In this document: piece after piece, positions 1-60,922 of the stretch | Layout: each line of letters starts with the position of its first letter | Numbering within the stretch: position 1 is the first letter of the stretch | NCBI GenBank assembly: GCA_947625165.1 | Contig: CANQNH010000001.1 | Location: 1 to 60,922 of the forward strand | Origin: an uncultured Clostridia bacterium | Lineage (GTDB): Bacteria > Bacillota > Clostridia > Christensenellales > UBA1242 | Direction: 5' to 3' | DNA: 60,922 nt | The notes under the pieces: generated by a model | What the model was told of the DNA's origin: nothing | Databases searched by the model: none | Seen by the model: the letters and a program-made list of their open reading frames with translations, nothing else | Made by a program: the position numbers and the translations under genes

Positions 1-1
1 G

Positions 2-166
2 GACCTAATTAAAATCACAGGGCTTGGCAGAGATAATGTGAGAAGTTTACTTCGCAGCAAAGATTTTCCAACAACAAAAGTTGGCAAAAGACAAGTTGTC
101 AGCGTGCTAAATTTCGTCACTTGGTTGACAACAAAAAACAACAATGGCGAGGTGCAAAATGGCTAA
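2..166 (+). CDS. helix-turn-helix / excisionase-like DNA-binding protein, C-terminal fragment (5' end outside the window)
   Basis: Frame 2 is open from the window edge to TAA at 164-166. It reads DLIKITGLGRDNVRSLLRSKDFPTTKVGKRQVVSVLNFVTWL, a small MerR/Xis-type HTH pattern. Its end overlaps the integrase start. It is absent from the ORF track because it has no start in the window. Confidence 0.45.
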   Translation, partial: DLIKITGLGRDNVRSLLRSKDFPTTKVGKRQVVSVLNFVTWLTTKNNNGEVQNG

Positions 167-1514
167 GAGTAAAAAATCACAAAGACGAGCAAACGGATCT
201 GGAAGTGTTTTTCAGAGAAAGAACGGAAAGTGGGCAGGTGCTATCACAATTGGCTATGATGACAATGGCGTGCAAAAGAAAAAGGTTGTCTATGGAGGCA
301 CGCGCGAAGAAGTTGAAGAAAAACTTAAAATGTTAGACAACAGGATTAAATCAAACTCTTTTGAAAAGTTGGAGAACAGCAGTGCTGCCGAACTTATGAG
401 AGAGTGGCTGGTGGTATTTAAGAAAAATGTTGTGTTGCCAAAAACATTTTATGGGGATTTGATTATATTTACAAAGCATATTGAGCCGCACTTGAGAAAT
501 TTGCAAATACAGGATGTTGATGATATTGTCATTCAACAAATTTTGAATAAAATGATTGACGCAGATTATAGTTTAAGCATGGTCAAAAAAGTTAAATTTC
601 TTTTCAACAACTTTCTTGATTATGCAGAGGCGGCAAAATGGATTGCATATAATCCGTCTCATAGGGTGCAGGTGAGAATAAAAGACAAGAAAACTTACAC
701 GGGGCAAAACAAATATAAAGCACTGACGCCAGAGAAGCGAACGGAGTTTTTGAAAGCTTTGGACGAAGATCCAAGAAAGTTTTTAAAAGCACTTTGCTAT
801 ACTCTCATGTTCAGCGGTTTGAGAATTGGCGAAGCTTTGGGCTTGCAGTGGAAAAATGTAGATTTGGTCAACAAAACAATAAATGTTGAACAAGCGGCAA
901 ATCTTGTGCCAAAGTTTGATAAAAATCTTAAAGCGAAAATGATAACACAAATTGGCGGAACAAAAACCGCTTGCTCAATCAGAGAGTTGCCTTTGCCAGA
1001 TATTCTTGTGGAGGTTTTGGGCGAGTGGAAAGTCAAACAAGAAAATTTTGGGAAAGAACTTGGAAAAGATTTCACATCACCAGACAGTTTTGTCTTTTGT
1101 GCGGATGATGGCGGAGTGAGAACTTATAACTCTTGCAGGCTTTCTTTCAATCGATTTAAGAAAGCACACAATTTTGAAGACTTAAAAATCACTTTTCACG
1201 GACTTCGTCACACATTTTCAAATATGCTCTTTGAAGCAAATGAAAATCCAAAAGTTATTCAGCAACTTTTGGGACACAAAGATGTTCGCACAACGATTTC
1301 TGTTTACAACAGCGTTGACAAAGATTATGTCAGAAAATCTACGCAAGTTTTTAATGATATGTTTAAGGTCGAAAATCCAAAATTTGTAAATCAAGAAGAG
1401 CCAATTTCAATTGAGACGCATTATGACGAAATGTCCGACCAAGAACTTGAACGAATGTTAAAAGAAATTGAAAGGGCGCAAAGGAGAAAGAAACAAAAAG
1501 ATTTTGAGATGTGA
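144..1514 (+). CDS. int: tyrosine site-specific recombinase (phage-type integrase)
   Basis: N-terminus RANGSGSVFQRKNGKWAGAITIGYDDNG is the typical SAM-like arm-binding region. The C-terminal catalytic motifs are GLRIGEALGLQW, HGLRHTFSNMLF and LLGHKDVRTTISVYNS (R..HxxR..Y). Confidence 0.9.
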   Translation: MARCKMAKSKKSQRRANGSGSVFQRKNGKWAGAITIGYDDNGVQKKKVVYGGTREEVEEKLKMLDNRIKSNSFEKLENSSAAELMREWLVVFKKNVVLPKTFYGDLIIFTKHIEPHLRNLQIQDVDDIVIQQILNKMIDADYSLSMVKKVKFLFNNFLDYAEAAKWIAYNPSHRVQVRIKDKKTYTGQNKYKALTPEKRTEFLKALDEDPRKFLKALCYTLMFSGLRIGEALGLQWKNVDLVNKTINVEQAANLVPKFDKNLKAKMITQIGGTKTACSIRELPLPDILVEVLGEWKVKQENFGKELGKDFTSPDSFVFCADDGGVRTYNSCRLSFNRFKKAHNFEDLKITFHGLRHTFSNMLFEANENPKVIQQLLGHKDVRTTISVYNSVDKDYVRKSTQVFNDMFKVENPKFVNQEEPISIETHYDEMSDQELERMLKEIERAQRRKKQKDFEM

Positions 1515-1606
1515 AATTGCTTGGCACTAAATGTTGAAAATTAGCAGCTTTGACAGTTATAATTTTAAAAAGCCTTGTTCTCAAGGCTTTACATAAGGAG
1601 ATTTAA

Positions 1607-2035
1607 ATGGAAATTGGAGACCAAATAATTAAACGAATGCAGGAAGATGCGAAGAAAAGGCAATTGGAAACGCAAGAGATAAATAGCAAAATTTTAACTA
1701 TTCCAGAAAGTCTTACTGAAGATGAAAAAATCGCTTATGCGGAAATTGTTCAAACTTTGAAAGAAAGCATAGCTTACAGGCTTTCAGCGACCGACACGGA
1801 ACTTATTTGGCAATACTGTCAAATTAAAGTTATGAGAGACAGAGCATGGCGAGAATATAATAAAAATCCAGACAGATATATTCGCATTGTGACAGGGATT
1901 TGTAGTGATGGCAAAACTCCAAAGGTTATGGTGAAAGAAAACGAACACTACAAGACGCTCATTGATTGCAACAAGCAACTTGAAAAAATTTTGAAAGATT
2001 TGCGTTTAACGCCAGAAGCAAGGAGAAAGAAATAA
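1607..2035 (+). CDS. phage terminase small subunit, P27-family-like
   Basis: Size is 142 aa with an AAGGAGA RBS 7 nt upstream. It has a helical N-terminus and the C-terminal LRLTPEARRKK tail typical of P27-type small terminases. The call rests on pattern memory only. Confidence 0.45.
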   Translation: MEIGDQIIKRMQEDAKKRQLETQEINSKILTIPESLTEDEKIAYAEIVQTLKESIAYRLSATDTELIWQYCQIKVMRDRAWREYNKNPDRYIRIVTGICSDGKTPKVMVKENEHYKTLIDCNKQLEKILKDLRLTPEARRKK

Positions 2036-2577
2036 TGGAAGACTTGAAAATTGAATATATTGACATTAACAAATTAACGCATTATGAAAACAACTCAAAA
2101 ATTCATACAAAACAGCAGATAGAGCACATTGCAAACTCAATTCGTGAATTTGGCTTTAATGATCCACTTGGAATTGCTGGCAAAGAGAATGTTGTGCTTG
2201 AGGGGAATGGGCGCGTGGAGGCTGCAAAACTTGTTGGACTGACGAAACTTCCTTGTGTGCGCCTTGACCACATGACAAAGGAAGAACAACAGGCTTATGT
2301 CATCGCACACAACTCGCTTAATCTTGAAACATCTTTCGATGATGGAATTTTATTTCAAGAATTGAAGAAATTGCAAAATTTTGATTTTACAGATTTTGGA
2401 ATTGATGTTGATAAATATTTAAAAACATGCATTCGCGTTCAAAAGCGAATTTTGAAGCCAAATAAGAAAGTTCATTATTTGATTAGCCTTGATATAAACA
2501 AAAATGATGAAATAGCAAATTTAATTGCCAGAATGCAAAGGATAGAAGGGGTGGAAATTGAGTCGACAATCAACTAA
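2035..2577 (+). CDS. ParB/Srx-fold nuclease-like domain protein
   Basis: IDINKLTHYENNSKIHTKQQIEHIANSIREFGFNDPL and VVLEGNGRVEAAKLVGLTKLPCV match the ParB N-terminal domain as found in phage ParB-methylase proteins. Its start overlaps the upstream stop (ATAATG). Confidence 0.65.
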   Translation: MEDLKIEYIDINKLTHYENNSKIHTKQQIEHIANSIREFGFNDPLGIAGKENVVLEGNGRVEAAKLVGLTKLPCVRLDHMTKEEQQAYVIAHNSLNLETSFDDGILFQELKKLQNFDFTDFGIDVDKYLKTCIRVQKRILKPNKKVHYLISLDINKNDEIANLIARMQRIEGVEIESTIN

Positions 2578-3106
2578 AACAGATAACAAATCTATAGCAA
2601 ACAAAATTTTTATTCGCAAAGAGGCGATTAAAGATTTGAAAGAAGTGAAAGTGTTAGATTTGTTTGCTGGAAGAAATGTTCTTTGGAGCAACATTCACAC
2701 TGACAAATATTTTGGAATAGATATTGAGGAACATAAAGGCCAAAATTTAAATGCGGACACAAGAGAAGTTTTTGATACATTAGATTTGTCAGCATTTAAT
2801 GTGATTGATTGCGACAGTTATGGAATAGCTTTTGATTTATATAAAAAACTTTTAAAGCGAAAAGATTTGAAAAAGGGCACAATTATTCTTTATACAGCAA
2901 TCACAAATGAATTTACAAAAATCCAAAATGTTGCTAAAAAAGAGTTTAATTTTAGGCATTTTTATGACAAAGCGCCGTCTCTTTTCAACGCAAGAGCTAT
3001 TGAATTCTTTTATGAATTTTTGGCACTAAACGGGATTGATGAAGTATTTTATTATGCCATTCGTGACCATTTTGATAAACATTATGGATATTTTATTGTC
3101 AAATAA
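2558..3106 (+). CDS. small SAM-dependent methyltransferase-like protein
   Basis: VLDLFAG resembles SAM-binding motif I. VIDCDSYG resembles the D-x-D-P-(F/Y)-G motif of Trm1/RsmD-like methyltransferases. The TTG start lies 20 nt inside the ParB-like ORF, suggesting translational coupling. Confidence 0.4.
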   Translation: MSRQSTKTDNKSIANKIFIRKEAIKDLKEVKVLDLFAGRNVLWSNIHTDKYFGIDIEEHKGQNLNADTREVFDTLDLSAFNVIDCDSYGIAFDLYKKLLKRKDLKKGTIILYTAITNEFTKIQNVAKKEFNFRHFYDKAPSLFNARAIEFFYEFLALNGIDEVFYYAIRDHFDKHYGYFIVK

Positions 3107-3142
3107 TTTCAAATTTTTTTGCGTTTGTGCTATAATTTTTGC

Positions 3143-3979
3143 ATGAGCGTTATTTATCGGCCGTGTGGCATGGCGAGAGAATATAGTCCCTTCGCGCTGA
3201 ACATTTACATCGGGTGCAGTCATAGATGCAGATATTGTTATGCACCGCACACTTTGCAAAAGTCAAGTGCGACATATTTTGGCAAGCCGGAGCCACGAAA
3301 GGATATTTTAAAATATTTGGAAAAAGACTTGCAAAAAAATGTTTACAAAGAGCAGGTGCTTTTGTCTTTTGTTGGAGATGTTTATTGTGACAACGCGGAC
3401 AATAGCGCCACAACGCGCGAAGTGTTGAAGATGCTATGTGCCTATCATGTGCCGGTGGCAGTTCTTTCAAAAGGTGGAAAGAAAATGCTACGCGATTTGG
3501 ATGTTTTCAAAACATTTGGCGACCGCATAACTGTTGGAACAACGCTGACATTTTTGGATGAAGAAAAGAGTAAATATTGGGAGCCGTTTGCCGCACTTCC
3601 AAGCGAGAGGCTTGAAACTTTGAAAATTTTGCACGACAACGGCATTAAAACTTTTGCAAGTTTTGAGCCGACAATTGAGCCTGACGAAAGTTTGGCACTT
3701 ATTCGCAAAACGCTGGAACTTGACTGTGTGGACCACTATAAAATTGGCAAAATTAACAACTACAAAAGTGAAGACAAATGGCAAGATTGGGCAAAATATT
3801 TGCAAGATTGTGTGAATTTGCTTCGCCCGACCGGCAAACAAGTGTATTACAAGTTTTGCCTCAGAAAACTCGCGCCAAATGTTGAACTTTTGCTGGAAGA
3901 GCAAAATCCAGATGAATACATAGTCCGCGCGACTGATGAGGGCGTGCAAACAAGTTTGTTTGATGGAGATTTGCAATGA
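3143..3979 (+). CDS. radical SAM protein, SplB / DNA-photolyase-like (COG1533-like)
   Basis: REYSPFALNIYIGCSHRCRYCYAP carries the CxxxCxxC cluster in the sequence context typical of spore-photoproduct-lyase-like enzymes. The ORF opens at 3119. ATG 3143 lies 6 nt after a TGcTATAAT box; ATG 3170 is an alternative start. Confidence 0.7.
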   Translation: MSVIYRPCGMAREYSPFALNIYIGCSHRCRYCYAPHTLQKSSATYFGKPEPRKDILKYLEKDLQKNVYKEQVLLSFVGDVYCDNADNSATTREVLKMLCAYHVPVAVLSKGGKKMLRDLDVFKTFGDRITVGTTLTFLDEEKSKYWEPFAALPSERLETLKILHDNGIKTFASFEPTIEPDESLALIRKTLELDCVDHYKIGKINNYKSEDKWQDWAKYLQDCVNLLRPTGKQVYYKFCLRKLAPNVELLLEEQNPDEYIVRATDEGVQTSLFDGDLQ

Positions 3980-4326
3980 AAACGGGATATTTTGGAAAAG
4001 TGAGAAGTTATCCAAAGGACAAGGGATATCGCTTTGTCTCCATTGCGCGGTTTGCCAAGTTTTGGGACGGAGATACATATCAAAAACTCGCGCCACCGGC
4101 AGATATTATTAAAATCAAAGACGAAAAACTTTATGAAAAAATTTATTATGAAAAAGTGCTCTCAAAGTTGAATCCGCAACAAGTGTATGACGAACTTGGT
4201 GAAAACGCCGTGCTTTTGTGTTATGAAAAATTTGCCGACATTGAAAATGGCATAACTTTTTGTCATCGCAGAATGGTGGCAAAGTGGCTGGAAGACAATT
4301 TGGGCGTGAAGGTGGATGAGTTATGA
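3976..4326 (+). CDS. DUF488-like protein
   Basis: N-terminus is MKTGYFGKV..SIARF. The C-terminal VLLCYEKFADIENGITFCHRRMVAKWL matches the LLC-E...CHR..a.wL signature I associate with DUF488. Start and stop both overlap neighbours (ATGA). Confidence 0.4.
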   Translation: MKTGYFGKVRSYPKDKGYRFVSIARFAKFWDGDTYQKLAPPADIIKIKDEKLYEKIYYEKVLSKLNPQQVYDELGENAVLLCYEKFADIENGITFCHRRMVAKWLEDNLGVKVDEL

Positions 4327-5261
4327 TTTTAAGCGTTTCGAGGCGGACGGATGTGCCGGCATTTTATAGCGATTGGTTTTTTGACAGGTTGAAAGATGGG
4401 TTTGTGCTTGTGCCAAACCCTATCAACCAGCAAAAGATTGCGCGGCTTGAGTTGAAGCCAATCAAAATCGAAAGCATTGAAGAAGATATGCTGGGCAATA
4501 AAAAAGTTGAGATGAGTGGCAATTTGGAGGGGATTGTCTTTTGGACAAAAAATCCGCGACCGATGATGAGCCGGCTCCAAGAACTTGGGGACATAAAATA
4601 TTATTTTCTCTACACGGTCAACCCATATCCAGCGAAGATTGAAGCCAATTTGCCACCATTGGAAGAGAGAATTGAAAGCTTTAAGGAACTTTCCAAATTT
4701 TGTCCCGTGATTTGGCGTTATGACCCGATTTTGCTGGCTGACGGAATTGATATTGAGTGGCATATTGAACATTTTGCAAAGTTGTGTGAAAATTTGAAGG
4801 ACTACACAAAACACTGCAAAATCAGTTTTGTGATTGAGAGTTATTCGGGCTGCTCGAAAAGCGTTTGGGCACCAAATCTCACGCAAAAGCACCAAATTTT
4901 GTCCGCCTTTTCAAAAATTGCAAAACAAAACGGCATTCAAATTGAGGCGTGTGCCGAAAGCGGGGATTGGAGCGCTTATGACATTGTGCCAAGCAAGTGC
5001 ATTGATGGCGAGATCTTTGAGAAACTGCTCACTGAAAAATTTTCCGCACAAAATTTGACCGTTAAACGCAAAAATAACAAACTTGACGGGCAGCGAAAAT
5101 TCTGCGGATGTATGCCATCGGTGGATATTGGCCGCTATGATACCTGTCGCCACGGCTGCAACTATTGTTATGCGCGAAAAGGCCAGCCCAAAAGTATGCT
5201 TGACGAACTTTCCGGCGAAATTTATGACCGCAAAACCGAACTTGAATTTGAGTATAAATAG
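4323..5261 (+). CDS. DUF1848 domain protein (radical-SAM-like C-terminal Cys cluster)
   Basis: N-terminus MILSVSRRTDVPAFYSDWFFDRLKDGFV and C-terminus CGCMPSVDIGRYDTCRHGCNYCYA are the hallmark ends of DUF1848. Confidence 0.7.
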   Translation: MILSVSRRTDVPAFYSDWFFDRLKDGFVLVPNPINQQKIARLELKPIKIESIEEDMLGNKKVEMSGNLEGIVFWTKNPRPMMSRLQELGDIKYYFLYTVNPYPAKIEANLPPLEERIESFKELSKFCPVIWRYDPILLADGIDIEWHIEHFAKLCENLKDYTKHCKISFVIESYSGCSKSVWAPNLTQKHQILSAFSKIAKQNGIQIEACAESGDWSAYDIVPSKCIDGEIFEKLLTEKFSAQNLTVKRKNNKLDGQRKFCGCMPSVDIGRYDTCRHGCNYCYARKGQPKSMLDELSGEIYDRKTELEFEYK

Positions 5262-5272
5262 GAGAAATTTTT

Positions 5273-5689
5273 ATGGACGAATTTACTGAAATCAAAGATG
5301 AAAAACAATTGAATAATTTTTTAGATGAAATTTGGAATTTTCATGATGGGGTTATTTCAAAGATAGAATATGTTTCTGGCTCTTCTGGTTCAAAGGACGG
5401 AACTTATCCAATTGATAAAAATCCAAGAATTTTGCTGAGAATTGAAGGTTGTAATTATAACGAAACAACTATTGACGGAGTTGAACTTTTGTTTGAGGGC
5501 TTGATAAAGGCTTTTATTTCGCCGACAAGAGAAAATTACACTAGTAATATACTTGGTGCAAATATAGTATTAAAAAATAACAAATTTATATTTGTGAATG
5601 ATATTGACGATGATGTGGACAAAATTAACACTGACGAAAGATGTAATTATTATGTCATGGCAGAAAAATTAAGCTATAGATTGTCTTAG
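5273..5689 (+). CDS. hypothetical protein (small, beta-rich, immunity-protein-like pattern)
   Basis: Has a GGAGA RBS and codon usage like its neighbours, and is followed by a strong terminator. No recognisable motif. Confidence 0.55.
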   Translation: MDEFTEIKDEKQLNNFLDEIWNFHDGVISKIEYVSGSSGSKDGTYPIDKNPRILLRIEGCNYNETTIDGVELLFEGLIKAFISPTRENYTSNILGANIVLKNNKFIFVNDIDDDVDKINTDERCNYYVMAEKLSYRLS

Positions 5690-5740
5690 GCAGTTTAAAA
5701 GCGTAAAATATTTGCAAAATTTGAGATTTAGGTGTAAAAT

Positions 5741-5778
5741 AGGTGTATAAGGAGTGAAAACTTATACACCTATTTTTC
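5741..5778 (+). terminator. rho-independent terminator
   Basis: AGGTGTATAAG / CTTATACACCT forms an 11-bp stem with a 9-nt loop, followed by ATTTTTC. Confidence 0.7.
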
Positions 5779-5870
5779 TTTGCCTATTGTGAACAACCGA
5801 AAAACAAAGGGGAACAGGTGGCAAGAGCAGTTGATTGCGGGCGGAGAGAACACTTCCTTCGTAATCAATA

Positions 5871-5902
5871 GGTCGTGGGTCCGATTCCCACCACCAGCTC
5901 CA
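5871..5902 (+). other. orphan tRNA/tmRNA 3'-end stub (T-arm plus acceptor 3' strand); putative att-site remnant
   Basis: GTGGG-TCCGATT-CCCAC is a T-arm, followed by CACCAGCTCCA. CAGCTCCA equals the E. coli ssrA / tRNA-Ala-type acceptor end. No complementary 5' acceptor strand or anticodon arm lies within 400 nt upstream, where a CDS and its terminator sit. Confidence 0.5.
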
Positions 5903-5950
5903 TATGATCTATGTGCAAGAAATGAACACTTTTTATTGGACTAGACATAC

Positions 5951-5977
5951 AAAAACTCCCTAAAATTGGGAGTTTTT
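5951..5977 (-). terminator. bidirectional hairpin downstream of the transposase
   Basis: AAAAACTCCC-TAAAATT-GGGAGTTTTT is flanked by A/T runs on both sides. Confidence 0.55.
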
Positions 5978-5982
5978 GTGTT

Positions 5983-7113
5983 TTAAGTGGGGAGATTTGC
6001 CCAATATTCATCTTCAAACTGGTTAGGGGTTTTATTATTTAGTGTCCCATGAGGGCGGTAATTGTTGTAAAATTCAATATACTTATCAACACATTCTTTC
6101 AATTCGTCATAGTATTCAAAGTCATGTGAATTTAATTCTTCCTTTTTCATGCAAGCAAAAAATGATTCTATAACTGCATTATCATAAGGGTTGCCTTTCT
6201 TTGAGAAAGATTGGTCAACTTTCAGCGAATGCAAAAACATGCGAAATTCCTGCGAAGTGTATATGTAGCCTCGGTCGCTATGGAATAGAAGATTTTTAGG
6301 ATTATTTCGGCTTTCAAAAGCATCTTTGAAAGTGTTAATTATGAGTTGAGTGTTTTCTTGACTTGATAATCTATATGCAATTACCTTTCTAGAAAACAGA
6401 TCTAAAATTACGCACAAAGTGAATAAAGCTTTGCCGACATACAACTTTGTTGTGTCGCTAACCCATGAAACATTTGGTGCGTGCGGATTGAATTCTCGAT
6501 TTAGTTTATTCTTTAAATATTTGAACTTTCCTTCCTGTTGTATGAAAGTCCGCTTTTTGCGAAGCTTTGGCTTTATGTTTAAAACTTTCATTAATTCATA
6601 GACTTTGAGTTCGGAAACTTTTATGCCTTCCGCCTTCAATTTTTTGCAAATTTTATTGCCGCTGAATCTTCCTTCGCTTTCATCGAAAACTCGCTTTATT
6701 TGTTCTTTGAGAAAATTGTCGCGTTTTTCATATTGAGTTTCGACCAATCTGCTTTTACGATAATTATAGAAAGTACCGGTTGGCAATGCTAAAACGCGAC
6801 ACATTTCTTTTGTTGGGTATTGACCAAATAGCGATTCAATAGCTTCAAGTTTTTGTTGCCTAGGGGAGTCTTTGAAACAATGTGCTTTTTCCATTATTTC
6901 AAATTCACGAAGTTTCTTGTCGTATTTGTTTTGAAGACGGATGTAATCACCAATGGTATATTGAGTTTTGTCCGTGAGCATTTTATATCTGCCAATCCAG
7001 TAAAACAAAGTGGACTTTGCAATGCCATACTTTGATATCACAAACTCGATATCCTTGCATTGATTGTATTCCGAAACAACTTGCATCCTAAATTCTTTAG
7101 TGTAATTTTCCAT
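5983..7113 (-). CDS. IS3-family transposase (HTH plus DDE rve domain in a single ORF)
   Basis: N-terminal HTH (GIAKSTLFYWIGRYK). The rve core reads WVSDTTKLYV...LDLFSRKVIAYRLS...FHSDRGYIYTS...GNPYDNAVIESFFACMKKE...YNNYRPHGTLNNKTP (D, D, E). There is no frameshift split. Confidence 0.85.
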   Translation of the reverse strand: MENYTKEFRMQVVSEYNQCKDIEFVISKYGIAKSTLFYWIGRYKMLTDKTQYTIGDYIRLQNKYDKKLREFEIMEKAHCFKDSPRQQKLEAIESLFGQYPTKEMCRVLALPTGTFYNYRKSRLVETQYEKRDNFLKEQIKRVFDESEGRFSGNKICKKLKAEGIKVSELKVYELMKVLNIKPKLRKKRTFIQQEGKFKYLKNKLNREFNPHAPNVSWVSDTTKLYVGKALFTLCVILDLFSRKVIAYRLSSQENTQLIINTFKDAFESRNNPKNLLFHSDRGYIYTSQEFRMFLHSLKVDQSFSKKGNPYDNAVIESFFACMKKEELNSHDFEYYDELKECVDKYIEFYNNYRPHGTLNNKTPNQFEDEYWANLPT

Positions 7114-7178
7114 TTTTTATTCCCTTTTTGTTGATAAATATGTTATTATATAATCATAAAACAATGGAGAAACGCAAT

Positions 7179-8159
7179 ATGGATAAAAAATTTCAAGTTT
7201 TTATAAGTTCGACTTATAGCGACCTTATTGAAGAACGTAAAAGTGTGCAACAAATTCTGCTTTCACAAAATTGCATACCAGCTGGGATGGAAAATTTCGT
7301 GGCCGAAGACAGAAAACAACTAGAAGCAATAAAACGAATAATAGATTTATGTGATTATTATATTTTAATTATAGGGGGTCGCTATGGGACAATAGATCCT
7401 GAAACGGGCAAAAGCTATACTGAATTGGAGTTTGAATATGCTGAATCAATTAATATTCCAATTTTAGTGTTTGCAGTCCAAGAAGATAAAAAATTTAAAA
7501 AAGGTAGATCTGAAGACTCAGAGGACAATAGGGCAAAGTTAAAAGCTTTTAGAGAAAAAGCTTTATATCAAAGATTAGGAGGGATTTGGAGCAACAAAAG
7601 TAAACTTGTGCAATTGGTATCCTCATCTATTGCAAAAGCAATAGAAACGGTAAAACGGCCAGGCTGGATTAGGGGGAGCGAATTAAAGATAGAAAATTCA
7701 GATGAGACACAGGACTACATTACTCAGATTGAAAACTTAAAGAAAGAAAACGAAGATTTAAAAAAGCGTATTAAAGAAATTACGACTTCAAATAAAAATT
7801 TAGCTTTTGAAAACTGTAAATACAATATAAGGTATAGAAAATTTTATAGAGATAAGTATGGAGTTGAAAAATCTAAAAAAAGAACAAAGAGAACAACACT
7901 AAGCGAAATATTTAAATACATATCATTAGAAATGAGCGGATATATGCTTCCGAAGTTGAATTTAGAAAAGATTTTAAAAGACTTTATAGATTCAAAATCA
8001 AAGATAGAGTTTGTTGATAATCAGGTGTTAGATACTTTGATTAACCAATACAAAGGTTTAGGCTTAATACAGCAAATAGTAGACAGTGGGGTTTATAAAT
8101 ATAAACTTACTGATAAAGGTGAAAAAGAAAAGAACAAGTTAAATTTATTAAAAAAATAA
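7179..8159 (+). CDS. DUF4062 (TIR/NDT-like fold) - coiled coil - winged-helix-like protein
   Basis: FQVFISSTYSDLIEERKSVQQILLSQNCIPAGMENFVAEDRKQLEAIKRIIDLCDYYILIIGGRYGT...SYTELEFEYAESINIPILVF matches the DUF4062 signature (vFiSST..DL..ER ... cD.yi.i.g.rYG ... tE.Ey). A coiled coil (IENLKKENEDLKKRIKEI) follows. The C-terminus ends GLIQQIV..GVYKYKLTDKGEKE, which looks like a winged helix. ATG 7179 has a GGAGA RBS 8 nt upstream. Confidence 0.65.
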   Translation: MDKKFQVFISSTYSDLIEERKSVQQILLSQNCIPAGMENFVAEDRKQLEAIKRIIDLCDYYILIIGGRYGTIDPETGKSYTELEFEYAESINIPILVFAVQEDKKFKKGRSEDSEDNRAKLKAFREKALYQRLGGIWSNKSKLVQLVSSSIAKAIETVKRPGWIRGSELKIENSDETQDYITQIENLKKENEDLKKRIKEITTSNKNLAFENCKYNIRYRKFYRDKYGVEKSKKRTKRTTLSEIFKYISLEMSGYMLPKLNLEKILKDFIDSKSKIEFVDNQVLDTLINQYKGLGLIQQIVDSGVYKYKLTDKGEKEKNKLNLLKK

Positions 8160-8165
8160 AAATAT

Positions 8166-8184
8166 TTGATTTTCGCAAAATCAA
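8166..8184. repeat. cassette-boundary hairpin, copy 1 (TTGATTTT-CGC-AAAATCAA)
   Basis: Perfect 8-bp AT-rich inverted repeat 6 nt after the stop at 8157-8159. The same element recurs at 10552, 11121 and 13961. Right-arm-only copies (AAAATCAAA) lie at 8196-8204, 8753-8761 and 9212-9220. Confidence 0.8.
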
Positions 8185-8193
8185 ACGGCTGTC

Positions 8194-8258
8194 GCAAAAT
8201 CAAAATTTGATTATTTTTGATTTATTTTGATTTTTAATCAAAATATGTTATAATCGCA
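8194..8258 (+). promoter_or_regulatory. duplicated promoter-like block with iterated TTTGATT motifs (copy 1)
   Basis: GCAAAATCAAAATTTGATTATTTTTGATTTATTTTGATTTTTAATCAAAATATGTTATAATCGC contains TTGATT (8227-8232), a 16-nt spacer and TGtTATAAT (8246-8254). It is near-identical to 9210-9275. Confidence 0.55.
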
Positions 8259-8280
8259 ATATCAAAACGAAAAATCAAAA

Positions 8281-8342
8281 GTCGACTTTTTGGGGCATAC
8301 AGCCATATAAAACGAGTAAGTTGTCTTAAATGAGAGGGGGAA
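8281..8342 (+). repeat. shared promoter/5'UTR module, copy 1
   Basis: GTCGACTTTTTGG-(variable GC-rich)-CCATATAAAACGAGTAAGTTGTCTTAAATGAGAGGGGGAAATG. The conserved blocks fit TCGACT-18-TATAAA plus a ~30-nt UTR and a GAGGGGG RBS. It recurs at 8763, 9326 and 10635. Confidence 0.75.
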
Positions 8343-8747
8343 ATGAAGATATTACTAATTTGCAGCAAGGCTTTTTATGATAAATTAACTGATTATAAAG
8401 AAAGACTTGAAAAATTGGGGCATGAGATTTTTATGCCGAATTGCTGGAATTGTCCAGAAACTGAAGCAAAATATAGGGGAACGAAATGGCATGCTTCTTG
8501 GAAAGCCAGCATGATCAGACATAGTGAAGAAGTTATAAGTGAAATGGATGCAGTTTTGGTTTTAAATTTTGATAAAGGCTCTCAAAAAAATTATATTGGT
8601 GGAGCAACTTTCTTGGAAATTTATGATGCATTTAGGTTGGGCAAGAAAATATTTTTTATAAACGACATTCCGCAAAATATGCTGCAAGATGAACTGATAG
8701 GCTTTTCTCCAAAAGTCATACATGATGATTTGACAAAAATAGTTTAA
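8343..8747 (+). CDS. nucleoside 2-deoxyribosyltransferase-like (NDT-fold) protein
   Basis: MKILLICSKAFYDKL...LEKLGHEIFMP...EVISEMDAVLVLNFDKGSQKNYIGGATFLEIYDAFRLGKKIFFIND follows the NDT-like layout: N-terminal strand, G..v..P, then the D.vv.l...yiG.gt..E...A...gK.i tail. Confidence 0.5.
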   Translation: MKILLICSKAFYDKLTDYKERLEKLGHEIFMPNCWNCPETEAKYRGTKWHASWKASMIRHSEEVISEMDAVLVLNFDKGSQKNYIGGATFLEIYDAFRLGKKIFFINDIPQNMLQDELIGFSPKVIHDDLTKIV

Positions 8748-8762
8748 TTGTTAAAATCAAAG

Positions 8763-8824
8763 GTCGACTTTTTGGCGGTAACTCCCATATAAAGTAAGTA
8801 AAAAGTCTAATTTGAGGAAAAAAT
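8763..8824 (+). repeat. shared promoter/5'UTR module, copy 2
   Basis: GTCGACTTTTTGGCGGTAACTCCCATATAAAGTAAGTAAAAAGTCTAATTTGAGGAAAAAATATG aligns block-for-block with copy 1. Confidence 0.7.
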
Positions 8825-9205
8825 ATGAGAGAAGAAAATTTGATTGAAATTTTTATGTCAAATGCTATTGAATCAGCTGTCGATGTTGATTATGGAAATA
8901 AAGCGGAAATAAAAAAACACAATAAGGCAATTGAAAACTATCGTAAAATTGCAGAAAAAATAAAGAAGAAAGGTGATTCTTCAGAAATAGACAATTTTGT
9001 TGAATTGTTAAATAATGATAATTGGGACATTAAAATAGCAAGTTCTGTATGTATTATTGAGATTTTAGATTTAGAAGAATATAAAGAAAAGGCTTTATTG
9101 ACAATTAAAGAATATTTGGAATATTTAAAATCGCACGCAACTACGCAACATGAAAAAATAAACAAAATAGGGTTTGAATTATACTTAAAAAAATACAGTA
9201 AGTAA
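8825..9205 (+). CDS. DUF2019-like HEAT/helical protein (immunity-protein-like)
   Basis: LIEIFMSNAIESAVDVDYGNKAEIKKHNKAIENYRKIAEKIKKKGD...FVELLNNDNWDIKIASSVCIIEIL resembles the DUF2019 pattern. The call is from memory only. Confidence 0.4.
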   Translation: MREENLIEIFMSNAIESAVDVDYGNKAEIKKHNKAIENYRKIAEKIKKKGDSSEIDNFVELLNNDNWDIKIASSVCIIEILDLEEYKEKALLTIKEYLEYLKSHATTQHEKINKIGFELYLKKYSK

Positions 9206-9209
9206 TTCT

Positions 9210-9275
9210 GCAAAATCAAAATTTGATTATTTTTGATTTATTTTGAATTTTTAATCAAAAAATGAGTTATCGCAA
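9210..9275 (+). promoter_or_regulatory. duplicated promoter-like block with iterated TTTGATT motifs (copy 2, degenerate -10)
   Basis: GCAAAATCAAAATTTGATTATTTTTGATTTATTTTGAATTTTTAATCAAAAAATGAGTTATCGC has only a few substitutions relative to 8194-8258. Confidence 0.5.
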
Positions 9276-9325
9276 AATAATTTCGCGAAAAACTTCGTGG
9301 CGTTCGCTGGCGCTCGGCAACAAAA

Positions 9326-9387
9326 GTCGACTTTTTGGCGGGGATGGCCATATAAAGTAAGTAAATTGTCTTAATTGAGAGGGGGAA
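9326..9387 (+). repeat. shared promoter/5'UTR module, copy 3
   Basis: GTCGACTTTTTGGCGGGGATGGCCATATAAAGTAAGTAAATTGTCTTAATTGAGAGGGGGAAATG. Confidence 0.75.
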
Positions 9388-9720
9388 ATGGACACATCTT
9401 TTTATTGGGAGAACAGGTTGCATGATGCGGACATTATTGATTGCAAAGAAATTACATTTGACTATAATGTAAAAGACAAAAATCCCATACGGAATTGTCT
9501 TGAACTTATTATAAATAGCAGTCATGCTTTATATGATACAAGCATTAAGGGAATAAAACTATATAATTATAAAATCTTGTCTGATTTAAAAAATCCAAAA
9601 AATCTCTGGTGGAAAGAAGATAAGCTTGAAACAAAAGAAAACAAACTTATCTTAACAATTTATGGACACAATAATGAAGTCTTTGTTGTTAGATTTGACA
9701 AAGGAGAAACTATCAAATAA
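9388..9720 (+). CDS. hypothetical small protein
   Basis: Preceded by the shared RBS module. 110 aa with no motif recognised. Confidence 0.55.
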   Translation: MDTSFYWENRLHDADIIDCKEITFDYNVKDKNPIRNCLELIINSSHALYDTSIKGIKLYNYKILSDLKNPKNLWWKEDKLETKENKLILTIYGHNNEVFVVRFDKGETIK

Positions 9721-9764
9721 TAAGTGTTTCTCTTAAAAAATATAAGTAAAAAAAGGAAAACAAA

Positions 9765-10211
9765 ATGTTTCAATATAGAGTATCAAAATATAATCCTAAA
9801 CTTAGAGATGAAAATCAAGCCTATGCAAAGGAAGAATGGACATCATATAGCGATATTGGCAAAAAATTCTCTGATGGGACACTTTCCGAAAAAGAGTACT
9901 TAAAAGTTGAGAAAGAGTATATTGATTTTATTTATGGTCTTTTTAATGAATTTAAAATTGAAAAAATAAAGATATTAAAACAAGAGCCTAAAAATATTTT
10001 TAAAAAGACGTCTTTTGATGTAGATGATAAATGGTTATATACTCTCATTCAGAAAAATATTAGAGAAGAATTTTGGTGCAAGTTTAAAACAAAGCAATTT
10101 GAAATTTATATGGGATATGATTTTTATTTACACATTGATTTTACAAATGATACTGAAAAACTCTTGGAACAATTAGCCAAGAAACACAATCTATTTTTAG
10201 AAAAAGATTGA
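9765..10211 (+). CDS. hypothetical small protein
   Basis: AAGGAAAA RBS region; 148 aa; no motif recognised. Confidence 0.5.
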   Translation: MFQYRVSKYNPKLRDENQAYAKEEWTSYSDIGKKFSDGTLSEKEYLKVEKEYIDFIYGLFNEFKIEKIKILKQEPKNIFKKTSFDVDDKWLYTLIQKNIREEFWCKFKTKQFEIYMGYDFYLHIDFTNDTEKLLEQLAKKHNLFLEKD

Positions 10212-10237
10212 ATTTTTTATTTTTTAACGGAGTGTAT

Positions 10238-10555
10238 ATGAAAAGAGTTAATATTGCCTATGATTATGACTATGACGAAGAAACAGAGAAAACTATTGTC
10301 AATGGAAAAGTTGATATAATTGAATTGCCTGATGAAATAATTAAAAATATCGATTATTATGTGCAAAAGTTTTTTGACTGGGCGGCTAACAAATCGAATG
10401 GTTGTTTCCATTATGATATCACTCTAAAAAAAGATGTTTGTCAGATTGTAAGCGAAGATTTTGTCAGGTATATAAACAACGAACTTAAAATGCAAGCAAA
10501 TGTAATTGAAGTAAATGTGGACATTAATCCCAATTTACCCATTGTTGAATTTTGA
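10238..10555 (+). CDS. hypothetical small protein
   Basis: ATG 10238 has GGAG 6 nt upstream. The track ORF starts at TTG 10208, in frame. The stop codon lies inside boundary hairpin copy 2. Confidence 0.5.
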   Translation: MKRVNIAYDYDYDEETEKTIVNGKVDIIELPDEIIKNIDYYVQKFFDWAANKSNGCFHYDITLKKDVCQIVSEDFVRYINNELKMQANVIEVNVDINPNLPIVEF

Positions 10556-10570
10556 TTTTCGCAAAATTAA
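10552..10570. repeat. cassette-boundary hairpin, copy 2 (imperfect)
   Basis: TTGATTTTCGCAAAATTAA overlaps the TGA stop at 10553-10555. Confidence 0.7.
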
Positions 10571-10634
10571 ACTGTTCTCGCAAAATATAGCTGAAGTCTT
10601 GGTGACGCTGCGCGGTTGTTATAAACGAAAAAAC

Positions 10635-10708
10635 AAAAGTTAATTTTCTGCCGGTTGCAGCCATATAAAACGAGTCGTTTATCTTAATTGGGGGGGGGAG
10701 AAAAATAT
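10635..10708 (+). repeat. shared promoter/5'UTR module, copy 4 (diverged -35 block)
   Basis: ...GTTAATTTTCTGCCGGTTGCAGCCATATAAAACGAGTCGTTTATCTTAATTGGGGGGGGGAGAAAAATATATG. The -10 and UTR blocks are conserved, and the RBS is a G9 tract. Confidence 0.6.
10690..10698 (+). repeat. G9 homopolymer in the RBS of the 10709 gene
   Basis: Nine consecutive G, counted directly in the sequence. Confidence 0.9.
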
Positions 10709-11119
10709 ATGCAGATTGAAGAATTTTGTGGTTGTCTTGAAGGCTCGGATCAAGATTGGTTTACTGGTGATGCGGAGACTGGCGGCATTGAATATTGGAA
10801 ATCTTTGAAAGAGAATGAAAAATCAAAGGTTAGGCACTTTATTTTTGAAAAGTATGGAGATATGCAATCGCCAACAGAAACTTGTGTTTTTGAACCATTT
10901 GGAAAATTTATAGAAATTCTTTCACTTTGTGGTGACAAAAATGATATTCTTTTCGTGAAAAAACTTTTTATGGAAACACAATCAAAAAATATGGCATTTT
11001 ATATTGCCAATGTGTGTGAGTTTCCAAAAGATTTTCTTTTAAGTAAACTCGAGAAATTTGACAGTTTGGATGAATACGAACAAAGAATTATTGAGCAGAT
11101 AAAAAACAGACCTAATTGA
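10709..11119 (+). CDS. hypothetical small protein
   Basis: ATG 10709 follows the G-rich RBS. The track start at 10688 is an in-frame TTG inside that RBS. 136 aa with no motif. Confidence 0.5.
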   Translation: MQIEEFCGCLEGSDQDWFTGDAETGGIEYWKSLKENEKSKVRHFIFEKYGDMQSPTETCVFEPFGKFIEILSLCGDKNDILFVKKLFMETQSKNMAFYIANVCEFPKDFLLSKLEKFDSLDEYEQRIIEQIKNRPN

Positions 11120-11120
11120 T

Positions 11121-11139
11121 TTGATTTTCACAAAATCAA
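11121..11139. repeat. cassette-boundary hairpin, copy 3
   Basis: TTGATTTT-CAC-AAAATCAA has perfect arms and starts 2 nt after the TGA at 11117-11119. Confidence 0.8.
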
Positions 11140-11239
11140 AGTGCGGTTGAGAAGTGTTTGTGATGGTGTTTGCTAAGAGTGAAAAAATCTGTTTTTTATC
11201 GCAAAGAAACATAGAAAAAGAATTTTTGAAGGAGTGGTG

Positions 11240-11761
11240 ATGAGTAAATTTTATTGTGAAATATACCAATTGAAAAACATTTTAAGAAAAGGTTGGCTTA
11301 TAAGTAACGCTGGCAATGTCAATACTGGTCGTGTTGAAAGTGATGCAGAGCATACCTTTTCTATGTGTATGTTGGCAATGGAGACTATGACGAAATCCGA
11401 CAAATATAAAAATCTTGACCAACTTAAAGTTTACAAAATGATTCTTGTTCACGAACTATGTGAAATAGATGCAGGGGATCACACGCCTTATGATGAGATT
11501 TCACAACAAGAAAAATACAATATGGAACTTGCTTGCGTAAAAAGAATCGCCAAAGATTGTGAAATGCCGGAATTGTTGGTTTTGTGGAAAGAATTTGAAG
11601 AAAATGAAACTGCTGAAGCACAATTTGTGAAAAAGATGGACAGACTTGATGCAATAATGCAAGCAAAAATCTATTCAGATGAAAGAAAAAATAATGAATT
11701 GTTCAATGAATTTAAAAATAATTATAAAAAAATTGCAGATGAATTTGAGCTTTATCTTTAA
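11240..11761 (+). CDS. HD-domain phosphohydrolase (YfbR-like 5'-deoxynucleotidase family)
   Basis: ESDAEHTFSMCMLAM and LVHELCEIDAGDHTPYD supply the H...HD...D metal ligands in YfbR-like spacing. The RBS is AAGGAG. Confidence 0.65.
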   Translation: MSKFYCEIYQLKNILRKGWLISNAGNVNTGRVESDAEHTFSMCMLAMETMTKSDKYKNLDQLKVYKMILVHELCEIDAGDHTPYDEISQQEKYNMELACVKRIAKDCEMPELLVLWKEFEENETAEAQFVKKMDRLDAIMQAKIYSDERKNNELFNEFKNNYKKIADEFELYL

Positions 11762-11836
11762 CAGTTGTTGTATTTAGTGCACAAAAATTATGGAAAAATG
11801 TTGAAAAATGCGAAATTTTTTGAGGAGAGAAAATTT

Positions 11837-12514
11837 ATGAAAAGAGTAATCTTAACGGGTGCAAGTGATGGTTTGGGAAAAGAAGTTGGAAAACTGTTTT
11901 TGTCGGGGGGGGGAGAAGTTGTTGCTCTTTGCCGAACAAAGCCAGAATATGATTGCAAATTCATCAAGTGCGATTTGTCCGATGAAAAATCAATGACTAA
12001 GGCGTGCGAAATCATCAAAGAAAAATATCCTGAATTTGATGCGCTGATAAATTGTGCGGGAACTCAATGTATTGAGCCGACAAACAACACTCCTTATGCA
12101 AAATTGGACTATGTGATGAAAGTCAACACGATTGCGCCAATGTTTTTGATTTGTCAGTTGTTTGACCTGATAAAGCAAAACGAGGCAGACATCGTGAATG
12201 TTGGCTCAACTGTGGGTTTGAAATCTGGCCCAATCAATCAGGTTGGATACACAACTTCAAAATGGGCCATTCGTGGAACAAGTGCAAATATTGAGGCGGA
12301 ACTCAAAAACACCGCTTGCAGAGTTATCCAATTCAATGCTGGTGGGATGAACACAAGGTTTGTTGAGAAATATAACGGGCAGAAAATTTCCGATGTAGAT
12401 GCAAAAGAGTGGATTGACCCAAAGGATATGGCAAAAGTTTTGTTGATGACTTTGCAAGTTCCAAAAAACATTGAGATAAGTGACATTTGCGTGAACAGAA
12501 AAAGAAAGAAATAA
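11837..12514 (+). CDS. short-chain dehydrogenase/reductase (SDR)
   Basis: MKRVILTGASDGLGKEVG is the TGxxxGxG Rossmann motif. NCAG and YTTSKWAIRG (YxxxK) are also present. The CDS contains a G9 tract at 11905-11913 encoding GGG. Confidence 0.75.
   Translation: MKRVILTGASDGLGKEVGKLFLSGGGEVVALCRTKPEYDCKFIKCDLSDEKSMTKACEIIKEKYPEFDALINCAGTQCIEPTNNTPYAKLDYVMKVNTIAPMFLICQLFDLIKQNEADIVNVGSTVGLKSGPINQVGYTTSKWAIRGTSANIEAELKNTACRVIQFNAGGMNTRFVEKYNGQKISDVDAKEWIDPKDMAKVLLMTLQVPKNIEISDICVNRKRKK
11905..11913 (+). repeat. G9 homopolymer inside the SDR CDS
   Basis: Nine consecutive G encoding Gly-Gly-Gly. A +/-1 slip would frameshift the gene. Confidence 0.9.
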
Positions 12515-12556
12515 AGCGGTGTTGAGAGGTTTCAATTCGTGTGAACAGGAGAGGAT

Positions 12557-13348
12557 GTGGAAAAGTTTTATTCAAAGGAAAATTTGTTTTTGGCACCTGA
12601 TGTGAAAATACGCTTTGGTCAGGAGAGCGAAATTTCAAACTTGTGGAAAAACATAATCAGTGTTCAGGAGCAGGAAAAAAGAGAAAAACTTGTTGACAAT
12701 TTGCTGGAAATTATGGGAATGGACACCGAGAAAAACGGTTTTTTTGGCAAAGAGGACAGGGTTGATTGCGGCAATTTCCGGGCTTTTGTGCTTGATGACA
12801 AAAGTTTGTATTATATGTTTTTTGAAAATTTGAGAAACCTTAGCAATCAAAATGTGGGTGGAAAAATTTCGGATGGCTCAATCATAAATCAGGCAATCAG
12901 GGCGACAATCCGAGACTATGCCGGTGGCGATGGGGTTGACAGAGATGAGAGACTTAAATTGACCACTTTGACGGACGAGGGGCTTGCTCCGTCAATTTCA
13001 AGGCAGAAAGGGAAAAATTGTTTCTATTGCACCGAACGGGCGGCAATTTCGCACAATCTATGGCTGCTGACAGGCGCAAAGTCCTATTTTTGTTGGACAA
13101 ACAGCGACAGTTTTGGTGCAGAAAATCCAGAATATAAAAACGACACACACAACTTCACCATTGTTGAATATGATGACAAATTCAGATTGTATGATTTGGC
13201 TATGGACAATTTTTGCTTTTTGGAAAACGACTGCATTGACAAATTGTTGTCAGGAAAAGGCTTGAAAGTGGAGCAGAGCAAGACAGTTGCAAATCCTGGA
13301 GTTTATGCACAAAATTTGAGTGAAAAGGCAAAATCAAAGCAAGATTAA
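12557..13348 (+). CDS. hypothetical protein; possible transglutaminase/papain-like Cys-His-Asp fold
   Basis: GTG start. GKNCFYCTERAAISHNLW, then KNDTHNFTIVEY, then RLYDLA give a C...H...D order compatible with a transglutaminase-like core. This is weak. Confidence 0.35.
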   Translation: MEKFYSKENLFLAPDVKIRFGQESEISNLWKNIISVQEQEKREKLVDNLLEIMGMDTEKNGFFGKEDRVDCGNFRAFVLDDKSLYYMFFENLRNLSNQNVGGKISDGSIINQAIRATIRDYAGGDGVDRDERLKLTTLTDEGLAPSISRQKGKNCFYCTERAAISHNLWLLTGAKSYFCWTNSDSFGAENPEYKNDTHNFTIVEYDDKFRLYDLAMDNFCFLENDCIDKLLSGKGLKVEQSKTVANPGVYAQNLSEKAKSKQD

Positions 13349-13407
13349 AAAGAGACAACTGCTTGCTTGTTGCGACAAATTTGAAAGTCTTATCGAAAGG
13401 AGATTAT

Positions 13408-13956
13408 ATGAAGATAATTTATCAAACAGAAAGATTGATTGTTCGGCGATGGCAGATGAAGGATTATCGCGATTATTTTGAGTTTGTAAGCATTCCAGAT
13501 GTTTCAAAATATCTCAATTTCCAGCCTTACAAAACACTCAATCAGGCAAAAGAAAGAATTGCGAATATGATTGCTGCGTATGAAACAGAGCCTGTTAAAG
13601 CGGATTTTGCAATTGTGCTTAAAGCAGAAAACAAAGTTATTGGAAGTGTTGCGATAAACAGTTTTAAACCAAGTGCGGACGGTGTGGTTGGAATTGGCTA
13701 TATGTTGAACCCTAAATATCAAGGGAAAGGCTATGTGACAGAGGCTGTTGTTGGGCTTTTTAAGTATATCAAGCAGAACAATATTGCAAAACGGATTGAA
13801 GCAACTTATGATGTCGAAAATGTCAAGAGCGGAAATGTGATGAAACGAGCAGGTATGACCTTTGAGGGAATAAAACGAAAGGCTGGACAAAACAATTTAC
13901 ATTCAAGATACGATGTTGCTTTATATTCAATTCTTTTTGAGGAAATAAAAGACTGA
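13408..13956 (+). CDS. GNAT N-acetyltransferase (RimJ/RimL-like)
   Basis: MKIIYQTERLIVRRWQMKDYRDYFEFVS is the typical RimJ-like N-terminus. YQGKGYVTEAV is the acetyl-CoA loop. The RBS is AAAGGAG. Confidence 0.75.
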   Translation: MKIIYQTERLIVRRWQMKDYRDYFEFVSIPDVSKYLNFQPYKTLNQAKERIANMIAAYETEPVKADFAIVLKAENKVIGSVAINSFKPSADGVVGIGYMLNPKYQGKGYVTEAVVGLFKYIKQNNIAKRIEATYDVENVKSGNVMKRAGMTFEGIKRKAGQNNLHSRYDVALYSILFEEIKD

Positions 13957-13960
13957 CAAT

Positions 13961-13979
13961 TTGATTTTCGCAAAAACAA
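13961..13979. repeat. cassette-boundary hairpin, copy 4 (imperfect right arm)
   Basis: TTGATTTTCGCAAAAACAA lies 4 nt after the TGA at 13954-13956. Confidence 0.6.
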
Positions 13980-14061
13980 CGAAAAGAAAGATTGAATATT
14001 TTTTGCTGATTGCGACAATTTTGACACATTTTCAAAAAGTGAAAATTTTAAGGAGAAAGGG

Positions 14062-14571
14062 GTGAAGAAAGAAAAATTTTTGACCGTTTTTGCAGTTTTT
14101 GATGAAAAAACGCAAGAAATTTTGAGGGGTATTCAAAGTCAAGTTTTGGCGCTGGGGCATTCGTGGACGCAAACAATGGACATCCCGTTTCACATCTCTC
14201 TTGGAAGTTTTCCTGTTGAGGACAAAGAAAAATTAAAGTTGAAAATCGCCCAAGTATGCAAGGAAAACACTTTGTTTGATGTTGAATTGAAGCGCATCAA
14301 CCATTTTGGTGACAAGGTCTTGTTTGTTGAGCCAACTGTCAACAAAAACTTGTTTGATTTGCACAAAATGTTTGACAACAACTATGCCGATGGTTTTGAT
14401 TGGCACGCACACGCAACCATTGTCTCTGGGGAGCAGGAAGATGTTGTCAAAGCAAAGACTTTGTTGAACAAAATTTTCAAGCCTATGAAGGCACAAATCA
14501 CAGGCATTCAAATGGGTGAATTTTTTCCGACAAAAATGATTGTTGCGAAAGAACTTTGCAAACAGATGTGA
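14062..14571 (+). CDS. 2H phosphoesterase superfamily protein (LigT / 2'-5' RNA ligase-like)
   Basis: Two H-x-(T/S) motifs in the expected spacing: PFHISLGSF and WHAHATIVSG. GTG start after AAGGAGAAAGG. Confidence 0.65.
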   Translation: MKKEKFLTVFAVFDEKTQEILRGIQSQVLALGHSWTQTMDIPFHISLGSFPVEDKEKLKLKIAQVCKENTLFDVELKRINHFGDKVLFVEPTVNKNLFDLHKMFDNNYADGFDWHAHATIVSGEQEDVVKAKTLLNKIFKPMKAQITGIQMGEFFPTKMIVAKELCKQM

Positions 14572-14633
14572 AATTTTCTTTGCTCACTTTTGTTTTTTTT
14601 GTTGTGCAGTTTTTTTGATCACAAAAAAAGAAA

Positions 14634-15143
14634 TCAGGGCTTGATGTTTGCTCTGATTTTTGCGCCTTTACGGATGAGCCATGTTTTGCGGCCATCTTTG
14701 ATGAATGAGGTGGAGTGTTGAAATGTTGAAGCAAAATTGTCCCAAAATCTCACAGCGCGCAGGTTTTCAAGGCAGGTTGAAAAGGTGATTTCGCCGTCAA
14801 ATTGTGATGAGATTTGTGTGGCAAAGTCAAGCGCGTTGCCGTCTTTTCGAAATGTCGGAAGAACATAAAATTCCGCAATTTCAAACTTCTTGCGTGACAC
14901 TTGCCGAACAAGTGCCAGACCAGCAAAGTGATTTTCAATGTTTAGCAGAAAAGGAAATCTTTGTTCGTCTTCCCAATAGCAGTCAAACCACCGATAAATT
15001 GGGGTGCCATTTTCATCAAAATCTATTGTTTTGTCAAATTGTGACAACTCTTTGAGATATTCATTGAAATGCTGTCTGACACGTTCTTTGTCTTTTTCTG
15101 ATATGATTTGCACTTGTCTGTTCACATTTCCTCCAAATTTCAT
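14634..15143 (-). CDS. GNAT-family acetyltransferase-like protein
   Basis: HFAGLALVRQ...EFYVLPTFRKDGNALDFA resembles the GNAT beta4-alpha3 core. The start is uncertain; an in-frame GTG after GGAGGA at about 15125 is possible. Confidence 0.5.
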   Translation of the reverse strand: MKFGGNVNRQVQIISEKDKERVRQHFNEYLKELSQFDKTIDFDENGTPIYRWFDCYWEDEQRFPFLLNIENHFAGLALVRQVSRKKFEIAEFYVLPTFRKDGNALDFATQISSQFDGEITFSTCLENLRAVRFWDNFASTFQHSTSFIKDGRKTWLIRKGAKIRANIKP

Positions 15144-15301
15144 TCAAGATGTATTTATTTTAGCACAATTTGCTGCGTTCTCAAAGTGTTCGTGCAGGGC
15201 AAAAAATGGAAAACACAGAAAAATGCAAAAAGAAACCGAGCATATGCTCGGTTCAATTTCATAAAATTTGACGATTTAAGGCGTGAAATACGAGGAACAG
15301 G

Positions 15302-15760
15302 TCACATGCCTTTGCCGGCGTTGTCGATGTGTTTGACAATGTTTTTTGCACCGTTCTTTTCCAATCGCGCTCTTGGAATTTCTGCATCATAGATTGAAGG
15401 AATGTCAATTTGTGGAATGATGAAAGGAAAGCCGTCATATTTCAGACATATTCTGTTAAAGTTCCTCTGAGTGCCGTCAGCATACAAAAATGGCGCTTCC
15501 TTGACCGGAATTGGCACAACAATGCTGCCATCTTTTTTTGCTTTCTTGACCATATCTTTGGTGTCGTCCATAGGGCAATATGTTGGCTTGCTTTTGTGCA
15601 AAATCAGAGCAAGTTTGTTGTCAAATCCTTTGACATCTTCAATGCTTTGTGTCAATGGCATGATAATCACCGGCTCAACAATATCCAAACAAGCATCCTT
15701 GCCATAAGTTTGTTTCATTGCGGTTTCCAATTGTCTGAAAGTGATTGTTTTTTTCTTCAT
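15302..15760 (-). CDS. hypothetical protein
   Basis: MKKKTITFRQ start at 15760. The track ORF extends to 15823. No motif. Confidence 0.5.
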   Translation of the reverse strand: MKKKTITFRQLETAMKQTYGKDACLDIVEPVIIMPLTQSIEDVKGFDNKLALILHKSKPTYCPMDDTKDMVKKAKKDGSIVVPIPVKEAPFLYADGTQRNFNRICLKYDGFPFIIPQIDIPSIYDAEIPRARLEKNGAKNIVKHIDNAGKGM

Positions 15761-15856
15761 TTTTTCATCCCCATTTGTTTTGATTTTCAGTGCAAGTTTA
15801 TCACAAAAAACGGCTGTTGTCAATACCCAATTTCAAACCATTGCTTTGATGGGCGC

Positions 15857-15865
15857 GGGGGGGGG
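15857..15865. repeat. G9 homopolymer, intergenic
   Basis: GGGCGCGGGGGGGGGCGC lies between the aquaporin stop and the upstream region of the 15302-15760 gene. Confidence 0.9.
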
Positions 15866-15915
15866 CGCAACAAAAAATGCAAGCGAAATTGCTTGCACTT
15901 TGTTTGTTTTGTTTT

Positions 15916-16644
15916 TTATTTGTTTTCAGCATTTTCTTTTGTTTGTTCAGCAGATTTTGCCTTCTTTTTTTCAAAGAAGTTGTGAACAAGTGCTGCCAGA
16001 GCGCCGCCAACAAGTGGACCAACAATGAAAATCCAAACTTGGCTGATTGCTGTTGTGCCGCTGCACAGTGCAAACAGGGCAGGGATAAGGCTTCTTGCTG
16101 GGTTTACAGATGTTCCGGTGAAGAACAGTCCCAAAAGATGAACAAGTGTGAGGCTGAGGCCAATCACAATTCCGCTGACTGCTTTGTTGTGTTCTTTGGA
16201 TGTCACTCCGCAAATCACAAGCACAAACACAAAGGTGAGAACAATTTCGCTCACAAGAGCAACAACAAGTTCAGCACCATATGAGTTGGTGTATGGGGCA
16301 AGTGTTTCTTGAACTTCATTTGCGCCAAAACCGCAGTTTTTGCCAAACACAAGCATCAAAAACAGGCATCCAATTGTTGCACCAACAAGTTGGCTTGCAA
16401 CATAAACCAAAAACTCTTTGAATGTGATTTGTTTTTTGATTAACATTGCAAGAGAAACTGCTGGGTTGACGTGACACCCTGAGACGTTGCCGATTGAATA
16501 TGCCATTGCAACAATTGCAAGACCGAAAGCAAGAGATGTTGCCACCGTGTCAACCTTTGTTGCAATTGCCACGCCGCATCCAAAAATGACGAGCACGGCA
16601 GTTCCAATCATTTCAGCAATCGACTTTTTTGCTAATTCTTTCAT
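15916..16644 (-). CDS. MIP-family channel (aquaporin / glycerol facilitator)
   Basis: Two NPA boxes: SGCHVNPAVSLAM and GTSVNPARSL. Six predicted hydrophobic segments. Confidence 0.9.
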   Translation of the reverse strand: MKELAKKSIAEMIGTAVLVIFGCGVAIATKVDTVATSLAFGLAIVAMAYSIGNVSGCHVNPAVSLAMLIKKQITFKEFLVYVASQLVGATIGCLFLMLVFGKNCGFGANEVQETLAPYTNSYGAELVVALVSEIVLTFVFVLVICGVTSKEHNKAVSGIVIGLSLTLVHLLGLFFTGTSVNPARSLIPALFALCSGTTAISQVWIFIVGPLVGGALAALVHNFFEKKKAKSAEQTKENAENK

Positions 16645-16904
16645 AAAAAACCTCCTTTTAACACTTTAATTATAATATTTGTAATGTCGAAATCAAAATA
16701 AAATGATAAAAATTTGGCAAAAAAAAGCGAAAATTTGCATTTTTTATCGTTTTTTTCTGATTTTTTTTCAAAAAAATGCAATTATTATCATAATTTTTGT
16801 TTTATTCAAAAAATCCTGTGTTTGTTTCAGACATATTCACAGGACAGTGGATTTTTTTATTTTTTATTTCTAAAATGTTGCAAAAAGGTTGTTTTATATG
16901 TTTT

Positions 16905-17642
16905 TTAGACTTCAATTTTGAAACCATTTCTGCTCCAAAGCCAAAACGGAGTGTGAACGTCAATTGGCTGAATGTTTGTGCCTTCAAGAATGTTTTTCCA
17001 TCTTTCACTTACAATTTCGCGAATGTTGCTTTTTGTTAGATCTTCTTGCGAAATCACGCCAAGTTTTACACTTGCCTGCAAAATATGTGTGTCGGGGGCA
17101 ACGGAAATTTCTTGGCGATTTTTAAACTTGACACCGGTTTGCTGCATCATAACATAAAGCCAATAATTCAAAATTTTTGTGCCAGACAAATATGGAAACA
17201 TTTTCTTGTTTTGCAAGATATAGTCCTTGATTTTCTTTATGTCATTCTCGTTTTCCGCAAACAGTTTTTTGACACTTCCATCAAAATGATTTTCAAATGT
17301 TTGGCAAAGTGTTCTCCAAATGATTGGCTGCTTGTTTGGTTGCAACGCAACCTGATGTTTTGTCAGTTTTTGTTTCAGTTGGTCGTCACTCATTTCCACA
17401 ACTTTTTGTGGGCAAAAAACATCACAGCACTCTTTGTCAGCATATGTCTGCAAAGCGGACTCCCAAAGTTTGTAGGAATTCCTTTGATAGTTCAATGCCA
17501 TCGGCAAGGTGAAATAGAGAAAATTTTCCTCGCTGTTTTTTGCAAGATTTGGATTGCTGTCCTCTGGCATCCGTTCGCCGCCCAACTTGCCTTCTTTGTG
17601 AAGAGCAATCAGATTTTTGACTTTTTCAATGACATCATTCAT
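16905..17642 (-). CDS. hypothetical protein, HhH-GPD (endonuclease III-like) resemblance
   Basis: LSGTKILNYWLYVM...ISVAPDTHILQASVKLGV resembles G.K.a...l......vD.Hv.R...rlG of HhH glycosylases. Low certainty. Confidence 0.35.
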   Translation of the reverse strand: MNDVIEKVKNLIALHKEGKLGGERMPEDSNPNLAKNSEENFLYFTLPMALNYQRNSYKLWESALQTYADKECCDVFCPQKVVEMSDDQLKQKLTKHQVALQPNKQPIIWRTLCQTFENHFDGSVKKLFAENENDIKKIKDYILQNKKMFPYLSGTKILNYWLYVMMQQTGVKFKNRQEISVAPDTHILQASVKLGVISQEDLTKSNIREIVSERWKNILEGTNIQPIDVHTPFWLWSRNGFKIEV

Positions 17643-17959
17643 AGTTTGATTATATCACTTCAAGCGCAAATTGCAAACAAAAATGATTTTTGTGTTTGAA
17701 AAGCCGTTCTTTGCAAGCAAGTGTGATGTGGGAATGTTGGCTGCCACACGTGTGCAATGGTTGACACATAAAAATCAAAAAGCACGAGGTTTGTGAAGTG
17801 CATTAATGTTTCTTTGTTTGAGAGGGGTGGAAAAAAAGGAAAAAATTAAAGGGCTGATGCGAAAGCATATTTTCAATTTTTGCTTGATTTTGAGATGTTT
17901 GTATAGTATAATAAAACGGCGATAGCCAAAAACTATTTTTGAAGAACATAGGAGTGAAA

Positions 17960-19057
17960 ATGGTAAACGAACAAGATGTCAAAATTTTCAGTGAAATGAT
18001 TGGGAATATTTTTGCACAGGTCAGGCGGGATATTGTCGGACAAGCGGAAGTCATTGAGCAGACAATCATCGCTATGATTGCAGGAGGAAATGTTCTGCTG
18101 GAAGGCGTTCCAGGTGTGGGAAAAACAAGATTGGTGCGCTCGCTTGCCAGAGTGTTTGACTTGCCATTCTCACGCATACAGTTCACGCCAGACCTTATGC
18201 CTGCCGATGTCACAGGCACAAACATCATTGTTCAGGATGAAAAAGGCAATTCTGGCTTTCAATTTCAGCCTGGTCCAATCTTTGCAAACATCGTTCTTGC
18301 TGACGAAATCAATCGTGCAACTCCAAAAACTCAGTCGGCACTGCTTGAAGCGATGCAGGAGCATAAGGTGACTGTGATTGGCGTGTCAAGAAGTTTGAAA
18401 GAGCCGTTTTTTGTGCTTGCAACACAAAACCCGATTGAGCAGGATGGAACATATCCTTTGCCTGAGGCACAACTTGACCGATTTATGTTTAAACTCCTCG
18501 TGCAAAATCCTGAGCCGGAAGAGTTGAAAAACATCATCACAATGACGCAAAAAACAATGAATGAGGTTGCAGAAAAAGCGTGTTCGGGCGAAAAATTGCT
18601 CAAAATGCGCGAAACAGCCAATGAGATTCTTGTTGCCGATGCTGTTTTGGACTATGTCATCAGACTTTGTTCGGCAACTCATCCCGATGGGAAATATGCC
18701 AGCGAAACAGCAAAGAAATATTTGCGTTTTGGGGTCAGTCCGCGTGCTGCGCAGGCGCTTGTTTCTTCCGCCAAGGTGCTGGCGCTTATGAATGGAAGAT
18801 TTAATGTGTCATATGGTGACATCAACAAACTTGCTTATCCTGCTTTGCGACACAGAATTAAACTTAATTTTGAGGCGATTTCTTCACGCATCTCACCTGA
18901 TGAAATCATCACAATGATCATCAACGAAATTGGTGGCAAAAAGCCTGAAAGACTTGAAAAGCCCGAAAAATCGGAAGATGAGCAGTCCTCTTTGAGCCTT
19001 CCAGCCGAAAGAAACGAAAGCAAAAAGAGAGGTATGTTTGGGAGAAAAAGAGGATGA
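17960..19057 (+). CDS. MoxR-family AAA+ ATPase
   Basis: VLLEGVPGVGKT is Walker A and VLADEINRATPKTQSALLEAMQE is Walker B/sensor. The C-terminal region is typical of MoxR. ATG 17960 follows TAGGAGTG. Confidence 0.9.
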   Translation: MVNEQDVKIFSEMIGNIFAQVRRDIVGQAEVIEQTIIAMIAGGNVLLEGVPGVGKTRLVRSLARVFDLPFSRIQFTPDLMPADVTGTNIIVQDEKGNSGFQFQPGPIFANIVLADEINRATPKTQSALLEAMQEHKVTVIGVSRSLKEPFFVLATQNPIEQDGTYPLPEAQLDRFMFKLLVQNPEPEELKNIITMTQKTMNEVAEKACSGEKLLKMRETANEILVADAVLDYVIRLCSATHPDGKYASETAKKYLRFGVSPRAAQALVSSAKVLALMNGRFNVSYGDINKLAYPALRHRIKLNFEAISSRISPDEIITMIINEIGGKKPERLEKPEKSEDEQSSLSLPAERNESKKRGMFGRKRG

Positions 19058-19941
19058 AATCCCGTTTTGATGATGCGTTTTTTGACAAATTGGAGCGGCT
19101 GGCTCTCAACTTTTCAACAACTTTGACGGGCTATTTTGGCGGAAAACATCGGATTGACAAATATGGTCAAACAGTGGAGTTTGCGGATTTTCGTCAGTAT
19201 CAGCCTGGTGACGACATACGCCGAATTGATTGGAACCTTTTTGCTCGACTTGGCAAGCACTTTTTGAAACTATACACGGACGAAAGACAGATGCATGTTC
19301 GGATTTACATCGACTGCTCAAATTCGATGGGGTTTTATCCCGACAAGGCTGAGTTTGCAATCAATCTTGCTGTGGCGTTTGGATATCTTGCTGTTCGAAA
19401 CAATGACAAAGTGTCTTTCCACCTGCTCAAAAATGGTGTCGAAATTGACCCTTTTGGATTGATTGTTGGAAAAAATTCCTTCTTTGGAGCAGTTGCAAAG
19501 ATGGAAGATGTCACTTTTGAAGGAGAGGCAAACTTTGCTGGCATACCAAATGTCCAAATTGGCGTCAACGACGGGCTGGCGGTGGTCATTTCGGACTTCT
19601 TGACAGAAAACAATTGGCAAAAAGCGGTGGACTATTTCCTTTTTCAGAAGCAGCAAGTTTTGATTTGTCAAGTGCTTGGCAGGGAGGAGGTTTCACCGAC
19701 CTACAGCGGCAAATTGGATTTGGTGGATTGTGAAGGCACTGGAAAAGGTGATGAGCGAAATGTCCAAATTTCCATCACGCGCTCGATGATTGACGCCTAT
19801 AAGAAAGAACTTGGCAGATTTGTTGCACAAATAAGAAAATTTTGCGTTTCGCGTGACACAGCATTTCTTTCGGTTGGAACAACTGTTCCGGTGGACAAAA
19901 TCATCTATCGTGAACTTGCCCGCTATGACATTGTGAGATAA
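19054..19941 (+). CDS. DUF58 protein (MoxR partner, VWA-like)
   Basis: FADFRQYQPGDDIRRIDWNLFARL is the DUF58 hallmark, and IDCSNSM is MIDAS-like. It overlaps the moxR stop. Confidence 0.85.
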   Translation: MKSRFDDAFFDKLERLALNFSTTLTGYFGGKHRIDKYGQTVEFADFRQYQPGDDIRRIDWNLFARLGKHFLKLYTDERQMHVRIYIDCSNSMGFYPDKAEFAINLAVAFGYLAVRNNDKVSFHLLKNGVEIDPFGLIVGKNSFFGAVAKMEDVTFEGEANFAGIPNVQIGVNDGLAVVISDFLTENNWQKAVDYFLFQKQQVLICQVLGREEVSPTYSGKLDLVDCEGTGKGDERNVQISITRSMIDAYKKELGRFVAQIRKFCVSRDTAFLSVGTTVPVDKIIYRELARYDIVR

Positions 19942-19967
19942 GAAAAAAATCAAAAAAAGGAGGTTTT

Positions 19968-21032
19968 ATGGATAAAATGTTTGAAAAATATCGCAAAAGA
20001 CTGACATTGATTGGCATTTTCAAATCAATCGTGCTTGCGCTTGCGCTTGCACTTGTTTTTGTTGGCATTGTTTCAAGCATAACTTGGATTGTCAAAGCCT
20101 CTGTTGTTGTCACGGTGGCGCTTGCCGCTGGAATTGGTGGGGTGATTTTTCTTGTGGCATTTTTCCTGTTGTTTTTCAAACACTTCAAGCCAACAGACGA
20201 AATGATTGCCAAACAACTTGATGCGCTTGGATTTGATGAAAGATACATAACAATGTTTGAATGCAAAGAAAACAACTCTGTTATGGCAAAATTGCAGCGC
20301 GAAGATGCAAAAAAGACACTCTCTGGCATACCTGCAAAACTTTTGAAGTTTTCGGTGACACTTCCGATTGTGATTTTGCTTGTTTTCAGTGTGATGTTTG
20401 CAACAGGAACAACCACCGCTTCGATTATGCTTTCTTCAAGCAATTCGACCTCTGAAAAACCTGGCGAAAAGCCGCCGATTGAGGAAACTGAGTTTTTCAC
20501 TGTGACATACAAAGTTTTTGAAGAAGGCACGGGCAGAATTGATGGCGAATTGACGCAAAAGGTGGAAAAAGGACATTACACCAAAGAGGTGACTGCCGTT
20601 GCTGCTGAGGGGTTCAAGTTTGTGGCGTGGACTGACAAGGACAAAAACTTTCTTTCCAATCAAAACAATCCGCGTGCGGAAGTGAATGTGCGTGAAGATA
20701 TGACCATTTTTGCGCTTTTTGAGGAAAAGAAACCTGACGAAGATGATGATGAGCAAGATGGAAGTGGCAGCGGGGACAAAGACCCCGAACTTGGCGGCGG
20801 TGGCGAAAGCGGACAAGAGCCTGACGATGGCGGCGGCCAAGGCGGAAGTGGAGAAGGAAGTCCTCAAGGCGGTGAAAGTGAGGGGCGACAAAACAATAAA
20901 GTTATTGATGGAAATCAAGACTATAAGGAAAATTTTGACCGCGAAGGCTTGGAAAAAGAATTGCTTGACAAAGATTTGCCTGACGATTTGAAAGACATAT
21001 TGGGAGACTACTATGGTGCTTTGAAACCATAG
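19968..21032 (+). CDS. membrane protein with Listeria/Bacteroides-type B-repeat and acidic Gly-rich tail
   Basis: Three hydrophobic segments. FTVTYKVFEEGTGRIDGELTQKV...EGFKFVAWTD resembles an InlB-type B-repeat. A DEDDDEQDGSGSGDKDPELGGGGESGQEPDDGGGQGGSGEG tract follows. Confidence 0.55.
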   Translation: MDKMFEKYRKRLTLIGIFKSIVLALALALVFVGIVSSITWIVKASVVVTVALAAGIGGVIFLVAFFLLFFKHFKPTDEMIAKQLDALGFDERYITMFECKENNSVMAKLQREDAKKTLSGIPAKLLKFSVTLPIVILLVFSVMFATGTTTASIMLSSSNSTSEKPGEKPPIEETEFFTVTYKVFEEGTGRIDGELTQKVEKGHYTKEVTAVAAEGFKFVAWTDKDKNFLSNQNNPRAEVNVREDMTIFALFEEKKPDEDDDEQDGSGSGDKDPELGGGGESGQEPDDGGGQGGSGEGSPQGGESEGRQNNKVIDGNQDYKENFDREGLEKELLDKDLPDDLKDILGDYYGALKP

Positions 21033-21050
21033 TTTGAAAAGGAGAAAAAT

Positions 21051-23012
21051 TTGATTTTACGCTGGCTTTTGCCTGTTGGCTTTGTGGGGCTTGTTGCAAT
21101 CGCAATTTTGCTGGTTGTCTATCTGCTCAGACCTCAATATAGACAAAAACGTATTTCTGGAACAGTTGTCTGGAAACGCGTTGTTTTGCGCACAAAAAAA
21201 CAGCGTCTTATGGTCAGCAACATCCTTATTTTCCTTGTTCAAGCGCTTGTTTTGGCAATTATTGCCGTGGGCTTTGCAGAGCCGCGACTTTATTCACAAA
21301 AACAAATTGCGGGAGAGGGAGAATATGTTGTGGTTCTTGATGCGTCAGCAAGTATGAGGGCGAAATCGTCTGCAAGCAGTGACACTCGTTTTGAGAGGGC
21401 TGTTGCTGGGGCGAAAAGAGAAATTGAAGAATTTTTTTCGCAGTCCGATGACGGCACTGTGTCATTGATTGTTGCTGATGCTGAGCCAACATATCTGTTT
21501 TCCGACCTAAACAAAGATGATGAGGACAAAATTTATGGCGCTTTGCAGACACTGGAATGCTCGCTTGAAGTTGCCAACCTTGACGATGCCATCACTCTTG
21601 CCGGCAAGCATCTGGAAAGCAATCCACACACAAAAATTGCTGTTTTCACTGACACGGAGTTTGGAAATCTTGGCTCGGCGGTGGAGGTTGTTGACGTTTG
21701 CGACAACAGTCACGAGCAAAACATTGCCATTCTTGGTTGCACTGTGGGAAGGGTGCAAAATCAGTTTGTGTTTGAGTTGGTTCTGGGGGCATATGGAAAT
21801 GTGACGCGAAAATGCAATGTTTTTGTGGACATCAAAAATGCGGACAACGGAGATGGTCCACGCGACTTGCATCTGGAAGTTCCAGTCAATTTTTCTGTCA
21901 GCGAAAATTCGTCTGAGCAGGTGCAGCGCATCAGTGTTGTGGCAACCGACGAGCAGTTTGGCGGTCAAGCAGATTGGTTTTTTGATGACTATGAACAGGC
22001 CGAGATTTCCATTCAAAATCTTGAAGATGCCATTCCGGATGATGACAGATTTCTTGTTTATGGTGGCATTCGTGACAAAATCAATGTGGAATATTGCAGC
22101 GAGAAGCCGAACGGTTTTTGGCAGTTGGGATTTGACAATCTTGCCAACAATATGAGCAAAACGCGCGACATCACATTCCGTGAAATTTTTGATGGTGAAG
22201 AGCCGCAAAATGCGGGATTTGATTTTTACATTTTTGAGCATTCAATTCCGACAGGGGTTTTGCACAGCCTTCCAAAAGACGGCATAATTTTGCTGGTTGA
22301 CCCAGATGCCACTTTGAATGATGCGGGCTTGGGGATTTCGTTTGAGAAAAAAGTTTCTCTTGGGCAACTCACACATTGCACCGCAAAAGTGGAGCATCCA
22401 TTGACGCAATATTTGCAGCCGGAAAGGATAGGTTTGACGGAAATTTGCCAAGTTTCAGTTGAGGAAAATTCGCTTTTTCAGCCGCTGCTTTTTGTGGATG
22501 ACAACCCTGTTATGCTCTTGAAAGACACTCCTTCGTCCAAAGTGATTGTGATGCCTTTCAGCATCAATATGTCTGATTTCTATGGCGAGCAATTTCAGAT
22601 TTTTCTGTATAATTTGGTCAACAACTTTTTGCCTGTCACTCTGACAAGTTCTGATTTTGAATTGGGCGACACAACGCAGTTTTATTGCAAAGGTGAAACG
22701 ATTGAAGTTGAGCACAATGGAAATGCAGAAACATTTTCGCAGTTTCCTGCGCAGTTCACTTTCCGTGATGTTGGAACTTACACCTTCACCACCACTTTTG
22801 GACTTGAAAAACAGGACGAGGTGCGAAGGGTTTATGTCCATCTGGCAACACAAGAAAGCAATTTGTTTCCGCAGTCTGATTTTCGCATCAATCTTGACAG
22901 CAAGGAAGTTGCATCACAGTTAAACGGGCAGGACTTCTTTGTGTGGCTTGCAGTGGCATCACTTGTGCTGATGATGATTGAGTGGTTTTTGCAGTTTAAA
23001 TATATTTTGTAA
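21051..23012 (+). CDS. BatA-like membrane VWA-domain protein
   Basis: The N-terminal double TM resembles the aerotolerance-regulator N-terminal domain. VVVLDASASM is the VWA MIDAS motif. A C-terminal TM helix is present. TTG start after AAGGAG. Confidence 0.7.
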   Translation: MILRWLLPVGFVGLVAIAILLVVYLLRPQYRQKRISGTVVWKRVVLRTKKQRLMVSNILIFLVQALVLAIIAVGFAEPRLYSQKQIAGEGEYVVVLDASASMRAKSSASSDTRFERAVAGAKREIEEFFSQSDDGTVSLIVADAEPTYLFSDLNKDDEDKIYGALQTLECSLEVANLDDAITLAGKHLESNPHTKIAVFTDTEFGNLGSAVEVVDVCDNSHEQNIAILGCTVGRVQNQFVFELVLGAYGNVTRKCNVFVDIKNADNGDGPRDLHLEVPVNFSVSENSSEQVQRISVVATDEQFGGQADWFFDDYEQAEISIQNLEDAIPDDDRFLVYGGIRDKINVEYCSEKPNGFWQLGFDNLANNMSKTRDITFREIFDGEEPQNAGFDFYIFEHSIPTGVLHSLPKDGIILLVDPDATLNDAGLGISFEKKVSLGQLTHCTAKVEHPLTQYLQPERIGLTEICQVSVEENSLFQPLLFVDDNPVMLLKDTPSSKVIVMPFSINMSDFYGEQFQIFLYNLVNNFLPVTLTSSDFELGDTTQFYCKGETIEVEHNGNAETFSQFPAQFTFRDVGTYTFTTTFGLEKQDEVRRVYVHLATQESNLFPQSDFRINLDSKEVASQLNGQDFFVWLAVASLVLMMIEWFLQFKYIL

Positions 23013-23029
23013 CATAAAAGGAGGGGAAA

Positions 23030-25960
23030 ATGAACGCATCTGTGACTTTCTCAACAAGTCCGTGGCTTTTGATGTTGGCACTGCCGTTGATTGCAGCGAT
23101 TTTTTCCCTCGTCTTTGTTCGAAAAAAGAAGGGCGCACGCATCACGCCAAACCTTGTTTTGTCAACAACTCTTCAGTGTCTGGCTGTGCTTTGTTTTGTG
23201 TTTGCCATTTCGGGCATTCGCGTGGAATATGACGAAGTGAATGTTCCAAAAGAGGCTGTTGTGCTGGTTGACACAAGTTTCAGTGCGTCATCTCAAAGAG
23301 AAGGAATGGATGAGTTTGTCCATGACATATTGACGCAAAGTGTCGGGCGCTGCAAGGTTGGAGTTGTGTTGTTTGGTCGCACCCAAAAAGTTGCCATAAA
23401 TCTTGCTGGGCACAACACAATGGACGAGGTTGAACGGGATTATCAAAACTATCTCACCGCGATGGCTCGTGCTCCAAAAGAGGATGCAACCGACATTGCA
23501 GCAGCGCTCAAGTTTGTTTGGAATTTGCAAAGCGCAACAACCTTTATTTCCAATCCTGAGCAAGCAAGAGTTGTCATTCTCAGTGATGGTTTGCAGACGG
23601 ATGGTGATGCCATTAGCGCAATGAAACAACTCACGCGCAGTGGTGTGCAACTTGAAACGTCTTTCTATGCTGACAACTATTTTTCCGACACATCCATTTT
23701 TGAGGTGACTTATCCTCAAAACAACATCTATGCTGGCGACAAGTTTGACATTTCTGTTATGGCAAAAAGTTCGCACTCTTGCCAGGGGCAGTTGCTGATT
23801 GTTGACAAAGATGAGAAGGGGGATGAAATTCAAAAAAGTGTGTCGGTGACTTTGCGCTTCGGAACGCAAAAAATTTTGGTGCCATATTCGTTTAAAAGTG
23901 AAGGGTTTCATCAACTCAGTTTTCACCTGATTGTGCAGGATGAACAAGAGGAGCAAAACAACTTCTTTTGTTCATATTTTGAGTTGACAAAGAAGAACAA
24001 AATCCTTGTGCTTGAGGCCTTTGATGGTGAGGCGCAAACACTGAACACATTGCTTGAAGATGCTGCAAAGAAAGGCAACATTGACATTGAAGTGAAAGAG
24101 GTTGAAACCATTCAAGGCTTGCAGGCAAAAGACTTTGCAAAATACAACGAAGTTGTGCTTTACAACATCGCTGCAAGCGATATGGATGCTGGCTTGCAGA
24201 CCGAACTTGAAGGCTATGTCAACCAATTTGGCGGCGGGTTGTTCACGATTGGAGGGTTTGAAAAGGACGAACATGGCAACATCAAAATGATGCCAAAAGA
24301 AAACAATCCAGATGAAGAAGTGCCTGTTTTGCACAGTTACAAAGAAAGCGACTTGCAGGGGTCTGTGCTTGCAGACTTGCTTCCGGTCAAGGTGGAGGCA
24401 TTTAAACCATCTGTTGCGGTGGTGTTTGTGTTTGACATATCTTCATCAATGACGGGGCAATATTCCGGTGCGGCAATCTGCACAGCTGCTGAGGATGCAA
24501 GATACATTATGGACAATGTTCTTGAGCCAAAGGACTATCTCGGCATTGTCACTTTGCAGGAGGACTATTCTCAAACCTCACCGCTCAGTCCGATGACCAA
24601 GAAAGAAGAATTGAAAAAGTCAATCACCGAATTGGAAGATTTTTATGACTTTGATGCTTGCACAAAATATGCGCCAGCCTTTGAGCAAGCGACGCGTATT
24701 CTTTCCAACGCGCCTTCCGATGTTGCGCGAAAGCATATCATTTTGTTTTCAGATGGGATGCCGGGCGATTTGCTGGATGTCTATGGAAAAATAATTTCAG
24801 ACGCAAATCAGACGCAAGGCATAACGCTGACCGTTGTGACATATTACAAACGAATAACTTATTATGACGGCATTCCGTATTATTTCAACCACGAATATGA
24901 CCGCCCTGGCTATGAAATCAAACTTGACCGAATGAAATCTTTGGCGGGATATGGTGGAGGAAGTTTTGTGCTTTTGTCACGCGATAAAACTGCACACGGT
25001 GTTGCACCATATTTCAAAAAAGACCTCAAACTTGAACAACTTGATGACATTTGCTATCAAGATTTCAGTCCAAGAAAGGGCGAGGAAACCGGACTTCTTG
25101 AAAACATCACTGGTTTGGAACTGCAAAAACTCACTTTGAACGGCTATTTTCCAAGCAAGGTGAAACTGTCAGACAATGTCCACATTCCTCTGCTTGCAAA
25201 CGGCGCACCGCTTTATGTCGAATGGACCTATGGCAAAGGCAAGGTGGGCAGCATCCTCATTGATTTGGAGGGCAAGTGGTCGGGCGACCTGATAAACACC
25301 GACACCGGCAAGACCATTGTTGAAAATATTGTCACTTCGTTGCTGATGACAATTTATGAGCCTCAAAGCACCACATTTGAAGTCACTCTTTCGGAGGAAA
25401 ATTTGCACACACAAGTCAATGTTTTCAATCTTTCTGAGGAAGCGGAAACTGACACAAAGTTTGTTGCTTTGGTGCAGTTACCAGAGCAGCAAAGACCCGC
25501 AAAATTTGATTTGGGAGCGATTTCAAACGGCGGGCGTTTTGTGTTTGAAAATTTGCAGAGTGGGGTTTACACCATCAGCGTGATGAAAGTTCGTTTGGAT
25601 TATGATTTCTTGGGCAGTGATGTGACAAGCCCTGCGGACATCCCAGAAAACGCGCTTTTGGAAACGGTGGTGCTGCACAAAGCATTTTCATATTCCAAAG
25701 AGTTTGATGGCACTGCGGACGCATACACAACGGGGAGGGATTTGCTTTCTGTTTTGTCCACGCGTGAGGCAACGGATGGGGTGGAAAACAGCAAGTTTCT
25801 TTATGATGCCAAACAACTTTTCGAGCCGTATGGCAACATTCATCACATCAAAGAATTGCGCCGAATTTTGCTGATTTTTGCGATGGTGATTTATTTGCTT
25901 GGGATTGTTCTTCGGTTGTTCAAAATAAGGTCTTTCAATCATAAAAAGAAAAAAGTCTGA
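23030..25960 (+). CDS. large membrane-anchored protein with two VWA domains
   Basis: N-terminal TM pair. MIDAS-like motifs are VVLVDTSFSAS and VFVFDISSSM. A C-terminal TM anchor is followed by a KKKK tail. 976 aa. Confidence 0.7.
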   Translation: MNASVTFSTSPWLLMLALPLIAAIFSLVFVRKKKGARITPNLVLSTTLQCLAVLCFVFAISGIRVEYDEVNVPKEAVVLVDTSFSASSQREGMDEFVHDILTQSVGRCKVGVVLFGRTQKVAINLAGHNTMDEVERDYQNYLTAMARAPKEDATDIAAALKFVWNLQSATTFISNPEQARVVILSDGLQTDGDAISAMKQLTRSGVQLETSFYADNYFSDTSIFEVTYPQNNIYAGDKFDISVMAKSSHSCQGQLLIVDKDEKGDEIQKSVSVTLRFGTQKILVPYSFKSEGFHQLSFHLIVQDEQEEQNNFFCSYFELTKKNKILVLEAFDGEAQTLNTLLEDAAKKGNIDIEVKEVETIQGLQAKDFAKYNEVVLYNIAASDMDAGLQTELEGYVNQFGGGLFTIGGFEKDEHGNIKMMPKENNPDEEVPVLHSYKESDLQGSVLADLLPVKVEAFKPSVAVVFVFDISSSMTGQYSGAAICTAAEDARYIMDNVLEPKDYLGIVTLQEDYSQTSPLSPMTKKEELKKSITELEDFYDFDACTKYAPAFEQATRILSNAPSDVARKHIILFSDGMPGDLLDVYGKIISDANQTQGITLTVVTYYKRITYYDGIPYYFNHEYDRPGYEIKLDRMKSLAGYGGGSFVLLSRDKTAHGVAPYFKKDLKLEQLDDICYQDFSPRKGEETGLLENITGLELQKLTLNGYFPSKVKLSDNVHIPLLANGAPLYVEWTYGKGKVGSILIDLEGKWSGDLINTDTGKTIVENIVTSLLMTIYEPQSTTFEVTLSEENLHTQVNVFNLSEEAETDTKFVALVQLPEQQRPAKFDLGAISNGGRFVFENLQSGVYTISVMKVRLDYDFLGSDVTSPADIPENALLETVVLHKAFSYSKEFDGTADAYTTGRDLLSVLSTREATDGVENSKFLYDAKQLFEPYGNIHHIKELRRILLIFAMVIYLLGIVLRLFKIRSFNHKKKKV

Positions 25961-26074
25961 AAACCGTTTTGCTTTCAGGCTTTTTCAATTTTTTGAAGGC
26001 GAAGGTTTTGCAAAATGTCCAGATATGACATCGTAGACCGCTTGGGTCAGTTGCCTATAAGAAATTTTTCGCAA

Positions 26075-26674
26075 TCAAATTTTCAAGAGTTTGAACAGTT
26101 TGGCTTTGTCCTTTTCTTCATAATAGCCGCCAACAACTTTCGCAACCTTGCCACCTCTGCATAAAAGCAAACTTGGCAACTCTTTCACTTTGTATTTTGC
26201 AATTTTATCGCTTTTTGTCACCAAACATCTGTAATACTTTTTGAAAGTTGAATTTTGCAAAATTTCTTGATATGGAATTGATTTCAAAAGGCACATAATG
26301 CTGTCTTCATCAAAAATTTCAACAAGGCAGTCTTCTTTGGCTATGATTTTTTCCAAATCTTTAAATTCAACCATAACATTTTCGTTGATTATATCGCCAC
26401 CAAATCTGTCAACAAACAAATCTTCTGGATTGCGTGGGTCATCGTCAATGGCTTGTTTCAGTTCTTCATATTCTTCTGGCGTTCTTGCAAGACCAATCGC
26501 ACCAATTGGGCAAGACCTGACACACGCACCACATCCAATACATTTTTCGTTGTCCACTTCAATTTTTTTTGTTTTTTCGTTGTAGGTGAAAGCACCAACA
26601 GGGCACACGCTTATTCCGCCGCACGCACTGGCTTGGTCGCATATTTTGTGATTTATTATAATTTTCATACGCAC
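26075..26674 (-). CDS. 2x[4Fe-4S] ferredoxin domain fused to a thioredoxin-like domain
   Basis: CDQASACGGISVCP and CIGCGACVRSCPIGAI are cluster motifs. The C-terminal half has a thioredoxin-like pattern without CxxC. Confidence 0.55.
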   Translation of the reverse strand: MRMKIIINHKICDQASACGGISVCPVGAFTYNEKTKKIEVDNEKCIGCGACVRSCPIGAIGLARTPEEYEELKQAIDDDPRNPEDLFVDRFGGDIINENVMVEFKDLEKIIAKEDCLVEIFDEDSIMCLLKSIPYQEILQNSTFKKYYRCLVTKSDKIAKYKVKELPSLLLCRGGKVAKVVGGYYEEKDKAKLFKLLKI

Positions 26675-26701
26675 TCTTTGCAGAGATTACGCATCAAACT
26701 T

Positions 26702-27154
26702 TCAGCCTTCAACAACCTCAATTTTTGTGATTTTTGCACGGATTATGGCTCGCACTTTCATATCTTCTGGCAGGCGCTCGGTTTCCTCAAAGAATTTTGC
26801 CTTTTCAAAGAGTTTGCCGGCCTTTTCAATTTTTGCAATCGCACAGATTTTATATTGCGTTGACCAGCCATAGTCCTTTTTGTTTTCTTTGACAAAATGC
26901 AAAAAAATGTTTTTGTTTTCTTGTATGTTTTTGAAACTTGTGCAAAGTTGGACAACAGGTATCACGATTTCATCTTCAAGGAAGAATGATGGCTCCACAA
27001 TTGAGCCTCTTGGCATCCCATCTTTGCTTGCAGAAATCAAAAGTCCGTGTCCGATTTTTTGAAGAGTTGAAATTTGCTCGCTTGAAAATTTGATTTTTTT
27101 CGCGCTATCTAAGCAATTCCCCCCCCCCTTGTTAAGATTTTTTAATTTTTCCAT
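26702..27154 (-). CDS. pyridoxamine 5'-phosphate oxidase-like FMN-binding split-barrel protein
   Basis: LLISASKDGMPRGSIVEP...IVIPVVQL has the typical PNPOx-like layout. The CDS contains a 10-nt homopolymer encoding GGG. Confidence 0.45.
   Translation of the reverse strand: MEKLKNLNKGGGNCLDSAKKIKFSSEQISTLQKIGHGLLISASKDGMPRGSIVEPSFFLEDEIVIPVVQLCTSFKNIQENKNIFLHFVKENKKDYGWSTQYKICAIAKIEKAGKLFEKAKFFEETERLPEDMKVRAIIRAKITKIEVVEG
27119..27128 (-). repeat. C10 (G10 on the coding strand) homopolymer inside a CDS
   Basis: Ten consecutive C. On the minus strand this reads AAG GGG GGG GGG = K G G G. Confidence 0.9.
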
Positions 27155-27155
27155 A

Positions 27156-28298
27156 TTATTTCCCTCCTTTTATTATGGAATTTAACGAATTTATGAAATA
27201 GTCTATTGCAGAGTTTGTCGTGTTTTCATCTATGCTGATGCGAATTGTATTTTGTGGATTTTTTATTCCCATACTTGTCAAAACATAACTTGGCTCGCTG
27301 CTTTCACTGTTGCAAGCAGACCCAGTGGAAACACAAATTCCATTTTTTTCCAACTCAAACATCATCTGATTGCCGCTGTGTTTTTCAAAAGTTATGCTGG
27401 TGGTGTTTGGAATTCTTGTGACGCTTTGGCAGTTGATTGTCAGCCCGTCAATTTTTTGCAGTTCGTTTTCCAGATAGTTATGAACTTCCACAAGTTTGGA
27501 AATTGTTTGACTTGAATTTTCTTTGATGTGGGAGCAGGCTTGCCCAAGTGCAACAATTCCAACAACATTTTCCGTTCCTCCGCGCAAACCAAATTCCTGA
27601 TGCCCGGCAATGAGCGGGGTGAAGGCTTTTGTGTTTTTGACGAAAAGTGCACCAATGCCTTTTGGACAATGGATTTTGTGCCCAGAGAATGAAGCAAAAT
27701 CAGCACTCAACTTTTTCAAATCAATATTTGTCTTGCCAAGACCTTGCACGCAGTCGATGTGAAACAAAAAGTTGTGTTTTTTCTTCAATTTATTGATTGT
27801 TTTCACAACATTTTCATCAACAAGAATTGTGCCAACTTCGTTGTTGGCAAACTGAATTGAAACCAAACAAGTGTTGTCGTCAATTTCTTTTTCCAACTGC
27901 TTTGTGTCAATTTTGCAATTTTTGTCAACATCAAGATAAACAACCTCGCAGCCGCGCTTTTCAAGAAGTTTGCAATATTCCAAAATGGAACTGTGCTCAA
28001 CTTTGGTTGTGACAAATTTTTTCTTGTTTGGAAATTGATTTATTGCAGAATTGAAGGCTGCACAATTGCTTTCAGAGCCGCCGCTTGTGAAGATGATGTT
28101 TTTGCTGTCGCAATTGACGAGGCTTGCAAAACTTTCTCTTGCAACGCTGATTGCTTCTTTCACTTTTTTGCCGATGGCATACAACGAACTTGGATTTCCA
28201 AACTGCAAGTCCAAATATGGCTTTATTTTTTCTTGCACCTCAGCGGACATCTTTGTGGTTGCGTTGTTGTCAAGATAAACAAATCTGTTCATTTGCAT
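27156..28298 (-). CDS. nifS: cysteine desulfurase (NifS/IscS class V aminotransferase)
   Basis: YLDNNATT N-terminus, the SFSGHKIHCPKGIGALFV PLP-lysine motif, and the STGSACNS active-site Cys loop. Confidence 0.9.
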   Translation of the reverse strand: MQMNRFVYLDNNATTKMSAEVQEKIKPYLDLQFGNPSSLYAIGKKVKEAISVARESFASLVNCDSKNIIFTSGGSESNCAAFNSAINQFPNKKKFVTTKVEHSSILEYCKLLEKRGCEVVYLDVDKNCKIDTKQLEKEIDDNTCLVSIQFANNEVGTILVDENVVKTINKLKKKHNFLFHIDCVQGLGKTNIDLKKLSADFASFSGHKIHCPKGIGALFVKNTKAFTPLIAGHQEFGLRGGTENVVGIVALGQACSHIKENSSQTISKLVEVHNYLENELQKIDGLTINCQSVTRIPNTTSITFEKHSGNQMMFELEKNGICVSTGSACNSESSEPSYVLTSMGIKNPQNTIRISIDENTTNSAIDYFINSLNSIIKGGK

Positions 28299-28386
28299 TT
28301 CCTTTCAATGATATTATAACATAAAGCACTTGATAAAGCATAATGAAAATCTTCAAAATGGATTATAGCAAAAATCTTATAAAAAG

Positions 28387-28449
28387 TCAAAACAAAAAAC
28401 ACATCAAAAATCTTGATGCGCTTTTAATTTGTGGCGGAAGGGGTGTGGG
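28387..28449. repeat. direct repeat R1 (terminator hairpin plus degenerate tRNA-3'-end-like TGGCGG.. block)
   Basis: TCAAAACAAAAAACACATCAAAAATCTTGATGCGCTTTTAATTTGTGGCGGAAGGGGTGTGGG is about 90% identical to R2 at 29353-29415. Confidence 0.8.
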
Positions 28450-28463
28450 CGAAGGGTTGCGGG

Positions 28464-29300
28464 TTATTTGCCGCTTTTTCTTGCAAGTTCCAACATTTCG
28501 GCGAGTTTTTCTGCACGCTTTTTTGCCTCTTTGAGAAAATCCAAGTTTGCCATTTTTTCATAAAGTCTTGGCTCTCCACAACTGTCTTTGTGCAGTTCAA
28601 GCATAACCACATTTTTGTATGGCGTTTTGGCAAGATTTTTGATGATTTTGTCGTAGTCAATCTTCCCGTCAAACGGAAGTCTGTGCAAATCTCTTGTCCA
28701 ATCATATCCAAATGTCCAATCCATCAGATTGTCGTGAAGGTGTATCGCCAAAATGCGATTGCCATATCTTTGCAGCAGGTCAATTTTTGGGATGTATAAT
28801 TGGTGATGCCCTGCATCATAACAAAACCCCAAATTTTTGTCGTCAATGTTGTCCATAACATATTTGAAATGCTTAAATGATGGCTGGTCCAAATTTTCAA
28901 GAGCAATTTTCACTTTGTGTTTTTTTGCAAAAGCAACAAGTTCTGAAACGCAGTTCAACCCAAATTCATTTGGTGGCAGGGCAAGTTCATCCGCACCGCC
29001 GCTGGTTGCGTGCAAAACAGCAATCGGAACTTTATATTTTGCGGTAAGTTCAATTTGTTCCTTCAAATTTGCCATAAGAGATTTGTTTTCTTCACCTTTT
29101 GACCACAAATTGTTTGAATTTGTCAGATGAACATATGGCACTTTCAGTCCAAGTTCTGTTGCAATTTTCAATGTTTCCTCTGCCTTGCCAACTTTGAAAG
29201 CCACCATAACATTCTCAAAACCTGCTTTTTTGATGTTTGTCAAAACTTCTTTTGCGTCTTTTCCACACTCATTGTTTGTGTTAACTCCAATTTCCAACAT
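28464..29300 (-). CDS. sugar phosphate isomerase/epimerase (xylose-isomerase-like TIM barrel)
   Basis: MLEIGVNT start after AAGGAG. The family-typical metal ligands are KIALENL, CYDAGHH and AIHLHDN. Confidence 0.7.
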   Translation of the reverse strand: MLEIGVNTNNECGKDAKEVLTNIKKAGFENVMVAFKVGKAEETLKIATELGLKVPYVHLTNSNNLWSKGEENKSLMANLKEQIELTAKYKVPIAVLHATSGGADELALPPNEFGLNCVSELVAFAKKHKVKIALENLDQPSFKHFKYVMDNIDDKNLGFCYDAGHHQLYIPKIDLLQRYGNRILAIHLHDNLMDWTFGYDWTRDLHRLPFDGKIDYDKIIKNLAKTPYKNVVMLELHKDSCGEPRLYEKMANLDFLKEAKKRAEKLAEMLELARKSGK

Positions 29301-29352
29301 TTTCAAAACTCCTTTGTTTTTCCAATATATTATATCAAAAGTTGTTGGCAAA

Positions 29353-29415
29353 TCAAAACAAAAAACGCATCAAAAATCTTGATGTGCTTTTAATTTGTGG
29401 CGGGAAGAGTGGGGG
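29353..29415. repeat. direct repeat R2
   Basis: TCAAAACAAAAAACGCATCAAAAATCTTGATGTGCTTTTAATTTGTGGCGGGAAGAGTGGGGG. The TGGCGGGAAGAGTG part aligns, with two 1-nt indels, to the tRNA-Ser(GCU) 3' end TGGCGGAGAGTG. Confidence 0.8.
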
Positions 29416-29431
29416 TTGCATAAGAACTTAC

Positions 29432-29478
29432 AACAAAAAACTGATAAGATGTTCTTATCATTTGCACTTGGCGGAGAG
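29432..29478. repeat. direct repeat R3 (copy of the last 12 nt of tRNA-Ser(GCU) plus its terminator)
   Basis: AACAAAAAACTGATAAGATGTTCTTATCATTTGCACTTGGCGGAGAG differs at 3 of 47 positions from R4 at 30319-30365. Confidence 0.85.
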
Positions 29479-29603
29479 CTAGGTTGTCATACGTACTAAA
29501 ATTATGCCATCAAAGTATAAATTTACTATATTGCACCAATTCCAACTTTCGCTTTTTGCAAAACACCAGCCAAATTGGCTGGTGTTTATTTTTAAAGTTT
29601 CGT

Positions 29604-30179
29604 CTATCTCTCATGCTCTATCGGAGCTCCTTCCCTGTAATGTGCTTCCGATGGAATTTGCCCCGGCAAAAATTTTTGTGTGTCCAAAAGGCTGTAATAG
29701 TTCGACTTCTTCATTGCAGCACAAACTTCCTCCGGCGTCATTATGTTTTGCACAGTTCCATCACTATCTGTCATCATATCAATAAGTAATGATTCAGTTG
29801 GCATGGCTTGAAATATGATGTCGGTTTTTTGTGGATACATTAAAAATCCAATTTCAAACATGACACTTTTCCCAATATATCCATCTCTGTTGCAGACATA
29901 TACGACATCACAATTCAAAAGAGCTGACAAATAAGAATGTTCCAAATCCCTAGGGCGCTTCTCTGCGTCTTTTTCGAGCACTAAAAATCCCTGAATGCTT
30001 CTTTCATCGGATATCTCTGTGTCAATTGGCACTAAAACTTTAAAACCATTTTGTTCAAAAACTCTTTTAGCTCTGGCTATATCTTGCATATGCTTGCCAA
30101 ATGAACCGATTATGCCGACATTTTTGTAACATCGGTGAAATCCATCACCATCATATTTAATTTCTTCAGCTTTTCTCAT
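29604..30179 (-). CDS. nucleoside 2-deoxyribosyltransferase-like (NDT-fold) protein
   Basis: VGIIGSFGKHMQDIARAKRVFEQNGFKVLVP...LNCDVVYVCNRDGYIGKSVMFEIGFLMY has the same architecture as the 8343-8747 product. ATG 30179 lies 6 nt after TTGTAA-17-TGcTATAAT, read on the minus strand. Confidence 0.5.
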   Translation of the reverse strand: MRKAEEIKYDGDGFHRCYKNVGIIGSFGKHMQDIARAKRVFEQNGFKVLVPIDTEISDERSIQGFLVLEKDAEKRPRDLEHSYLSALLNCDVVYVCNRDGYIGKSVMFEIGFLMYPQKTDIIFQAMPTESLLIDMMTDSDGTVQNIMTPEEVCAAMKKSNYYSLLDTQKFLPGQIPSEAHYREGAPIEHER

Positions 30180-30318
30180 ATCACCATTATAGCATAAAAT
30201 AAAATTTTTTACAAGGTTTTTTAAAAATTTAATGCAAACAAAAAGTCGCTCGTGCTGTGATGCCGAATGACTTGCCTTTGACGGAGAAAGTTTTTCCATA
30301 AAAACTTTCAAAGAGTTA

Positions 30319-30365
30319 AACAAAAAACTGATAAGGTGTTCTTATCAGTTTCACTTGGCGGAGAG
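30319..30365. repeat. direct repeat R4 (authentic tRNA-Ser 3' end plus terminator)
   Basis: AACAAAAAACTGATAAGGTGTTCTTATCAGTTTCACTTGGCGGAGAG overlaps the tRNA 3' end at 30356-30365. Confidence 0.85.
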
Positions 30366-30446
30366 TGAGAGATTCGAACTCTCGCGGCCTGTTACAACCC
30401 TACTCCCTTAGCAGGGGAGCCTCTTCGACCTCTTGAGTAACTCTCC
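30356..30446 (-). tRNA. tRNA-Ser (anticodon GCU)
   Basis: Minus-strand read GGAGAGT..CTCCC-CTGCTAA-GGGAG..long variable arm..GAGAG-TTCGAAT-CTCTC-ACTCTCC-G-CCA. The acceptor and T-arm pair perfectly and CCA is encoded. Confidence 0.9.
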
Positions 30447-30790
30447 AATTTTGCAACTTGTTTTTTTACTTTTCACAAGGCGGCTCGTTTGCCACCAATG
30501 CTTTCAATTTCGTTGCCAAATCATCTTATCACAAAAATGCTTTTTCTGTCAATGGTTTTTGGAATTTTGTTGCTTTTATGCCCAAATTTCAGTTTTCGCT
30601 CCTTAAAAACTCAAAAACTTTTCTCGTTTTTGCACTTGGGCGGACATAAAAGCTTTTGTTGTCACTGCATTTATGGGGAGGGGAAAACTCAACATTCTCT
30701 GTGCAAGTGGTGTTTGCATTTCTTTTAAGAATGTTTGTTTTGTGTGCGAAACAGTTGCGTTTCTTGGCGCATAAATGTTATAATTCAAAT

Positions 30791-31585
30791 ATGGATACGC
30801 CAGAAAATCAAGCAGTTTCAAGCGAGCAGCAGTCGCAATCGGGCGGGGGTGACATTCTCCTGCAAAGTTCTTCAATGAATTTTAAGTTGGACAATTTTGA
30901 AGGCCCGCTTGACCTTTTGCTGCACCTTATTAAAGAGGCAAAACTTGACATCTCTGAGGTGTCGCTTGCACAGATAACGGGGCAATATCTTGAATATATG
31001 CAGGACATCAAAAGTGTTGATATGGACAGCGCAAGCGAGTTTATCACTGTGGCGGCAATCCTTCTGGAAATGAAATCCAAAAACCTTCTGCCTGTTGAAA
31101 AAGAGCAAGAGCCTGATGAGGAAGATGACGGCGCGATGCTCATCCGCAGATTGAAGGAATATGAACTTTTCAAAGAGGTCGGCAAGAGCCTGAAAGAAAT
31201 TGAGGACATTGGAAAACTTTATCGCGCTCCGGGCAAAGAAACGGAAAAGGTTAAAATCATAATGAAAGATATGGTGCTTGACCAACTTCTTGACGCTTTT
31301 GCAAAGCTTATGACGCGTGAGGAACTGAAAAAAGCCGTTCAAAACGAGCAGCCAAAGAAGATTGTCAAGGACAGGTTCACGGTTGCGGAGAAAATCATTT
31401 CAATTCGAAACTTTGCAAAAGAGAGAAAGCGCTTTGAGTTTGAAGAACTTTTTGATGACCAAATGACGAAAAGTGAACTTATCAACACTTTCTTGGCGCT
31501 TTTGGAACTTTTGAAACTGCAAACTGTGAAGGTCATCCAAAACGGAGTTTTTGGAAACATTGTGATAACGGCAAACGAGGTGTGA
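30791..31585 (+). CDS. scpA: segregation and condensation protein A
   Basis: FKLDNFEGPLDLLLHLIKEAKLDISEVSLAQITGQYLEYM is the ScpA signature. ATG 30791 lies 6 nt after TGtTATAAT. The track ORF start at 30656 is probably too long. Confidence 0.85.
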   Translation: MDTPENQAVSSEQQSQSGGGDILLQSSSMNFKLDNFEGPLDLLLHLIKEAKLDISEVSLAQITGQYLEYMQDIKSVDMDSASEFITVAAILLEMKSKNLLPVEKEQEPDEEDDGAMLIRRLKEYELFKEVGKSLKEIEDIGKLYRAPGKETEKVKIIMKDMVLDQLLDAFAKLMTREELKKAVQNEQPKKIVKDRFTVAEKIISIRNFAKERKRFEFEELFDDQMTKSELINTFLALLELLKLQTVKVIQNGVFGNIVITANEV

Positions 31586-31586
31586 A

Positions 31587-32243
31587 ATGGAAAAGGAATT
31601 CAAAAAAAACTTGAAAGACATTGTTTTGTCAGTGCTTTTTGTTGCAGGTGAGGGCATTGAAAAATCTTTTATTGCTGAAAAACTTGACATCACGGAAAAA
31701 GAACTTGACAAGGTGTTGGACGAACTTAAAGCCGAGTTCTGTGACGAAAAGGGCATTCATTTGATATTTTTCAAAAACAAGGTGCAACTTGCGTCAAATC
31801 CTCAATATGCTGACCTTATTTCCGGCGTTTTGAACCCTATTCGAGAAAAGTCCTTGACAAGAGCGGCCTTGGAGACATTGGCAATCATCGCTTACAAGCA
31901 GCCAATCACAAAACTTGAAATTGAGGACATCCGTCAGGTTGGGTGCGACTATGCCATTCAGGTGCTTTCCGACCAAAATATGATTGAAGTTGTTGGGCGA
32001 AAAGATGCGGTTGGCAAGCCACTTCTTTTTGGCACAACCGAAACATTTTTGAAGCGTTTCAATTTGACCGATTTGGCGCAACTGCCTGACTATGACGGTC
32101 TTTTGGAGAGAATTAAGGTGATTGAAACGGGCGAAGAGGAAAAGAGTGACAGCCTTTACAACGAATTTAAACTTCCAGAAGAGGAGGAAATTCCTGGCTT
32201 TTTGAAGGATGAACCAGATGTTCAAACTGTGACGGGAGCATAA
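31587..32243 (+). CDS. scpB: segregation and condensation protein B
   Basis: LSVLFVAGEGI...LTRAALETLAIIAYKQPITKLEIEDIRQV... is the ScpB double winged-helix pattern. It sits directly after scpA. Confidence 0.85.
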   Translation: MEKEFKKNLKDIVLSVLFVAGEGIEKSFIAEKLDITEKELDKVLDELKAEFCDEKGIHLIFFKNKVQLASNPQYADLISGVLNPIREKSLTRAALETLAIIAYKQPITKLEIEDIRQVGCDYAIQVLSDQNMIEVVGRKDAVGKPLLFGTTETFLKRFNLTDLAQLPDYDGLLERIKVIETGEEEKSDSLYNEFKLPEEEEIPGFLKDEPDVQTVTGA

Positions 32244-32292
32244 AAGTTTGTGAAAATTTGGCGGTCTTTTTGACAAGTTTTTATCAACATAA

Positions 32293-32328
32293 AGAGCCTT
32301 TGTTGTGGCTCTTTTTTCTTTTTTTTTC
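32293..32328 (+). terminator. rho-independent terminator after scpB
   Basis: AGAGCC-TTTGTTGT-GGCTCT followed by TTTTTCTTTTTTTTT. Confidence 0.65.
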
Positions 32329-32458
32329 ATATATTTTTTCTATTTGTTTTTTAATGTTTTTCGCACTTTTCTGATAGAAGTGGACTTTGTGAATTTTTGC
32401 CTGCCAAATGCGTCAAAAATTGGCAATTTTCAGGTGAGAAAAACATAAAATAGGGCAT

Positions 32459-32608
32459 ATGGACAAGCAAAAATCATATGGAAAAAACTATCAGCAGAAA
32501 AAACTGAAACACAGGCTGTCTCCAAAATTTGTCATTTTCACCTTTCTGTGCTGCTGCTGTGCTGTTGCGGTTTTTGTGCTTTTCGCCGAGTTTTTGTTTG
32601 ACATTTAA
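32459..32608 (+). CDS. possible 49-aa tail-anchored membrane peptide
   Basis: MDKQKSYGKNYQQKKLKHRLSPKFVIFTFLCCCCAVAVFVLFAEFLFDI has a basic N-terminus plus one TM helix. It is below the track length cut-off, the RBS is weak, and a minus-strand ORF (32474-32716) competes with it. Confidence 0.3.
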   Translation: MDKQKSYGKNYQQKKLKHRLSPKFVIFTFLCCCCAVAVFVLFAEFLFDI

Positions 32609-32717
32609 GTTTTTTGGGGCAAAATCCAATTTTGATTGATGATTTTCTGAGTTTTCATAAGAGCGATTTGAGTTTTCGGTTTTAATGGTGGCTGATTTGA
32701 CAATATGATTTGACATC

Positions 32718-33578
32718 TTGATTTGTGAGGGGAATTTGAAATTTTTTCAAAACAAAAAATTTGCCATTCATCCTGTTGGCATCTTGATTTGGTTGTGGCT
32801 TTTGCTTGTGCTTGGCATTTTTGACGCTGTGTCATATCTTCTTGCCATCGTCATTCACGAGGCGGGGCATTTTTTGGTGGCAAAAAAGTTGGGTTATCGC
32901 TTGTCCACTTTTTCAATTTCACCATATGGTGTTGCGTTGTCATATTTTGGACAAAATTTTGACCAAAAAGACGAAATCAAAATCGCGCTTGCAGGTCCAA
33001 TTTTCAATCTTGTTTCCGCCTTTTTTGTGGTGGGAATATGGTGGATTTTCCCGTCTGCCTTTATGTTTTCCGATGTGTTTGTGAAAATCAGTGTCTGTTT
33101 GGCACTGGTCAATCTTCTTCCTGCCTATCCTCTTGATGGTGGCCGCGTTTTTGTGTCGGCGTCATCTCAGATTTTTGGAAAAGAAACAGCAAAAAAAATC
33201 GCTCTGATTTTCAATTTTGTTTTGACAATTTTTTTCTTTGTGCTGTTTGTGGCATTTTGCTTCATAAATTTCAATCCGACCTATTTTCTGTTTGCTTTCT
33301 TTCTTGGGCTTGGAATGTTGGACTTGAAGTTTGTTTCAAAATACGAAAAAATCAACATCTTTCAAAAACGATTGAAAAATTTTGTCAAACCGCAAATTTT
33401 CTGCGTCAATTCAACCGTCACACTGAAAGATTTGCTTGCAAAAATGCAAACTGACAAAACAGTGCTGTTTTGCGTTTGTTTTGACAGCGGAAAAGTTGTC
33501 AATCTCAGCGAGAAAATGGTGATCAAACTTTGTTTGAATTTTCCATATGAAACCACACTTGAAACAATCTTCAAGTGA
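32718..33578 (+). CDS. M50 site-2 metalloprotease, SpoIVFB-like
   Basis: HEAGHFLVAKKLG is HExxH and NLLPAYPLDGGRV is the NxxPxxxLDG motif. It is multi-TM with a CBS-like C-terminus, and at 286 aa is similar in size to SpoIVFB. The exact start is uncertain. Confidence 0.6.
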   Translation: MICEGNLKFFQNKKFAIHPVGILIWLWLLLVLGIFDAVSYLLAIVIHEAGHFLVAKKLGYRLSTFSISPYGVALSYFGQNFDQKDEIKIALAGPIFNLVSAFFVVGIWWIFPSAFMFSDVFVKISVCLALVNLLPAYPLDGGRVFVSASSQIFGKETAKKIALIFNFVLTIFFFVLFVAFCFINFNPTYFLFAFFLGLGMLDLKFVSKYEKINIFQKRLKNFVKPQIFCVNSTVTLKDLLAKMQTDKTVLFCVCFDSGKVVNLSEKMVIKLCLNFPYETTLETIFK

Positions 33579-33590
33579 GTTCTCTTTTTC

Positions 33591-34040
33591 TTAGTTTTGT
33601 GTCAAAAATGGAAGAAGGCGGTCGATGTTTTTTCGCTCAAACTGATAGAGTTTTTCCGCGATTTCATCAAGTTCTGCCGAAACATTTTTGTGGTCATCTT
33701 TGTCTTTGATGAGGGTGATTATGCCCATAAATGTGCCCATAAGCATCATTTCTGCGATGTTTCTGCTGGATTTGTCCATCATCGTGCCCATATTGATTGC
33801 ACTCCAAAGTTTTGCCTTCTCAATCCAGTTGTTGTCCTTTATGTCCTCAATTTTCTCCGCTTTCGCAAAATTTTCACACTCTTTTGAAAGGCAGTTGTAT
33901 TCGTCCTCTTCGCGTGAGAGTTCCTCCACAAAATCGCCATCCGACACCTTTGGCAAAATGTCCTCAATGGACTGAATTGCTGTGCGCGTGTTCTGATAGA
34001 TTGCGTTCAAATATTTTTCAAGGTTTTCTTTCTCTTCCAT
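33591..34040 (-). CDS. hypothetical helical-bundle protein
   Basis: 149 aa, all-helical pattern, no motif recognised. Confidence 0.5.
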   Translation of the reverse strand: MEEKENLEKYLNAIYQNTRTAIQSIEDILPKVSDGDFVEELSREEDEYNCLSKECENFAKAEKIEDIKDNNWIEKAKLWSAINMGTMMDKSSRNIAEMMLMGTFMGIITLIKDKDDHKNVSAELDEIAEKLYQFERKNIDRLLPFLTQN

Positions 34041-34171
34041 ATCTCTCCTTTTTGTCTTGTGCTTATTGTGGGCAGTTTTTCGACAAAATATTCAAAAATT
34101 TTCCACTTTTTGACCATTCTTTCAAGAAAAATTTTCTGCTTTTGCATACAAATTTGAAACTTTCTCAAAAT

Positions 34172-35599
34172 ATGCCTATGAGAACATCAACAAAAATTTT
34201 GATTATCGTCACAATCGCTCTGGCAGTGCCAACCTTTGTTTTGACGCCAAATCTTCTTTCGGCAATCGTTCCAACAGGGAAGGGTTTTGAATTTGCATTC
34301 ACGCCGCTTGCTTGGGTGGACCTTGCATTGCAAATTGTGTTTAACATCCTTCTGGGGATTGTTTTTCTCCGATTTTTGAAAACGCAAAGGCTGTCAAATA
34401 TGATTTTTTTATCGATTGCGCCGCTCACATTGACATACGCGGTTGGGATGACCTACATCGTCAGCGTGAAAAATATGACAGGGGTCACCGCGGAGGCTGT
34501 GCGCGCAACTCTCAACATCGCAACAACCGAGAAGGCATACAACAATTTGCTTTGGGCGGGGCTTTTGACGCTGGTCTATCTTGTTGCGCTCTTTGTGATT
34601 GTGCTTTTTGCGTGCAGGCCGCTTGCCAAAGTGGAAAGAGCAACACAAAAACTTGGTGATGGAAGGCTGAAAATGGACGACTATAAGGTTGGCGGCGGGA
34701 AACAATTTCAGCAGATTGAAAACTCGCTTAATAAGATAAATTACAACATCAAGGAAAAAGAAAACAAAATCAAACAAACAAATTTGGAAGCACAGAAATT
34801 CATTCCAAAGCAATTTTTCAAGTTTCTTGGCAAAACAAGCATTGAAGAACTTGAACTTGGCAATCAGGTGAAGAAAAACGCCACAACACTGTTTTGCGAC
34901 CTTAAAAGTGCCACAAACATAAGCCGCAGTTTGAGTTTGGAAGAAAATTTCAACTATATCAACTCCTATCTCAAAACGGTTGCGCCGCTCATTCGAAGAT
35001 ATGACGGTTTCATTGACAAATATCTTGGTGACGGAGTGCTTTCGGTGTTTTCCAAGCCACAAGATGCCATTGAGTGTGCACACGCGATTTTTCGCGCTAT
35101 TGATGTGAAAAACAAAAGCCAAAAAGAACTTCCTGCCATTGATGCACGCATATCAATCAACACCGGAGAAATCATTTTCGGAATTGTGGGAGATGAAGAG
35201 CGCAAAAGCCCGACAATCATCAGTGATGTCGTGAATTTGGCGGGAAAGATGGAGGAAATCAATATGTTTATTGGCACAAAACTGCTGATTGCAAAGTCTT
35301 CACTGAACGAACTTCCGCAAAATTTTGAGTTTGAGCATCGTTATTGTGGAGCGCTTTCGCTTGAAGATGGGGTGCAAGTGCCACTGTTTGAAAGTTTGAA
35401 CTATTATCCAAAAAACAAGAGGGAAAAACTGAAAAAACTCAAAAACAAGTTTGAGGCAGGAGTGAGGGCCTATAACGAAAAAAATTATAAATACGCCAAA
35501 GAATGTTTTGAGTTTGTGTTGCATTATGTCCCTGACGACAAGCCATCTTTTGTCTATTTCAACCGAGCGAGTGACAAGTTGAAAAGTGTTGCATCGTGA
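34172..35599 (+). CDS. membrane-bound class III adenylate/guanylate cyclase with HAMP-like linker
   Basis: TM segments, then ATTLFCDLKSATNISRSL...FIDKYLGDGVLSVF...ISINTGEIIFGIVG (class III cyclase core). The track ORF start at 33797 overlaps the divergent gene and is rejected. Confidence 0.75.
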   Translation: MPMRTSTKILIIVTIALAVPTFVLTPNLLSAIVPTGKGFEFAFTPLAWVDLALQIVFNILLGIVFLRFLKTQRLSNMIFLSIAPLTLTYAVGMTYIVSVKNMTGVTAEAVRATLNIATTEKAYNNLLWAGLLTLVYLVALFVIVLFACRPLAKVERATQKLGDGRLKMDDYKVGGGKQFQQIENSLNKINYNIKEKENKIKQTNLEAQKFIPKQFFKFLGKTSIEELELGNQVKKNATTLFCDLKSATNISRSLSLEENFNYINSYLKTVAPLIRRYDGFIDKYLGDGVLSVFSKPQDAIECAHAIFRAIDVKNKSQKELPAIDARISINTGEIIFGIVGDEERKSPTIISDVVNLAGKMEEINMFIGTKLLIAKSSLNELPQNFEFEHRYCGALSLEDGVQVPLFESLNYYPKNKREKLKKLKNKFEAGVRAYNEKNYKYAKECFEFVLHYVPDDKPSFVYFNRASDKLKSVAS

Positions 35600-35864
35600 G
35601 AGAGAAAGCGGCAAAACTCTCACTTGTTTCACATTTCACATCGACTGCGCTTTTCACAAAGAGTGCGCGATAAAGAAAAGCAGCGGAGGCGGAGTGTGGA
35701 AGAAAAGTTTTGTTTGGGGAAAGCGTTTGTCAGCACAAATTGACATTTGAACTCAACAAACCATTCCTCATTTGAACTTGCCAACCATCAAAAAAGGTGC
35801 GGCTTTGAAAAACTGATGTGCAAAACTTGACATTTGGGATGAAAATTGTTTAAAATCAATACAA

Positions 35865-37651
<1,787 letters not shown>

Positions 37652-37669
37652 GCATTTTTTACAAAAGTT

Positions 37670-37717
37670 TGCATACCACCACAACTTATGGTGTGGTATG
37701 CAGTGCATAATACACCA
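37670..37717. repeat. three-arm palindromic terminator element, copy 1
   Basis: TGCATACCACCACA-ACTTA-TGGTGTGGTATGCA-G-TGCATAATACACCA. The middle arm can pair with either flank. Copies 2 and 3 are at 55418 and 58168. Confidence 0.75.
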
Positions 37718-37903
37718 CATATTGAAAAAGCACAAATTTTGTGCTTTTCTTTTTTGTTGATTTTTCTTTTGGGAATTTGATGTTTTCAATCAAGATGCAA
37801 CTTTCTTAAAATTCTTTATGATAATTATTAAAAAAATTTTTATACAATTTTTCTATACAATAAAAAACAAACTCTATTTTTCTTGAGTTTGTTTCAATCT
37901 TTC

Positions 37904-37993
37904 TGGCGCAGAGGAAGAGATTCGAACTCTTGGTGTGATTTCTCACACACAGCCTTTCCAGGGCTGCACCTTAAACCTCTCGGACACCTCTGC
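37904..37993 (-). tRNA. tRNA-Ser (anticodon GGA)
   Basis: Minus-strand read GCAGAGG..CAGCC-CTGGAAA-GGCTG..long variable arm..AAGAG-TTCGAAT-CTCTT-CCTCTGC-G-CCA. Confidence 0.9.
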
Positions 37994-38294
37994 ATCGGTT
38001 TTTGCAATAATACTTATACCACACCTAAAAGCAAAAAATCAACCTTTTTTGTGTTTTTTTTCAGTTTTAGTTTTTGTTTTTTTTTAATATGTTCTTTTGA
38101 TGATTTATTCGCCTTTTTTTCAACTTCCGCTTCTTGCAGTCGATTTTCTTTTTGTTTGTTTCTTTTAATTTTCTTTTGCAATTTTGGTGGTATTGTTTTG
38201 CGTGATGTTTTTTGGGTTGATTTTTGTTTTTTTACGTTGATTTTTGATGATTTCTGTTCATTTTGAAAAATCTCAAATTTTTTTTTAAAGGCTA

Positions 38295-38323
38295 TTGACT
38301 TTTGTCGAAATTTTGGTTATTAT
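38295..38323 (+). promoter_or_regulatory. sigma-70-type promoter
   Basis: TTGACT-17 nt-TATTAT, followed by a GGAGGAG RBS and the ATG at 38345. Confidence 0.55.
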
Positions 38324-38344
38324 ATCATTGAGTGGAGGAGAGAT

Positions 38345-38680
38345 ATGGGACTTAGATATTGCTATGAGCCAAATCAAAGCGAGAAAGATTTGATGTACGA
38401 AAACTATGCCAAGCGGGCTTTGTACAATGGCATCAGCCCTGTTGGAAAAGATAAAACGATGTTCCTCACATCAGGAGTTTCCTGCCGAGATGAAGATGAT
38501 GACATCCTTGAGGCTGATGTCAGAGAAGAGGCAACCGAATTTTTCTCATCAGTTCGTCAGGAAAACAAAAATGTTGAAATTCTGCTTCTGCAAATCGGCT
38601 TCAATCAAAATGTTGAGGTCTATGGAGAAAAACCAAAAGCACCAAAAACTTGTGCTGATGGTGACGGAAGAGGTATGTGA
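38345..38680 (+). CDS. hypothetical protein
   Basis: Has its own promoter, a strong RBS and its own terminator. 111 aa with no motif. Confidence 0.55.
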   Translation: MGLRYCYEPNQSEKDLMYENYAKRALYNGISPVGKDKTMFLTSGVSCRDEDDDILEADVREEATEFFSSVRQENKNVEILLLQIGFNQNVEVYGEKPKAPKTCADGDGRGM

Positions 38681-38700
38681 AAAACCTTAATTTCAAACAG

Positions 38701-38727
38701 CACTGCCAAAATGGGCAGTGTTTTTTT
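38701..38727 (+). terminator. rho-independent terminator
   Basis: CACTGCC-CAAAATG-GGCAGTG followed by TTTTTTT. Confidence 0.75.
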
Positions 38728-38952
38728 GTTGCCAAGAGTGTTTTGTTGCCAAGAATGCTTTGAAGTTGGCTTTTTGTCGACTTTCTTTATGTTCTTCTAT
38801 GATGATTTTTTGTTTTGTTTTTGTGCTTTGCTTTGATTTTTCTTTTCTGCAAAAATTTCATCGCTTTTTGTTTTGAAAAAGTCTGGGATGTGTGATATAT
38901 TTGATTGGACATACAAAAATGCCGAAGAAGAGTGAATGAGGAGGGCGTGATT

Positions 38953-40530
38953 GTGGAAAAAATCGAAAATTTTGCAAAGAGATGGAAAATTGAAAACATA
39001 TCAATGAGAGATGACTATGTTGCAAAAGTTGCACCATTTGTCAGCAATCAAAAACAGGGCAAACTTGTGCTTGTGACCGCGATGACCTCAAACAAAAGCG
39101 GGGTTGGAAAAACAACAATCTCAATCGGGTTGGCTGATGCCCTCAACAAACTTGGGCACAGAACCTTTCTGGCACTGCGAGAGCCATCAATGGGACCCGT
39201 TTTTGGCATAAAGGGTGGTGCGACAGGTGGTGGAAAAAGCCAAATTTTTCCTGCTGACCAAATCAATCTTCATTTCACGGGCGATTTCCACGCGATTGCT
39301 CAGGCAAACAATCTTCTTGTTTCGGTGCTTGACAATCACATCTTTCAAGGGAACGAATTTTGCGTTGACACAAAGAAAATTTATGTCAAAAGATGTCTTG
39401 ACCTCAACGAGCGCAGTTTAAGAAGAATTTCATATTTTATTGGCGAAGAAAAAGTTGAAACGGGGTTTGTCATCACTGCGGCAAGTGAGATTATGGCAAT
39501 TATGGCGCTGTCACGGGATTTTGAGGAGTTGAAGCAAAATCTTGGCGGCATTTTGGTTGCGATGACCAAAAGTGGAAAACCTCTTTTTGCGAGGGATTTT
39601 GGAGTTGTTGACAGTTTGGCAATTCTGCTTAAGGATGCCTTCTGTCCAAACCTTGTGCAGACGCTGGAGGGCAGTCCGGCGCTTGTTCACCTTGGGCCTT
39701 TTGCAAACATTGCACACGGGTGCAACAGTGTTGTGGCAACAAACTATGCTCTTGCCAACAGTGAAATTTGTGTGACCGAGGCGGGCTTTGGCAGCGATTT
39801 GGGTGCTGAAAAGTTTTTTGACATCAAGTGCAGAATTTTGGGCAGAACGCCAGATGCTGTTGTGCTTGTTGTGACGCTTAAGGTTGTGAAGGAGCAAGGC
39901 GGCGGCGACATTTTGAAAGGTTTTGAGAATGTGAAAAAACATATTGAAAACTGCCGAAATGTTTTTGGGCTGGAAACGATTGTTGCGCTCAACAGGCACG
40001 GTGATGATGATGCACAAGAACTTGGACTTCTTGAAGACCTATGCAAAAAAGAGGGTGTTGTGACGAAAATTGCCAATGGCTTTGAGGAAGGAAGTTTGGG
40101 ATGCACAGACCTTGCAAAAAGTGTTTTTGCAGTGCTTGCAAGCGAAAGAAAAAGCAAGCCAAAATTTGTCTATTCTCTTGACGACACCATTTGTGAAAAA
40201 ATTGAAAAAATTGCCACAAAGGTGTATGGGGCAGGAAAGGTGGAATATTCAGATGCGGCAAAAGAAAAAATTTCGTTGGCAAACAAACTTGGATTTTCAA
40301 ACTTCTTTGTGAACATCGCAAAGACGCAATTTTCGTTTTCTGCGGACAAAAACCTGCTTGGAGCACCAAAAGGCTTTGTTTTTCACATCACTGACATTGA
40401 GATACGCAGTGGAGCAAAGATGATTGTTGCGATTGCTGGGGACATTTTGCTGATGCCTGGGCTGGCAAAAAAATCGAACTATCTTGGAATGAAAATGGAT
40501 GCTGATGGAAACATCAGTGGGATTGTCTGA
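38953..40530 (+). CDS. fhs: formate--tetrahydrofolate ligase
   Basis: GKLVLVTAMTSNKSGVGKTT, LREPSMGPVFGIKGGATGGG, INLHFTGDFHAI and PALVHLGPFANIAHGCNS are all present. GTG 38953 lies 7 nt after GAGGAGGG. In-frame alternative starts are 38905 and 38947. Confidence 0.9.
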   Translation: MEKIENFAKRWKIENISMRDDYVAKVAPFVSNQKQGKLVLVTAMTSNKSGVGKTTISIGLADALNKLGHRTFLALREPSMGPVFGIKGGATGGGKSQIFPADQINLHFTGDFHAIAQANNLLVSVLDNHIFQGNEFCVDTKKIYVKRCLDLNERSLRRISYFIGEEKVETGFVITAASEIMAIMALSRDFEELKQNLGGILVAMTKSGKPLFARDFGVVDSLAILLKDAFCPNLVQTLEGSPALVHLGPFANIAHGCNSVVATNYALANSEICVTEAGFGSDLGAEKFFDIKCRILGRTPDAVVLVVTLKVVKEQGGGDILKGFENVKKHIENCRNVFGLETIVALNRHGDDDAQELGLLEDLCKKEGVVTKIANGFEEGSLGCTDLAKSVFAVLASERKSKPKFVYSLDDTICEKIEKIATKVYGAGKVEYSDAAKEKISLANKLGFSNFFVNIAKTQFSFSADKNLLGAPKGFVFHITDIEIRSGAKMIVAIAGDILLMPGLAKKSNYLGMKMDADGNISGIV

Positions 40531-40578
40531 AAAAAAGCGAAATTTTTTGAAAAACAAAAATTGCCAAATGGAAAAATA

Positions 40579-41607
40579 TCAGTCAAAAAATTGCTGATTG
40601 AAGATGACTGCCGGATGAGTTGGCATAGCCTTTTTTGCGCGCATATGAAAGGCCTTTGCTTGCGGAAAATCTTGCGAAAAAAGCAATCGTGACAGTTCGA
40701 TGCACGGAATGACTTCTTCATATTCTTTAAGGACAAATCCAGATGTTTGTTTCTCGGCCTGAAGAGCGGCTTTAAACCAAAAAACCGCTTTTTTTGTTTC
40801 GCCTTTTTGGTCAAAAATGTGTGCAATTTTGCAACATACTTCGCTTGTTGGAAGAAAAATTTGCACTGCTTGAAAAAGAGCGGAAAGTGCTTGCTCTGGC
40901 TGGTTGAGTGCAGAGGAACAATCGCCTAAGAGTATGAGTGCGCCGAGATGGTCGGGCGGAAATTTGTCTGCCATTTTGAGATATTTTTGCAGCGCTTCAA
41001 TGGCTTTGATATGTTTACCGTTGTAATATAGTTCTCGGGCGTAATAATACTGCTCGCGAGGGGTGAATTTGACATTTTTTTTGAGCGCGGATTGATAGAG
41101 TTTGAGGTTGCGCGCGGGGTCCGGTTTGGCGTGCTTTTGATGCAAAATTTCAATGTCAAGATATGCGATTTTGCCGCGTGGAACAATCACTTCGTGCACA
41201 AAACCTTCCCATTTGAAATTTTTTTCGCGCTTGACAAGACGCTCGCGGAAATATGCCAGGTTGTCATAGACATATTTGCACATAAACACATCTGCATCTT
41301 GGCTGGAGTTTTTCAGGTCGCACAGTTTTTTGATGTTTTCGTCTGTGATGAAATCGTCCGCATCAAGCCACATTTGAAAATCTTTGGTGGCATACGAAAA
41401 AGCTGCATTTCGTGCCTTTGAAAAATCATCACACCACTCAAAGTCAAAAACTTTTTGCGTGTGGGCAAGGGCAATCTGTTTTGTTTTGTCCGTTGAGCCT
41501 GTGTCAACAACGATGATTTCGTCCGCAAACTTTTTTGCACATTCCAATATGCGCGCAAGATGATGCTCTTCGTTTTTCACAATCAAACAAACACTTATGG
41601 TGAACAT
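40579..41607 (-). CDS. family-2 glycosyltransferase with C-terminal TPR-like repeats
   Basis: ISVCLIVKNEEHHLARILECAKKFADEIIVVDTGSTDKT and WLDADD are the GT2 motifs. The C-terminal half is helical-repeat. Confidence 0.8.
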   Translation of the reverse strand: MFTISVCLIVKNEEHHLARILECAKKFADEIIVVDTGSTDKTKQIALAHTQKVFDFEWCDDFSKARNAAFSYATKDFQMWLDADDFITDENIKKLCDLKNSSQDADVFMCKYVYDNLAYFRERLVKREKNFKWEGFVHEVIVPRGKIAYLDIEILHQKHAKPDPARNLKLYQSALKKNVKFTPREQYYYARELYYNGKHIKAIEALQKYLKMADKFPPDHLGALILLGDCSSALNQPEQALSALFQAVQIFLPTSEVCCKIAHIFDQKGETKKAVFWFKAALQAEKQTSGFVLKEYEEVIPCIELSRLLFSQDFPQAKAFHMRAKKAMPTHPAVIFNQQFFD

Positions 41608-41933
41608 AGTTTTGTCTATTCATTTGCAAGAGAATTTGTCAATTTTAAAATTTTTCGCATTCGTTTGGAAGAATTTTTGTGTTTTTCGGTGGTTTATGTT
41701 CTCAAAGCGTTTGCCACATTTTGTTTTTTGGCGTATTCTGTTTTTAAGATTTTTTATTTGGAAAAATTTTGAGTTGAAACTTTTTCAACTTTGTCCGATT
41801 TGGCTTGTTTTTATTTGAAAAATTTGTTGACGGCTCAAAAAAAATATTTTAAATTTTTTAAGTTTTTATTTTGAAAGTGGAAATCTTTATGATATAATCA
41901 ACTTGAAAATTTTTGATTTCGGAGGGCTCTCTT

Positions 41934-42803
41934 ATGAAAAAAGTTGCTGTTATCACCGACACTAACAGCGGCATATCGCAAGAAGAAGCAAAAAAACTTG
42001 GCTGTTTTTTGATACCTATGCCTTTCATCATTGACGGCGAAGAGTTTTTTGAGGGTGTCAATTTGACACAGGAAAAATTTTATGAAATTCAGCAAACTGA
42101 AAAAAGAATAACCACTTCGCAACCAAACATAAACAAAATTGTTGACCTTTGGAAAGACATCTTGAAAGAATATGACGAAATTGTGCATATTCCAATGTCC
42201 AGCGGCATCTCACAAAGTTGCGAAACTGCGCTCGGCTTTGCACAACAGTTTGACGGAAAAGTGCAGGTTGTGGACAACAGAAGAATTTCCATCTCAATGA
42301 AAGGCTCTGTTGCTGACGCGATGAATATGGTCAAGGATGGAAAGTCCGCAAAGGAAATCAAGCAGTGGCTTGAAGAAACCGCTTTGGACAGTTCAATCTA
42401 TCTTCTTGTTGACACGTTGAAATATCTCAAACAGGGCGGAAGAGTGACGCCAGCCGCAGCCGCGATTGGCACACTTCTTGGAATTAAGCCTGTTTTGCAA
42501 ATTCAGGGCGGAAAACTTGACAAACTTGCAAAAGTGAGAAACATCAAAAGCGCAAAAGAAACAATGATTGAAGCAATCAAGAAGGATTTGGAAGGAAGAT
42601 TTGCCAAATTTGTTCGTGAGGGGGTTATGCACATTTCTGTTGCACACACCTGCAATTTGGATGCTGCCAAAGAGTTTGCAAACGAAATCAAGGCAACTTT
42701 CAAAGATGTTGTTTTTGATTATGTTGATGAACTTTCGCTTTCCGTTGCGACACACACAGGGCCAAAAGTGCTTGCTGTGGGATGCTATCGAATGTATAAA
42801 TGA
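41934..42803 (+). CDS. DegV-family fatty-acid-binding protein
   Basis: VAVITDTNSGIS, TSQPN, HIPMSSGISQS and LKYLKQGGR. ATG 41934 follows GGAGGG. Confidence 0.85.
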   Translation: MKKVAVITDTNSGISQEEAKKLGCFLIPMPFIIDGEEFFEGVNLTQEKFYEIQQTEKRITTSQPNINKIVDLWKDILKEYDEIVHIPMSSGISQSCETALGFAQQFDGKVQVVDNRRISISMKGSVADAMNMVKDGKSAKEIKQWLEETALDSSIYLLVDTLKYLKQGGRVTPAAAAIGTLLGIKPVLQIQGGKLDKLAKVRNIKSAKETMIEAIKKDLEGRFAKFVREGVMHISVAHTCNLDAAKEFANEIKATFKDVVFDYVDELSLSVATHTGPKVLAVGCYRMYK

Positions 42804-42817
42804 TTTTGAGGTGAAAT

Positions 42818-43687
42818 TTGAAAGATTGCGTTTTTTGCAAAATTATTGAAGGGCAGTTGCCTTCATACAAAATCTATGAGGACGATTTTGTGATGGCGTT
42901 TTTGGACATTTCCAACGATGCCTATGGTCACACCTTGATTGTGCCGAAGAAACACTGTGACACAATGATGACTTGTGACAACACCACTCTTTGTCGCGTG
43001 ATTGAGGTGGTCAAAAAGGTTGGAAATCACTATGTCAAAGATTGCGGCTTTGACGGCTGGAACCTTGTGAACAACACAGGCAAGGCGGCTGGCCCGCACT
43101 TGATGCATTTTCATATTCATCTTGTTCCAAGAAAGTTTGGCGACAATGCCTTTGAATTTCCTGTGCTTTCCGGTGGCGGAGAGGACTTGCAAAAGGTTTG
43201 CAACACACTGAAATTTTCCGAAGAGACAGTTGCAAAAGTGGATGACGAAAACAGCGTGGTGCTTTACACAGATGGTGCTTGCTCTGGAAATCCAGGTGCT
43301 GGCGGCTGGGCGGCAATTCTTTCATATAAGGGAAAGGAAAAGGTGCTCTCTGGTGGGGAGAGCCAAACCACAAACAACCGTATGGAACTTTTGGCGGTGA
43401 TTATGGGGCTTGAAAGCATCAAAGGAAGTCAGCCTGTGGAGGTTTTCAGTGACAGCGCATATGTTGTCAATGCGTTTTTGCAGGGTTGGATTGAAAATTG
43501 GAAAAACAACAACTGGAAAACATCTGGCAACTCGGAGGTGCAAAACAAGGATTTGTGGCAAAGGCTGCTGTTGCTGACAGAAAAACTTGATGTGCGTTTC
43601 CACAAGGTCAAGGGACACAGCGACAACGCGCAAAACAATCGGTGTGATGCTCTTGCAAGAGAAGAAATTTCAAAACTGCAAAATTGA
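42818..43687 (+). CDS. HIT-family hydrolase fused to RNase HI
   Basis: The N-terminal half has CVFCKII...HTLIVPKKH...HFHIHLVPR (histidine triad). The C-terminal half has VVLYTDGACSGNPGAGGWAAIL, TNNRMELLAVI, VFSDSAYV, KVKGHSD and NRCDALA (the RNase HI D-E-D-D set). Confidence 0.8.
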   Translation: MKDCVFCKIIEGQLPSYKIYEDDFVMAFLDISNDAYGHTLIVPKKHCDTMMTCDNTTLCRVIEVVKKVGNHYVKDCGFDGWNLVNNTGKAAGPHLMHFHIHLVPRKFGDNAFEFPVLSGGGEDLQKVCNTLKFSEETVAKVDDENSVVLYTDGACSGNPGAGGWAAILSYKGKEKVLSGGESQTTNNRMELLAVIMGLESIKGSQPVEVFSDSAYVVNAFLQGWIENWKNNNWKTSGNSEVQNKDLWQRLLLLTEKLDVRFHKVKGHSDNAQNNRCDALAREEISKLQN

Positions 43688-43707
43688 AGGCAAAAGCCTT
43701 CTTTTTT
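43686..43707 (+). terminator. rho-independent terminator
   Basis: GAAGGC-AAAA-GCCTTC followed by TTTTTTA. Confidence 0.7.
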
Positions 43708-43804
43708 ATTCTTCTTTTTTGCTTCTCTTATGACGGTTGCTTGGACACGAGATTTCGTTTTGGCAATCTCTTTCAAAAATGGGCACTACTTCAAAAAATG
43801 GGTA

Positions 43805-43833
43805 TTGACAATATGACGAAAATATGGTATAAT
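43805..43833 (+). promoter_or_regulatory. consensus extended -10 sigma-70 promoter
   Basis: TTGACA-17 nt-TGgTATAAT upstream of the 43856 gene. Confidence 0.65.
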
Positions 43834-43855
43834 TTCCTTGTTTTAGGGGGCGAAT

Positions 43856-44623
43856 ATGAACCAGAATGATTTTGATTGGAAGAACGGCTCAATTGTGATT
43901 GGATGTCTTGGCAAAAATTTTGTTTGCCACTCGGGTGAATGCTCGGGCGAGGGGCTGTTTTTCGAAAAGGTGTCTGACATATTGTTTTCCACGGAAAAGT
44001 TTAAGGAAACTGTGTATAGATATATGTATGCAAAAGCGCGCTCGCAGGGGCTTAACCTTTCAGACAGAAATGATTTCTATGAACTTGTTCAAGGTGACGA
44101 GCTCTTGTCCGTGCTTATTGAAGACGACTTTTTGATGTCAAGCAAAGATATGACAAAAGAAAATATGGAAAAAATCCGACCTGTCGCAAAATTGCTTGCA
44201 AACCTCTATGCTGGAAGCGGAAAAGAATTTAAAGATCAAGAAACAATGGGTCTGCCACAAAAAATTATTGTGCCTGTTGACGACGACTATGTTTGCGTTG
44301 GAGAGAATGACACGGTGTCTTTCTTGGCTGTGAAAAATTTCGGCAAAGGAGTTGCCACAATGCTTAATGTTGGACCATACGGAAGTATGGTGGCTGTTTG
44401 TGCCAATTTGTTTGATTGCCTTTCAACACTTGGTGATCGCTTGCTTGAAATCAAAGAAGGCAAAACACCGTCCATTGGAGAACTTCGCTTTGCTGACGGC
44501 AAAGAGTTTAACAAGGAAAATGACAACTATATCGCCTTTTGCAATCTTGTCAAAGTTGGCCTTGGAGAAACATTCACCAAAATGAGAGAAGAAAATCATG
44601 GTGCTGATGGAAAAACTTTTTGA
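43856..44623 (+). CDS. hypothetical protein
   Basis: Monocistronic, with a consensus promoter and a bidirectional terminator. 255 aa with no motif. Confidence 0.55.
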   Translation: MNQNDFDWKNGSIVIGCLGKNFVCHSGECSGEGLFFEKVSDILFSTEKFKETVYRYMYAKARSQGLNLSDRNDFYELVQGDELLSVLIEDDFLMSSKDMTKENMEKIRPVAKLLANLYAGSGKEFKDQETMGLPQKIIVPVDDDYVCVGENDTVSFLAVKNFGKGVATMLNVGPYGSMVAVCANLFDCLSTLGDRLLEIKEGKTPSIGELRFADGKEFNKENDNYIAFCNLVKVGLGETFTKMREENHGADGKTF

Positions 44624-44636
44624 AAAAAGTCAACTT

Positions 44637-44668
44637 AAAAAAAGTCCACATATATTGTGGATTTTTTT
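44637..44668. terminator. bidirectional terminator
   Basis: AAAAAAGTCCACA-TATAT-TGTGGATTTTTTT between convergent genes. Confidence 0.75.
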
Positions 44669-44866
44669 GTTATTGTGATTGTTTTTGTGATTGATTTTTT
44701 GCTTCTTTTTTGAATTTTTTGCTTGCTCTTTCATTTTGTTTTATTTTGTGTTTTTTTATTTTTTCATTGTTGCCATTTGTGTTTTGTTTTTGCAATTTTG
44801 TTTTATTGTTGCTTGGGTCTTGAAAAGTGATATGTTTTTTTGAAAAAATTTCCTTTCAAGATGATG

Positions 44867-45835
44867 TCAAAATGCAAGAAGGATGAGGGTGATTGCTGTT
44901 GAAAAAACTGCGTGCATAAACTTTTGGAAAACAAACAACTTGACGGGCATATTGACAGATTTCAGCATTGTCAGAGATTGCAAAATTGTTGATATTCCGC
45001 CAAAACTGACCACAAACGAACACATTGCCACCGCAAGATGCAAATTGCCAAGTTTGGACAACGAAAGCGCTCCTCTGGTGATTTCCACAAGGCCCTCCAA
45101 GAAAGCGGAAACACTTGCAGGAAAGAGCGAAAAAATCGGCGAAAAACATTCAATCACGATGAAAAAAATTGTGATGATGCAGCCAACCGAAAGAATTGAC
45201 AGTGTTGAATTTGTGACGACATCGGCAAGGTTGAATTTTTGCGGCTGTTCTGCTTTTGTGGCTTGACGATTTGATTGTTCTGCCTTTGGGGCTGGGGTGT
45301 TGGGCAGTTCTGTTTTTGCTGTTTGGGAGTTTTGTTCTTCCGCCTTTATTTTGAGGTTTCGAAACATAATACCGTTCAGGGCGGCGCCGAAAAGATGGCT
45401 GAGAAAAAGAATGTAGCCAAGTCGCGCACTGTGGAACATTCCAACTCCAACCGCACCAACGATGAACATTGGCCCAGAAGTTGAGCAAAACGCAGACATC
45501 TTGAATGCATCCTCTTGGGTGATTTGACGCGTCACATAAAGGTCGGCAACCATCTTTGAACCAACAGGATAGCCGGAAAGCACCGCCATTGTGAAGGCGT
45601 AAATTGAAATTGGCGGAGTTTTGAAAAGAGTTTCGCTGACCGCCGAAAAAGGTGCGGTGAGTTTTGGCATCACATTGAGCGAAGAAAGCACTTTTGTGAA
45701 AAACATAAAGGGCAAGACGCTTGGCAACACATTGAATGCCCACGCAGAAACGCCATCAAGGGCACTTTTGATGAATTTTGCAGGGGCGGAAATCATACAA
45801 ACAAGAAAAAACAAAATCAACGCTGTGAAAAACAA
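44867..45835 (-). CDS. ylbJ: sporulation integral membrane protein YlbJ-like (nucleoside-recognition domain)
   Basis: SALDGVSAWAFNVLPSVLPFMFFTKVL is the typical YlbJ N-terminus. It is multi-TM and has a Q/K/A-rich insert (KAEEQNSQTAKTELPNTPAPKAEQSNRQATKAEQPQKF). Confidence 0.7.
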   Translation of the reverse strand: MFFTALILFFLVCMISAPAKFIKSALDGVSAWAFNVLPSVLPFMFFTKVLSSLNVMPKLTAPFSAVSETLFKTPPISIYAFTMAVLSGYPVGSKMVADLYVTRQITQEDAFKMSAFCSTSGPMFIVGAVGVGMFHSARLGYILFLSHLFGAALNGIMFRNLKIKAEEQNSQTAKTELPNTPAPKAEQSNRQATKAEQPQKFNLADVVTNSTLSILSVGCIITIFFIVIECFSPIFSLFPASVSAFLEGLVEITRGALSLSKLGNLHLAVAMCSFVVSFGGISTILQSLTMLKSVNMPVKLFVFQKFMHAVFSTAITLILLAF

Positions 45836-46068
45836 TGCAACGAAATTTTGCTTGTCAAAAAATTTTGAAAGTCTTTGTTTGAATGCTTGTCTTATTTTTT
45901 CTTCTCCTTTTTTAGCGTTTTTTTCTCTTAAAGATTTGTTTGTTTTGTTTTTTGTTTGACTTTTGCATCAAAGATTGTTTAAAATGAAAATATACTTATT
46001 TTCAACCGGTGTTTTGGACAACTTTTGCTTTATTTTATTTGCCAAAACATCAAAAAAGAAGAGGTTTT

Positions 46069-47253
46069 ATGTTTAAAATTGAAAACATCATAAACAAAGC
46101 AAAAAAGCGACAAAAAACGATTGTTTTTCCTGAGGTCAGTTTCTCCGACCGCACCTTTGAGGCTGTCAAAATTTTGCAAAAGAAACATATTGTCAAAGTG
46201 TTGCTTGTCGGCGACGCAAGCGCTTTGATTTTGCGCAATAAAGCCTTTGAAAAATTTGAAATCGTCAATCCGGTCACCTTTCCAGAGCGCGAAAAACTTG
46301 TCAAGGCACTCTATGAAAAACGAAAGGCAAAAGGGCTGACTTTGCAGCAGGCAGACGAACTTGAAAAAGACCCATACTATTTTGCCACGCTTCTTGTTGA
46401 GTGCGGCTATGCGGATGGAATGGTTGCAGGGGCGGAGTGCTCGACAGCAAACACAATCAGACCAGCGCTTCAAATCATCAAAAGCAAAAACAAAAATGAG
46501 CCTGTTTCGTCCTTTTTCCTTCTTTTTGGAAAGAACAAATTTTTGAAAAATCAACCTCTTGTGCTGGCGGATTGTGGTGTGATTGAAAATCCAGATGCGG
46601 ACACTCTTTGCACAATTGCAAGCCAAAGCGTTGAAAGTGCCAAAGAGTTTGGAATTTTGCCAAAAGTGGCGTTTTTGAGTTATTCCACCAAGGGCAGTGC
46701 AAAGAGCGAGGCTGTTGACAAAATGAGATTGGCAAGCGAAAAATTTGCAAAGATGCATAAGGATGTTGTCTGTGACGGCGAATTGCAATTTGATGCTGCG
46801 CTTGTGCCAAATGTGGCACAAATCAAAGCACCAAACAGTGCGCTGAAAGGCAGTGCAAATGTGTTGATTTTCCCTGACATTCAGGCGGGGAACATCACCT
46901 ACAAGGCGTTGCAATATGTTGGGGGATTGAATGCGGTTGGCCCAATTTTGCAAGGCTTGAACAAACCTGTCAATGACCTTTCAAGAGGGTGCAGCATAAA
47001 TGACATCGTGCTTGCTGCGGCAATCACCGCTCTTCAATGTGAAGACACTCAAAGCAACCCTGAAAAGAAAGAAGAAAAACAACCGCAAAAGGTGAACGCA
47101 GAGCCGTCGAAACAGCAAAAAACCAAACCTGTCGCGGCGCAAAAAGTGGCTGTGGAACAAAAAACGGCCGCACTGTCAAAGACAAAAGCAAAACCTGAGC
47201 CGAAAAAATCAACAAAAACACAAAAATCAAAAAATGAGGAGAAAAAGAAATGA
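46069..47253 (+). CDS. pta: phosphate acetyltransferase with Lys-rich C-terminal extension
   Basis: TIVFPE, GYADGMVAGA, PLVLADCGV, FLSYSTKGSA, IFPDIQAGNITYK and NDLSRG. ATG 46069 follows GAGG. The tail carries about 70 extra K/Q/E/P-rich residues. Confidence 0.88.
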   Translation: MFKIENIINKAKKRQKTIVFPEVSFSDRTFEAVKILQKKHIVKVLLVGDASALILRNKAFEKFEIVNPVTFPEREKLVKALYEKRKAKGLTLQQADELEKDPYYFATLLVECGYADGMVAGAECSTANTIRPALQIIKSKNKNEPVSSFFLLFGKNKFLKNQPLVLADCGVIENPDADTLCTIASQSVESAKEFGILPKVAFLSYSTKGSAKSEAVDKMRLASEKFAKMHKDVVCDGELQFDAALVPNVAQIKAPNSALKGSANVLIFPDIQAGNITYKALQYVGGLNAVGPILQGLNKPVNDLSRGCSINDIVLAAAITALQCEDTQSNPEKKEEKQPQKVNAEPSKQQKTKPVAAQKVAVEQKTAALSKTKAKPEPKKSTKTQKSKNEEKKK

Positions 47254-48470
47254 AAATTTTGGTTATCAACGCAGGAAGTTCGTCATTGAAATATCAACTT
47301 CTTGATATGAAAACAGAAAAGGTGCTTGCAAAAGGTGTTTGTGACCGTATTGGTCTGCCAAAACCGGTGATTGAATATAAGCACAATGGACAAGTGCAAA
47401 CTTTTGAAGGGGCAAAAAACCACGACGAAGCAATCTCAAAAGTGCTTGAAATTTTAACAAACAAAGAATATGGCGTTTTGAAGAGCCTTGACGAAATTGA
47501 GGCTGTTGGACACCGTGTTGTTCAGGGTGGTTGGATTTTCAAAGAAAGCGTTTTGGTGACAGATGAAGTGTTGAAAAACCTCAAAAAACTTGACGACCTT
47601 GCACCGCTGCACAATCCTGCAAACGCGAAAGGTGCAAAGGCTTGCGCAAAGGCGATGCCAAATGTTCCACAAGTGCTGATTTTTGACACAGCATTCCATT
47701 CAACAATGCCAGAAAAAGCGTTTATGTATGCCATCGATTATAAAGATTTTGAAAAATACAATGTCAGAAAATATGGTGCGCACGGTTCAAGCCACAGATT
47801 TATCACGCTTGAAACCGCCAGAGTTTTGAACAAAAAGCCGGAAGATGTCAATGTGATTGTTTGCCACCTTGGAAATGGCTCTTCCATCACTGCTGTCAAA
47901 AACGGGCAGAGCGTTGACACATCAATGGGGCTCACTCCACTTCAAGGCGTTGTGATGGGCACTCGCTCGGGCGACATTGACCCAACTGTTGTGCAATATC
48001 TTGGCAAAAAGAAAAAACTTGATGTTGACGGAATGTTGACCTATCTCAACAAGCAGTGCGGTCTTTTGGGCGTTTCCGGCGTTTCAAGTGACCAGCGCGA
48101 AGTGATTGCAAAGGCAAAGGCGGGCGACCACAGATGCCAACTTGCTCTTGAAATGCTTGCATATTCGGTGAAGAAATACATCGGCAGTTATCTTGCTGTT
48201 TTGGGCAATTGTGATGCAGTTGTTTTCACGGGAGGAATTGGTGAAAATGGCGCAGAAACCCGTGAGGCAGTTTGTGAAGGGTTGGAGAATTTGGGCATTG
48301 TGCTTGACAAGAAAAAGAACGCCAATTTCCATCGTGGAGAGATTGAAGAAATTTCAACAGCGAAGTCGAAAATCAAAGTTTTCATCATTCCAACAAACGA
48401 GGAACTTATGATGGCGCGTGACACAAAACGCATTGTTGAGGGGCTTAAAAAGCGTAAAACAAGGGCATAA
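47250..48470 (+). CDS. ackA: acetate kinase
   Basis: MKILVINAGSSSLKYQL, HRVVQGG, FDTAFH, YGAHGSSH, CHLGNGSS, FTGGIGEN and IPTNEE. Confidence 0.95.
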   Translation: MKILVINAGSSSLKYQLLDMKTEKVLAKGVCDRIGLPKPVIEYKHNGQVQTFEGAKNHDEAISKVLEILTNKEYGVLKSLDEIEAVGHRVVQGGWIFKESVLVTDEVLKNLKKLDDLAPLHNPANAKGAKACAKAMPNVPQVLIFDTAFHSTMPEKAFMYAIDYKDFEKYNVRKYGAHGSSHRFITLETARVLNKKPEDVNVIVCHLGNGSSITAVKNGQSVDTSMGLTPLQGVVMGTRSGDIDPTVVQYLGKKKKLDVDGMLTYLNKQCGLLGVSGVSSDQREVIAKAKAGDHRCQLALEMLAYSVKKYIGSYLAVLGNCDAVVFTGGIGENGAETREAVCEGLENLGIVLDKKKNANFHRGEIEEISTAKSKIKVFIIPTNEELMMARDTKRIVEGLKKRKTRA

Positions 48471-48595
48471 AAGCCGAAAAAACGCAAAAATTTCAAAAAT
48501 CAAGTGAATTTGACTTGACAAAGTTTGTTTTTTGCGATAAAATATTGTGTAATCTGAAAAGTTTAAATTGAAATCGCACAAAAAGGAGAAGAAAA

Positions 48596-48793
48596 ATGGC
48601 AGTTCCAAAGCATAAAACTTCAAAACAGAGAAGAAACACTCGCAACAGCGCAAACTTTAATGCTGAGGCACCAACTCTTGTTGAATGCCCAAAATGTCAC
48701 GAACTTAAAAAACCACACACTGTTTGCAAAAACTGCGGAACATATAAAAACAAAACTGTTGTTGAAGACAAGAAAAAAGACACAAAAAAATGA
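48596..48793 (+). CDS. rpmF: 50S ribosomal protein L32
   Basis: MAVPKHKTSKQRRNTR and the CxxC...CxxC zinc knuckle. Confidence 0.92.
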   Translation: MAVPKHKTSKQRRNTRNSANFNAEAPTLVECPKCHELKKPHTVCKNCGTYKNKTVVEDKKKDTKK

Positions 48794-48796
48794 AAT

Positions 48797-48822
48797 AAAA
48801 CACCTTTCCGGGTGTTTTTTTT
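48797..48822 (+). terminator. rho-independent terminator after rpmF
   Basis: AAAACACC-TTTCCG-GGTGTTTTTTTT. Confidence 0.75.
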
Positions 48823-49146
48823 ATTGTCTTTTTTTAGAGGGGATTTGTTCTGTCGAAATCATTTGTCTTGTGTGAAGTCTTTTCTTTTAAGGTGATTTAT
48901 CCGTTTAAAATGATGTGCCATTTTGAGATGTTTTTTATTTTCTTTTGAGCTGTTTTTGGTTTTGTTTCAAACTGAACCCGCTTTTGTGATTGAGTTTTTT
49001 TGCTGTTTGCCGCCAAATTGCTGACAAAATGAGCATTTTTCTTTGATTTTAATGGAATTTTTTTGACTTTGGTGGAGCAAGTTTGCTATATTATACTATA
49101 TATTGTGCTTTATTTAATATATATGCGAGAAAACAAGGAGAAAAAT

Positions 49147-50157
49147 ATGAAAGTTGTTGTCGATGCTTTTGGGGGAGATAATGCACCACTTGAAGTTGTG
49201 GAAGGTGCTGTGCTGGCGGTTTCAAAAAACAAAAAATTGACCGTTGTTTTGACTGGTGACGAAAACAAAATCAAGGATATTTTGGGCGAAAGGAATGAGC
49301 GCATTGAGATTGTTGACGCCAAAGATGTGATTTCAAACAACGAAGCGCCAACGCTTGCCATAAGACAAAAAAAAGACAGTTCGCTTGTGCGTGCTTTTGA
49401 TGTTTTGAAAGATGATGACAAGGTTGTTGGGCTTGTTTCGGCAGGAAGCACGGGTGCTGTTTTGACGGGCGCAATTTTGAAAATTGGAAGAATTAAGGGC
49501 ATTTCAAGGCCAGCCCTGTGTCCAATTCTGCCAACAATCAAAAACGACAAAACTGTTATGATTTGTGATAGTGGCGCAAATGTGGACTGCAAAAGTGAAC
49601 ATCTTTTGCACTTCGCGATTATGGCTTCGGCATACTCTTCAATTATGACCGGTCAAAAAGAGCCAAAAGTTGCACTTCTCAACAATGGCACGGAGGAACA
49701 TAAAGGCAACGAATTGACCAAAGAAACTTATCCTCTTCTTCAAAAGTTGCCAATCAATTTTGTTGGGAATGTTGAGGCGCGGGATGTTATGTCGGGCGAT
49801 GTTGATGTGATTGTGACTGATGGTTTTGCGGGCAATGTTCTTTTGAAAAGTGTTGAAGGGGTTGCAAGTGGAATGTCAAAACTCATCAAAATGGAAGCAA
49901 AAAAGAATGTGTTTTCAATGCTTGGCGCTTTGATGATGGGAAAGTTTAAGGGCTTGAAAGCGAAAATGGACATCAACAAATATGGCGGAGCACCATTCTT
50001 GGGCTGCAAAAAACTTGTTGTCAAAACACACGGCTCGGCAAACAGAGAGATTGTTTGCAACACAATTTTGCAGGTTGTCAAACTGCACGAGAACAAACTT
50101 AACGAGCAAATTGAAAAACTCGTGCTTGAAATGAATGGTGAGGTGAATGCAGAATGA
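49147..50157 (+). CDS. plsX: phosphate acyltransferase PlsX
   Basis: MKVVVDAFGGDNAP, VSAGSTGA, DGFAGNVLLK and GAPFLG. Confidence 0.92.
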   Translation: MKVVVDAFGGDNAPLEVVEGAVLAVSKNKKLTVVLTGDENKIKDILGERNERIEIVDAKDVISNNEAPTLAIRQKKDSSLVRAFDVLKDDDKVVGLVSAGSTGAVLTGAILKIGRIKGISRPALCPILPTIKNDKTVMICDSGANVDCKSEHLLHFAIMASAYSSIMTGQKEPKVALLNNGTEEHKGNELTKETYPLLQKLPINFVGNVEARDVMSGDVDVIVTDGFAGNVLLKSVEGVASGMSKLIKMEAKKNVFSMLGALMMGKFKGLKAKMDINKYGGAPFLGCKKLVVKTHGSANREIVCNTILQVVKLHENKLNEQIEKLVLEMNGEVNAE

Positions 50158-50774
50158 TTGAGCAAAAACTGGACTTTAAGTTTTCTGACAAAACGCTTTT
50201 GACAAGAGCACTGACACACCCTTCAAAGTCAAAAGACAACTATCAACGCTTGGAATTTTTGGGCGACAGCATACTGAATTTTTTGGCAGGGGAATATCTT
50301 TTCAAACACAGCGACAAACACGAGGGCGACCTCACGGTTTTGCGCGCGCACTATGTTTCGGAAGAGCATCTTGCCAAATGTTTTGACGAGATGCAACTTG
50401 GCGAAGATGTGATTTTGGGCAACAGTTTGAAAGGCAAAGTGACAACGGCAATCAAAGGGGACATCATTGAGGCAATCATCGCGGGGATTTATCTTGATGC
50501 CGGTCTTGAAAGTGCAAGAAAATTTGTGGTGGGCAAGTTGCATATTGCCGATTTTGAAACTGCCGAAGATGACAATTTCAAATCGCAACTTCAAGAACTT
50601 GTGCAGGCAAATTTCAAGTGCGCGATGAAATATGAAACCACAAAAGCGGAGGTTGGTTTTCAGGCAAAATTCTTTATGGATGAGGACTTGATTGCAACCG
50701 GCTATGGTGCGGACAAAACAAAGGCAGAGCAAAATTGTGCATATGTTGCCATCAAAAAACTTTTTGAAGAATGA
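50154..50774 (+). CDS. rnc: ribonuclease III
   Basis: LLTRALTHPS, YQRLEFLGDSILNF, GDIIEAIIAGIYLD, and a C-terminal dsRBD (FKSQLQELVQ...). Confidence 0.9.
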   Translation: MIEQKLDFKFSDKTLLTRALTHPSKSKDNYQRLEFLGDSILNFLAGEYLFKHSDKHEGDLTVLRAHYVSEEHLAKCFDEMQLGEDVILGNSLKGKVTTAIKGDIIEAIIAGIYLDAGLESARKFVVGKLHIADFETAEDDNFKSQLQELVQANFKCAMKYETTKAEVGFQAKFFMDEDLIATGYGADKTKAEQNCAYVAIKKLFEE

Positions 50775-50831
50775 TGATGTGAAGTTTGAGTTAAAATTTC
50801 CTCAACATCAAAAAAAATAGCAGGTGAAAAT

Positions 50832-53800
50832 ATGTATTTTAAAAAAATTGAAATGATTGGGTTCAAATCGTTTGCGGACAGAACTGTCATCGAATTTAAT
50901 GGCGGTTTCACAGGCATTGTTGGCCCAAACGGCTGCGGAAAAAGCAATATTTCGGAGGCGATCCGCTGGGTGCTTGGTGAACAAAGTGCCAAATCTCTTC
51001 GTGGTGACAATATGCAGGATGTCATCTTCAAAGGCACAGAAAAAAGAAAAAGCCTTTCATACTGCGAAGTGACACTGACTTTTGACAACACTGACCGCTT
51101 TTTCAACATCGCCTTTGACGAACTGTCAATCACGCGAAAACTCTATCGCTCGGGCGAGAGTGAATATCTCATCAACAAAAACACTTGCAGGCTGAAAGAC
51201 ATCAACAACCTCTTGTTTGACAGCGGAATTGGAAAAAATGGCTATTCTGTGATAAGTCAGGGCAAGGTCAGCGAAATCGTGGACGAAAAGCCGGAAGAAC
51301 GCAGAATTATGTTTGAAGAGGCGGCTGGAATTTCTAAATTCAAATCCAGAAAAGACGAGGCCGAGAAAAAACTTGCCAACACAAGAGACAACCTTGTGCG
51401 TATTGACGACATCACGGCGGAAATTGAAAGGCAGATGGGCCCGCTGAAAAAACAGGCTGAGGACGCAAAGAAATATCTCCAATTTCGTGGCGAACTGAAA
51501 GATTTGGAAGTTAATGCCTATGTTTTTCAGTATGAAAATTCGCACGTGGTCAAAGAACAAATCAAAGCCAAAATGCAGGCGATTGAAGAAGAAATGTTTG
51601 CGCGTCAAAGTGATTTGGAACGACAAAATCAGGAATATTCTCAACAAATGGACCTTTTGTCTGAGTATGACAAAAAGATTTCTGGCCTTCACGACAAAGA
51701 GTTGCAACTGACGGTTGAACTTGAAAAACAAGAGGGCGAAACCAGAGTTGTCCGCGAGAAAATCAACTTCACAAACCGCGAAAACGACAGAATAAACCTT
51801 GACATTTCAAATGCTCAGGCAATTCTTGAAGCAAGCGACGAGCAAGAGGCTGCGAAATCGCAAGAGAAGAAATCGCTGCAAGAACGCTTGGATGCGCTGA
51901 ACCTTTCGTATGAAGAACTTTCTGAAAAACATCTCCGCATTGTTGATGAAATGTCTTTGAGCGAAACGCAGACGGGCGAATCTCAACAGAAAATCATTGA
52001 AACTTTGGGCTCGCTTGGTGATGTGAAGAGCAACGTTTCAAGGTTGGAAACAGAAAAAAATCTTCTTCTTGAAAGCCGCAAGAATTTGGAGAAAAATCTT
52101 GCAGATGTGGAATATAAACTTGAAAATGTTTCCAAACTTCAAAAAAATAGTGAAACGGTTATCGCTTCCTCAAAAAGTGACTTTGACCGCATCAAAACAG
52201 AAGCGGAAGAACTTGCAGGGCGCATATTTGTTGGCACAAACAGTGTTGCCGAACTTGAAGTTGAAAGAAACAACCTTTCAACTCAAATCAAGGTGTATGA
52301 AAACCGCAAAAAACTTTTGACAGAAATGCAGACTGAGTTTGAGGGCTATGCACCGGCTGTGAGAAAAATTTTGAAAGAAAGCGAGCGCAATTCTGACATT
52401 CGCAGCAAAATGGTTGGCGTGCTTGCAAACCTCATCAAAGTGCCTGCACAATATGAAACTGCGATTGATATTGCACTTGGCTCTGCTGTGCAAAACATTG
52501 TGACATACGATGAAGATGGCGCAAAGGATTTGATTTCTTTCCTCAAACAGAACCAATATGGCCGCGCAACCTTCCTTCCAATTTCAAGTATGAAAAGGCG
52601 TGACCTTGATGAGCGCGTCGTGGCAGGAAAGAAGGGTGTTTTTGGCGTTGCCAGCAAGTTGATTTCTTATGACAGAAAAATTGACAATGTTGTCAGCAAT
52701 CTTTTGGGCGGAACGGTTGTTGTTGACAATATGGACACAGCAATCAATCTTGCAAGAGAAAATCGTTTTTCATTCAGGATTGTGACAATCGGCGGAGATG
52801 TTGTCAGCACGCAAGGTTCACTGACGGGTGGAAGCAAAAAGTCAGAATCTGCAAATCTGATTTCGCGTCAAAGGGAGATTGAAACGCTGACAAGCGACCT
52901 TGAAGATATGCAACTTAAAGAGGTTGAACTTCGAAGAAAAATTGACTATCTCAAAGCGGACTTGGAGGGCTCACGAAAGAATGAGGCAATTTTGCAAGCG
53001 CAGAAAAACGAACTTGACATCAAACTTGCAAAAGAGCAAGAAAAACTTGATGCAATCAGCAAGGAGATTGCCGAACTTTCTGACGAAAAATCTGCTTTTG
53101 AAATGGAAAAAACCACTGTTGAAAACAAGTTGAAGATGATTGAAGGGGAACTTTCGCAAGTCAACTTGATGCAAAATGCACTCAGTGGCAACAAACAAGA
53201 TGCCGACATTCTCATCAAGCAGAGGCAGGAGAGATACAACAAAATTCGCGCTGAGCGCGATGAAATTGTGGCAAATATGACCACAGTGAAGGTGGAAATT
53301 GCATCTTGCGAAGAGAAATTGAAGGCAAATGCTGACGAACTTGACAGAATTTTGCTTGAAAAAGACAGACAACTGTCAAACATTGAAGCGCTCAAATCAC
53401 ACCTTGCTGAAAATGAGAAGTTTATTGCTGGCGCAGAAGAGATGATAAGGCAACAAATTGAAAACGCAAAACCTTCTGAGGCAAAAAACAACCTGCAGAA
53501 AATAAGAAAAGAGCGTGAAGATTTGGAAAACAGCAAAGTTGCAATCTCGGCGAACATCAAAAAACTTGATGACGACAAGACAAACACTGTTGCGGAAATT
53601 GCCAAAGTCAACGACAAGAAATATCGTGAAGAAACCAATTTGCAGCGTGTTGACACAGAACTTGAAGCGATGCAAGAGCGGATTTATGAGGAATATTCTC
53701 TGACATATCAAGATTGCTTGGAGTTTAGGCGTCCAGATTTTGACATCAAAGAGGCGTCAATTTCGATTGGCAAGTTGAAGAAAGAGATTTCTGCACTTGG

Positions 53801-54458
53801 GCCAGTCAACGTCCACGCCATAGATGATGTCTCAACGCTTTTGGAAAGATACAACGAAATGACAACGCAGGCAGATGACCTGAAAAAAGCCGAAGATGAC
53901 CTTGTGAAAATCATCAAGGACCTTTCGGGCGAAATGCTGACAAAATTTAATGACGAATTCAACAAAATCAATGACAGTTTCAAAGTTGTGTTCAGAGAGT
54001 TGTTTGGTGGCGGAAATGCGAGATTGGAACTGACTGAGGCTGAGGACTCACTTGAAGCCGGCGTTGAGATTATGGTTCAACTGCCGGGCAAAGCGGCAAA
54101 CAAACTTTCGCTTTTGTCGGGCGGAGAGAAAACTTTGACAGCAATTGCACTTTTGTTTGCAATTCTCAGATTGAAGCCACTGCCTTTCTCGCTTTTGGAC
54201 GAAATTGAGGCGGCTCTTGACGATGCAAACATTGAAAGATTTGCGCTTTATTTGAAAAAACTGTCGCAAACAACACAATTTATTGTCATCACACACAGAA
54301 AGCCGACAATGGAACTTGCTGACAGCCTTTATGGTGTCACAATGGAAGAAAAGGGTGTGTCAAAGATTGTTTCTGTCAAACTTGCAGATGCAATCAAGCA
54401 GTCGGATGAGGAAACGGAAAACTCTTCATCTGCACAGAAAGAGCAGGTTGAAGTGTGA
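50832..54458 (+). CDS. smc: chromosome partition protein Smc
   Basis: FKSFADRTVIEFNGGFTGIVGPNGCGKSNI is Walker A. Long coiled coils flank the hinge (GVLANLIKVPAQYETAIDIALG). LSGGEKTLTAIALLFAI is the signature motif and LLDEIEAALD is Walker B. Confidence 0.95.
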   Translation: MYFKKIEMIGFKSFADRTVIEFNGGFTGIVGPNGCGKSNISEAIRWVLGEQSAKSLRGDNMQDVIFKGTEKRKSLSYCEVTLTFDNTDRFFNIAFDELSITRKLYRSGESEYLINKNTCRLKDINNLLFDSGIGKNGYSVISQGKVSEIVDEKPEERRIMFEEAAGISKFKSRKDEAEKKLANTRDNLVRIDDITAEIERQMGPLKKQAEDAKKYLQFRGELKDLEVNAYVFQYENSHVVKEQIKAKMQAIEEEMFARQSDLERQNQEYSQQMDLLSEYDKKISGLHDKELQLTVELEKQEGETRVVREKINFTNRENDRINLDISNAQAILEASDEQEAAKSQEKKSLQERLDALNLSYEELSEKHLRIVDEMSLSETQTGESQQKIIETLGSLGDVKSNVSRLETEKNLLLESRKNLEKNLADVEYKLENVSKLQKNSETVIASSKSDFDRIKTEAEELAGRIFVGTNSVAELEVERNNLSTQIKVYENRKKLLTEMQTEFEGYAPAVRKILKESERNSDIRSKMVGVLANLIKVPAQYETAIDIALGSAVQNIVTYDEDGAKDLISFLKQNQYGRATFLPISSMKRRDLDERVVAGKKGVFGVASKLISYDRKIDNVVSNLLGGTVVVDNMDTAINLARENRFSFRIVTIGGDVVSTQGSLTGGSKKSESANLISRQREIETLTSDLEDMQLKEVELRRKIDYLKADLEGSRKNEAILQAQKNELDIKLAKEQEKLDAISKEIAELSDEKSAFEMEKTTVENKLKMIEGELSQVNLMQNALSGNKQDADILIKQRQERYNKIRAERDEIVANMTTVKVEIASCEEKLKANADELDRILLEKDRQLSNIEALKSHLAENEKFIAGAEEMIRQQIENAKPSEAKNNLQKIRKEREDLENSKVAISANIKKLDDDKTNTVAEIAKVNDKKYREETNLQRVDTELEAMQERIYEEYSLTYQDCLEFRRPDFDIKEASISIGKLKKEISALGPVNVHAIDDVSTLLERYNEMTTQADDLKKAEDDLVKIIKDLSGEMLTKFNDEFNKINDSFKVVFRELFGGGNARLELTEAEDSLEAGVEIMVQLPGKAANKLSLLSGGEKTLTAIALLFAILRLKPLPFSLLDEIEAALDDANIERFALYLKKLSQTTQFIVITHRKPTMELADSLYGVTMEEKGVSKIVSVKLADAIKQSDEETENSSSAQKEQVEV

Positions 54459-54514
54459 TGCGAGTTGCTTTTGAAGCGCTTTTTCTTCAAGCATAAACAA
54501 ATGGAGTTTTGAAA

Positions 54515-55411
54515 ATGGGACTTTTTAAGAAAATTGGAAACGCACTGAAAAAAACAAAAGATGCTTTCAATCGGAAGATTGACGCTCTTTTAAGTCACGG
54601 CGAAGTTGATGACGACCTCTTTGATGACCTCACGGATGTTTTGATTTCGTCTGACATTGGTGTGAAGGCGTCTTTGGAGATTGTTGAGGATTTGCGAAGT
54701 GAGTGCCACAAAAGAAAAATTCGCAAAGCGGAGGATGTTAAGGCGGTTTTGAAGGAAATCGTCGAAAAACTTCTCACTGATGCACCTGCCATTGAAATTG
54801 AATATCCTGCAATCATCACAATCATCGGTGTGAACGGAGTTGGAAAGACCACAACAATCGGCAAACTTGCACAATATTTCAAAAATGCAAAGAAAAGCGT
54901 CACACTTGTTGCTGGGGACACTTTCCGCGCGGCTGCATCATCGCAGTTGAGTGAGTGGGCAGAGCGGACAAAAACAAGAATAATCAAGCACGCCGAGGGC
55001 GCTGATGCGGGAGCGGTTGTTTTTGATGGCATCGCAAGTGCAAAAGCAAACAAAACAGATGTGCTGCTTGTGGACACTGCTGGCAGGCTTCACACAAAAA
55101 CAAACCTTATGGCAGAGTTGAAAAAAATTGAGAAAATCATCGACAAAGAATATCCTGATGCGCACAAATACAACCTCATTGTGCTTGACGCCACAACTGG
55201 ACAAAATGCTCTTGTGCAAATCAATGCTTTTGCTGAATATGCACACATTGATGGCATTGTTTTGACCAAACTTGACGGAACTGCAAAAGGCGGGGTGATT
55301 ATTGCGATTGAAAAGGAATATCATCTTCCTGTTGTGTTTGTCGGAACGGGTGAAAAAGTTGAAGATTTGGACAAGTTTGATGCAAAAGATTTTGTTGACG
55401 AACTTTTCTAA
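54515..55411 (+). CDS. ftsY: signal recognition particle receptor FtsY
   Basis: IIGVNGVGKTTTIGKLA, VAGDTFRAAA, DTAGRLH and TKLDGTAKGG. Confidence 0.93.
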   Translation: MGLFKKIGNALKKTKDAFNRKIDALLSHGEVDDDLFDDLTDVLISSDIGVKASLEIVEDLRSECHKRKIRKAEDVKAVLKEIVEKLLTDAPAIEIEYPAIITIIGVNGVGKTTTIGKLAQYFKNAKKSVTLVAGDTFRAAASSQLSEWAERTKTRIIKHAEGADAGAVVFDGIASAKANKTDVLLVDTAGRLHTKTNLMAELKKIEKIIDKEYPDAHKYNLIVLDATTGQNALVQINAFAEYAHIDGIVLTKLDGTAKGGVIIAIEKEYHLPVVFVGTGEKVEDLDKFDAKDFVDELF

Positions 55412-55417
55412 AATTTT

Positions 55418-55464
55418 TGCATAATACACAATATGTGTGGTGGTATGCACTGCATAATACACCA
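55418..55464. repeat. three-arm palindromic terminator element, copy 2
   Basis: TGCATAATACACA-ATAT-GTGTGGTGGTATGCA-C-TGCATAATACACCA lies directly after the ftsY stop and is followed by a T-rich run. Confidence 0.75.
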
Positions 55465-55553
55465 AATGTTTTGTTTTTGTGCTTGACCATATTTGATTTT
55501 TTTAGGCAAAAACTGACAAAATTCGGCATATAAATTCTTGGAAAGGAGTTTGT

Positions 55554-56279
55554 ATGGTTTTTGAAAGTTTTGCCTATTTTTTCAGTCGCATATGTTTGTT
55601 TACAAACTTTGTCAACACTGCTCAGGGGTTTCCAAAGCCATTGACTTTGGAGGAAGAAAAAGCCGAATTTGAAAAGATGAAAAAGGGCGATGCAAAAGCG
55701 CGCGAGAAACTGATAAGTCACAATCTTCGTCTTGTGGCGCATATTGTGAAGAAATACACCAACTCTTTGGAGGCCGATGACCTTTTGTCTGTGGGAACGA
55801 TTGGCCTTATCAAAGCGATTGACACTTTTGACTATGGCAAAAAGGTGCAACTTTCCACATACGCTGCAAGGTGCATAAACAATGAAATTTTGATGCTTAT
55901 CCGTGCAAACAAAAAGCACAAAAATGTTGTGTCAATCAACAGTTTGACAAGCAATAATGATGATGACAAGGACTTGGAACTGAAAGATGTTTTGTCAAGT
56001 GATGATGAAGAAATTTTTGTGCAGGTTGAAACCAATATGACAATGCAAAAAGTCAAAAAAATCATCAATGAGAAACTGAGCGAAAGAGAACAAAGGGTGA
56101 TTAAATTGCGCTATGGCATTGATTGCCCAAAAGCACTGACACAAAAAGAGGTTTCTCAGGAACTTGGAATTTCGCGTTCATACATTTCTCGCATCGAAAA
56201 CAAGACGCTGGAAATCATAAGGGCGGAGTTTCCTCAAACCGCAAACTTTGAGCAGGCAAAAAGAGAGAAAAAAAGTTGA
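55554..56279 (+). CDS. sigK: sporulation sigma factor (pro-)SigK
   Basis: A hydrophobic pro-sequence is followed by GFPKPLTLEEE, SHNLRLVAHIVKKY, GTIGLIKAIDTF, STYAARCINNEILM and LGISRSYISRIENK. This is very close to the B. subtilis SigK pattern (AFPQPL...HNLRLVAHIVKKF). Confidence 0.8.
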   Translation: MVFESFAYFFSRICLFTNFVNTAQGFPKPLTLEEEKAEFEKMKKGDAKAREKLISHNLRLVAHIVKKYTNSLEADDLLSVGTIGLIKAIDTFDYGKKVQLSTYAARCINNEILMLIRANKKHKNVVSINSLTSNNDDDKDLELKDVLSSDDEEIFVQVETNMTMQKVKKIINEKLSEREQRVIKLRYGIDCPKALTQKEVSQELGISRSYISRIENKTLEIIRAEFPQTANFEQAKREKKS

Positions 56280-56408
56280 AAAACTTTTTTAATTTTCTTG
56301 ACACAAAAACTATTTGTTCTTAAAATATAATTAAAGAAGAAAAATTGTTTTTTCTCATAATTTTTTTGCAATAATTTCAACAAAACTCTTTTTTTGTGAG
56401 GTGGATGA

Positions 56409-57764
56409 ATGGACAAGTCAGATTTTTATGAGGTCGTTGAGAAACTTATTGTTCCTCTTTTCACGGGCTCATATCTTGCTGGCGAAATGGAGTCCACTTC
56501 TCGCGATTTGGAGGTTGCACTTGGGCGCGGAAATTCTGTTCTTCTCAAGCCAACAAAAACGGATGACTATCGTCTTATTTTGAGGCGTGGGCAAACTTTC
56601 AAATCTTTTGAACTCAACCTTATGCGCGCCATAATTCGCGAACTTGAAGAAATTTCAAATATGGAAATAAGTGACAAGATGTATTTGGGGCAACTCAACA
56701 ACATCGCCATTGAAAAAGCGCTTATTGAAAGCATCACCGAAAGTGCAACCAGCACCATTCTTGGCATCATCAACGGGTTGGAATCTTGGTCAGCGCGCAC
56801 ATATGAGGGGGCAACTGTTCAACTTGGCATTTTTGTCAATCTGGGAGCGCTCACCGACAACACCAACACTGTTTCTTTCAGAGATGTTTTGACTGATGGA
56901 TTTTTTGCACTTTTCTCTGACGGAACAAGTTCTTTCATCGAATTTGACAGAGCGGGGAACCTTATGGGGCACGTCAATGTTCGCAACGCCAAAAATGTGC
57001 CAACTGTTGCACCGAGAATGTTTGAAAGAGTGGCAAGAGTTTGCAACGACAAGCGTGTGGGCATTGTGCTGACTGTGAAGGGCGACATTCTTGTGTTCTT
57101 TGCAAGGCAACTCATTTTTGCAAAACGAAATGGAAATTGGGGTGTTTATTCGCACGAAGAAATCATCAGACTTTTGCAAAACAACGCAACCTACACCGCC
57201 AAAGAAATCAGGCGCTCGCTTTATAACACTGCTTTGGACTGCTCGTTTGCCTATAAGGGCGCAAGCATCGCTTACATCAACAAAGACAAAACTTTGGATG
57301 CGCTCAATCATATTGATGCGGGCGACATCGTTTCGGAAGAGCATTTCAATATGAAAAAGCAAATGGAACTTGATGAGGCGGAAAAACTTTACAACCTTGG
57401 CAACGCGAAGGAAATCATCGAAAAATTCAGCATGACTTATGACGACTTCCTCAACGCGAACGAGTGCTATAAAACCAAAACGCTGAGAAGAATTATTGCT
57501 GGGAAAAAACTTTATGAACTTGACCGCAAACTTGTTGAGGAGATGACCTCCGTTGACGGTGCAACAATCATCGACTATGACGGCACAATCATCGCAGTTG
57601 GCGCAATCATCAAAATTGAGGCGGGAAGTTCTGGTGGTGGGCGTCTTGCCGCAACCACAACAATGGCAAAATATGGCACTGCAATCAAAATTTCGCAAGA
57701 CGGCATTATGCAAGGTTTCAGCGCGGACAAACGCGGAGAAGTGCGACAAATTTTCAATGTGTGA
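56409..57764 (+). CDS. hypothetical protein with divergent DisA_N (diadenylate-cyclase-like) C-terminal domain
   Basis: VDGATIIDYDGTIIAVGAII...GGGRLAATTTMAKYGTAIKISQDGIMQGF parallels the DAC motifs DGA...(G)TRHRAA...vvSeDG, but the RHR is replaced by GRL. The N-terminal 330 aa are unassigned. Confidence 0.45.
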   Translation: MDKSDFYEVVEKLIVPLFTGSYLAGEMESTSRDLEVALGRGNSVLLKPTKTDDYRLILRRGQTFKSFELNLMRAIIRELEEISNMEISDKMYLGQLNNIAIEKALIESITESATSTILGIINGLESWSARTYEGATVQLGIFVNLGALTDNTNTVSFRDVLTDGFFALFSDGTSSFIEFDRAGNLMGHVNVRNAKNVPTVAPRMFERVARVCNDKRVGIVLTVKGDILVFFARQLIFAKRNGNWGVYSHEEIIRLLQNNATYTAKEIRRSLYNTALDCSFAYKGASIAYINKDKTLDALNHIDAGDIVSEEHFNMKKQMELDEAEKLYNLGNAKEIIEKFSMTYDDFLNANECYKTKTLRRIIAGKKLYELDRKLVEEMTSVDGATIIDYDGTIIAVGAIIKIEAGSSGGGRLAATTTMAKYGTAIKISQDGIMQGFSADKRGEVRQIFNV

Positions 57765-57782
57765 CGAATGTTTTTCAGGCGC

Positions 57783-57811
57783 TTGACAAGTCGGCGCAAA
57801 TGTGATATAAT
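57783..57811 (+). promoter_or_regulatory. consensus promoter of RNase P RNA
   Basis: TTGACA-17 nt-TGaTATAAT. The predicted start site, about 7 nt downstream, coincides with the P1 5' strand. Confidence 0.75.
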
Positions 57812-57818
57812 GTGAGAA

Positions 57819-58162
57819 GTCAGTTGGTCAGATGGTCGCTGTGCGTTTGTGATGAACGCAGAGAGGAAAGTCCGAGCATCAAAAGAACAGAGTGCCTGTC
57901 AACGACAGGTGAAGGCGACTTCAAGGACAGTGCAACAGAAATAGACTGCCACTTTTTGTGGTGATGGTGGAAAGGTGAGGCAAGAGCTCACCGGGCGAAA
58001 GGTGACTTTCGCTGCTCTGTAAACCCCACTCGATGCAAGGTTAAGTTTGAGCATATGTGTTGTTCTTTCACGCTCAACAAAAGCACCGCTTGAACCTGTT
58101 GGCGACAACAGGTCTGGATAGATGACCGTCAAAAACAGAACTCGGCTTATAGACCAGGTGAC
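57819..58162 (+). ncRNA. rnpB: bacterial RNase P RNA
   Basis: The universally conserved P4 strands are present: GAGGAAAGTCCGAGC (5') and ACAGAACTCGGCTTAT (3'). GGAAAGGTGAGGCAAGAGCTCACC is also present. P1 pairs GTCAGTTGGTC with GACCAGGTGAC. Length is about 344 nt. Confidence 0.9.
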
Positions 58163-58167
58163 ATATA

Positions 58168-58199
58168 TGTGGTGTAGTATGCAGGTGCATAATACACCA
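58168..58199. repeat. palindromic terminator element, copy 3 (two arms)
   Basis: TGTGGTGTAGTATGCA-G-GTGCATAATACACCA lies directly after rnpB and is followed by TATTTTGTTTTTTT. Confidence 0.7.
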
Positions 58200-58261
58200 T
58201 ATTTTGTTTTTTTGCAAAAATTTGTTGTCTATTTTCAATTTTGAAAGGCAATAATTTTGGA

Positions 58262-59539
58262 ATGAGAAAAAAACGATATATTGAAAGTGCAACCAAACTG
58301 ATTGTCAATCGCATCAAATTTCACGCACCGATTTTGTATGATGACGATGTGGATTTGGACATCCTTTTGAAGAATGGCATTGAGATGAAAAAACCAATTT
58401 TCAAATTTGAGAAAAATTTGAATGGAGCGCTTTTGAAGGCTTTTGAACTTGCTCAAAAAGATGTTGATTTCACGCTGGTTTTGTGCAGAAGCAGTCTTGG
58501 AAAAACAAAAGAAAAGGCTCTGCAAAAAATTGACAATTTGTTTGTTGTTGACGAATGCACGCCAGCCAGACTTTTGCAAAGCATCAACAAACTGAACATA
58601 AACTATCCTTCTTCGTCAAACTTCAATCTGGATTTTCGGGAAAAGTTTTTCAAAATTGGAGGAAGGGCGCTCAACCCTCATTTTGATGATTTTTGTTTGC
58701 GTCAAGTTGCGATTTTTGACAACATTTTTGTGGACTACAGCGAATTTGTTTTGAATGGAAACAATCATTTTGCCATTTTGCAAAACAAAAGCGAGTTGGA
58801 AAAGAAAGTTGAAATTGAACTGAACATTCCACTTGAAAAAGGTTATTATTTTTTCAAGCGTCTGCCAAAGACAATTCTTGTTGAAAATGTTTTGACAAAA
58901 ACAAAAAGATATCTCAATTTTGTCTGTCGAAACGCCAAATTTTCGTTCTCTATGGTTGACGGGCTTGAAAATTCGGTTTTTTGCTGTGTGAATGTGAAAG
59001 CAACGCTCACTTTGAAGCCAAATGAGGATGGCTTTGTGTTCTTCAATTTTGGAGAAAGCAAGTTTTCTTTGGGCACGCAGGCGGGGATTGGGCTTTTCAA
59101 ACAGATTGCGTGGCAAAAATCTTGCGAGATTTTCAATCTGCAAATCAAAACAAAAAATCCAAAATTTGACTATCTTTTCAATCACACTCTTCCGCAAAAA
59201 ATTTGGATAAATTGGCTCAATGGCGAGGTTGACGAAAAATTGGAGGAAAAATATCTGACCTACAAACGCCTTTTTTTGAAAGAACAAAAAATTGAGCCTC
59301 GTCCGAAATGGGAAAATGCAAATTCTGACAAATCGGGGCTGACGCTTGTCAATTTCAAAGAAATCGGGTTGAAAGAAGTTGGCATCTTCAATGGTGAATA
59401 TTATAAAAGAATCTTCATCGTCAAGGGTGACGAAAGATTTTTGCGCGTGGGCAAGACTTTTTTCTATAACATCAACGGCATAACGGAAAATTCGCTCAAA
59501 AGCAAGCAGCCGATTTCTGTTTGCTTTGGCGTTGACTGA
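58262..59539 (+). CDS. hypothetical protein (about 425 aa)
   Basis: This long ORF has K/E/N-rich composition typical of coding in this genome. The 376-aa minus-strand ORF over the same region is F/L-rich and looks like a shadow ORF. The start may be TTG 58241 or ATG 58262. Confidence 0.55.
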   Translation: MRKKRYIESATKLIVNRIKFHAPILYDDDVDLDILLKNGIEMKKPIFKFEKNLNGALLKAFELAQKDVDFTLVLCRSSLGKTKEKALQKIDNLFVVDECTPARLLQSINKLNINYPSSSNFNLDFREKFFKIGGRALNPHFDDFCLRQVAIFDNIFVDYSEFVLNGNNHFAILQNKSELEKKVEIELNIPLEKGYYFFKRLPKTILVENVLTKTKRYLNFVCRNAKFSFSMVDGLENSVFCCVNVKATLTLKPNEDGFVFFNFGESKFSLGTQAGIGLFKQIAWQKSCEIFNLQIKTKNPKFDYLFNHTLPQKIWINWLNGEVDEKLEEKYLTYKRLFLKEQKIEPRPKWENANSDKSGLTLVNFKEIGLKEVGIFNGEYYKRIFIVKGDERFLRVGKTFFYNINGITENSLKSKQPISVCFGVD

Positions 59540-59605
59540 AAAATGCTGGCGTTTTTGTTTACAAATTGTCTGCAATTTGATATAATTTGTTGAAAGGAAA
59601 AAAGA

Positions 59606-60547
59606 ATGGAAAATCTGTTTGAAAATTTGCATACAAACCAAAAACCTTTGGCAGAAAGATTGAGGCCAAACACTCTTGATGATGTTGTTGGGCAGAAACA
59701 TATTTTGGGAAAGGGAAAAATGCTTCGAAGGCTTGTTGAGGCTCATCGCGTGCCAAGTGTGATTTTTTATGGCCCACCTGGAACAGGCAAAACAACGCTT
59801 GCACGCATCATCGCGGACACTTCAAACTCCAATTTTGTCAAACTTAACGCAATCTCAACCGGCGTGGCAGAGGTCAAGGCGGTTATGGAGCAGGCAAAAA
59901 AGGACTTTGAACTTTTTGGAAAAAGAACCTATCTTCTTCTTGATGAGTGCCACAGGTGGACAAAAGCGCAAAGTGACAGTCTGCTTGCAAGTTTGGAAAA
60001 TGGCTACATAAATTTTGTCGGTTGCACAACGGAAAATCCAAGTTACAGTATGACCAGAGCCATCGTGTCAAGATGCAGCGTTTTTGAATTTAAACCGCTC
60101 GACCTTGACGACATCAAAGAGGTGCTTCAAAGAGCAATCAACACTGATGAGGTGCTGAAAAACTTTAAAATTAAAATTGACGATGATGCGCTTGCCTATT
60201 TTGCAACAGCAAGTGGCGGGGATGTTCGAAGTGCGCTGAACGGCCTTGAAATTGGTGTCATCACAACTCCTGTCAACAAGGCCGGAGAAATTTGCATCAC
60301 CAAGGAAATCGCCTCTGAATGCTTGCAAAGAAAGGCGCTGTCGTTGAACGATGATGTTTATTATCACATTTTGAGTGCTTACTGCAAAAGTTTGCGAGGA
60401 AGTGACGCCACCGCTGCGTTATATTATGCCAACCGACTGATTGAGGCGGGTGTTGAGCCACAAATTTTGGCAAGACGGCTGATTGCTCACGCATCGGAAG
60501 AAGCGTTGTCCAATGTGCAAGCCATTTTATATAGAAATTGTGCGTGA
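59606..60547 (+). CDS. rarA: replication-associated recombination protein A (RarA/MgsA), apparently C-terminally truncated
   Basis: LAERLRPNTLDDVVGQKHILG, IFYGPPGTGKTTLARIIA and LLLDECHRW are present. YYHILSAYCKSLRGSDATAALYYANRLIEAGVEPQILARRLIAHASE follows. Similarity stops right after ASE, where RarA normally continues DIG.ADP plus about 130 aa. A stop follows 16 codons later. Confidence 0.75.
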   Translation: MENLFENLHTNQKPLAERLRPNTLDDVVGQKHILGKGKMLRRLVEAHRVPSVIFYGPPGTGKTTLARIIADTSNSNFVKLNAISTGVAEVKAVMEQAKKDFELFGKRTYLLLDECHRWTKAQSDSLLASLENGYINFVGCTTENPSYSMTRAIVSRCSVFEFKPLDLDDIKEVLQRAINTDEVLKNFKIKIDDDALAYFATASGGDVRSALNGLEIGVITTPVNKAGEICITKEIASECLQRKALSLNDDVYYHILSAYCKSLRGSDATAALYYANRLIEAGVEPQILARRLIAHASEEALSNVQAILYRNCA

Positions 60548-60922
60548 AATACCGTTAGAAAATAAGAAATCACTGCTAAATACCGACAAAAGCGAACTTG
60601 CGTTGATACACGAGCATATTCTCGAATATTGCGAGCAACCGAGAACGATTGAGGATATAAGGCGAGAGATAGGGTTTGACACAACAACGGATTCAATTCG
60701 CAGGTGCATTCTCAATCCGTTAATGAAAATCGGCAGGCTTAAATACTTTTTTGAATATAAATGCCACGCCGGCCAGAGATATATAAACGCAGATATCGAA
60801 GTCACAAAGCAGATGATTGCCAGGGTAAAGGATGAAAAAAACACACTGGCGAGAGAATATAAAAACAAAATTTTAAAGTTTTGCAAGACACCGAAAGGGC
60901 TCAGGGAAATAGAAAAGCATAT
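60513..60922 (+). CDS. hypothetical protein with winged-helix-like repeats, 3' end outside the window
   Basis: Open frame from ATG 60513 to the window edge. It is not in the track because there is no stop in the window. LIHEHILEYCEQPRTIEDIRREIGF and ILKFCKTPKGLREIEKH look like repeated wHTH units. Codon usage is richer in CGN/CCG than the flanking core genes. Confidence 0.4.
   Translation, partial: MCKPFYIEIVREIPLENKKSLLNTDKSELALIHEHILEYCEQPRTIEDIRREIGFDTTTDSIRRCILNPLMKIGRLKYFFEYKCHAGQRYINADIEVTKQMIARVKDEKNTLAREYKNKILKFCKTPKGLREIEKH

Follow-up and report, generated by a model that had tools for sequence, protein, structure and literature searches.

Closest described systems

One close parallel is a phage pathway in which ParB176 is needed for the thymine dioxygenase 5mYOX176 to act on dsDNA (O'Toole et al. 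2026, PMC13229309); such ParB/base-modification pathways often co-occur with terminases. It resembles the operon in our window (the whole stretch of 60,922 nucleotides analysed) in that a short phage ParB without obvious DNA-binding domain stands beside a post-replicative base-modifying enzyme. However, 5mYOX176 is an Fe(II)/2-oxoglutarate dioxygenase, whereas the partners in the window are a SAM-fold protein (ORF182) and putative radical SAM enzymes. The second parallel is gp53 of phage M6, an SPL-like radical SAM enzyme which isomerises a thymidine hypermodification on DNA (Lee et al. 2021, PMC8989533). The likeness lies in an SPL-like phage radical SAM enzyme acting on a modified base in DNA, but the partners of gp53 in M6 (a 5-hmdU kinase, an amino-acid transferase and a PLP decarboxylase) are all absent from the window operon. 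BLAST detected no similarity of M6 to the radical SAM protein of the window (rSAM): 15 phage records were matched, and M6 is none of them. A third parallel concerns DUF1848, which partners the UG25 methylase-fused reverse transcriptase (Mestre et al. 2022, PMC9226505) and is there paired with a methyltransferase-type domain. In contrast, the window DUF1848 is coupled to a DUF488-N3a protein (D488) and rSAM, and no reverse transcriptase was found within 144-5689 or among ten ORFs screened farther downstream (7128 to 13956).

SplB and rSAM are both radical SAM proteins with a CxxxCxYC-type cluster motif, and DNA is the presumed substrate, but rSAM is shorter, lacks a sequence or profile match to SplB, and occurs with other partners in a phage context. 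In phage ParB-methyltransferase fusions (PHROG 498, PADLOC MTase_II), the N-terminal domain corresponds to the window ParB, which is likewise followed by a SAM-fold protein. However, ORF182 is not of the N6_N4_Mtase or Dam type, and the window module also requires a radical SAM enzyme.

Burroughs and Aravind reportedly defined, in 2023, a triad of DUF488-N3a, DAM-like-phage1-GNAT-phage-like and ParB (Pfam families DUF488-N3a PF22751, DAM-like-phage1 PF22555, GNAT-phage-like PF22559). The triad and the window operon have the DUF488-N3a family, a ParB partner and a phage and terS/TerL neighbourhood in common, and both are found in the same Clostridia MAG clade. The Dam-like-GNAT protein of the triad is absent from the window, where rSAM and DUF1848 are present instead, and a profile comparison of ORF182 with it gave no similarity (hhalign probability 0.3%). 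The initial annotation knew of no described system of such composition; this has to be qualified, as partial precedents exist in the two base-modification pathways (PMC13229309, PMC8989533) and in the Pfam families DUF488-N3a, DAM-like-phage1 and GNAT-phage-like.

An operon on an int + terS island

Seven genes form the block 1607-5689 on a small island with an integrase gene in the genome of a gut Clostridia bacterium (Table 1). The genes, the ATGA overlaps at 3976 and 4323 and the three Cys motifs named in the initial annotation were all recovered at their positions, and its mobile-element setting is borne out by an integrase and a terS carried by the same element. The block is best explained as a single operon of phage origin. 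Base 2035 is common to the terS end and the ParB start codon, ParB and ORF182 overlap by 20 nt (2558-2577), the D488 ATG (3976-3978) overlaps the rSAM TGA (3977-3979), and the DUF1848 ATG (4323-4325) overlaps the D488 TGA (4324-4326). The genes are real and under strong purifying selection, not chance ORFs, because dN/dS amounts to 0.04-0.065 for the trio rSAM-D488-DUF1848 against the related locus L004 and to 0.008-0.13 for six genes against L009, with 0.008 for ParB.

Table 1. Features of the island and operon (window coordinates)
Feature	Position	Strand	Basis
Tyrosine integrase, 456 aa; left end of island and contig	144..1514	+	Phage_integrase PF00589 3.4e-25; PHROG 1 5.5e-62
Promoter-like site, TTGAAA-18-TATAAT, 11/12 matches, ahead of terS	1534..1563	+	Consensus scan only
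terS, P27-family terminase-small-subunit-like, 142 aa	1607..2035	+	Terminase_4 PF05119 (29.2 bits, cut-off 24.7); PHROG 83 5e-9
ParB, short ParB_N-like protein, 180 aa, GNGR box, no HTH domain	2035..2577	+	PHROG 620 4.3e-38
ORF182, class I SAM-methyltransferase-fold protein, overlaps ParB by 20 nt	2558..3106	+	AF2 model and Foldseek
Promoter-like site, extended -10 (TGcTATAAT), ends 6 nt before rSAM ATG	3108..3136	+	Consensus scan
rSAM, 278 aa from ATG 3143, N-terminal CxxxCxxC	3143..3979	+	PF04055; PA0069; PHROG 13321
D488, DUF488-N3a-type protein, 116 aa, ATGA overlaps on both sides	3976..4326	+	Pfam matches of homologues; PHROG 2450
DUF1848 protein, 312 aa, TIM-barrel-like, C-terminal CxxxCxxC	4323..5261	+	PF08902 4.9e-86; AF2
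ORF138, final gene of the plus-strand run	5273..5689	+	No family match
Perfect 16-nt inverted repeat (I13) after ORF138	5736..5776		Repeat scan

The site ahead of terS is a candidate operon promoter. The site ahead of rSAM is conserved in L004 and L009 and may represent an internal promoter or a leaderless start. ORF138 matched no family in Pfam, NCBIfam, PHROG or PADLOC. It is inserted relative to L004, which has 24 nt in place of window 5261-5685; a homologue (2e-29) lies between rSAM and D488 in L032. The inverted repeat, possibly a terminator or boundary element, is located inside a 180-nt segment common to L004 (5686-5865). A DUF4062 protein and an IS3 element are found downstream of the operon. 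The region 144-5689 and ten downstream ORFs between 7128 and 13956 were screened for neighbours, and no TerL, portal or capsid gene was among these ORFs. The lack of such genes on the island speaks against a modification role of the operon.

The encoded proteins

As had been proposed, all components belong to DNA- or SAM-enzyme types, and the family assignments hold in profile searches, with caveats on 'SplB-like' and 'methyltransferase'. ParB scores below the cut-off of Pfam ParB_N (20.3 versus 26.3 bits) and matches the 'ParB-like' PHROG 620. It aligns to the N-terminal part of ParB-methylase fusions (PHROG 498, 3.9e-35; PADLOC MTase_II, 1.4e-22).

ORF182 has no match in Pfam, NCBIfam, PHROG or PADLOC. 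Its AF2 model (pLDDT 84.9) has Trm1 3axs as top Foldseek match (E 6e-6), followed by many SAM methyltransferases; a motif I (VLDLFAG) and a motif IV-like stretch (NVIDCDSYG) are present, and a viral member (L284) shows weak Methyltransf_31 and Trm1 matches. Thus, of the 'methyltransferase' of the initial annotation the class I SAM-binding fold stands, and nothing beyond the fold is supported. ORF182 is without the canonical (D/N/S)PP(Y/F) motif, and its structural matches are tRNA and small-molecule rather than DNA methyltransferases; both count against DNA modification. The family has 779 representative clusters in a library of 1.84 billion proteins.

In rSAM, which carries the Cys motif GCSHRCRYCYAP, Radical_SAM PF04055 (1e-10; 42.5 bits, cut-off 29.5), NCBIfam PA0069 (8e-21; 74 bits, below the cut-off of 360) and PHROG 13321 (2e-29) were matched. 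By these profiles it is classed as a distant PA0069/Rv2578c-type radical SAM protein. Its start is most likely ATG 3143 and not the upstream TTG 3119; this gives 278 aa, as in homologues. It is 58% identical to a 'PA0069 family radical SAM protein' encoded by Dulem virus 36; in this complete circular phage genome, too, ParB and a 190-aa ORF precede the radical SAM gene. 'SplB-like' is apt insofar as a radical SAM protein with distant superfamily resemblance is concerned; a spore photoproduct lyase was matched neither in NCBIfam at E<=0.1 nor in the PDB by sequence or profile. The lack of detectable similarity to SPL or phage M6 is also a point against modification. Lesion reversal, i.e., repair of a photoproduct or adduct in host or element DNA by an SPL-like enzyme, draws on the CxxxCxYCYA signature common to COG1533-type 'DNA repair photolyase' and on the weak PA0069/Rv2578c matches. 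The missing lyase match, the obligate partners ParB and a methylase-fold protein next to phage terminase genes, a non-repair context, and the absence of SOS or sporulation context at the locus make it most improbable.

D488 has no direct Pfam match; among 26 homologues, 12 match PF22751 (DUF488-N3a, best 1.1e-13) and six PF04343 (DUF488), and D488 itself matches PHROG 2450 (1.6e-20). The motif LLCYE...FCHR is seen in the translation, and C96-H97-R98 and E84 are invariant. Since D488 belongs to the subclade named 'active' by Pfam and Cys-His-Arg is invariant, it is more likely an enzyme than the adaptor initially suggested. There are 308 relatives in IMG/VR.

DUF1848 scores 289 bits against PF08902 (cut-off 30.5) and ends in the motif TCRHGCNYCYA. 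Its AF2 model (pLDDT 85.8) yielded weak Foldseek matches only, to radical SAM cores and TIM barrels. When rSAM was aligned to a tandem-duplicated DUF1848 alignment, hhalign gave a probability of 93%, a score dominated by the Cys motif. In terms of these models, DUF1848 is probably a circularly permuted radical-SAM-type enzyme. A methylase-like ORF precedes it in 15 viral loci and two Clostridia chromosomes. None of 76 viral DUF1848 loci has a D488, rSAM or ParB neighbour.

DUF1848 also matches the PADLOC model RTasDUF1848 (2.6e-40) and is a partner of UG25 defence-type reverse transcriptases; in one locus (L330), RVT_1 and AAA_15/21 genes are found in its vicinity. Together with the AAA_21/RloB and OLD-like ATPases flanking related Clostridia loci and with the DUF4062 protein and IS3 element that follow in the window, this would fit an anti-phage defence or addiction cassette, with enzymes that either damage or label incoming DNA or distinguish self from non-self by modification. 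We consider this unlikely: the great majority of ParB-ORF182-rSAM and D488 family members come from viral contigs, where they adjoin packaging genes, there is no PADLOC system match for ParB, ORF182, rSAM or the triad partners of D488, and the operon has no effector (nuclease, toxin, NTPase sensor).

A conserved phage unit and its possible role

Viral neighbourhoods were counted in the best 80 of at least 563 rSAM relatives in IMG/VR. Of these 80 loci, 57 contain the window ParB cluster (42 of them at position -2) and 49 contain ORF182 (44 of them at position -1); 38 have ParB, ORF182 and rSAM in strict order, and the median ParB/ORF182 overlap is 20 nt, equal to the window. TerL is found in 46, with portal genes following; the three genes usually lie just upstream of terminase and portal genes. 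D488 was encountered once. The unit conserved across phages is ParB-ORF182-rSAM, and the proposed functional link of these three proteins gains support from its conservation next to TerL and portal genes.

Conservation as a unit does not extend to the coupled trio rSAM-D488-DUF1848, as the co-occurrence check revealed. It is restricted to the close relatives L004-L008, a narrow clade of gut Clostridia MAGs, while related MAGs shuffle the genes: the order is rSAM-DUF1848-D488 in L009 and terS-D488-ParB-ORF182-rSAM in L028, and the same partners are met in five or more different architectures. The module is directly preceded by terS in 13 related Clostridia loci. L004-L008 keep the trio under selection without ParB or ORF182, and thus the trio is not strictly dependent on them; this persistence, and the position of D488 and DUF1848 outside the conserved core, are further points against modification. 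Normally, DUF488-N3a is a member of the separate phage triad (with a Dam-like-GNAT protein and ParB in 41/158 loci). ORF182 and the Dam-like-GNAT protein never co-occur, which suggests substitution, and three hybrid loci (L031, L041, L045) mix rSAM with D488-DamGNAT-ParB. As the trio is shuffled, and D488 and DUF1848 are partnered differently elsewhere, the window locus is a composite of DNA-modification-type modules.

Shuffled gene order in relatives, absent structural genes, the IS3 insertion downstream, the ORF138 insertion and the loss of ParB/ORF182 in L004 would also be expected of a decaying prophage remnant, whose genes are neighbours by descent and cassette shuffling and act alone or not at all. 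Low dN/dS in six genes, tight overlaps that were kept, the repeated use of the same partners and a 20-nt overlap conserved across phages render this decidedly improbable.

The best reading, to which we assign a probability of roughly 45%, is ParB-assisted post-replicative modification of the element's own DNA. It builds on the conservation of ParB-ORF182-rSAM in phages including Dulem virus 36, on a natural ParB-ORF182 fusion (P0379) and the fold of ORF182, on the match of ParB to the N-terminal domain of phage ParB-DNA-methylase fusions, on the parallel dyad of DUF1848 with a methylase-like ORF or the UG25 reverse transcriptase, on the company of D488 in its triad and the hybrid loci, on the published precedents (PMC13229309, PMC8989533), and on strong purifying selection. 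Of the 'DNA modification or reversal cassette' initially put forward, modification is thus retained, while lesion reversal has no specific support.

The short ParB-like protein would load or activate the enzymes on double-stranded DNA, where ORF182 may install or present a SAM-derived group on a base and rSAM would then perform a radical step on the DNA-bound substrate. D488, a putative Cys-His-Arg enzyme of rhodanese/phosphatase type, and DUF1848, a presumed second, permuted radical-SAM-type enzyme which elsewhere has its own methylase-like partner, would be lineage-specific add-ons recruited from other phage modules which extend or alter the core chemistry. The modification could label the DNA as self and shield it from restriction during packaging and transfer of the element. 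We infer DNA as substrate, the order of steps and the protective role; that D488 and DUF1848 act in one pathway with the core is suggested by their place in the operon and by the few related MAGs in which they recur.

The same neighbourhood raises the question of packaging-linked DNA processing, with the module as a helper of the terminase. In this reading, the ParB-like domain would act as nuclease or DNA clamp, like HNH proteins in cos phages, ORF182 and rSAM would mark or process the pac/cos region or DNA ends, DUF488-N3a would trim end phosphates, and on the island the module would help to hijack the packaging machine of a helper phage. Most viral loci have the module immediately beside terS, TerL and portal genes, and in the 13 Clostridia loci it comes straight after terS. 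HNH-ORF182 fusions exist (P0438, P0460), and an island that has int and terS and lacks structural genes looks like a satellite. Burroughs and Aravind are said to have predicted DNA-end processing for DUF488-clade enzymes in 2023, which counts in the same direction. The HNH-ORF182 fusions and the constant terS/TerL neighbourhood fit a packaging or nuclease role as well as they fit modification. However, late-expressed phage methylases are also usually encoded just upstream of the terminase, so that position alone cannot decide between the two; for end cleavage, a SAM-fold protein plus a radical SAM enzyme make an odd toolkit, a nuclease motif is not demonstrated in ParB, and L004-L008 keep the trio without terS. 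A packaging role therefore appears rather unlikely.

No experimental work on the ParB-ORF182-rSAM module was found, and no cultured phage or strain carries it, which is a further point against modification. ParB-ORF182-rSAM represents a widespread, unstudied phage module.

Gene content of the island

Eight genes, all on the forward strand, fill positions 144-5689 of the window. The initial annotation had tied a radical SAM gene (rSAM), a DUF488-like gene (ORF116, here D488) and a DUF1848 gene into a trio by ATGA start/stop overlaps at 3976 and 4323; both overlaps were confirmed, and the Cys motifs quoted for the proteins were found in the translations. Further upstream, base 2035 is common to the terminase-small-subunit-like gene terS and the ParB-like gene, which in turn overlaps ORF182, a gene for a protein with predicted SAM-methyltransferase fold, by 20 nt. 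For rSAM, the ATG at 3143 is most likely the start, since homologues begin MSIIYRP.

Features of the island and its surroundings
Feature	Position	Strand	Evidence or remark
Tyrosine integrase (int)	144-1514	+	PF00589, 3.4e-25
Promoter-like site before terS	1534-1563	+	consensus match only
P27-type terS-like protein	1607-2035	+	PF05119, 29.2 bits vs cut-off 24.7; NCBIfam P27 model TIGR01558, 28.3 bits, below 45.6
Short ParB_N-like protein	2035-2577	+	PHROG 620, 4.3e-38; Pfam under cut-off
ORF182	2558-3106	+	no match in any HMM library
Promoter-like site, extended -10 (TGcTATAAT)	3108-3136	+	consensus match only; ends 6 nt before rSAM ATG
Radical SAM protein (rSAM)	3143-3979	+	PF04055, 1e-10
ORF116 (D488)	3976-4326	+	no direct Pfam match
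DUF1848 protein	4323-5261	+	PF08902, 4.9e-86
ORF138	5273-5689	+	no family match
Stretch of 180 nt common to related locus L004	downstream of ORF138
IS3-type transposase	5983-7113	-
DUF4062 protein	7128-8159		PF13271, 2.4e-29; PHROG 15411, 5.7e-73
Intergenic repeat cassettes	8194-8352, 8758-8834, 9210-9397
Small ORFs behind the cassettes	8343-8747, 8825-9205, 9388-9720	+	no family matches
Small unknown genes, then housekeeping-type genes	further downstream		HD_3, FabG-like, acetyltransferase
tRNA-Ser genes	30356-30446 and 37904-37993	-	GCT, GGA anticodons

The extended -10 site ahead of rSAM (3108-3145) is kept in L004 and L009, two of the related loci fetched from metagenome-assembled genomes (MAGs), chromosomes and viral contigs. 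A separate transcript, possibly leaderless, may cover rSAM, D488 and DUF1848, which would explain the survival of this part in L004 without ParB and ORF182. ORF138 may be a module-associated accessory, since L032 carries a homologue (2e-29) between the rSAM and D488 genes of its own module version (L032:6617-7033).

The genes do reside on a mobile element, as had been proposed. Screening of window ORFs from 144 to 13956 revealed no TerL, portal, capsid or tail gene. We class the element as a short int-terS island of remnant or satellite-like type and not as a complete prophage. Its left end is beyond the contig, and comparison of the first 143 nt with the region past ORF138 gave no att-like direct repeat. 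No tRNA stands beside the integrase, and the two tRNA-Ser genes are located far from the island. The region from 5983 to about 9300 is a small variable islet, where transposase, DUF4062 gene and small ORFs occupy the place at which L004 carries a NUDIX gene after DUF1848. The three repeat cassettes in this region (repeats of 69-77 nt, 64-82% identical) contain a palindrome AAAAGTCGACTTTT and an AT-rich GCAAAATCAAAATTTGATT... unit. Each stands before one of the small ORFs, an arrangement reminiscent of a repeated promoter/operator unit or of a cassette array.

A ParB-ORF182-rSAM module in phages

Two phage triads with ParB in common emerge from our surveys, one anchored by rSAM and one by D488. 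Neighbourhood counts are based on the best 80 loci per scan, with genes called by a simple longest-ORF rule; IMG/VR includes prophage regions.

Among the best 80 of at least 563 IMG/VR relatives of rSAM, 15 of which are truncated upstream, a short ParB occurs in 57 loci (at position -2 in 42) and an ORF182-like protein in 49 (at -1 in 44), and the strict order ParB, ORF182, rSAM is found in 38. In the viral loci ParB and ORF182 overlap by a median of 20 nt, exactly the window value; ORF182 and rSAM are separated by a median of 39 nt, against 36 nt in the window. The window carries this module on one strand and in this order. D488 appears in one of the 80 loci, and the DUF1848 model matches nothing there except rSAM. 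Three consecutive genes of the phage Dulem virus 36, whose circular genome is complete, encode ParB, a hypothetical protein of 190 aa and a 'PA0069 family radical SAM protein'. Module members are labelled as hypothetical proteins in GenBank; no close homologue was found in a cultured phage, and no GenBank phage matched window positions 1-9000 by megablast.

TerL (Terminase_3, 3e-48) is present in 46 of the 80 loci, at +2 in 26, and portal genes then follow. This position of the module would suit a role in packaging or DNA-end processing, as would two ORF182 family members (P0438, P0460) whose ORF182-type domain is fused to an N-terminal HNH endonuclease-like domain. We regard such a role as unlikely, albeit worth keeping in mind. 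Another family member, P0379, is a natural ParB_N-ORF182 fusion (E 8e-15 against the window ParB).

With PADLOC, neither the module nor the triad partners of D488 matched a known defence system; the hits obtained are limited to generic DUF488 similarity and RTasDUF1848. Beside versions of the module in related MAGs lie gene pairs typical of defence islands, namely AAA_21 with RloB and AAA_15/21 (OLD-like) with DUF3854 (L022:10586-12536, L009:2699-4500). A function of the genes in defence itself appears improbable to us.

The individual proteins fit their initial assignments to different degrees. The ParB fold is backed by PHROG 620 ('ParB-like partition protein') and by matches to 17 other ParB-type PHROGs, although PF02195 reaches only 20.3 bits against a cut-off of 26.3. 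At the site of the GERR box of ParB CTPases, the window sequence reads GNGR.

ORF182 has 217 close homologues, all of approximately 182 aa and devoid of Pfam domains, and its family comprises 779 representative clusters at E<=1e-3. Its AF2 model (pLDDT 84.9) gave 89 PDB matches at E<=1e-3, and all those listed are SAM-dependent enzymes, headed by Trm1 (E 6e-6) and followed by TYW2, CmoA and others; a BFVD search with the model led to viral methyltransferases. The conserved stretches VLDLFAG and NVIDCDSYG correspond to methyltransferase motifs I and IV, the latter reading DCDSYG instead of DPPY. Trm1 has D-x-D-P-F-G at the motif IV position. Of the small methyltransferase proposed for this gene, a class I SAM methyltransferase fold, as modelled, and motif I are retained, but no DNA-methyltransferase family matched. 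A shortened Dam-like domain was considered and rejected: hhalign against the Dam-like-GNAT cluster yielded a probability of 0.3%.

Membership of rSAM in the radical SAM superfamily is clear from PF04055 (42.5 bits, gathering cut-off 29.5) and the cluster motif CSHRCRYC (CxxxCxxC). The designation 'SplB-like', by contrast, amounts to a loose superfamily resemblance, because no spore photoproduct lyase (SPL) model is among its NCBIfam matches at E<=0.1 and no SPL chain in the PDB was matched by the single sequence or by profile A4 at E<=1. For D488 and DUF1848, as for rSAM, the PDB was searched by sequence and profile without a match. Lesion repair, one of the functions initially suggested for the locus, is in our view very improbable. 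Sequence comparison makes rSAM a distant relative of the PA0069 and Rv2578c families, not a member: it scores 74.4 bits against NF033668 (cut-off 360) and 51.6 against NF038135 (cut-off 430), and the alignment covers residues 11-186 only. Both radical SAM mobile pair models also stay under cut-off (TIGR04470, type B, 51.7 bits vs 410; TIGR04471, type A, 14.3 vs 355), and no separate A-type gene was found.

D488 and DUF1848 as mobile companions

ORF116 itself matches neither PF04343 nor PF22751 at E<=0.1. Its DUF488 assignment holds by way of intermediates: among 194 homologues, 26 were aligned at full length (47-88% identity), of which 12 match PF22751 (best 1.1e-13) and six PF04343. PF22751 is the Pfam family 'DUF488-N3a, Active DUF488-N3 subclade'; the DUF488-N3a, Dam-like and GNAT families, which exist in Pfam, reportedly stem from the work of Burroughs and Aravind in 2023. 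All aligned sequences have E84, C96, H97 and R98, and at least 90% have C82 (signature LLC.E...CHR). With these residues, ORF116 looks more like an enzyme than like the adaptor once envisaged.

We surveyed 158 D488 loci, drawn from genomes and from IMG/VR. In 39 of them D488 is directly followed by a protein of some 434 aa that combines PF22555 DAM-like-phage1 with PF22559 GNAT-phage-like (DamGNAT), and in 33 a ParB_N-like protein stands at +2; the full D488/DamGNAT/ParB triad is present in 41. Genes for terS, TerL, AAA, ParB-HTH, DUF3150 and RadC are often found nearby. The window lacks the full triad, having D488 and ParB and neither DAM-like-phage1 nor GNAT-phage-like. Nowhere in the 158 loci do ORF182 and a DamGNAT protein occur together near D488.

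The DUF1848 assignment is unequivocal (PF08902, 289.2 bits vs 30.5), with C275, C279 and C282 near the C-terminus invariant in 31 sequences; an exact-sequence look-up of the window protein returned nothing. Its AF2 model (pLDDT 85.8) is TIM-barrel-like, and Foldseek gave weak matches to the cores of PFL-AE, NifB, RlmN and LipA (E 0.008-0.02; about 150-185 alignment columns). When the rSAM family was compared by hhalign with a tandem-duplicated DUF1848 alignment, residues 272-312 were joined to 1-137 at 93% probability. The 13-column Cys motif alone yields 89% and hence most of the score, so that a circularly permuted radical SAM enzyme is suggested by model and alignment at the level of an indication.

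In 76 viral DUF1848 loci, neither D488 nor rSAM nor ParB lies beside DUF1848, and close relatives (69-76% identity) are without rSAM and D488 altogether. A methylase-like ORF of 304 aa at -1 is the most frequent neighbour (15 loci); a methylase-UvrD-helicase protein follows in 5-6 loci, and two Clostridia chromosomes carry a related 217-aa methylase-like ORF directly upstream. A GxGxD motif is seen in methyltransferase-like ORFs preceding DUF1848 at L169:7084-7998, L326:4344-4997 and L330:4333-4989. In L330, the DUF1848 locus is followed by a 268-aa ORF, a 538-aa RVT_1 reverse transcriptase and an AAA_15/21 ATPase. Mestre et al. (PMC9226505) link DUF1848 to a methylase-fused UG25 reverse transcriptase, as does PADLOC. 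From these recurrent methylase-like neighbours and the UG25 link, a dyad of a methylase fold with an SPL-like or permuted radical SAM protein appears in two independent instances, as ORF182-rSAM and as c1-type methylase-DUF1848.

As a co-conserved unit the trio proved narrow. Near-identical trios (rSAM of 278 aa, the 116-aa protein and DUF1848, with overlaps identical to the window) are found in L004-L008, rabbit-gut Clostridia MAGs, preceded by an HTH gene and followed by NUDIX and HD genes. A chromosomal operon unrelated to int-terS-ParB-ORF182, an idea raised by these loci, was discarded. L004 retains the last ~45 nt of ORF182 ahead of rSAM, hence ParB and ORF182 were lost there secondarily, and terS, ParB, ORF182 and rSAM stand together in L009, L019, L025 and L028.

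A genome scan with the ORF116 alignment yielded 80 loci, and in related Clostridia/Christensenella MAGs the order is shuffled: terS-ParB-ORF182-rSAM-DUF1848-D488 in L009, terS-ParB-ORF182-rSAM-D488 in L019 and L025, and int-terS-D488-ParB-ORF182-rSAM in L028. L013 shows terS-D488-DamGNAT-ParB, then terS-ParB, then rSAM-DUF1848, while DUF1848 lies 2-3 kb from D488 in L030 and L024. Hybrids of the two triads read terS-D488-DamGNAT-rSAM (L031) and rSAM-D488-DamGNAT-ParB (L041, L045). The L009 rSAM gene ends with a D488-type junction GAGTTATGA before DUF1848 (L009:7030-8010 vs window 3958-3979 and 4310-4326), and a copy of the rSAM 3' terminus, TTTGATGGAGATTTGAAATGA, stands ahead of D488 in L009; these junction remnants indicate that cassettes moved by recombination at gene ends.

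dN/dS values against L004 are 0.052 (rSAM), 0.065 (D488) and 0.039 (DUF1848); against L009 they are 0.129 (terS), 0.008 (ParB), 0.021 (ORF182), 0.040 (rSAM), 0.055 (DUF1848) and 0.081 (D488). That the locus is a remnant whose genes do not cooperate strikes us as rather improbable.

A candidate route to modified DNA

To our knowledge, phage M6 gp53 is the only radical SAM enzyme known to help install a DNA modification, and ParB-like activators of DNA base modification were demonstrated only in 2026. O'Toole et al. 2026 (PMC13229309) reported that a phage ParB homologue without DNA-binding domain is required before a thymine dioxygenase can act on dsDNA, and that ParB-helped pathways co-occur with terminases (19%). 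Lee et al. 2021 (PMC8989533) described gp53, an SPL-like radical SAM protein that isomerises Nα-glycinylthymidine on DNA, as the first radical SAM enzyme involved in installing a DNA modification.

By analogy with these two systems, ParB would load or activate the enzymes, ORF182 with SAM would install or present a group on the base, and rSAM would perform a radical step. D488, with its Cys-His-Arg residues, and DUF1848 would add extra steps in this lineage, and the product would mark the DNA of the element ahead of packaging. To this ParB-assisted mechanism, with every chemical step drawn by analogy, we assign a probability of roughly 0.45. The broader proposal is more tentative, and we put it forward as a possibility short of an even chance: that ParB-ORF182-rSAM is a widespread phage pathway installing a DNA base modification, which DUF488-N3a and a permuted radical SAM DUF1848 extend to a more elaborate hypermodification.

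For the ParB-ORF182-rSAM module the searchable literature yielded no description, although partial precedents qualify the initial statement that no such system has been described. As a kind of system, phage DNA modification after replication, with ParB helpers and SPL-like radical SAM enzymes, is already known. The core module itself is abundant and chemically unusual.

The locus offers testable contexts for the DUF1848, DUF488-N3a and ORF182 families, none of which has an assigned function. Should the module serve packaging or defence instead, it would still represent an unstudied, widespread phage function. If the broader proposal of an extended hypermodification is true, it would provide the first functional assignment for DUF1848 and DUF488-N3a, as DNA-modification enzymes. 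As a conserved and abundant phage unit next to packaging genes, a ParB joined with a SAM-fold protein and a radical SAM enzyme would constitute a new route to modified DNA, relevant to restriction evasion by gut phages, to enzyme tools and to how metagenomic and nanopore data are read.

Follow-up and report, generated by a model that had tools for sequence, protein, structure and literature searches.

Minimal mobile elements are slots between two conserved sequences, where different strains carry different genes; these genes bring no mobility gene with them and are swapped by homologous recombination. For Neisseria, the concept is cited in PMC1538595. In T4-like phages, the architecture of PeSLs (promoter-early stem-loops) and the PeSL-mediated shuffling have been described (Arbiol et al. 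2010, PMC2839356; Comeau et al. 2014, PMC4122927). The window considered here, that is, the whole stretch of 60.9 kb, carries an array of small genes punctuated by a hairpin, and this hairpin is the first 20 bases (5' tip) of a ~170-nt modular intergenic element, here called E, of which no description was found in the literature searched. The best explanation, held with middling confidence, is that E does in bacteria what PeSL cassettes do in phages: recombination at its conserved boundaries would shuffle genes, and E would supply expression signals.

Anatomy of the element and layout of the array

A pattern search of the window found TTGATTTTNNNAAAATCAA exactly at 8166 and 11121 and with at most one mismatch at 10552 and 13961, all on the + strand; the two exact matches compare with 0.00 expected (100 shuffles), and the four matches with up to two mismatches with 0.77 expected. 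Measured from the last stop-codon base to the first T of TTTGATTTT, the stop-to-hairpin distances are +5 (8165), -5 (10551), 0 (11120) and +3 (13960), which confirms the earlier note's observation of four copies 0–6 nt from stop codons. No further copies occur in the remaining ~50 kb, and nhmmer profiles confine modules A and C to 8.1–14.0 kb of the window. The repeated unit had been taken as 19 nt, with right-arm-only copies at 8745 and 9203; the hairpin does recur, but the unit is far larger, with an 88-nt module present four times (8265, 8747, 9310 and 10623; family D1) and a 69-nt module twice (8194 and 9210), while the two partial copies, though real, are actually further copies of a 12-mer, CGCAAAATCAAA (box1), that also makes up the right arm of the hairpin.

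E spans the entire gap from the stop codon of one gene to the ribosome-binding site of the next and consists of module A, the hairpin; module B, phased TTTGATT repeats up to a sigma-A-like promoter; and module C, a leader with a ribosome-binding site. The palindrome of the hairpin is formed by two inverted copies of box1, and two more copies are direct; the TTTGATT repeats number four or five, are spaced by one helical turn and end in the predicted sigma-A-type promoter. The right end of E is sharp (GTTGACACA); next to it comes a conserved leader, X (AATATATTGTATAAAAAGTCTTTTTT), which also occurs 3' of tRNA CCA ends. When 18 elements from different species are aligned, long invariant blocks and this sharp right end stand out; because the alignment contains no compensatory changes and the RNA fold of the whole element has z = -0.97, E appears to be under sequence rather than structure constraint. 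A common protein-binding site, one of the readings offered earlier, is plausible since the primary sequence is conserved without covariation, and box1 may be what such a protein binds. In addition, an insert of ~70 nt follows directly after CGCAAAAT in at least six elements, and E-like motifs are inverted in some leaders.

The hairpin stem has at most one G-C pair, a T-run is absent 3' of it, and the terminator scan called none of the copies; in two of the four (10551 and 13960) the right arm is mutated and the hairpin fold is lost. Fold and scan agree with the earlier judgement that the hairpin is a poor terminator, and E is neither an attC site nor a canonical terminator; that attC sites and IntI are missing is likewise agreed. 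The promoter-like sites at 8227-8254 and 8730-8757 fall within elements and are counted for an expression role, so E may act as a promoter or operator; the extended -10 form occurs in only about seven of the 18 aligned elements, and the promoter scan overall gave 31 sites vs 29.8 in shuffled sequence, that is, no excess.

Table 1. Features of the array in the window.
Feature	Position	Strand	Details
tRNA-Thr(cgt) 3' fragment, anticodon loop to CCA	5846..5904	+	Aligns to positions 20-76 of L016 tRNA-Thr(cgt)
tRNA trailer with terminator hairpin	5905..5982	+	Inverted repeat 5940-5988
IS3-family transposase gene	5983..7113	-	Pfam rve, rve_3, HTH_21, HTH_Tnp_1; between tRNA trailer and first cassette
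Cassette gene 1, DUF4062 protein	7176..8159	+	PF13271, E = 2e-29
Hairpin A1	8165..8184	+	TTTGATTTT-CGC-AAAATCAA; 5 nt past stop; DNA fold -5.9 kcal/mol
Module B1	8186..8262	+	box1 copy; TTTGATT repeats, 10-11 bp phasing; promoter-like TTGATT-16-TGTTATAAT at 8227-8254 (promoter scan score 10/12, upstream TG)
Module C1	8265..8342	+	Leader: palindrome AAAAGTCGACTTTT, CCATATAAA, ribosome-binding site GAGAGGGGG up to ATG; nhmmer E = 2e-22
Cassette gene, 134 aa, no family assignment	8343..8747	+	
Module C2, without A or B	8747..8824	+	Promoter-like TTGACA-16-TAAAAT at 8730-8757
Cassette gene, 126 aa, no family assignment	8825..9205	+	
Hairpin-less element	9205..9387	+	box1 right after stop, B2 (9210-9278), 31-nt insert after CGCAAAAT, C3 (9310-9387)
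Exchangeable unit	9349..10574	+	Leader ~35 nt, three ORFs (110, 148, 105 aa), hairpin A2
Hairpin A2	10551..10570	+	Left arm contains TGA stop of 105-aa ORF; right arm mutated (AAAATTAA)
Module C4	10623..10708	+	Repeat family and nhmmer
Cassette gene, 136 aa, no family assignment	10709..11119	+	
Hairpin A3	11120..11139	+	CAC loop; immediately 3' of stop; degenerate element remnant next
Four-gene block: HD_3, SDR, 263-aa protein of no known family, GNAT	11240..13956	+	Pfam; G+C equals host genome's (composition profile)
Hairpin A4	13960..13979	+	Right arm mutated (AAAAACAA)
Degenerate element right end (TTGCGACAATTTTGACACA ... AAAAAGTG ... AAGGAG)	14003..14061	+	Repeat family D7, also at 13363-13384; compared by eye with consensus right end GTTGACACA
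Last cassette gene, 2H phosphoesterase (2'-5' RNA ligase superfamily)	14062..14571	+	PF13563

ARAGORN called no complete tRNA at 5846..5904; this fragment is the right attachment scar of an integrase island (144 to about 5904) as well as the tRNA anchor of the array. The integrase at 144-1514, which had been suggested for a recombination test, belongs to this separate tRNA-inserted island; classical integrase islands also target tRNA genes in the clade (the window and L053). The trailer at 5905..5982 shares 95% identity over 83 nt with L025; there, module C of an element precedes it instead of a tRNA. It is the 'empty' junction module of the window-type element. True terminators close by are G+C-rich (5951-5982). 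Among the earlier gene labels, HD, SDR, GNAT and DUF4062 hold by Pfam, while the labels NDT-like (134 aa) and DUF2019-like (126 aa) got no support from the Pfam scan, and a PDB sequence search with the 134-aa protein gave nothing meaningful.

Distribution, tRNA linkage and variable content

A scan of species-representative genomes placed E at about 30 loci in gut MAGs that carry the labels Christensenella, Clostridia or Eubacteriales; the loci were sampled by exact hairpin match, so that hairpin invariance and copy numbers are biased. The 21-mer had only 10 unrelated chance matches in the whole JGI metagenome collection, whereas in the genome collection the ~170-nt extension is present at about 30 loci of one clade; E was not found in the viral, phage and plasmid collections searched. 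An upstream stop codon lies within -5 to +6 nt of E in 28 of 30 copies, and in nine of the 30 the TGA inside the hairpin arm serves as the stop. In most cases a co-oriented tRNA gene lies shortly upstream of E, as the tRNA-Thr(cgt) fragment lies upstream of the window array, and E always has the orientation of the upstream gene and tRNA; a same-strand tRNA was present no more than 2.5 kb upstream in 12 of 13 E matches with enough upstream sequence, vs 0 of ~87 chance matches. The cargo comprises varied small stand-alone enzymes (NUDIX, GNAT, HD, TIR and others); no recurring recombinase family was found among 145 neighbouring ORFs, and no recombinase adjoins any of about 31 loci. The suggestion that the hairpins are scars of serial duplication is rejected: the genes show no relationship to one another, and E is present in many species.

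The search of related genomes for gene content varying between fixed boundaries, proposed in the earlier note, was positive, and the marks do bound cassettes in the way intended there. At the tRNA-Arg(tcg) locus, the upstream genes are common to five species and the cassettes are different. Between L015 and L021, whose flanks are ~95% identical, 2.36 kb replaces 282 bp, the deletion spanning between two box1 copies; between L074 and L077, an ORF unit is present or absent between tRNA-Leu and the hairpin. L063 (tRNA-Arg) and L110 (tRNA-Leu) have 98-100% identity from just after X to the hairpin and 60-80% beyond; this ~99% tract, without X on the left and without the rest of E on the right, is what a double crossover at two distinct conserved anchors would leave and tells against the integron-type single-site recombination envisaged earlier. 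The exchanged tract also ends at the hairpin in L053/L118 and in the window/L059. Near-identical units of this kind are thus met behind different tRNAs in different species. The exchangeable unit of the window has 86-88% identity to L059/L149, where, in a rabbit-gut MAG, it follows a tRNA and its flanks are unrelated, and the homology stops at the hairpin end; the homologous ORF in L148 ends in GAATTTTAA with its own TAA and without a hairpin, so the window junction falls exactly at the stop codon. In L046, tRNA-Arg is followed by a GNAT homologue as its first cassette. A single nucleotide position, after CGCAAAAT, is hit repeatedly by breakpoints. Four short metagenome contigs with 99-100% identity to the window keep its gene order and so give no sign of within-population shuffling. 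As a whole, the earlier interpretation is partly supported.

Possible mechanisms of gene exchange

The anatomy of E, its clade-wide conservation, stop abutment and tRNA linkage, the variable orthologous loci and the unit boundaries are direct observations. E-punctuated genes form arrays immediately 3' of tRNA genes; in the PeSL-like explanation, the left anchor (tRNA end plus X) and the right anchor (hairpin/box1) would both act as portable homology, through which units of leader, ORF(s) and hairpin could be replaced, deleted or moved between arrays or species by recombination, and an incoming gene would get its expression signals from E. The tract boundaries suggest that the pathway is a homologous or short-homology double crossover. 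Against this, RecA-type recombination would have to work with very short anchors (X ~26-40 nt; hairpin plus box1 ~45 nt), the breakpoints fixed after CGCAAAAT could suggest site-specific cleavage instead, and homologous recombination does not explain the initial joining of unrelated ORFs to the hairpin exactly at stops.

A dedicated integron-like site-specific cassette system is a tentative possibility, in which the hairpin (inverted box1 pair) and direct box1 copies would be recombination sites, the recombinase would be encoded elsewhere and capture would take place at tRNA trailers. Like attC in integron cassettes, the hairpin does have its place at the stop codon or within it; breakpoints fall exactly after CGCAAAAT, as seen in the ~70-nt insert, the L015/L021 deletion and the box1-first element at 9203; units change tRNA with only short shared sequence; and the cargo is mixed. 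No recombinase adjoins the loci, however, and the window integrase is that of another island; a tract lacking both X and the rest of E, as in L063/L110, is not what one-site-type excision and integration would yield, and the two mutated window hairpins show no compensation. Tyrosine recombinase cores are 6-8 bp and serine recombinase cores 2 bp, and the hairpin arms, 3 bp apart, resemble neither.

We think it unlikely that E is regulatory only, for instance as an operator array plus strong promoter that serves a clade-specific regulator, or as an RNA 3'-end/stability signal, with the variability due to a tRNA-flank hot spot. Conservation without covariation, phased T-tracts, promoter-like hexamers, a promoter flanked by palindromic box1 sites and the classical islands at tRNA genes of the clade would all suit it; yet the exchanged-tract boundaries coincide with the hairpin in three independent pairs, deletions and insertions occur at box1, and regulation does not need E to start within 6 nt of a stop, as it does in 28 of 30 copies. 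A selfish non-autonomous element (MITE, REP/BIME or IS200/IS605-derived type) inserting after genes, the cassettes being DNA between insertions, would explain a multicopy mosaic intergenic repeat with a terminal hairpin, and the nested ~70-nt insert indicates that small elements do target box1; the inverted E-like motifs in some leaders would also suit this account. It is nevertheless highly improbable: no terminal inverted repeats, target-site duplications or conserved left target motif were seen, E is always co-oriented with upstream gene and tRNA, no locus pair differs solely in its presence, the near-identical tracts are genes and not E, and the viral, phage and plasmid collections searched lack it. 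That the hairpins are ordinary intrinsic terminators or a product of chance in AT-rich DNA, as the position after stops and a region G+C of 27-33% (composition profile) might suggest, is hardly credible given the excess over shuffles with four related copies, the one-clade extension of E against so few unrelated 21-mer matches, and a stem so poor in G-C pairs, without T-run or scan call, beside G+C-rich true terminators.

Comparison with known systems

REP/BIME and BOX-type repeats share with E a modular mosaic of short motifs and palindromes, intergenic near gene ends and in many copies; REP hairpins, however, are G+C-rich and genome-wide, whereas E keeps to variable genes near tRNAs and is strictly oriented, and no RAYT transposase was seen. 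Like minimal mobile elements, E slots hold different genes between two conserved sequences, and these genes would likewise be swapped by homologous recombination with no mobility gene among them; the Neisseria anchors are flanking conserved genes of hundreds of bases, whereas those of E are the tRNA end plus a 26-nt leader and a 20-45-nt hairpin/box1, and E slots are reiterated in tandem.

Integrons/CALINs and E arrays both consist of compact genes in one orientation that are unrelated to one another, and an imperfect palindrome starting at or in the stop follows each gene; content differs among orthologous arrays, and the mixed small stand-alone cargo includes, for example, acetyltransferases. 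Unlike integrons, E arrays have no IntI and no R/L-box attC architecture, carry promoter-like signals in each element rather than a single Pc promoter per array and start at tRNA genes, not attI; the best-resolved transfer (L063/L110) leaves out the element beyond the hairpin.

The sequences of E and PeSL are unrelated. E belongs to bacterial chromosomes rather than to phage genomes and is tRNA-anchored; it is longer (~170 nt), has box1 and helically phased TTTGATT repeats, and carries an AT hairpin (at most one G-C pair) instead of a G/C-rich terminator, any promoter or terminator activity of E being putative. Nevertheless, both are composite motifs that begin at the upstream stop, comprise an AT-rich stretch, a sigma-70-type promoter and a stem-loop, and end where the next gene has its Shine-Dalgarno sequence and start; both flank small, variable, mostly unknown genes (hyperplastic regions in the case of PeSL); and recombination between copies, which leads to indels and replacements in PeSL, would do so in E.

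The repeated intergenic unit and its surroundings

The hairpin, read as TTTGATTTT-CGC-AAAATCAAA with 9-bp A/T arms, occurs four times in the window, all four copies on the + strand; exact matches to TTGATTTTNNNAAAATCAA lie at 8166 and 11121, where 100 dinucleotide-preserving shuffles gave an expectation of 0, and copies with one mismatch lie at 10552 and 13961. Counted from the upstream ORF's stop codon, the first T of TTTGATTTT lies at +5, −5, 0 and +3 nt in the four copies; the value of −5 means that the TGA stop falls inside the hairpin arm (copy at 10551). In profile searches, the rest of the 60.9-kb window had neither the hairpin motif nor its companion modules. Because no exact match is expected by shuffling and the motif and modules are confined to the array region, the recurring hairpin is genuine and not a by-product of AT-richness, and the proximity to stop codons described in the earlier note is borne out by all four copies (gaps of −5 to +5 nt). 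The "right-arm-only" copies that it placed at 8745 and 9203 are indeed present, but they are really extra copies of box1, the 12-mer CGCAAAATCAAA, which is the same as the right arm of the hairpin. The repeated unit is larger than the hairpin and takes in the entire intergenic region, here called element E (about 170 nt), which consists of module A (the hairpin), module B (phased TTTGATT repeats and a promoter-like site) and module C (a leader with a ribosome-binding site).

Features in and beside the array of the window, with positions or lengths where available
Feature	Position or length	Strand	Description
Integrase island	144 to ~5904		Tyrosine integrase, TerS-like (small-terminase-like, Terminase_4) protein, ParB-like domain, radical SAM protein, DUF1848 protein
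Tyrosine integrase	144–1514		Phage_integrase and N-terminal SAM-like domain
tRNA-Thr(cgt) 3' fragment, island end	5846–5904		Aligns to positions 20–76 of the intact tRNA of L016
Trailer with terminator, after the tRNA fragment	78 nt		95% identical to a segment of L025
IS3-family transposase gene	5983–7113	−	Single 376-aa ORF, no obvious frameshift
Module A			Hairpin and downstream CGCAAAAT box; 4 copies
Module B	8194, 9210		69 nt; 2 copies
Module C	8265, 8747, 9310, 10623		88 nt, ends at ATG; 4 copies
Array, gene order			DUF4062, 134 aa, 126 aa, three-ORF block, 136 aa, HD-SDR-263 aa-GNAT, 2H phosphoesterase

The window is bacterial chromosome, as seen from an RNase P RNA and two tRNA-Ser genes (Rfam, ARAGORN) and from ORFs identified by eye, among them what we take to be smc, ftsY, ackA and pta. 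Both tRNA-Ser genes (30356–30446 and 37904–37993) are followed by ordinary G+C-rich terminators, with no element. For 144–5904 the make-up is that of a tRNA-targeting integrase island, one end holding a tyrosine integrase and the other a partial 3' copy of a tRNA; ARAGORN found no complete tRNA at 5846–5904, and the intact copy would lie to the left of the window. Since the tRNA-Thr(cgt) scar bounds the island ahead of the array, the integrase is part of a separate insertion into that tRNA, and the array is what stood downstream of it. A role of this integrase as the recombinase of the array, which the earlier note had suggested testing, is rejected, as the island end carries neither box1 nor TTTGATT and the island is bounded by its own tRNA scar. 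The L025 segment (L numbers denote loci from other genomes or contigs) that matches the trailer behind this scar stands behind an element there, not behind a tRNA. The island appears to be a satellite or PICI-like element, or else the remnant of a prophage, with DNA-modification or repair genes, and its ParB_N protein adjoins a 182-aa ORF. A simple search around 5905–7130 gave no terminal inverted repeats for the insertion sequence.

G+C content is 27–31% in the first cassettes (7–11 kb) against about 40% in the chromosome; the distal cassettes resemble the chromosome in G+C and have degenerate versions of the element between them. Exact-protein look-ups matched only short contigs almost the same as the window; in four such metagenome contigs the gene order is unchanged, so no within-population shuffling is seen among them. 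The array was also considered as a defence island, a reading that was rejected since PADLOC was blank for nine window cassette proteins and the only TIR cassette found is that of L025. Distant homologues of the 148-aa orphan of the window (about 33% identity) lie at 7425–7940 of L150/L151 (Logan contigs), one cluster of which is named Enterococcus faecium, in an island with an integrase and Rep, beside a LysM protein and two DNA methylases; the hairpin is absent there, which indicates that in other Firmicutes this orphan family moves by different means.

Distribution and sequence features of the element

One genome per species (GTDB representatives) was scanned with the pattern TTTGATTTTCRCAAAAWYAA, which matched at least 119 loci. 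The majority are isolated chance matches within genes of unrelated phyla; about 30 of the matches listed are gut MAGs (mouse, rabbit, goat and human), in all of which the hairpin continues into the same extension, about 170 nt long, and their records are labelled Christensenella, Christensenellaceae, Eubacteriales or Clostridia. As the loci were chosen by the exact hairpin pattern, in 8-kb blocks, the invariance of the hairpin, the copy numbers and how far the element reaches within genomes are conditional on that choice. Within several genomes, copies of E lie on different contigs. No match was found by BLAST of 8100–11300 against phage and plasmid collections; four element-derived patterns gave nothing in IMG/VR, or chance matches in unrelated, mostly G+C-rich contigs; and the element was absent from JGI metagenomes, where the bare 21-mer gave only 10 chance matches, none of them (0/10) with the element. 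Similarly, Rfam at gathering thresholds returned only tRNAs and RNase P RNA for the window and 15 loci, and one element run at a permissive E-value gave only a spurious miRNA-like match. Full-text literature searches found no description of the motif or of tRNA-linked cassette arrays in Clostridia.

In E, the hairpin is followed after 4–7 nt by GTCGCAAAATCAAAG, then by four to five TTTGATT repeats (spacers of 3–4 nt) one helical turn apart, then by either a TTTTAATCAAAAA hairpin or TGnTAAAAT, then by GTCGCAAAATCAAAAC and lastly by GAAAAATCAAAAAAAAGACTTTGTTGTYAGTTGACACA; conservation ends sharply at ...GTTGACACA. Three rabbit MAGs (L025, L052 and L094) have the same variant as the window, with module C as its last third. 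What is conserved comprises box1 as one inverted pair plus two direct copies, helically phased T-tracts and −35/−10 hexamers; a promoter scan of the window gave TTGATT-16-TGTTATAAT at 8227–8254 and TTGACA-16-TAAAAT at 8730–8757, and an extended −10 form is present in about 7 of 18 aligned elements. Pairing is lost in two of the four window hairpins by uncompensated substitutions, no compensatory variation was found in the element, the hairpin folds at best at −5.9 kcal/mol, with two window copies failing to fold as a hairpin, and the whole element folds no better than shuffled sequence. Lack of covariation together with a non-significant fold led to rejection of an RNA-structure reading; the conserved property is primary sequence and does not seem to be structure. 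From these motifs, E can be pictured as a promoter with a curved region upstream and operator-like box1 sites on both sides; it would serve the following gene as an expression signal that is portable and probably regulated. A terminator scan called none of the four window copies (0/4), the hairpin is followed by AAA or ACG and not by a T-run, and the genuine terminators near the array are G+C-rich; the earlier judgement that the hairpin is a poor intrinsic terminator is thus upheld by the scan and by a weak stem, not formed in two of the copies, that no T-run follows. Likeness of the hairpin to CodY, cre, Hin/hix or dif/Xer sites was judged unconvincing.

Among the matches listed, of the 30 copies preceded by an ORF of 50 codons or more, 28 start within −5 to +6 nt of its stop codon, and a TGA in the hairpin arm serves as the stop for nine ORFs. 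An independent control is L148, a 78%-identical homologue of the 148/105-aa operon of the window without the hairpin, in which the ORF ends in GAATTTTAA and the next gene follows 18 nt on; the same ORF in the window and L059 ends in GAATTT directly followed by TGATTTTCGC. Of the 13 element matches preceded by 2.5 kb or more of sequence, 12 have a co-oriented tRNA within 2.5 kb upstream (Arg-tcg, Thr-cgt, Leu-cag/taa/tag, Gly-ccc or Lys-ttt), against none of about 87 chance matches. Five hairpin-only members of the clade (L050, L086, L118, L074 and L077) likewise stand behind Thr-ggt and Leu-cag; the spacing from tRNA to element is often merely 30–40 nt plus one ORF, and in L074 the hairpin begins 2 nt behind tRNA-Leu(cag). 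The leader motif X, A[AC]TATAYTGYAWAAAAAGTCTTTTTT, follows the CCA end of the tRNA and the GTTGACACA end of elements alike, and the sequence downstream of it is either a gene's GAGG-N5-8-ATG or a terminator hairpin's second half. The array of L053 is preceded by only the 3' half of tRNA-Thr(ggt), which suggests that an island similar to that of the window was inserted there.

Related modules were also noted. A short relative of E (hairpin and ATCAAAAAATCAAAAAAGAGCC) in the Clostridia MAGs L036 (2208–2420), L037 and L040 is convergent with a tRNA-Ser that matches the window tRNA-Ser(gct) at about 80%, about 100 nt from its 3' end. An insert of about 70 nt sits exactly after the CGCAAAAT of a box1 copy in L015 (7270–7345), L046 (~5400–5475), L052 (2268–2345), L053, L078 and L124 (two copies), with short relatives in the window at 10587–10622 and 9279–9309; its outer stem covaries between the few copies (ATAATGC/GCATTAT, ATAAAC/GTTTAT), its inner hairpin has variable sequence around a constant CAAG loop, and its unpaired CTCGCTCAC and GTTCGnCTCG stretches are conserved. 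It has no Rfam match and could be a nested miniature element, a structured RNA or a single-stranded-DNA site. A second module of about 270 nt, also without an Rfam match, separates X from the start codon in several cassettes (L110, − strand, 6900–7165; L063, 4913–5180 and 5992–6260; also L026, L112, L118, L023 and L017); it contains a long hairpin (CATACTGCATGCAGTGG...CACTGGATACAG), the inverted repeat AGAAAAGA...TCTTTTCT and box1/TTTGATT motifs in inverse orientation.

Gene exchange between fixed boundaries

The earlier note had proposed a check in related genomes, namely whether gene content varies between fixed boundaries, and such variation is found at tRNA-Arg(tcg), at tRNA-Thr(cgt) and between L015 and L021. 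Behind tRNA-Arg(tcg), five species share the same upstream genes and differ in the gene content that separates the tRNA from the first element, with cassettes including a NUDIX protein, a GNAT and an FMN-reductase block; behind tRNA-Thr(cgt), the first cassette encodes a cupin in L016, an NT5C nucleotidase in L035 and a DUF4062 protein in the window. The flanks of L015 and L021 are 95% identical and enclose 2.36 kb (three genes and a full element) in one of the two and 282 bp in the other, homology restarting directly after a CGCAAAAT box in both. The same gene families recur in different arrays in differing order, and near-identical units stand behind different tRNAs in different species. In a Pfam census of 145 neighbouring ORFs, NUDIX (8), GNAT (6) and methyltransferases (4) lead. 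A possible recombination scar inside an array is seen at 5830–6010 of L015: a cassette gene (MTKEKLFEF...) has its first ~25 codons twice, and box1/AATCAAAA repeats separate this partial copy from the full one.

A tract of leader, ORF(s) and hairpin would be moved by a double crossover in short homologies on its two sides, and this reading, which likens the arrays to the promoter-early stem-loop (PeSL) cassettes of T4-like phages, is given roughly even chances. The clearest case is a common 1.1 kb with a peptidase S51 gene in L063 (behind tRNA-Arg) and L110 (behind tRNA-Leu), 98–100% identical from just past X to the hairpin and 60–80% beyond it; the L063 element is nearer to those of other loci than to that of L110. 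This tract fits a double crossover because it is bounded by two different conserved motifs, X on the left and the hairpin on the right, with the rest of E not co-transferred, a profile not expected from integration of a circle through one type of site. In addition, identity ends at the hairpin or at most 16 nt past it in L053/L118 (96%) and in window 9349–10574/L059 (86–88%), and in L015/L124 (95%) it starts precisely behind the CCA of tRNAs that differ between the two loci. None of the 31 related loci has a recombinase nearby, and no recombinase family recurs in them.

A dedicated site-specific mechanism appears unlikely beside short-homology shuffling; in its favour are anchors of only 26–45 nt, recurrent breakpoints at CGCAAAAT^ and ORF–hairpin joints at stop codons that are exact and unexplained. 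Equally doubtful is an undescribed integron-like gene capture in Christensenella-like gut Clostridia, by which a recombinase or nuclease encoded elsewhere would cut box1 (CGCAAAAT^CAAA) and cassettes of leader, ORF and hairpin would be inserted at tRNA trailers; on that reading, the inverted box1 pair may be the stop-codon hairpin and the rest of the element may provide each captured gene with its own regulated promoter.

Significance and relation to known systems

A conserved element of about 170 nt organises tRNA-trailing arrays of interchangeable small genes in many species of abundant, little-studied gut anaerobes; to our knowledge, integron-style modular gene capture is essentially absent from Firmicutes. 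If true, a site has been found where accessory genes (NUDIX, GNAT, HD and TIR proteins and many orphans) are kept and traded; the hairpin, box1 and X would be a sequence handle for recovering this gene pool from metagenomes by PCR, as with integron cassettes, and for the engineering of such organisms the arrays would provide natural "plug-in" sites of expression. A further consequence would be the mechanistic question of how unrelated ORFs join the hairpin exactly at stop codons.

Integrons have an IntI-type tyrosine recombinase and attI beside the array, which CALIN do not require, and their attC sites are imperfect palindromes of 57–141 bp of the form R''(RYYYAAC)-L''...L'-R'(GTTRRRY). The arrays behind E are alike at the level of genome organisation, but identity with an integron or CALIN is rejected: direct reading of the hairpin gave no attC R or L boxes, no IntI was seen for the array (the sole window integrase lies in the tRNA-Thr-bounded island, and no recombinase family recurs in 31 related loci), and each element carries promoter-like signals. 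E shows no hallmarks of a MITE: its ends (TTTGATTTTCGC... and ...GTTGACACA) are not inverted copies, no target-site duplication is seen and no locus pair differs by E alone; a canonical terminator is rejected as well, as the hairpin has no G+C-rich stem and no T-run. The hairpin is A/T-rich, unlike the G+C-rich hairpins of REP/BIME, which are dispersed genome-wide, and no RAYT transposase was found in the related loci examined. E-bounded gene exchange resembles the idea of the "minimal mobile element" in Neisseria.

The PeSL extends from a stop codon to the SD and start of the gene that follows, with an AT-rich region, a sigma-70-like promoter and a stem-loop in turn between them (PMC2839356), and recombination at it shuffles small genes in T4-like phages (PMC2839356, PMC4122927). 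The composite motif of E, with its predicted promoter, matches it in architecture, and the consequences may be alike: recombination between PeSL copies yields indels, replacements and minicircles, and at E replacements and deletions bounded by the conserved motifs are seen. Unlike the PeSL, which lies in hyperplastic regions of T4-like phage genomes, E is in the bacterial chromosome and anchored at tRNAs. E would thus be a new repeat family, PeSL-like in its working and integron-array-like in its organisation, anchored at tRNAs in chromosomes.
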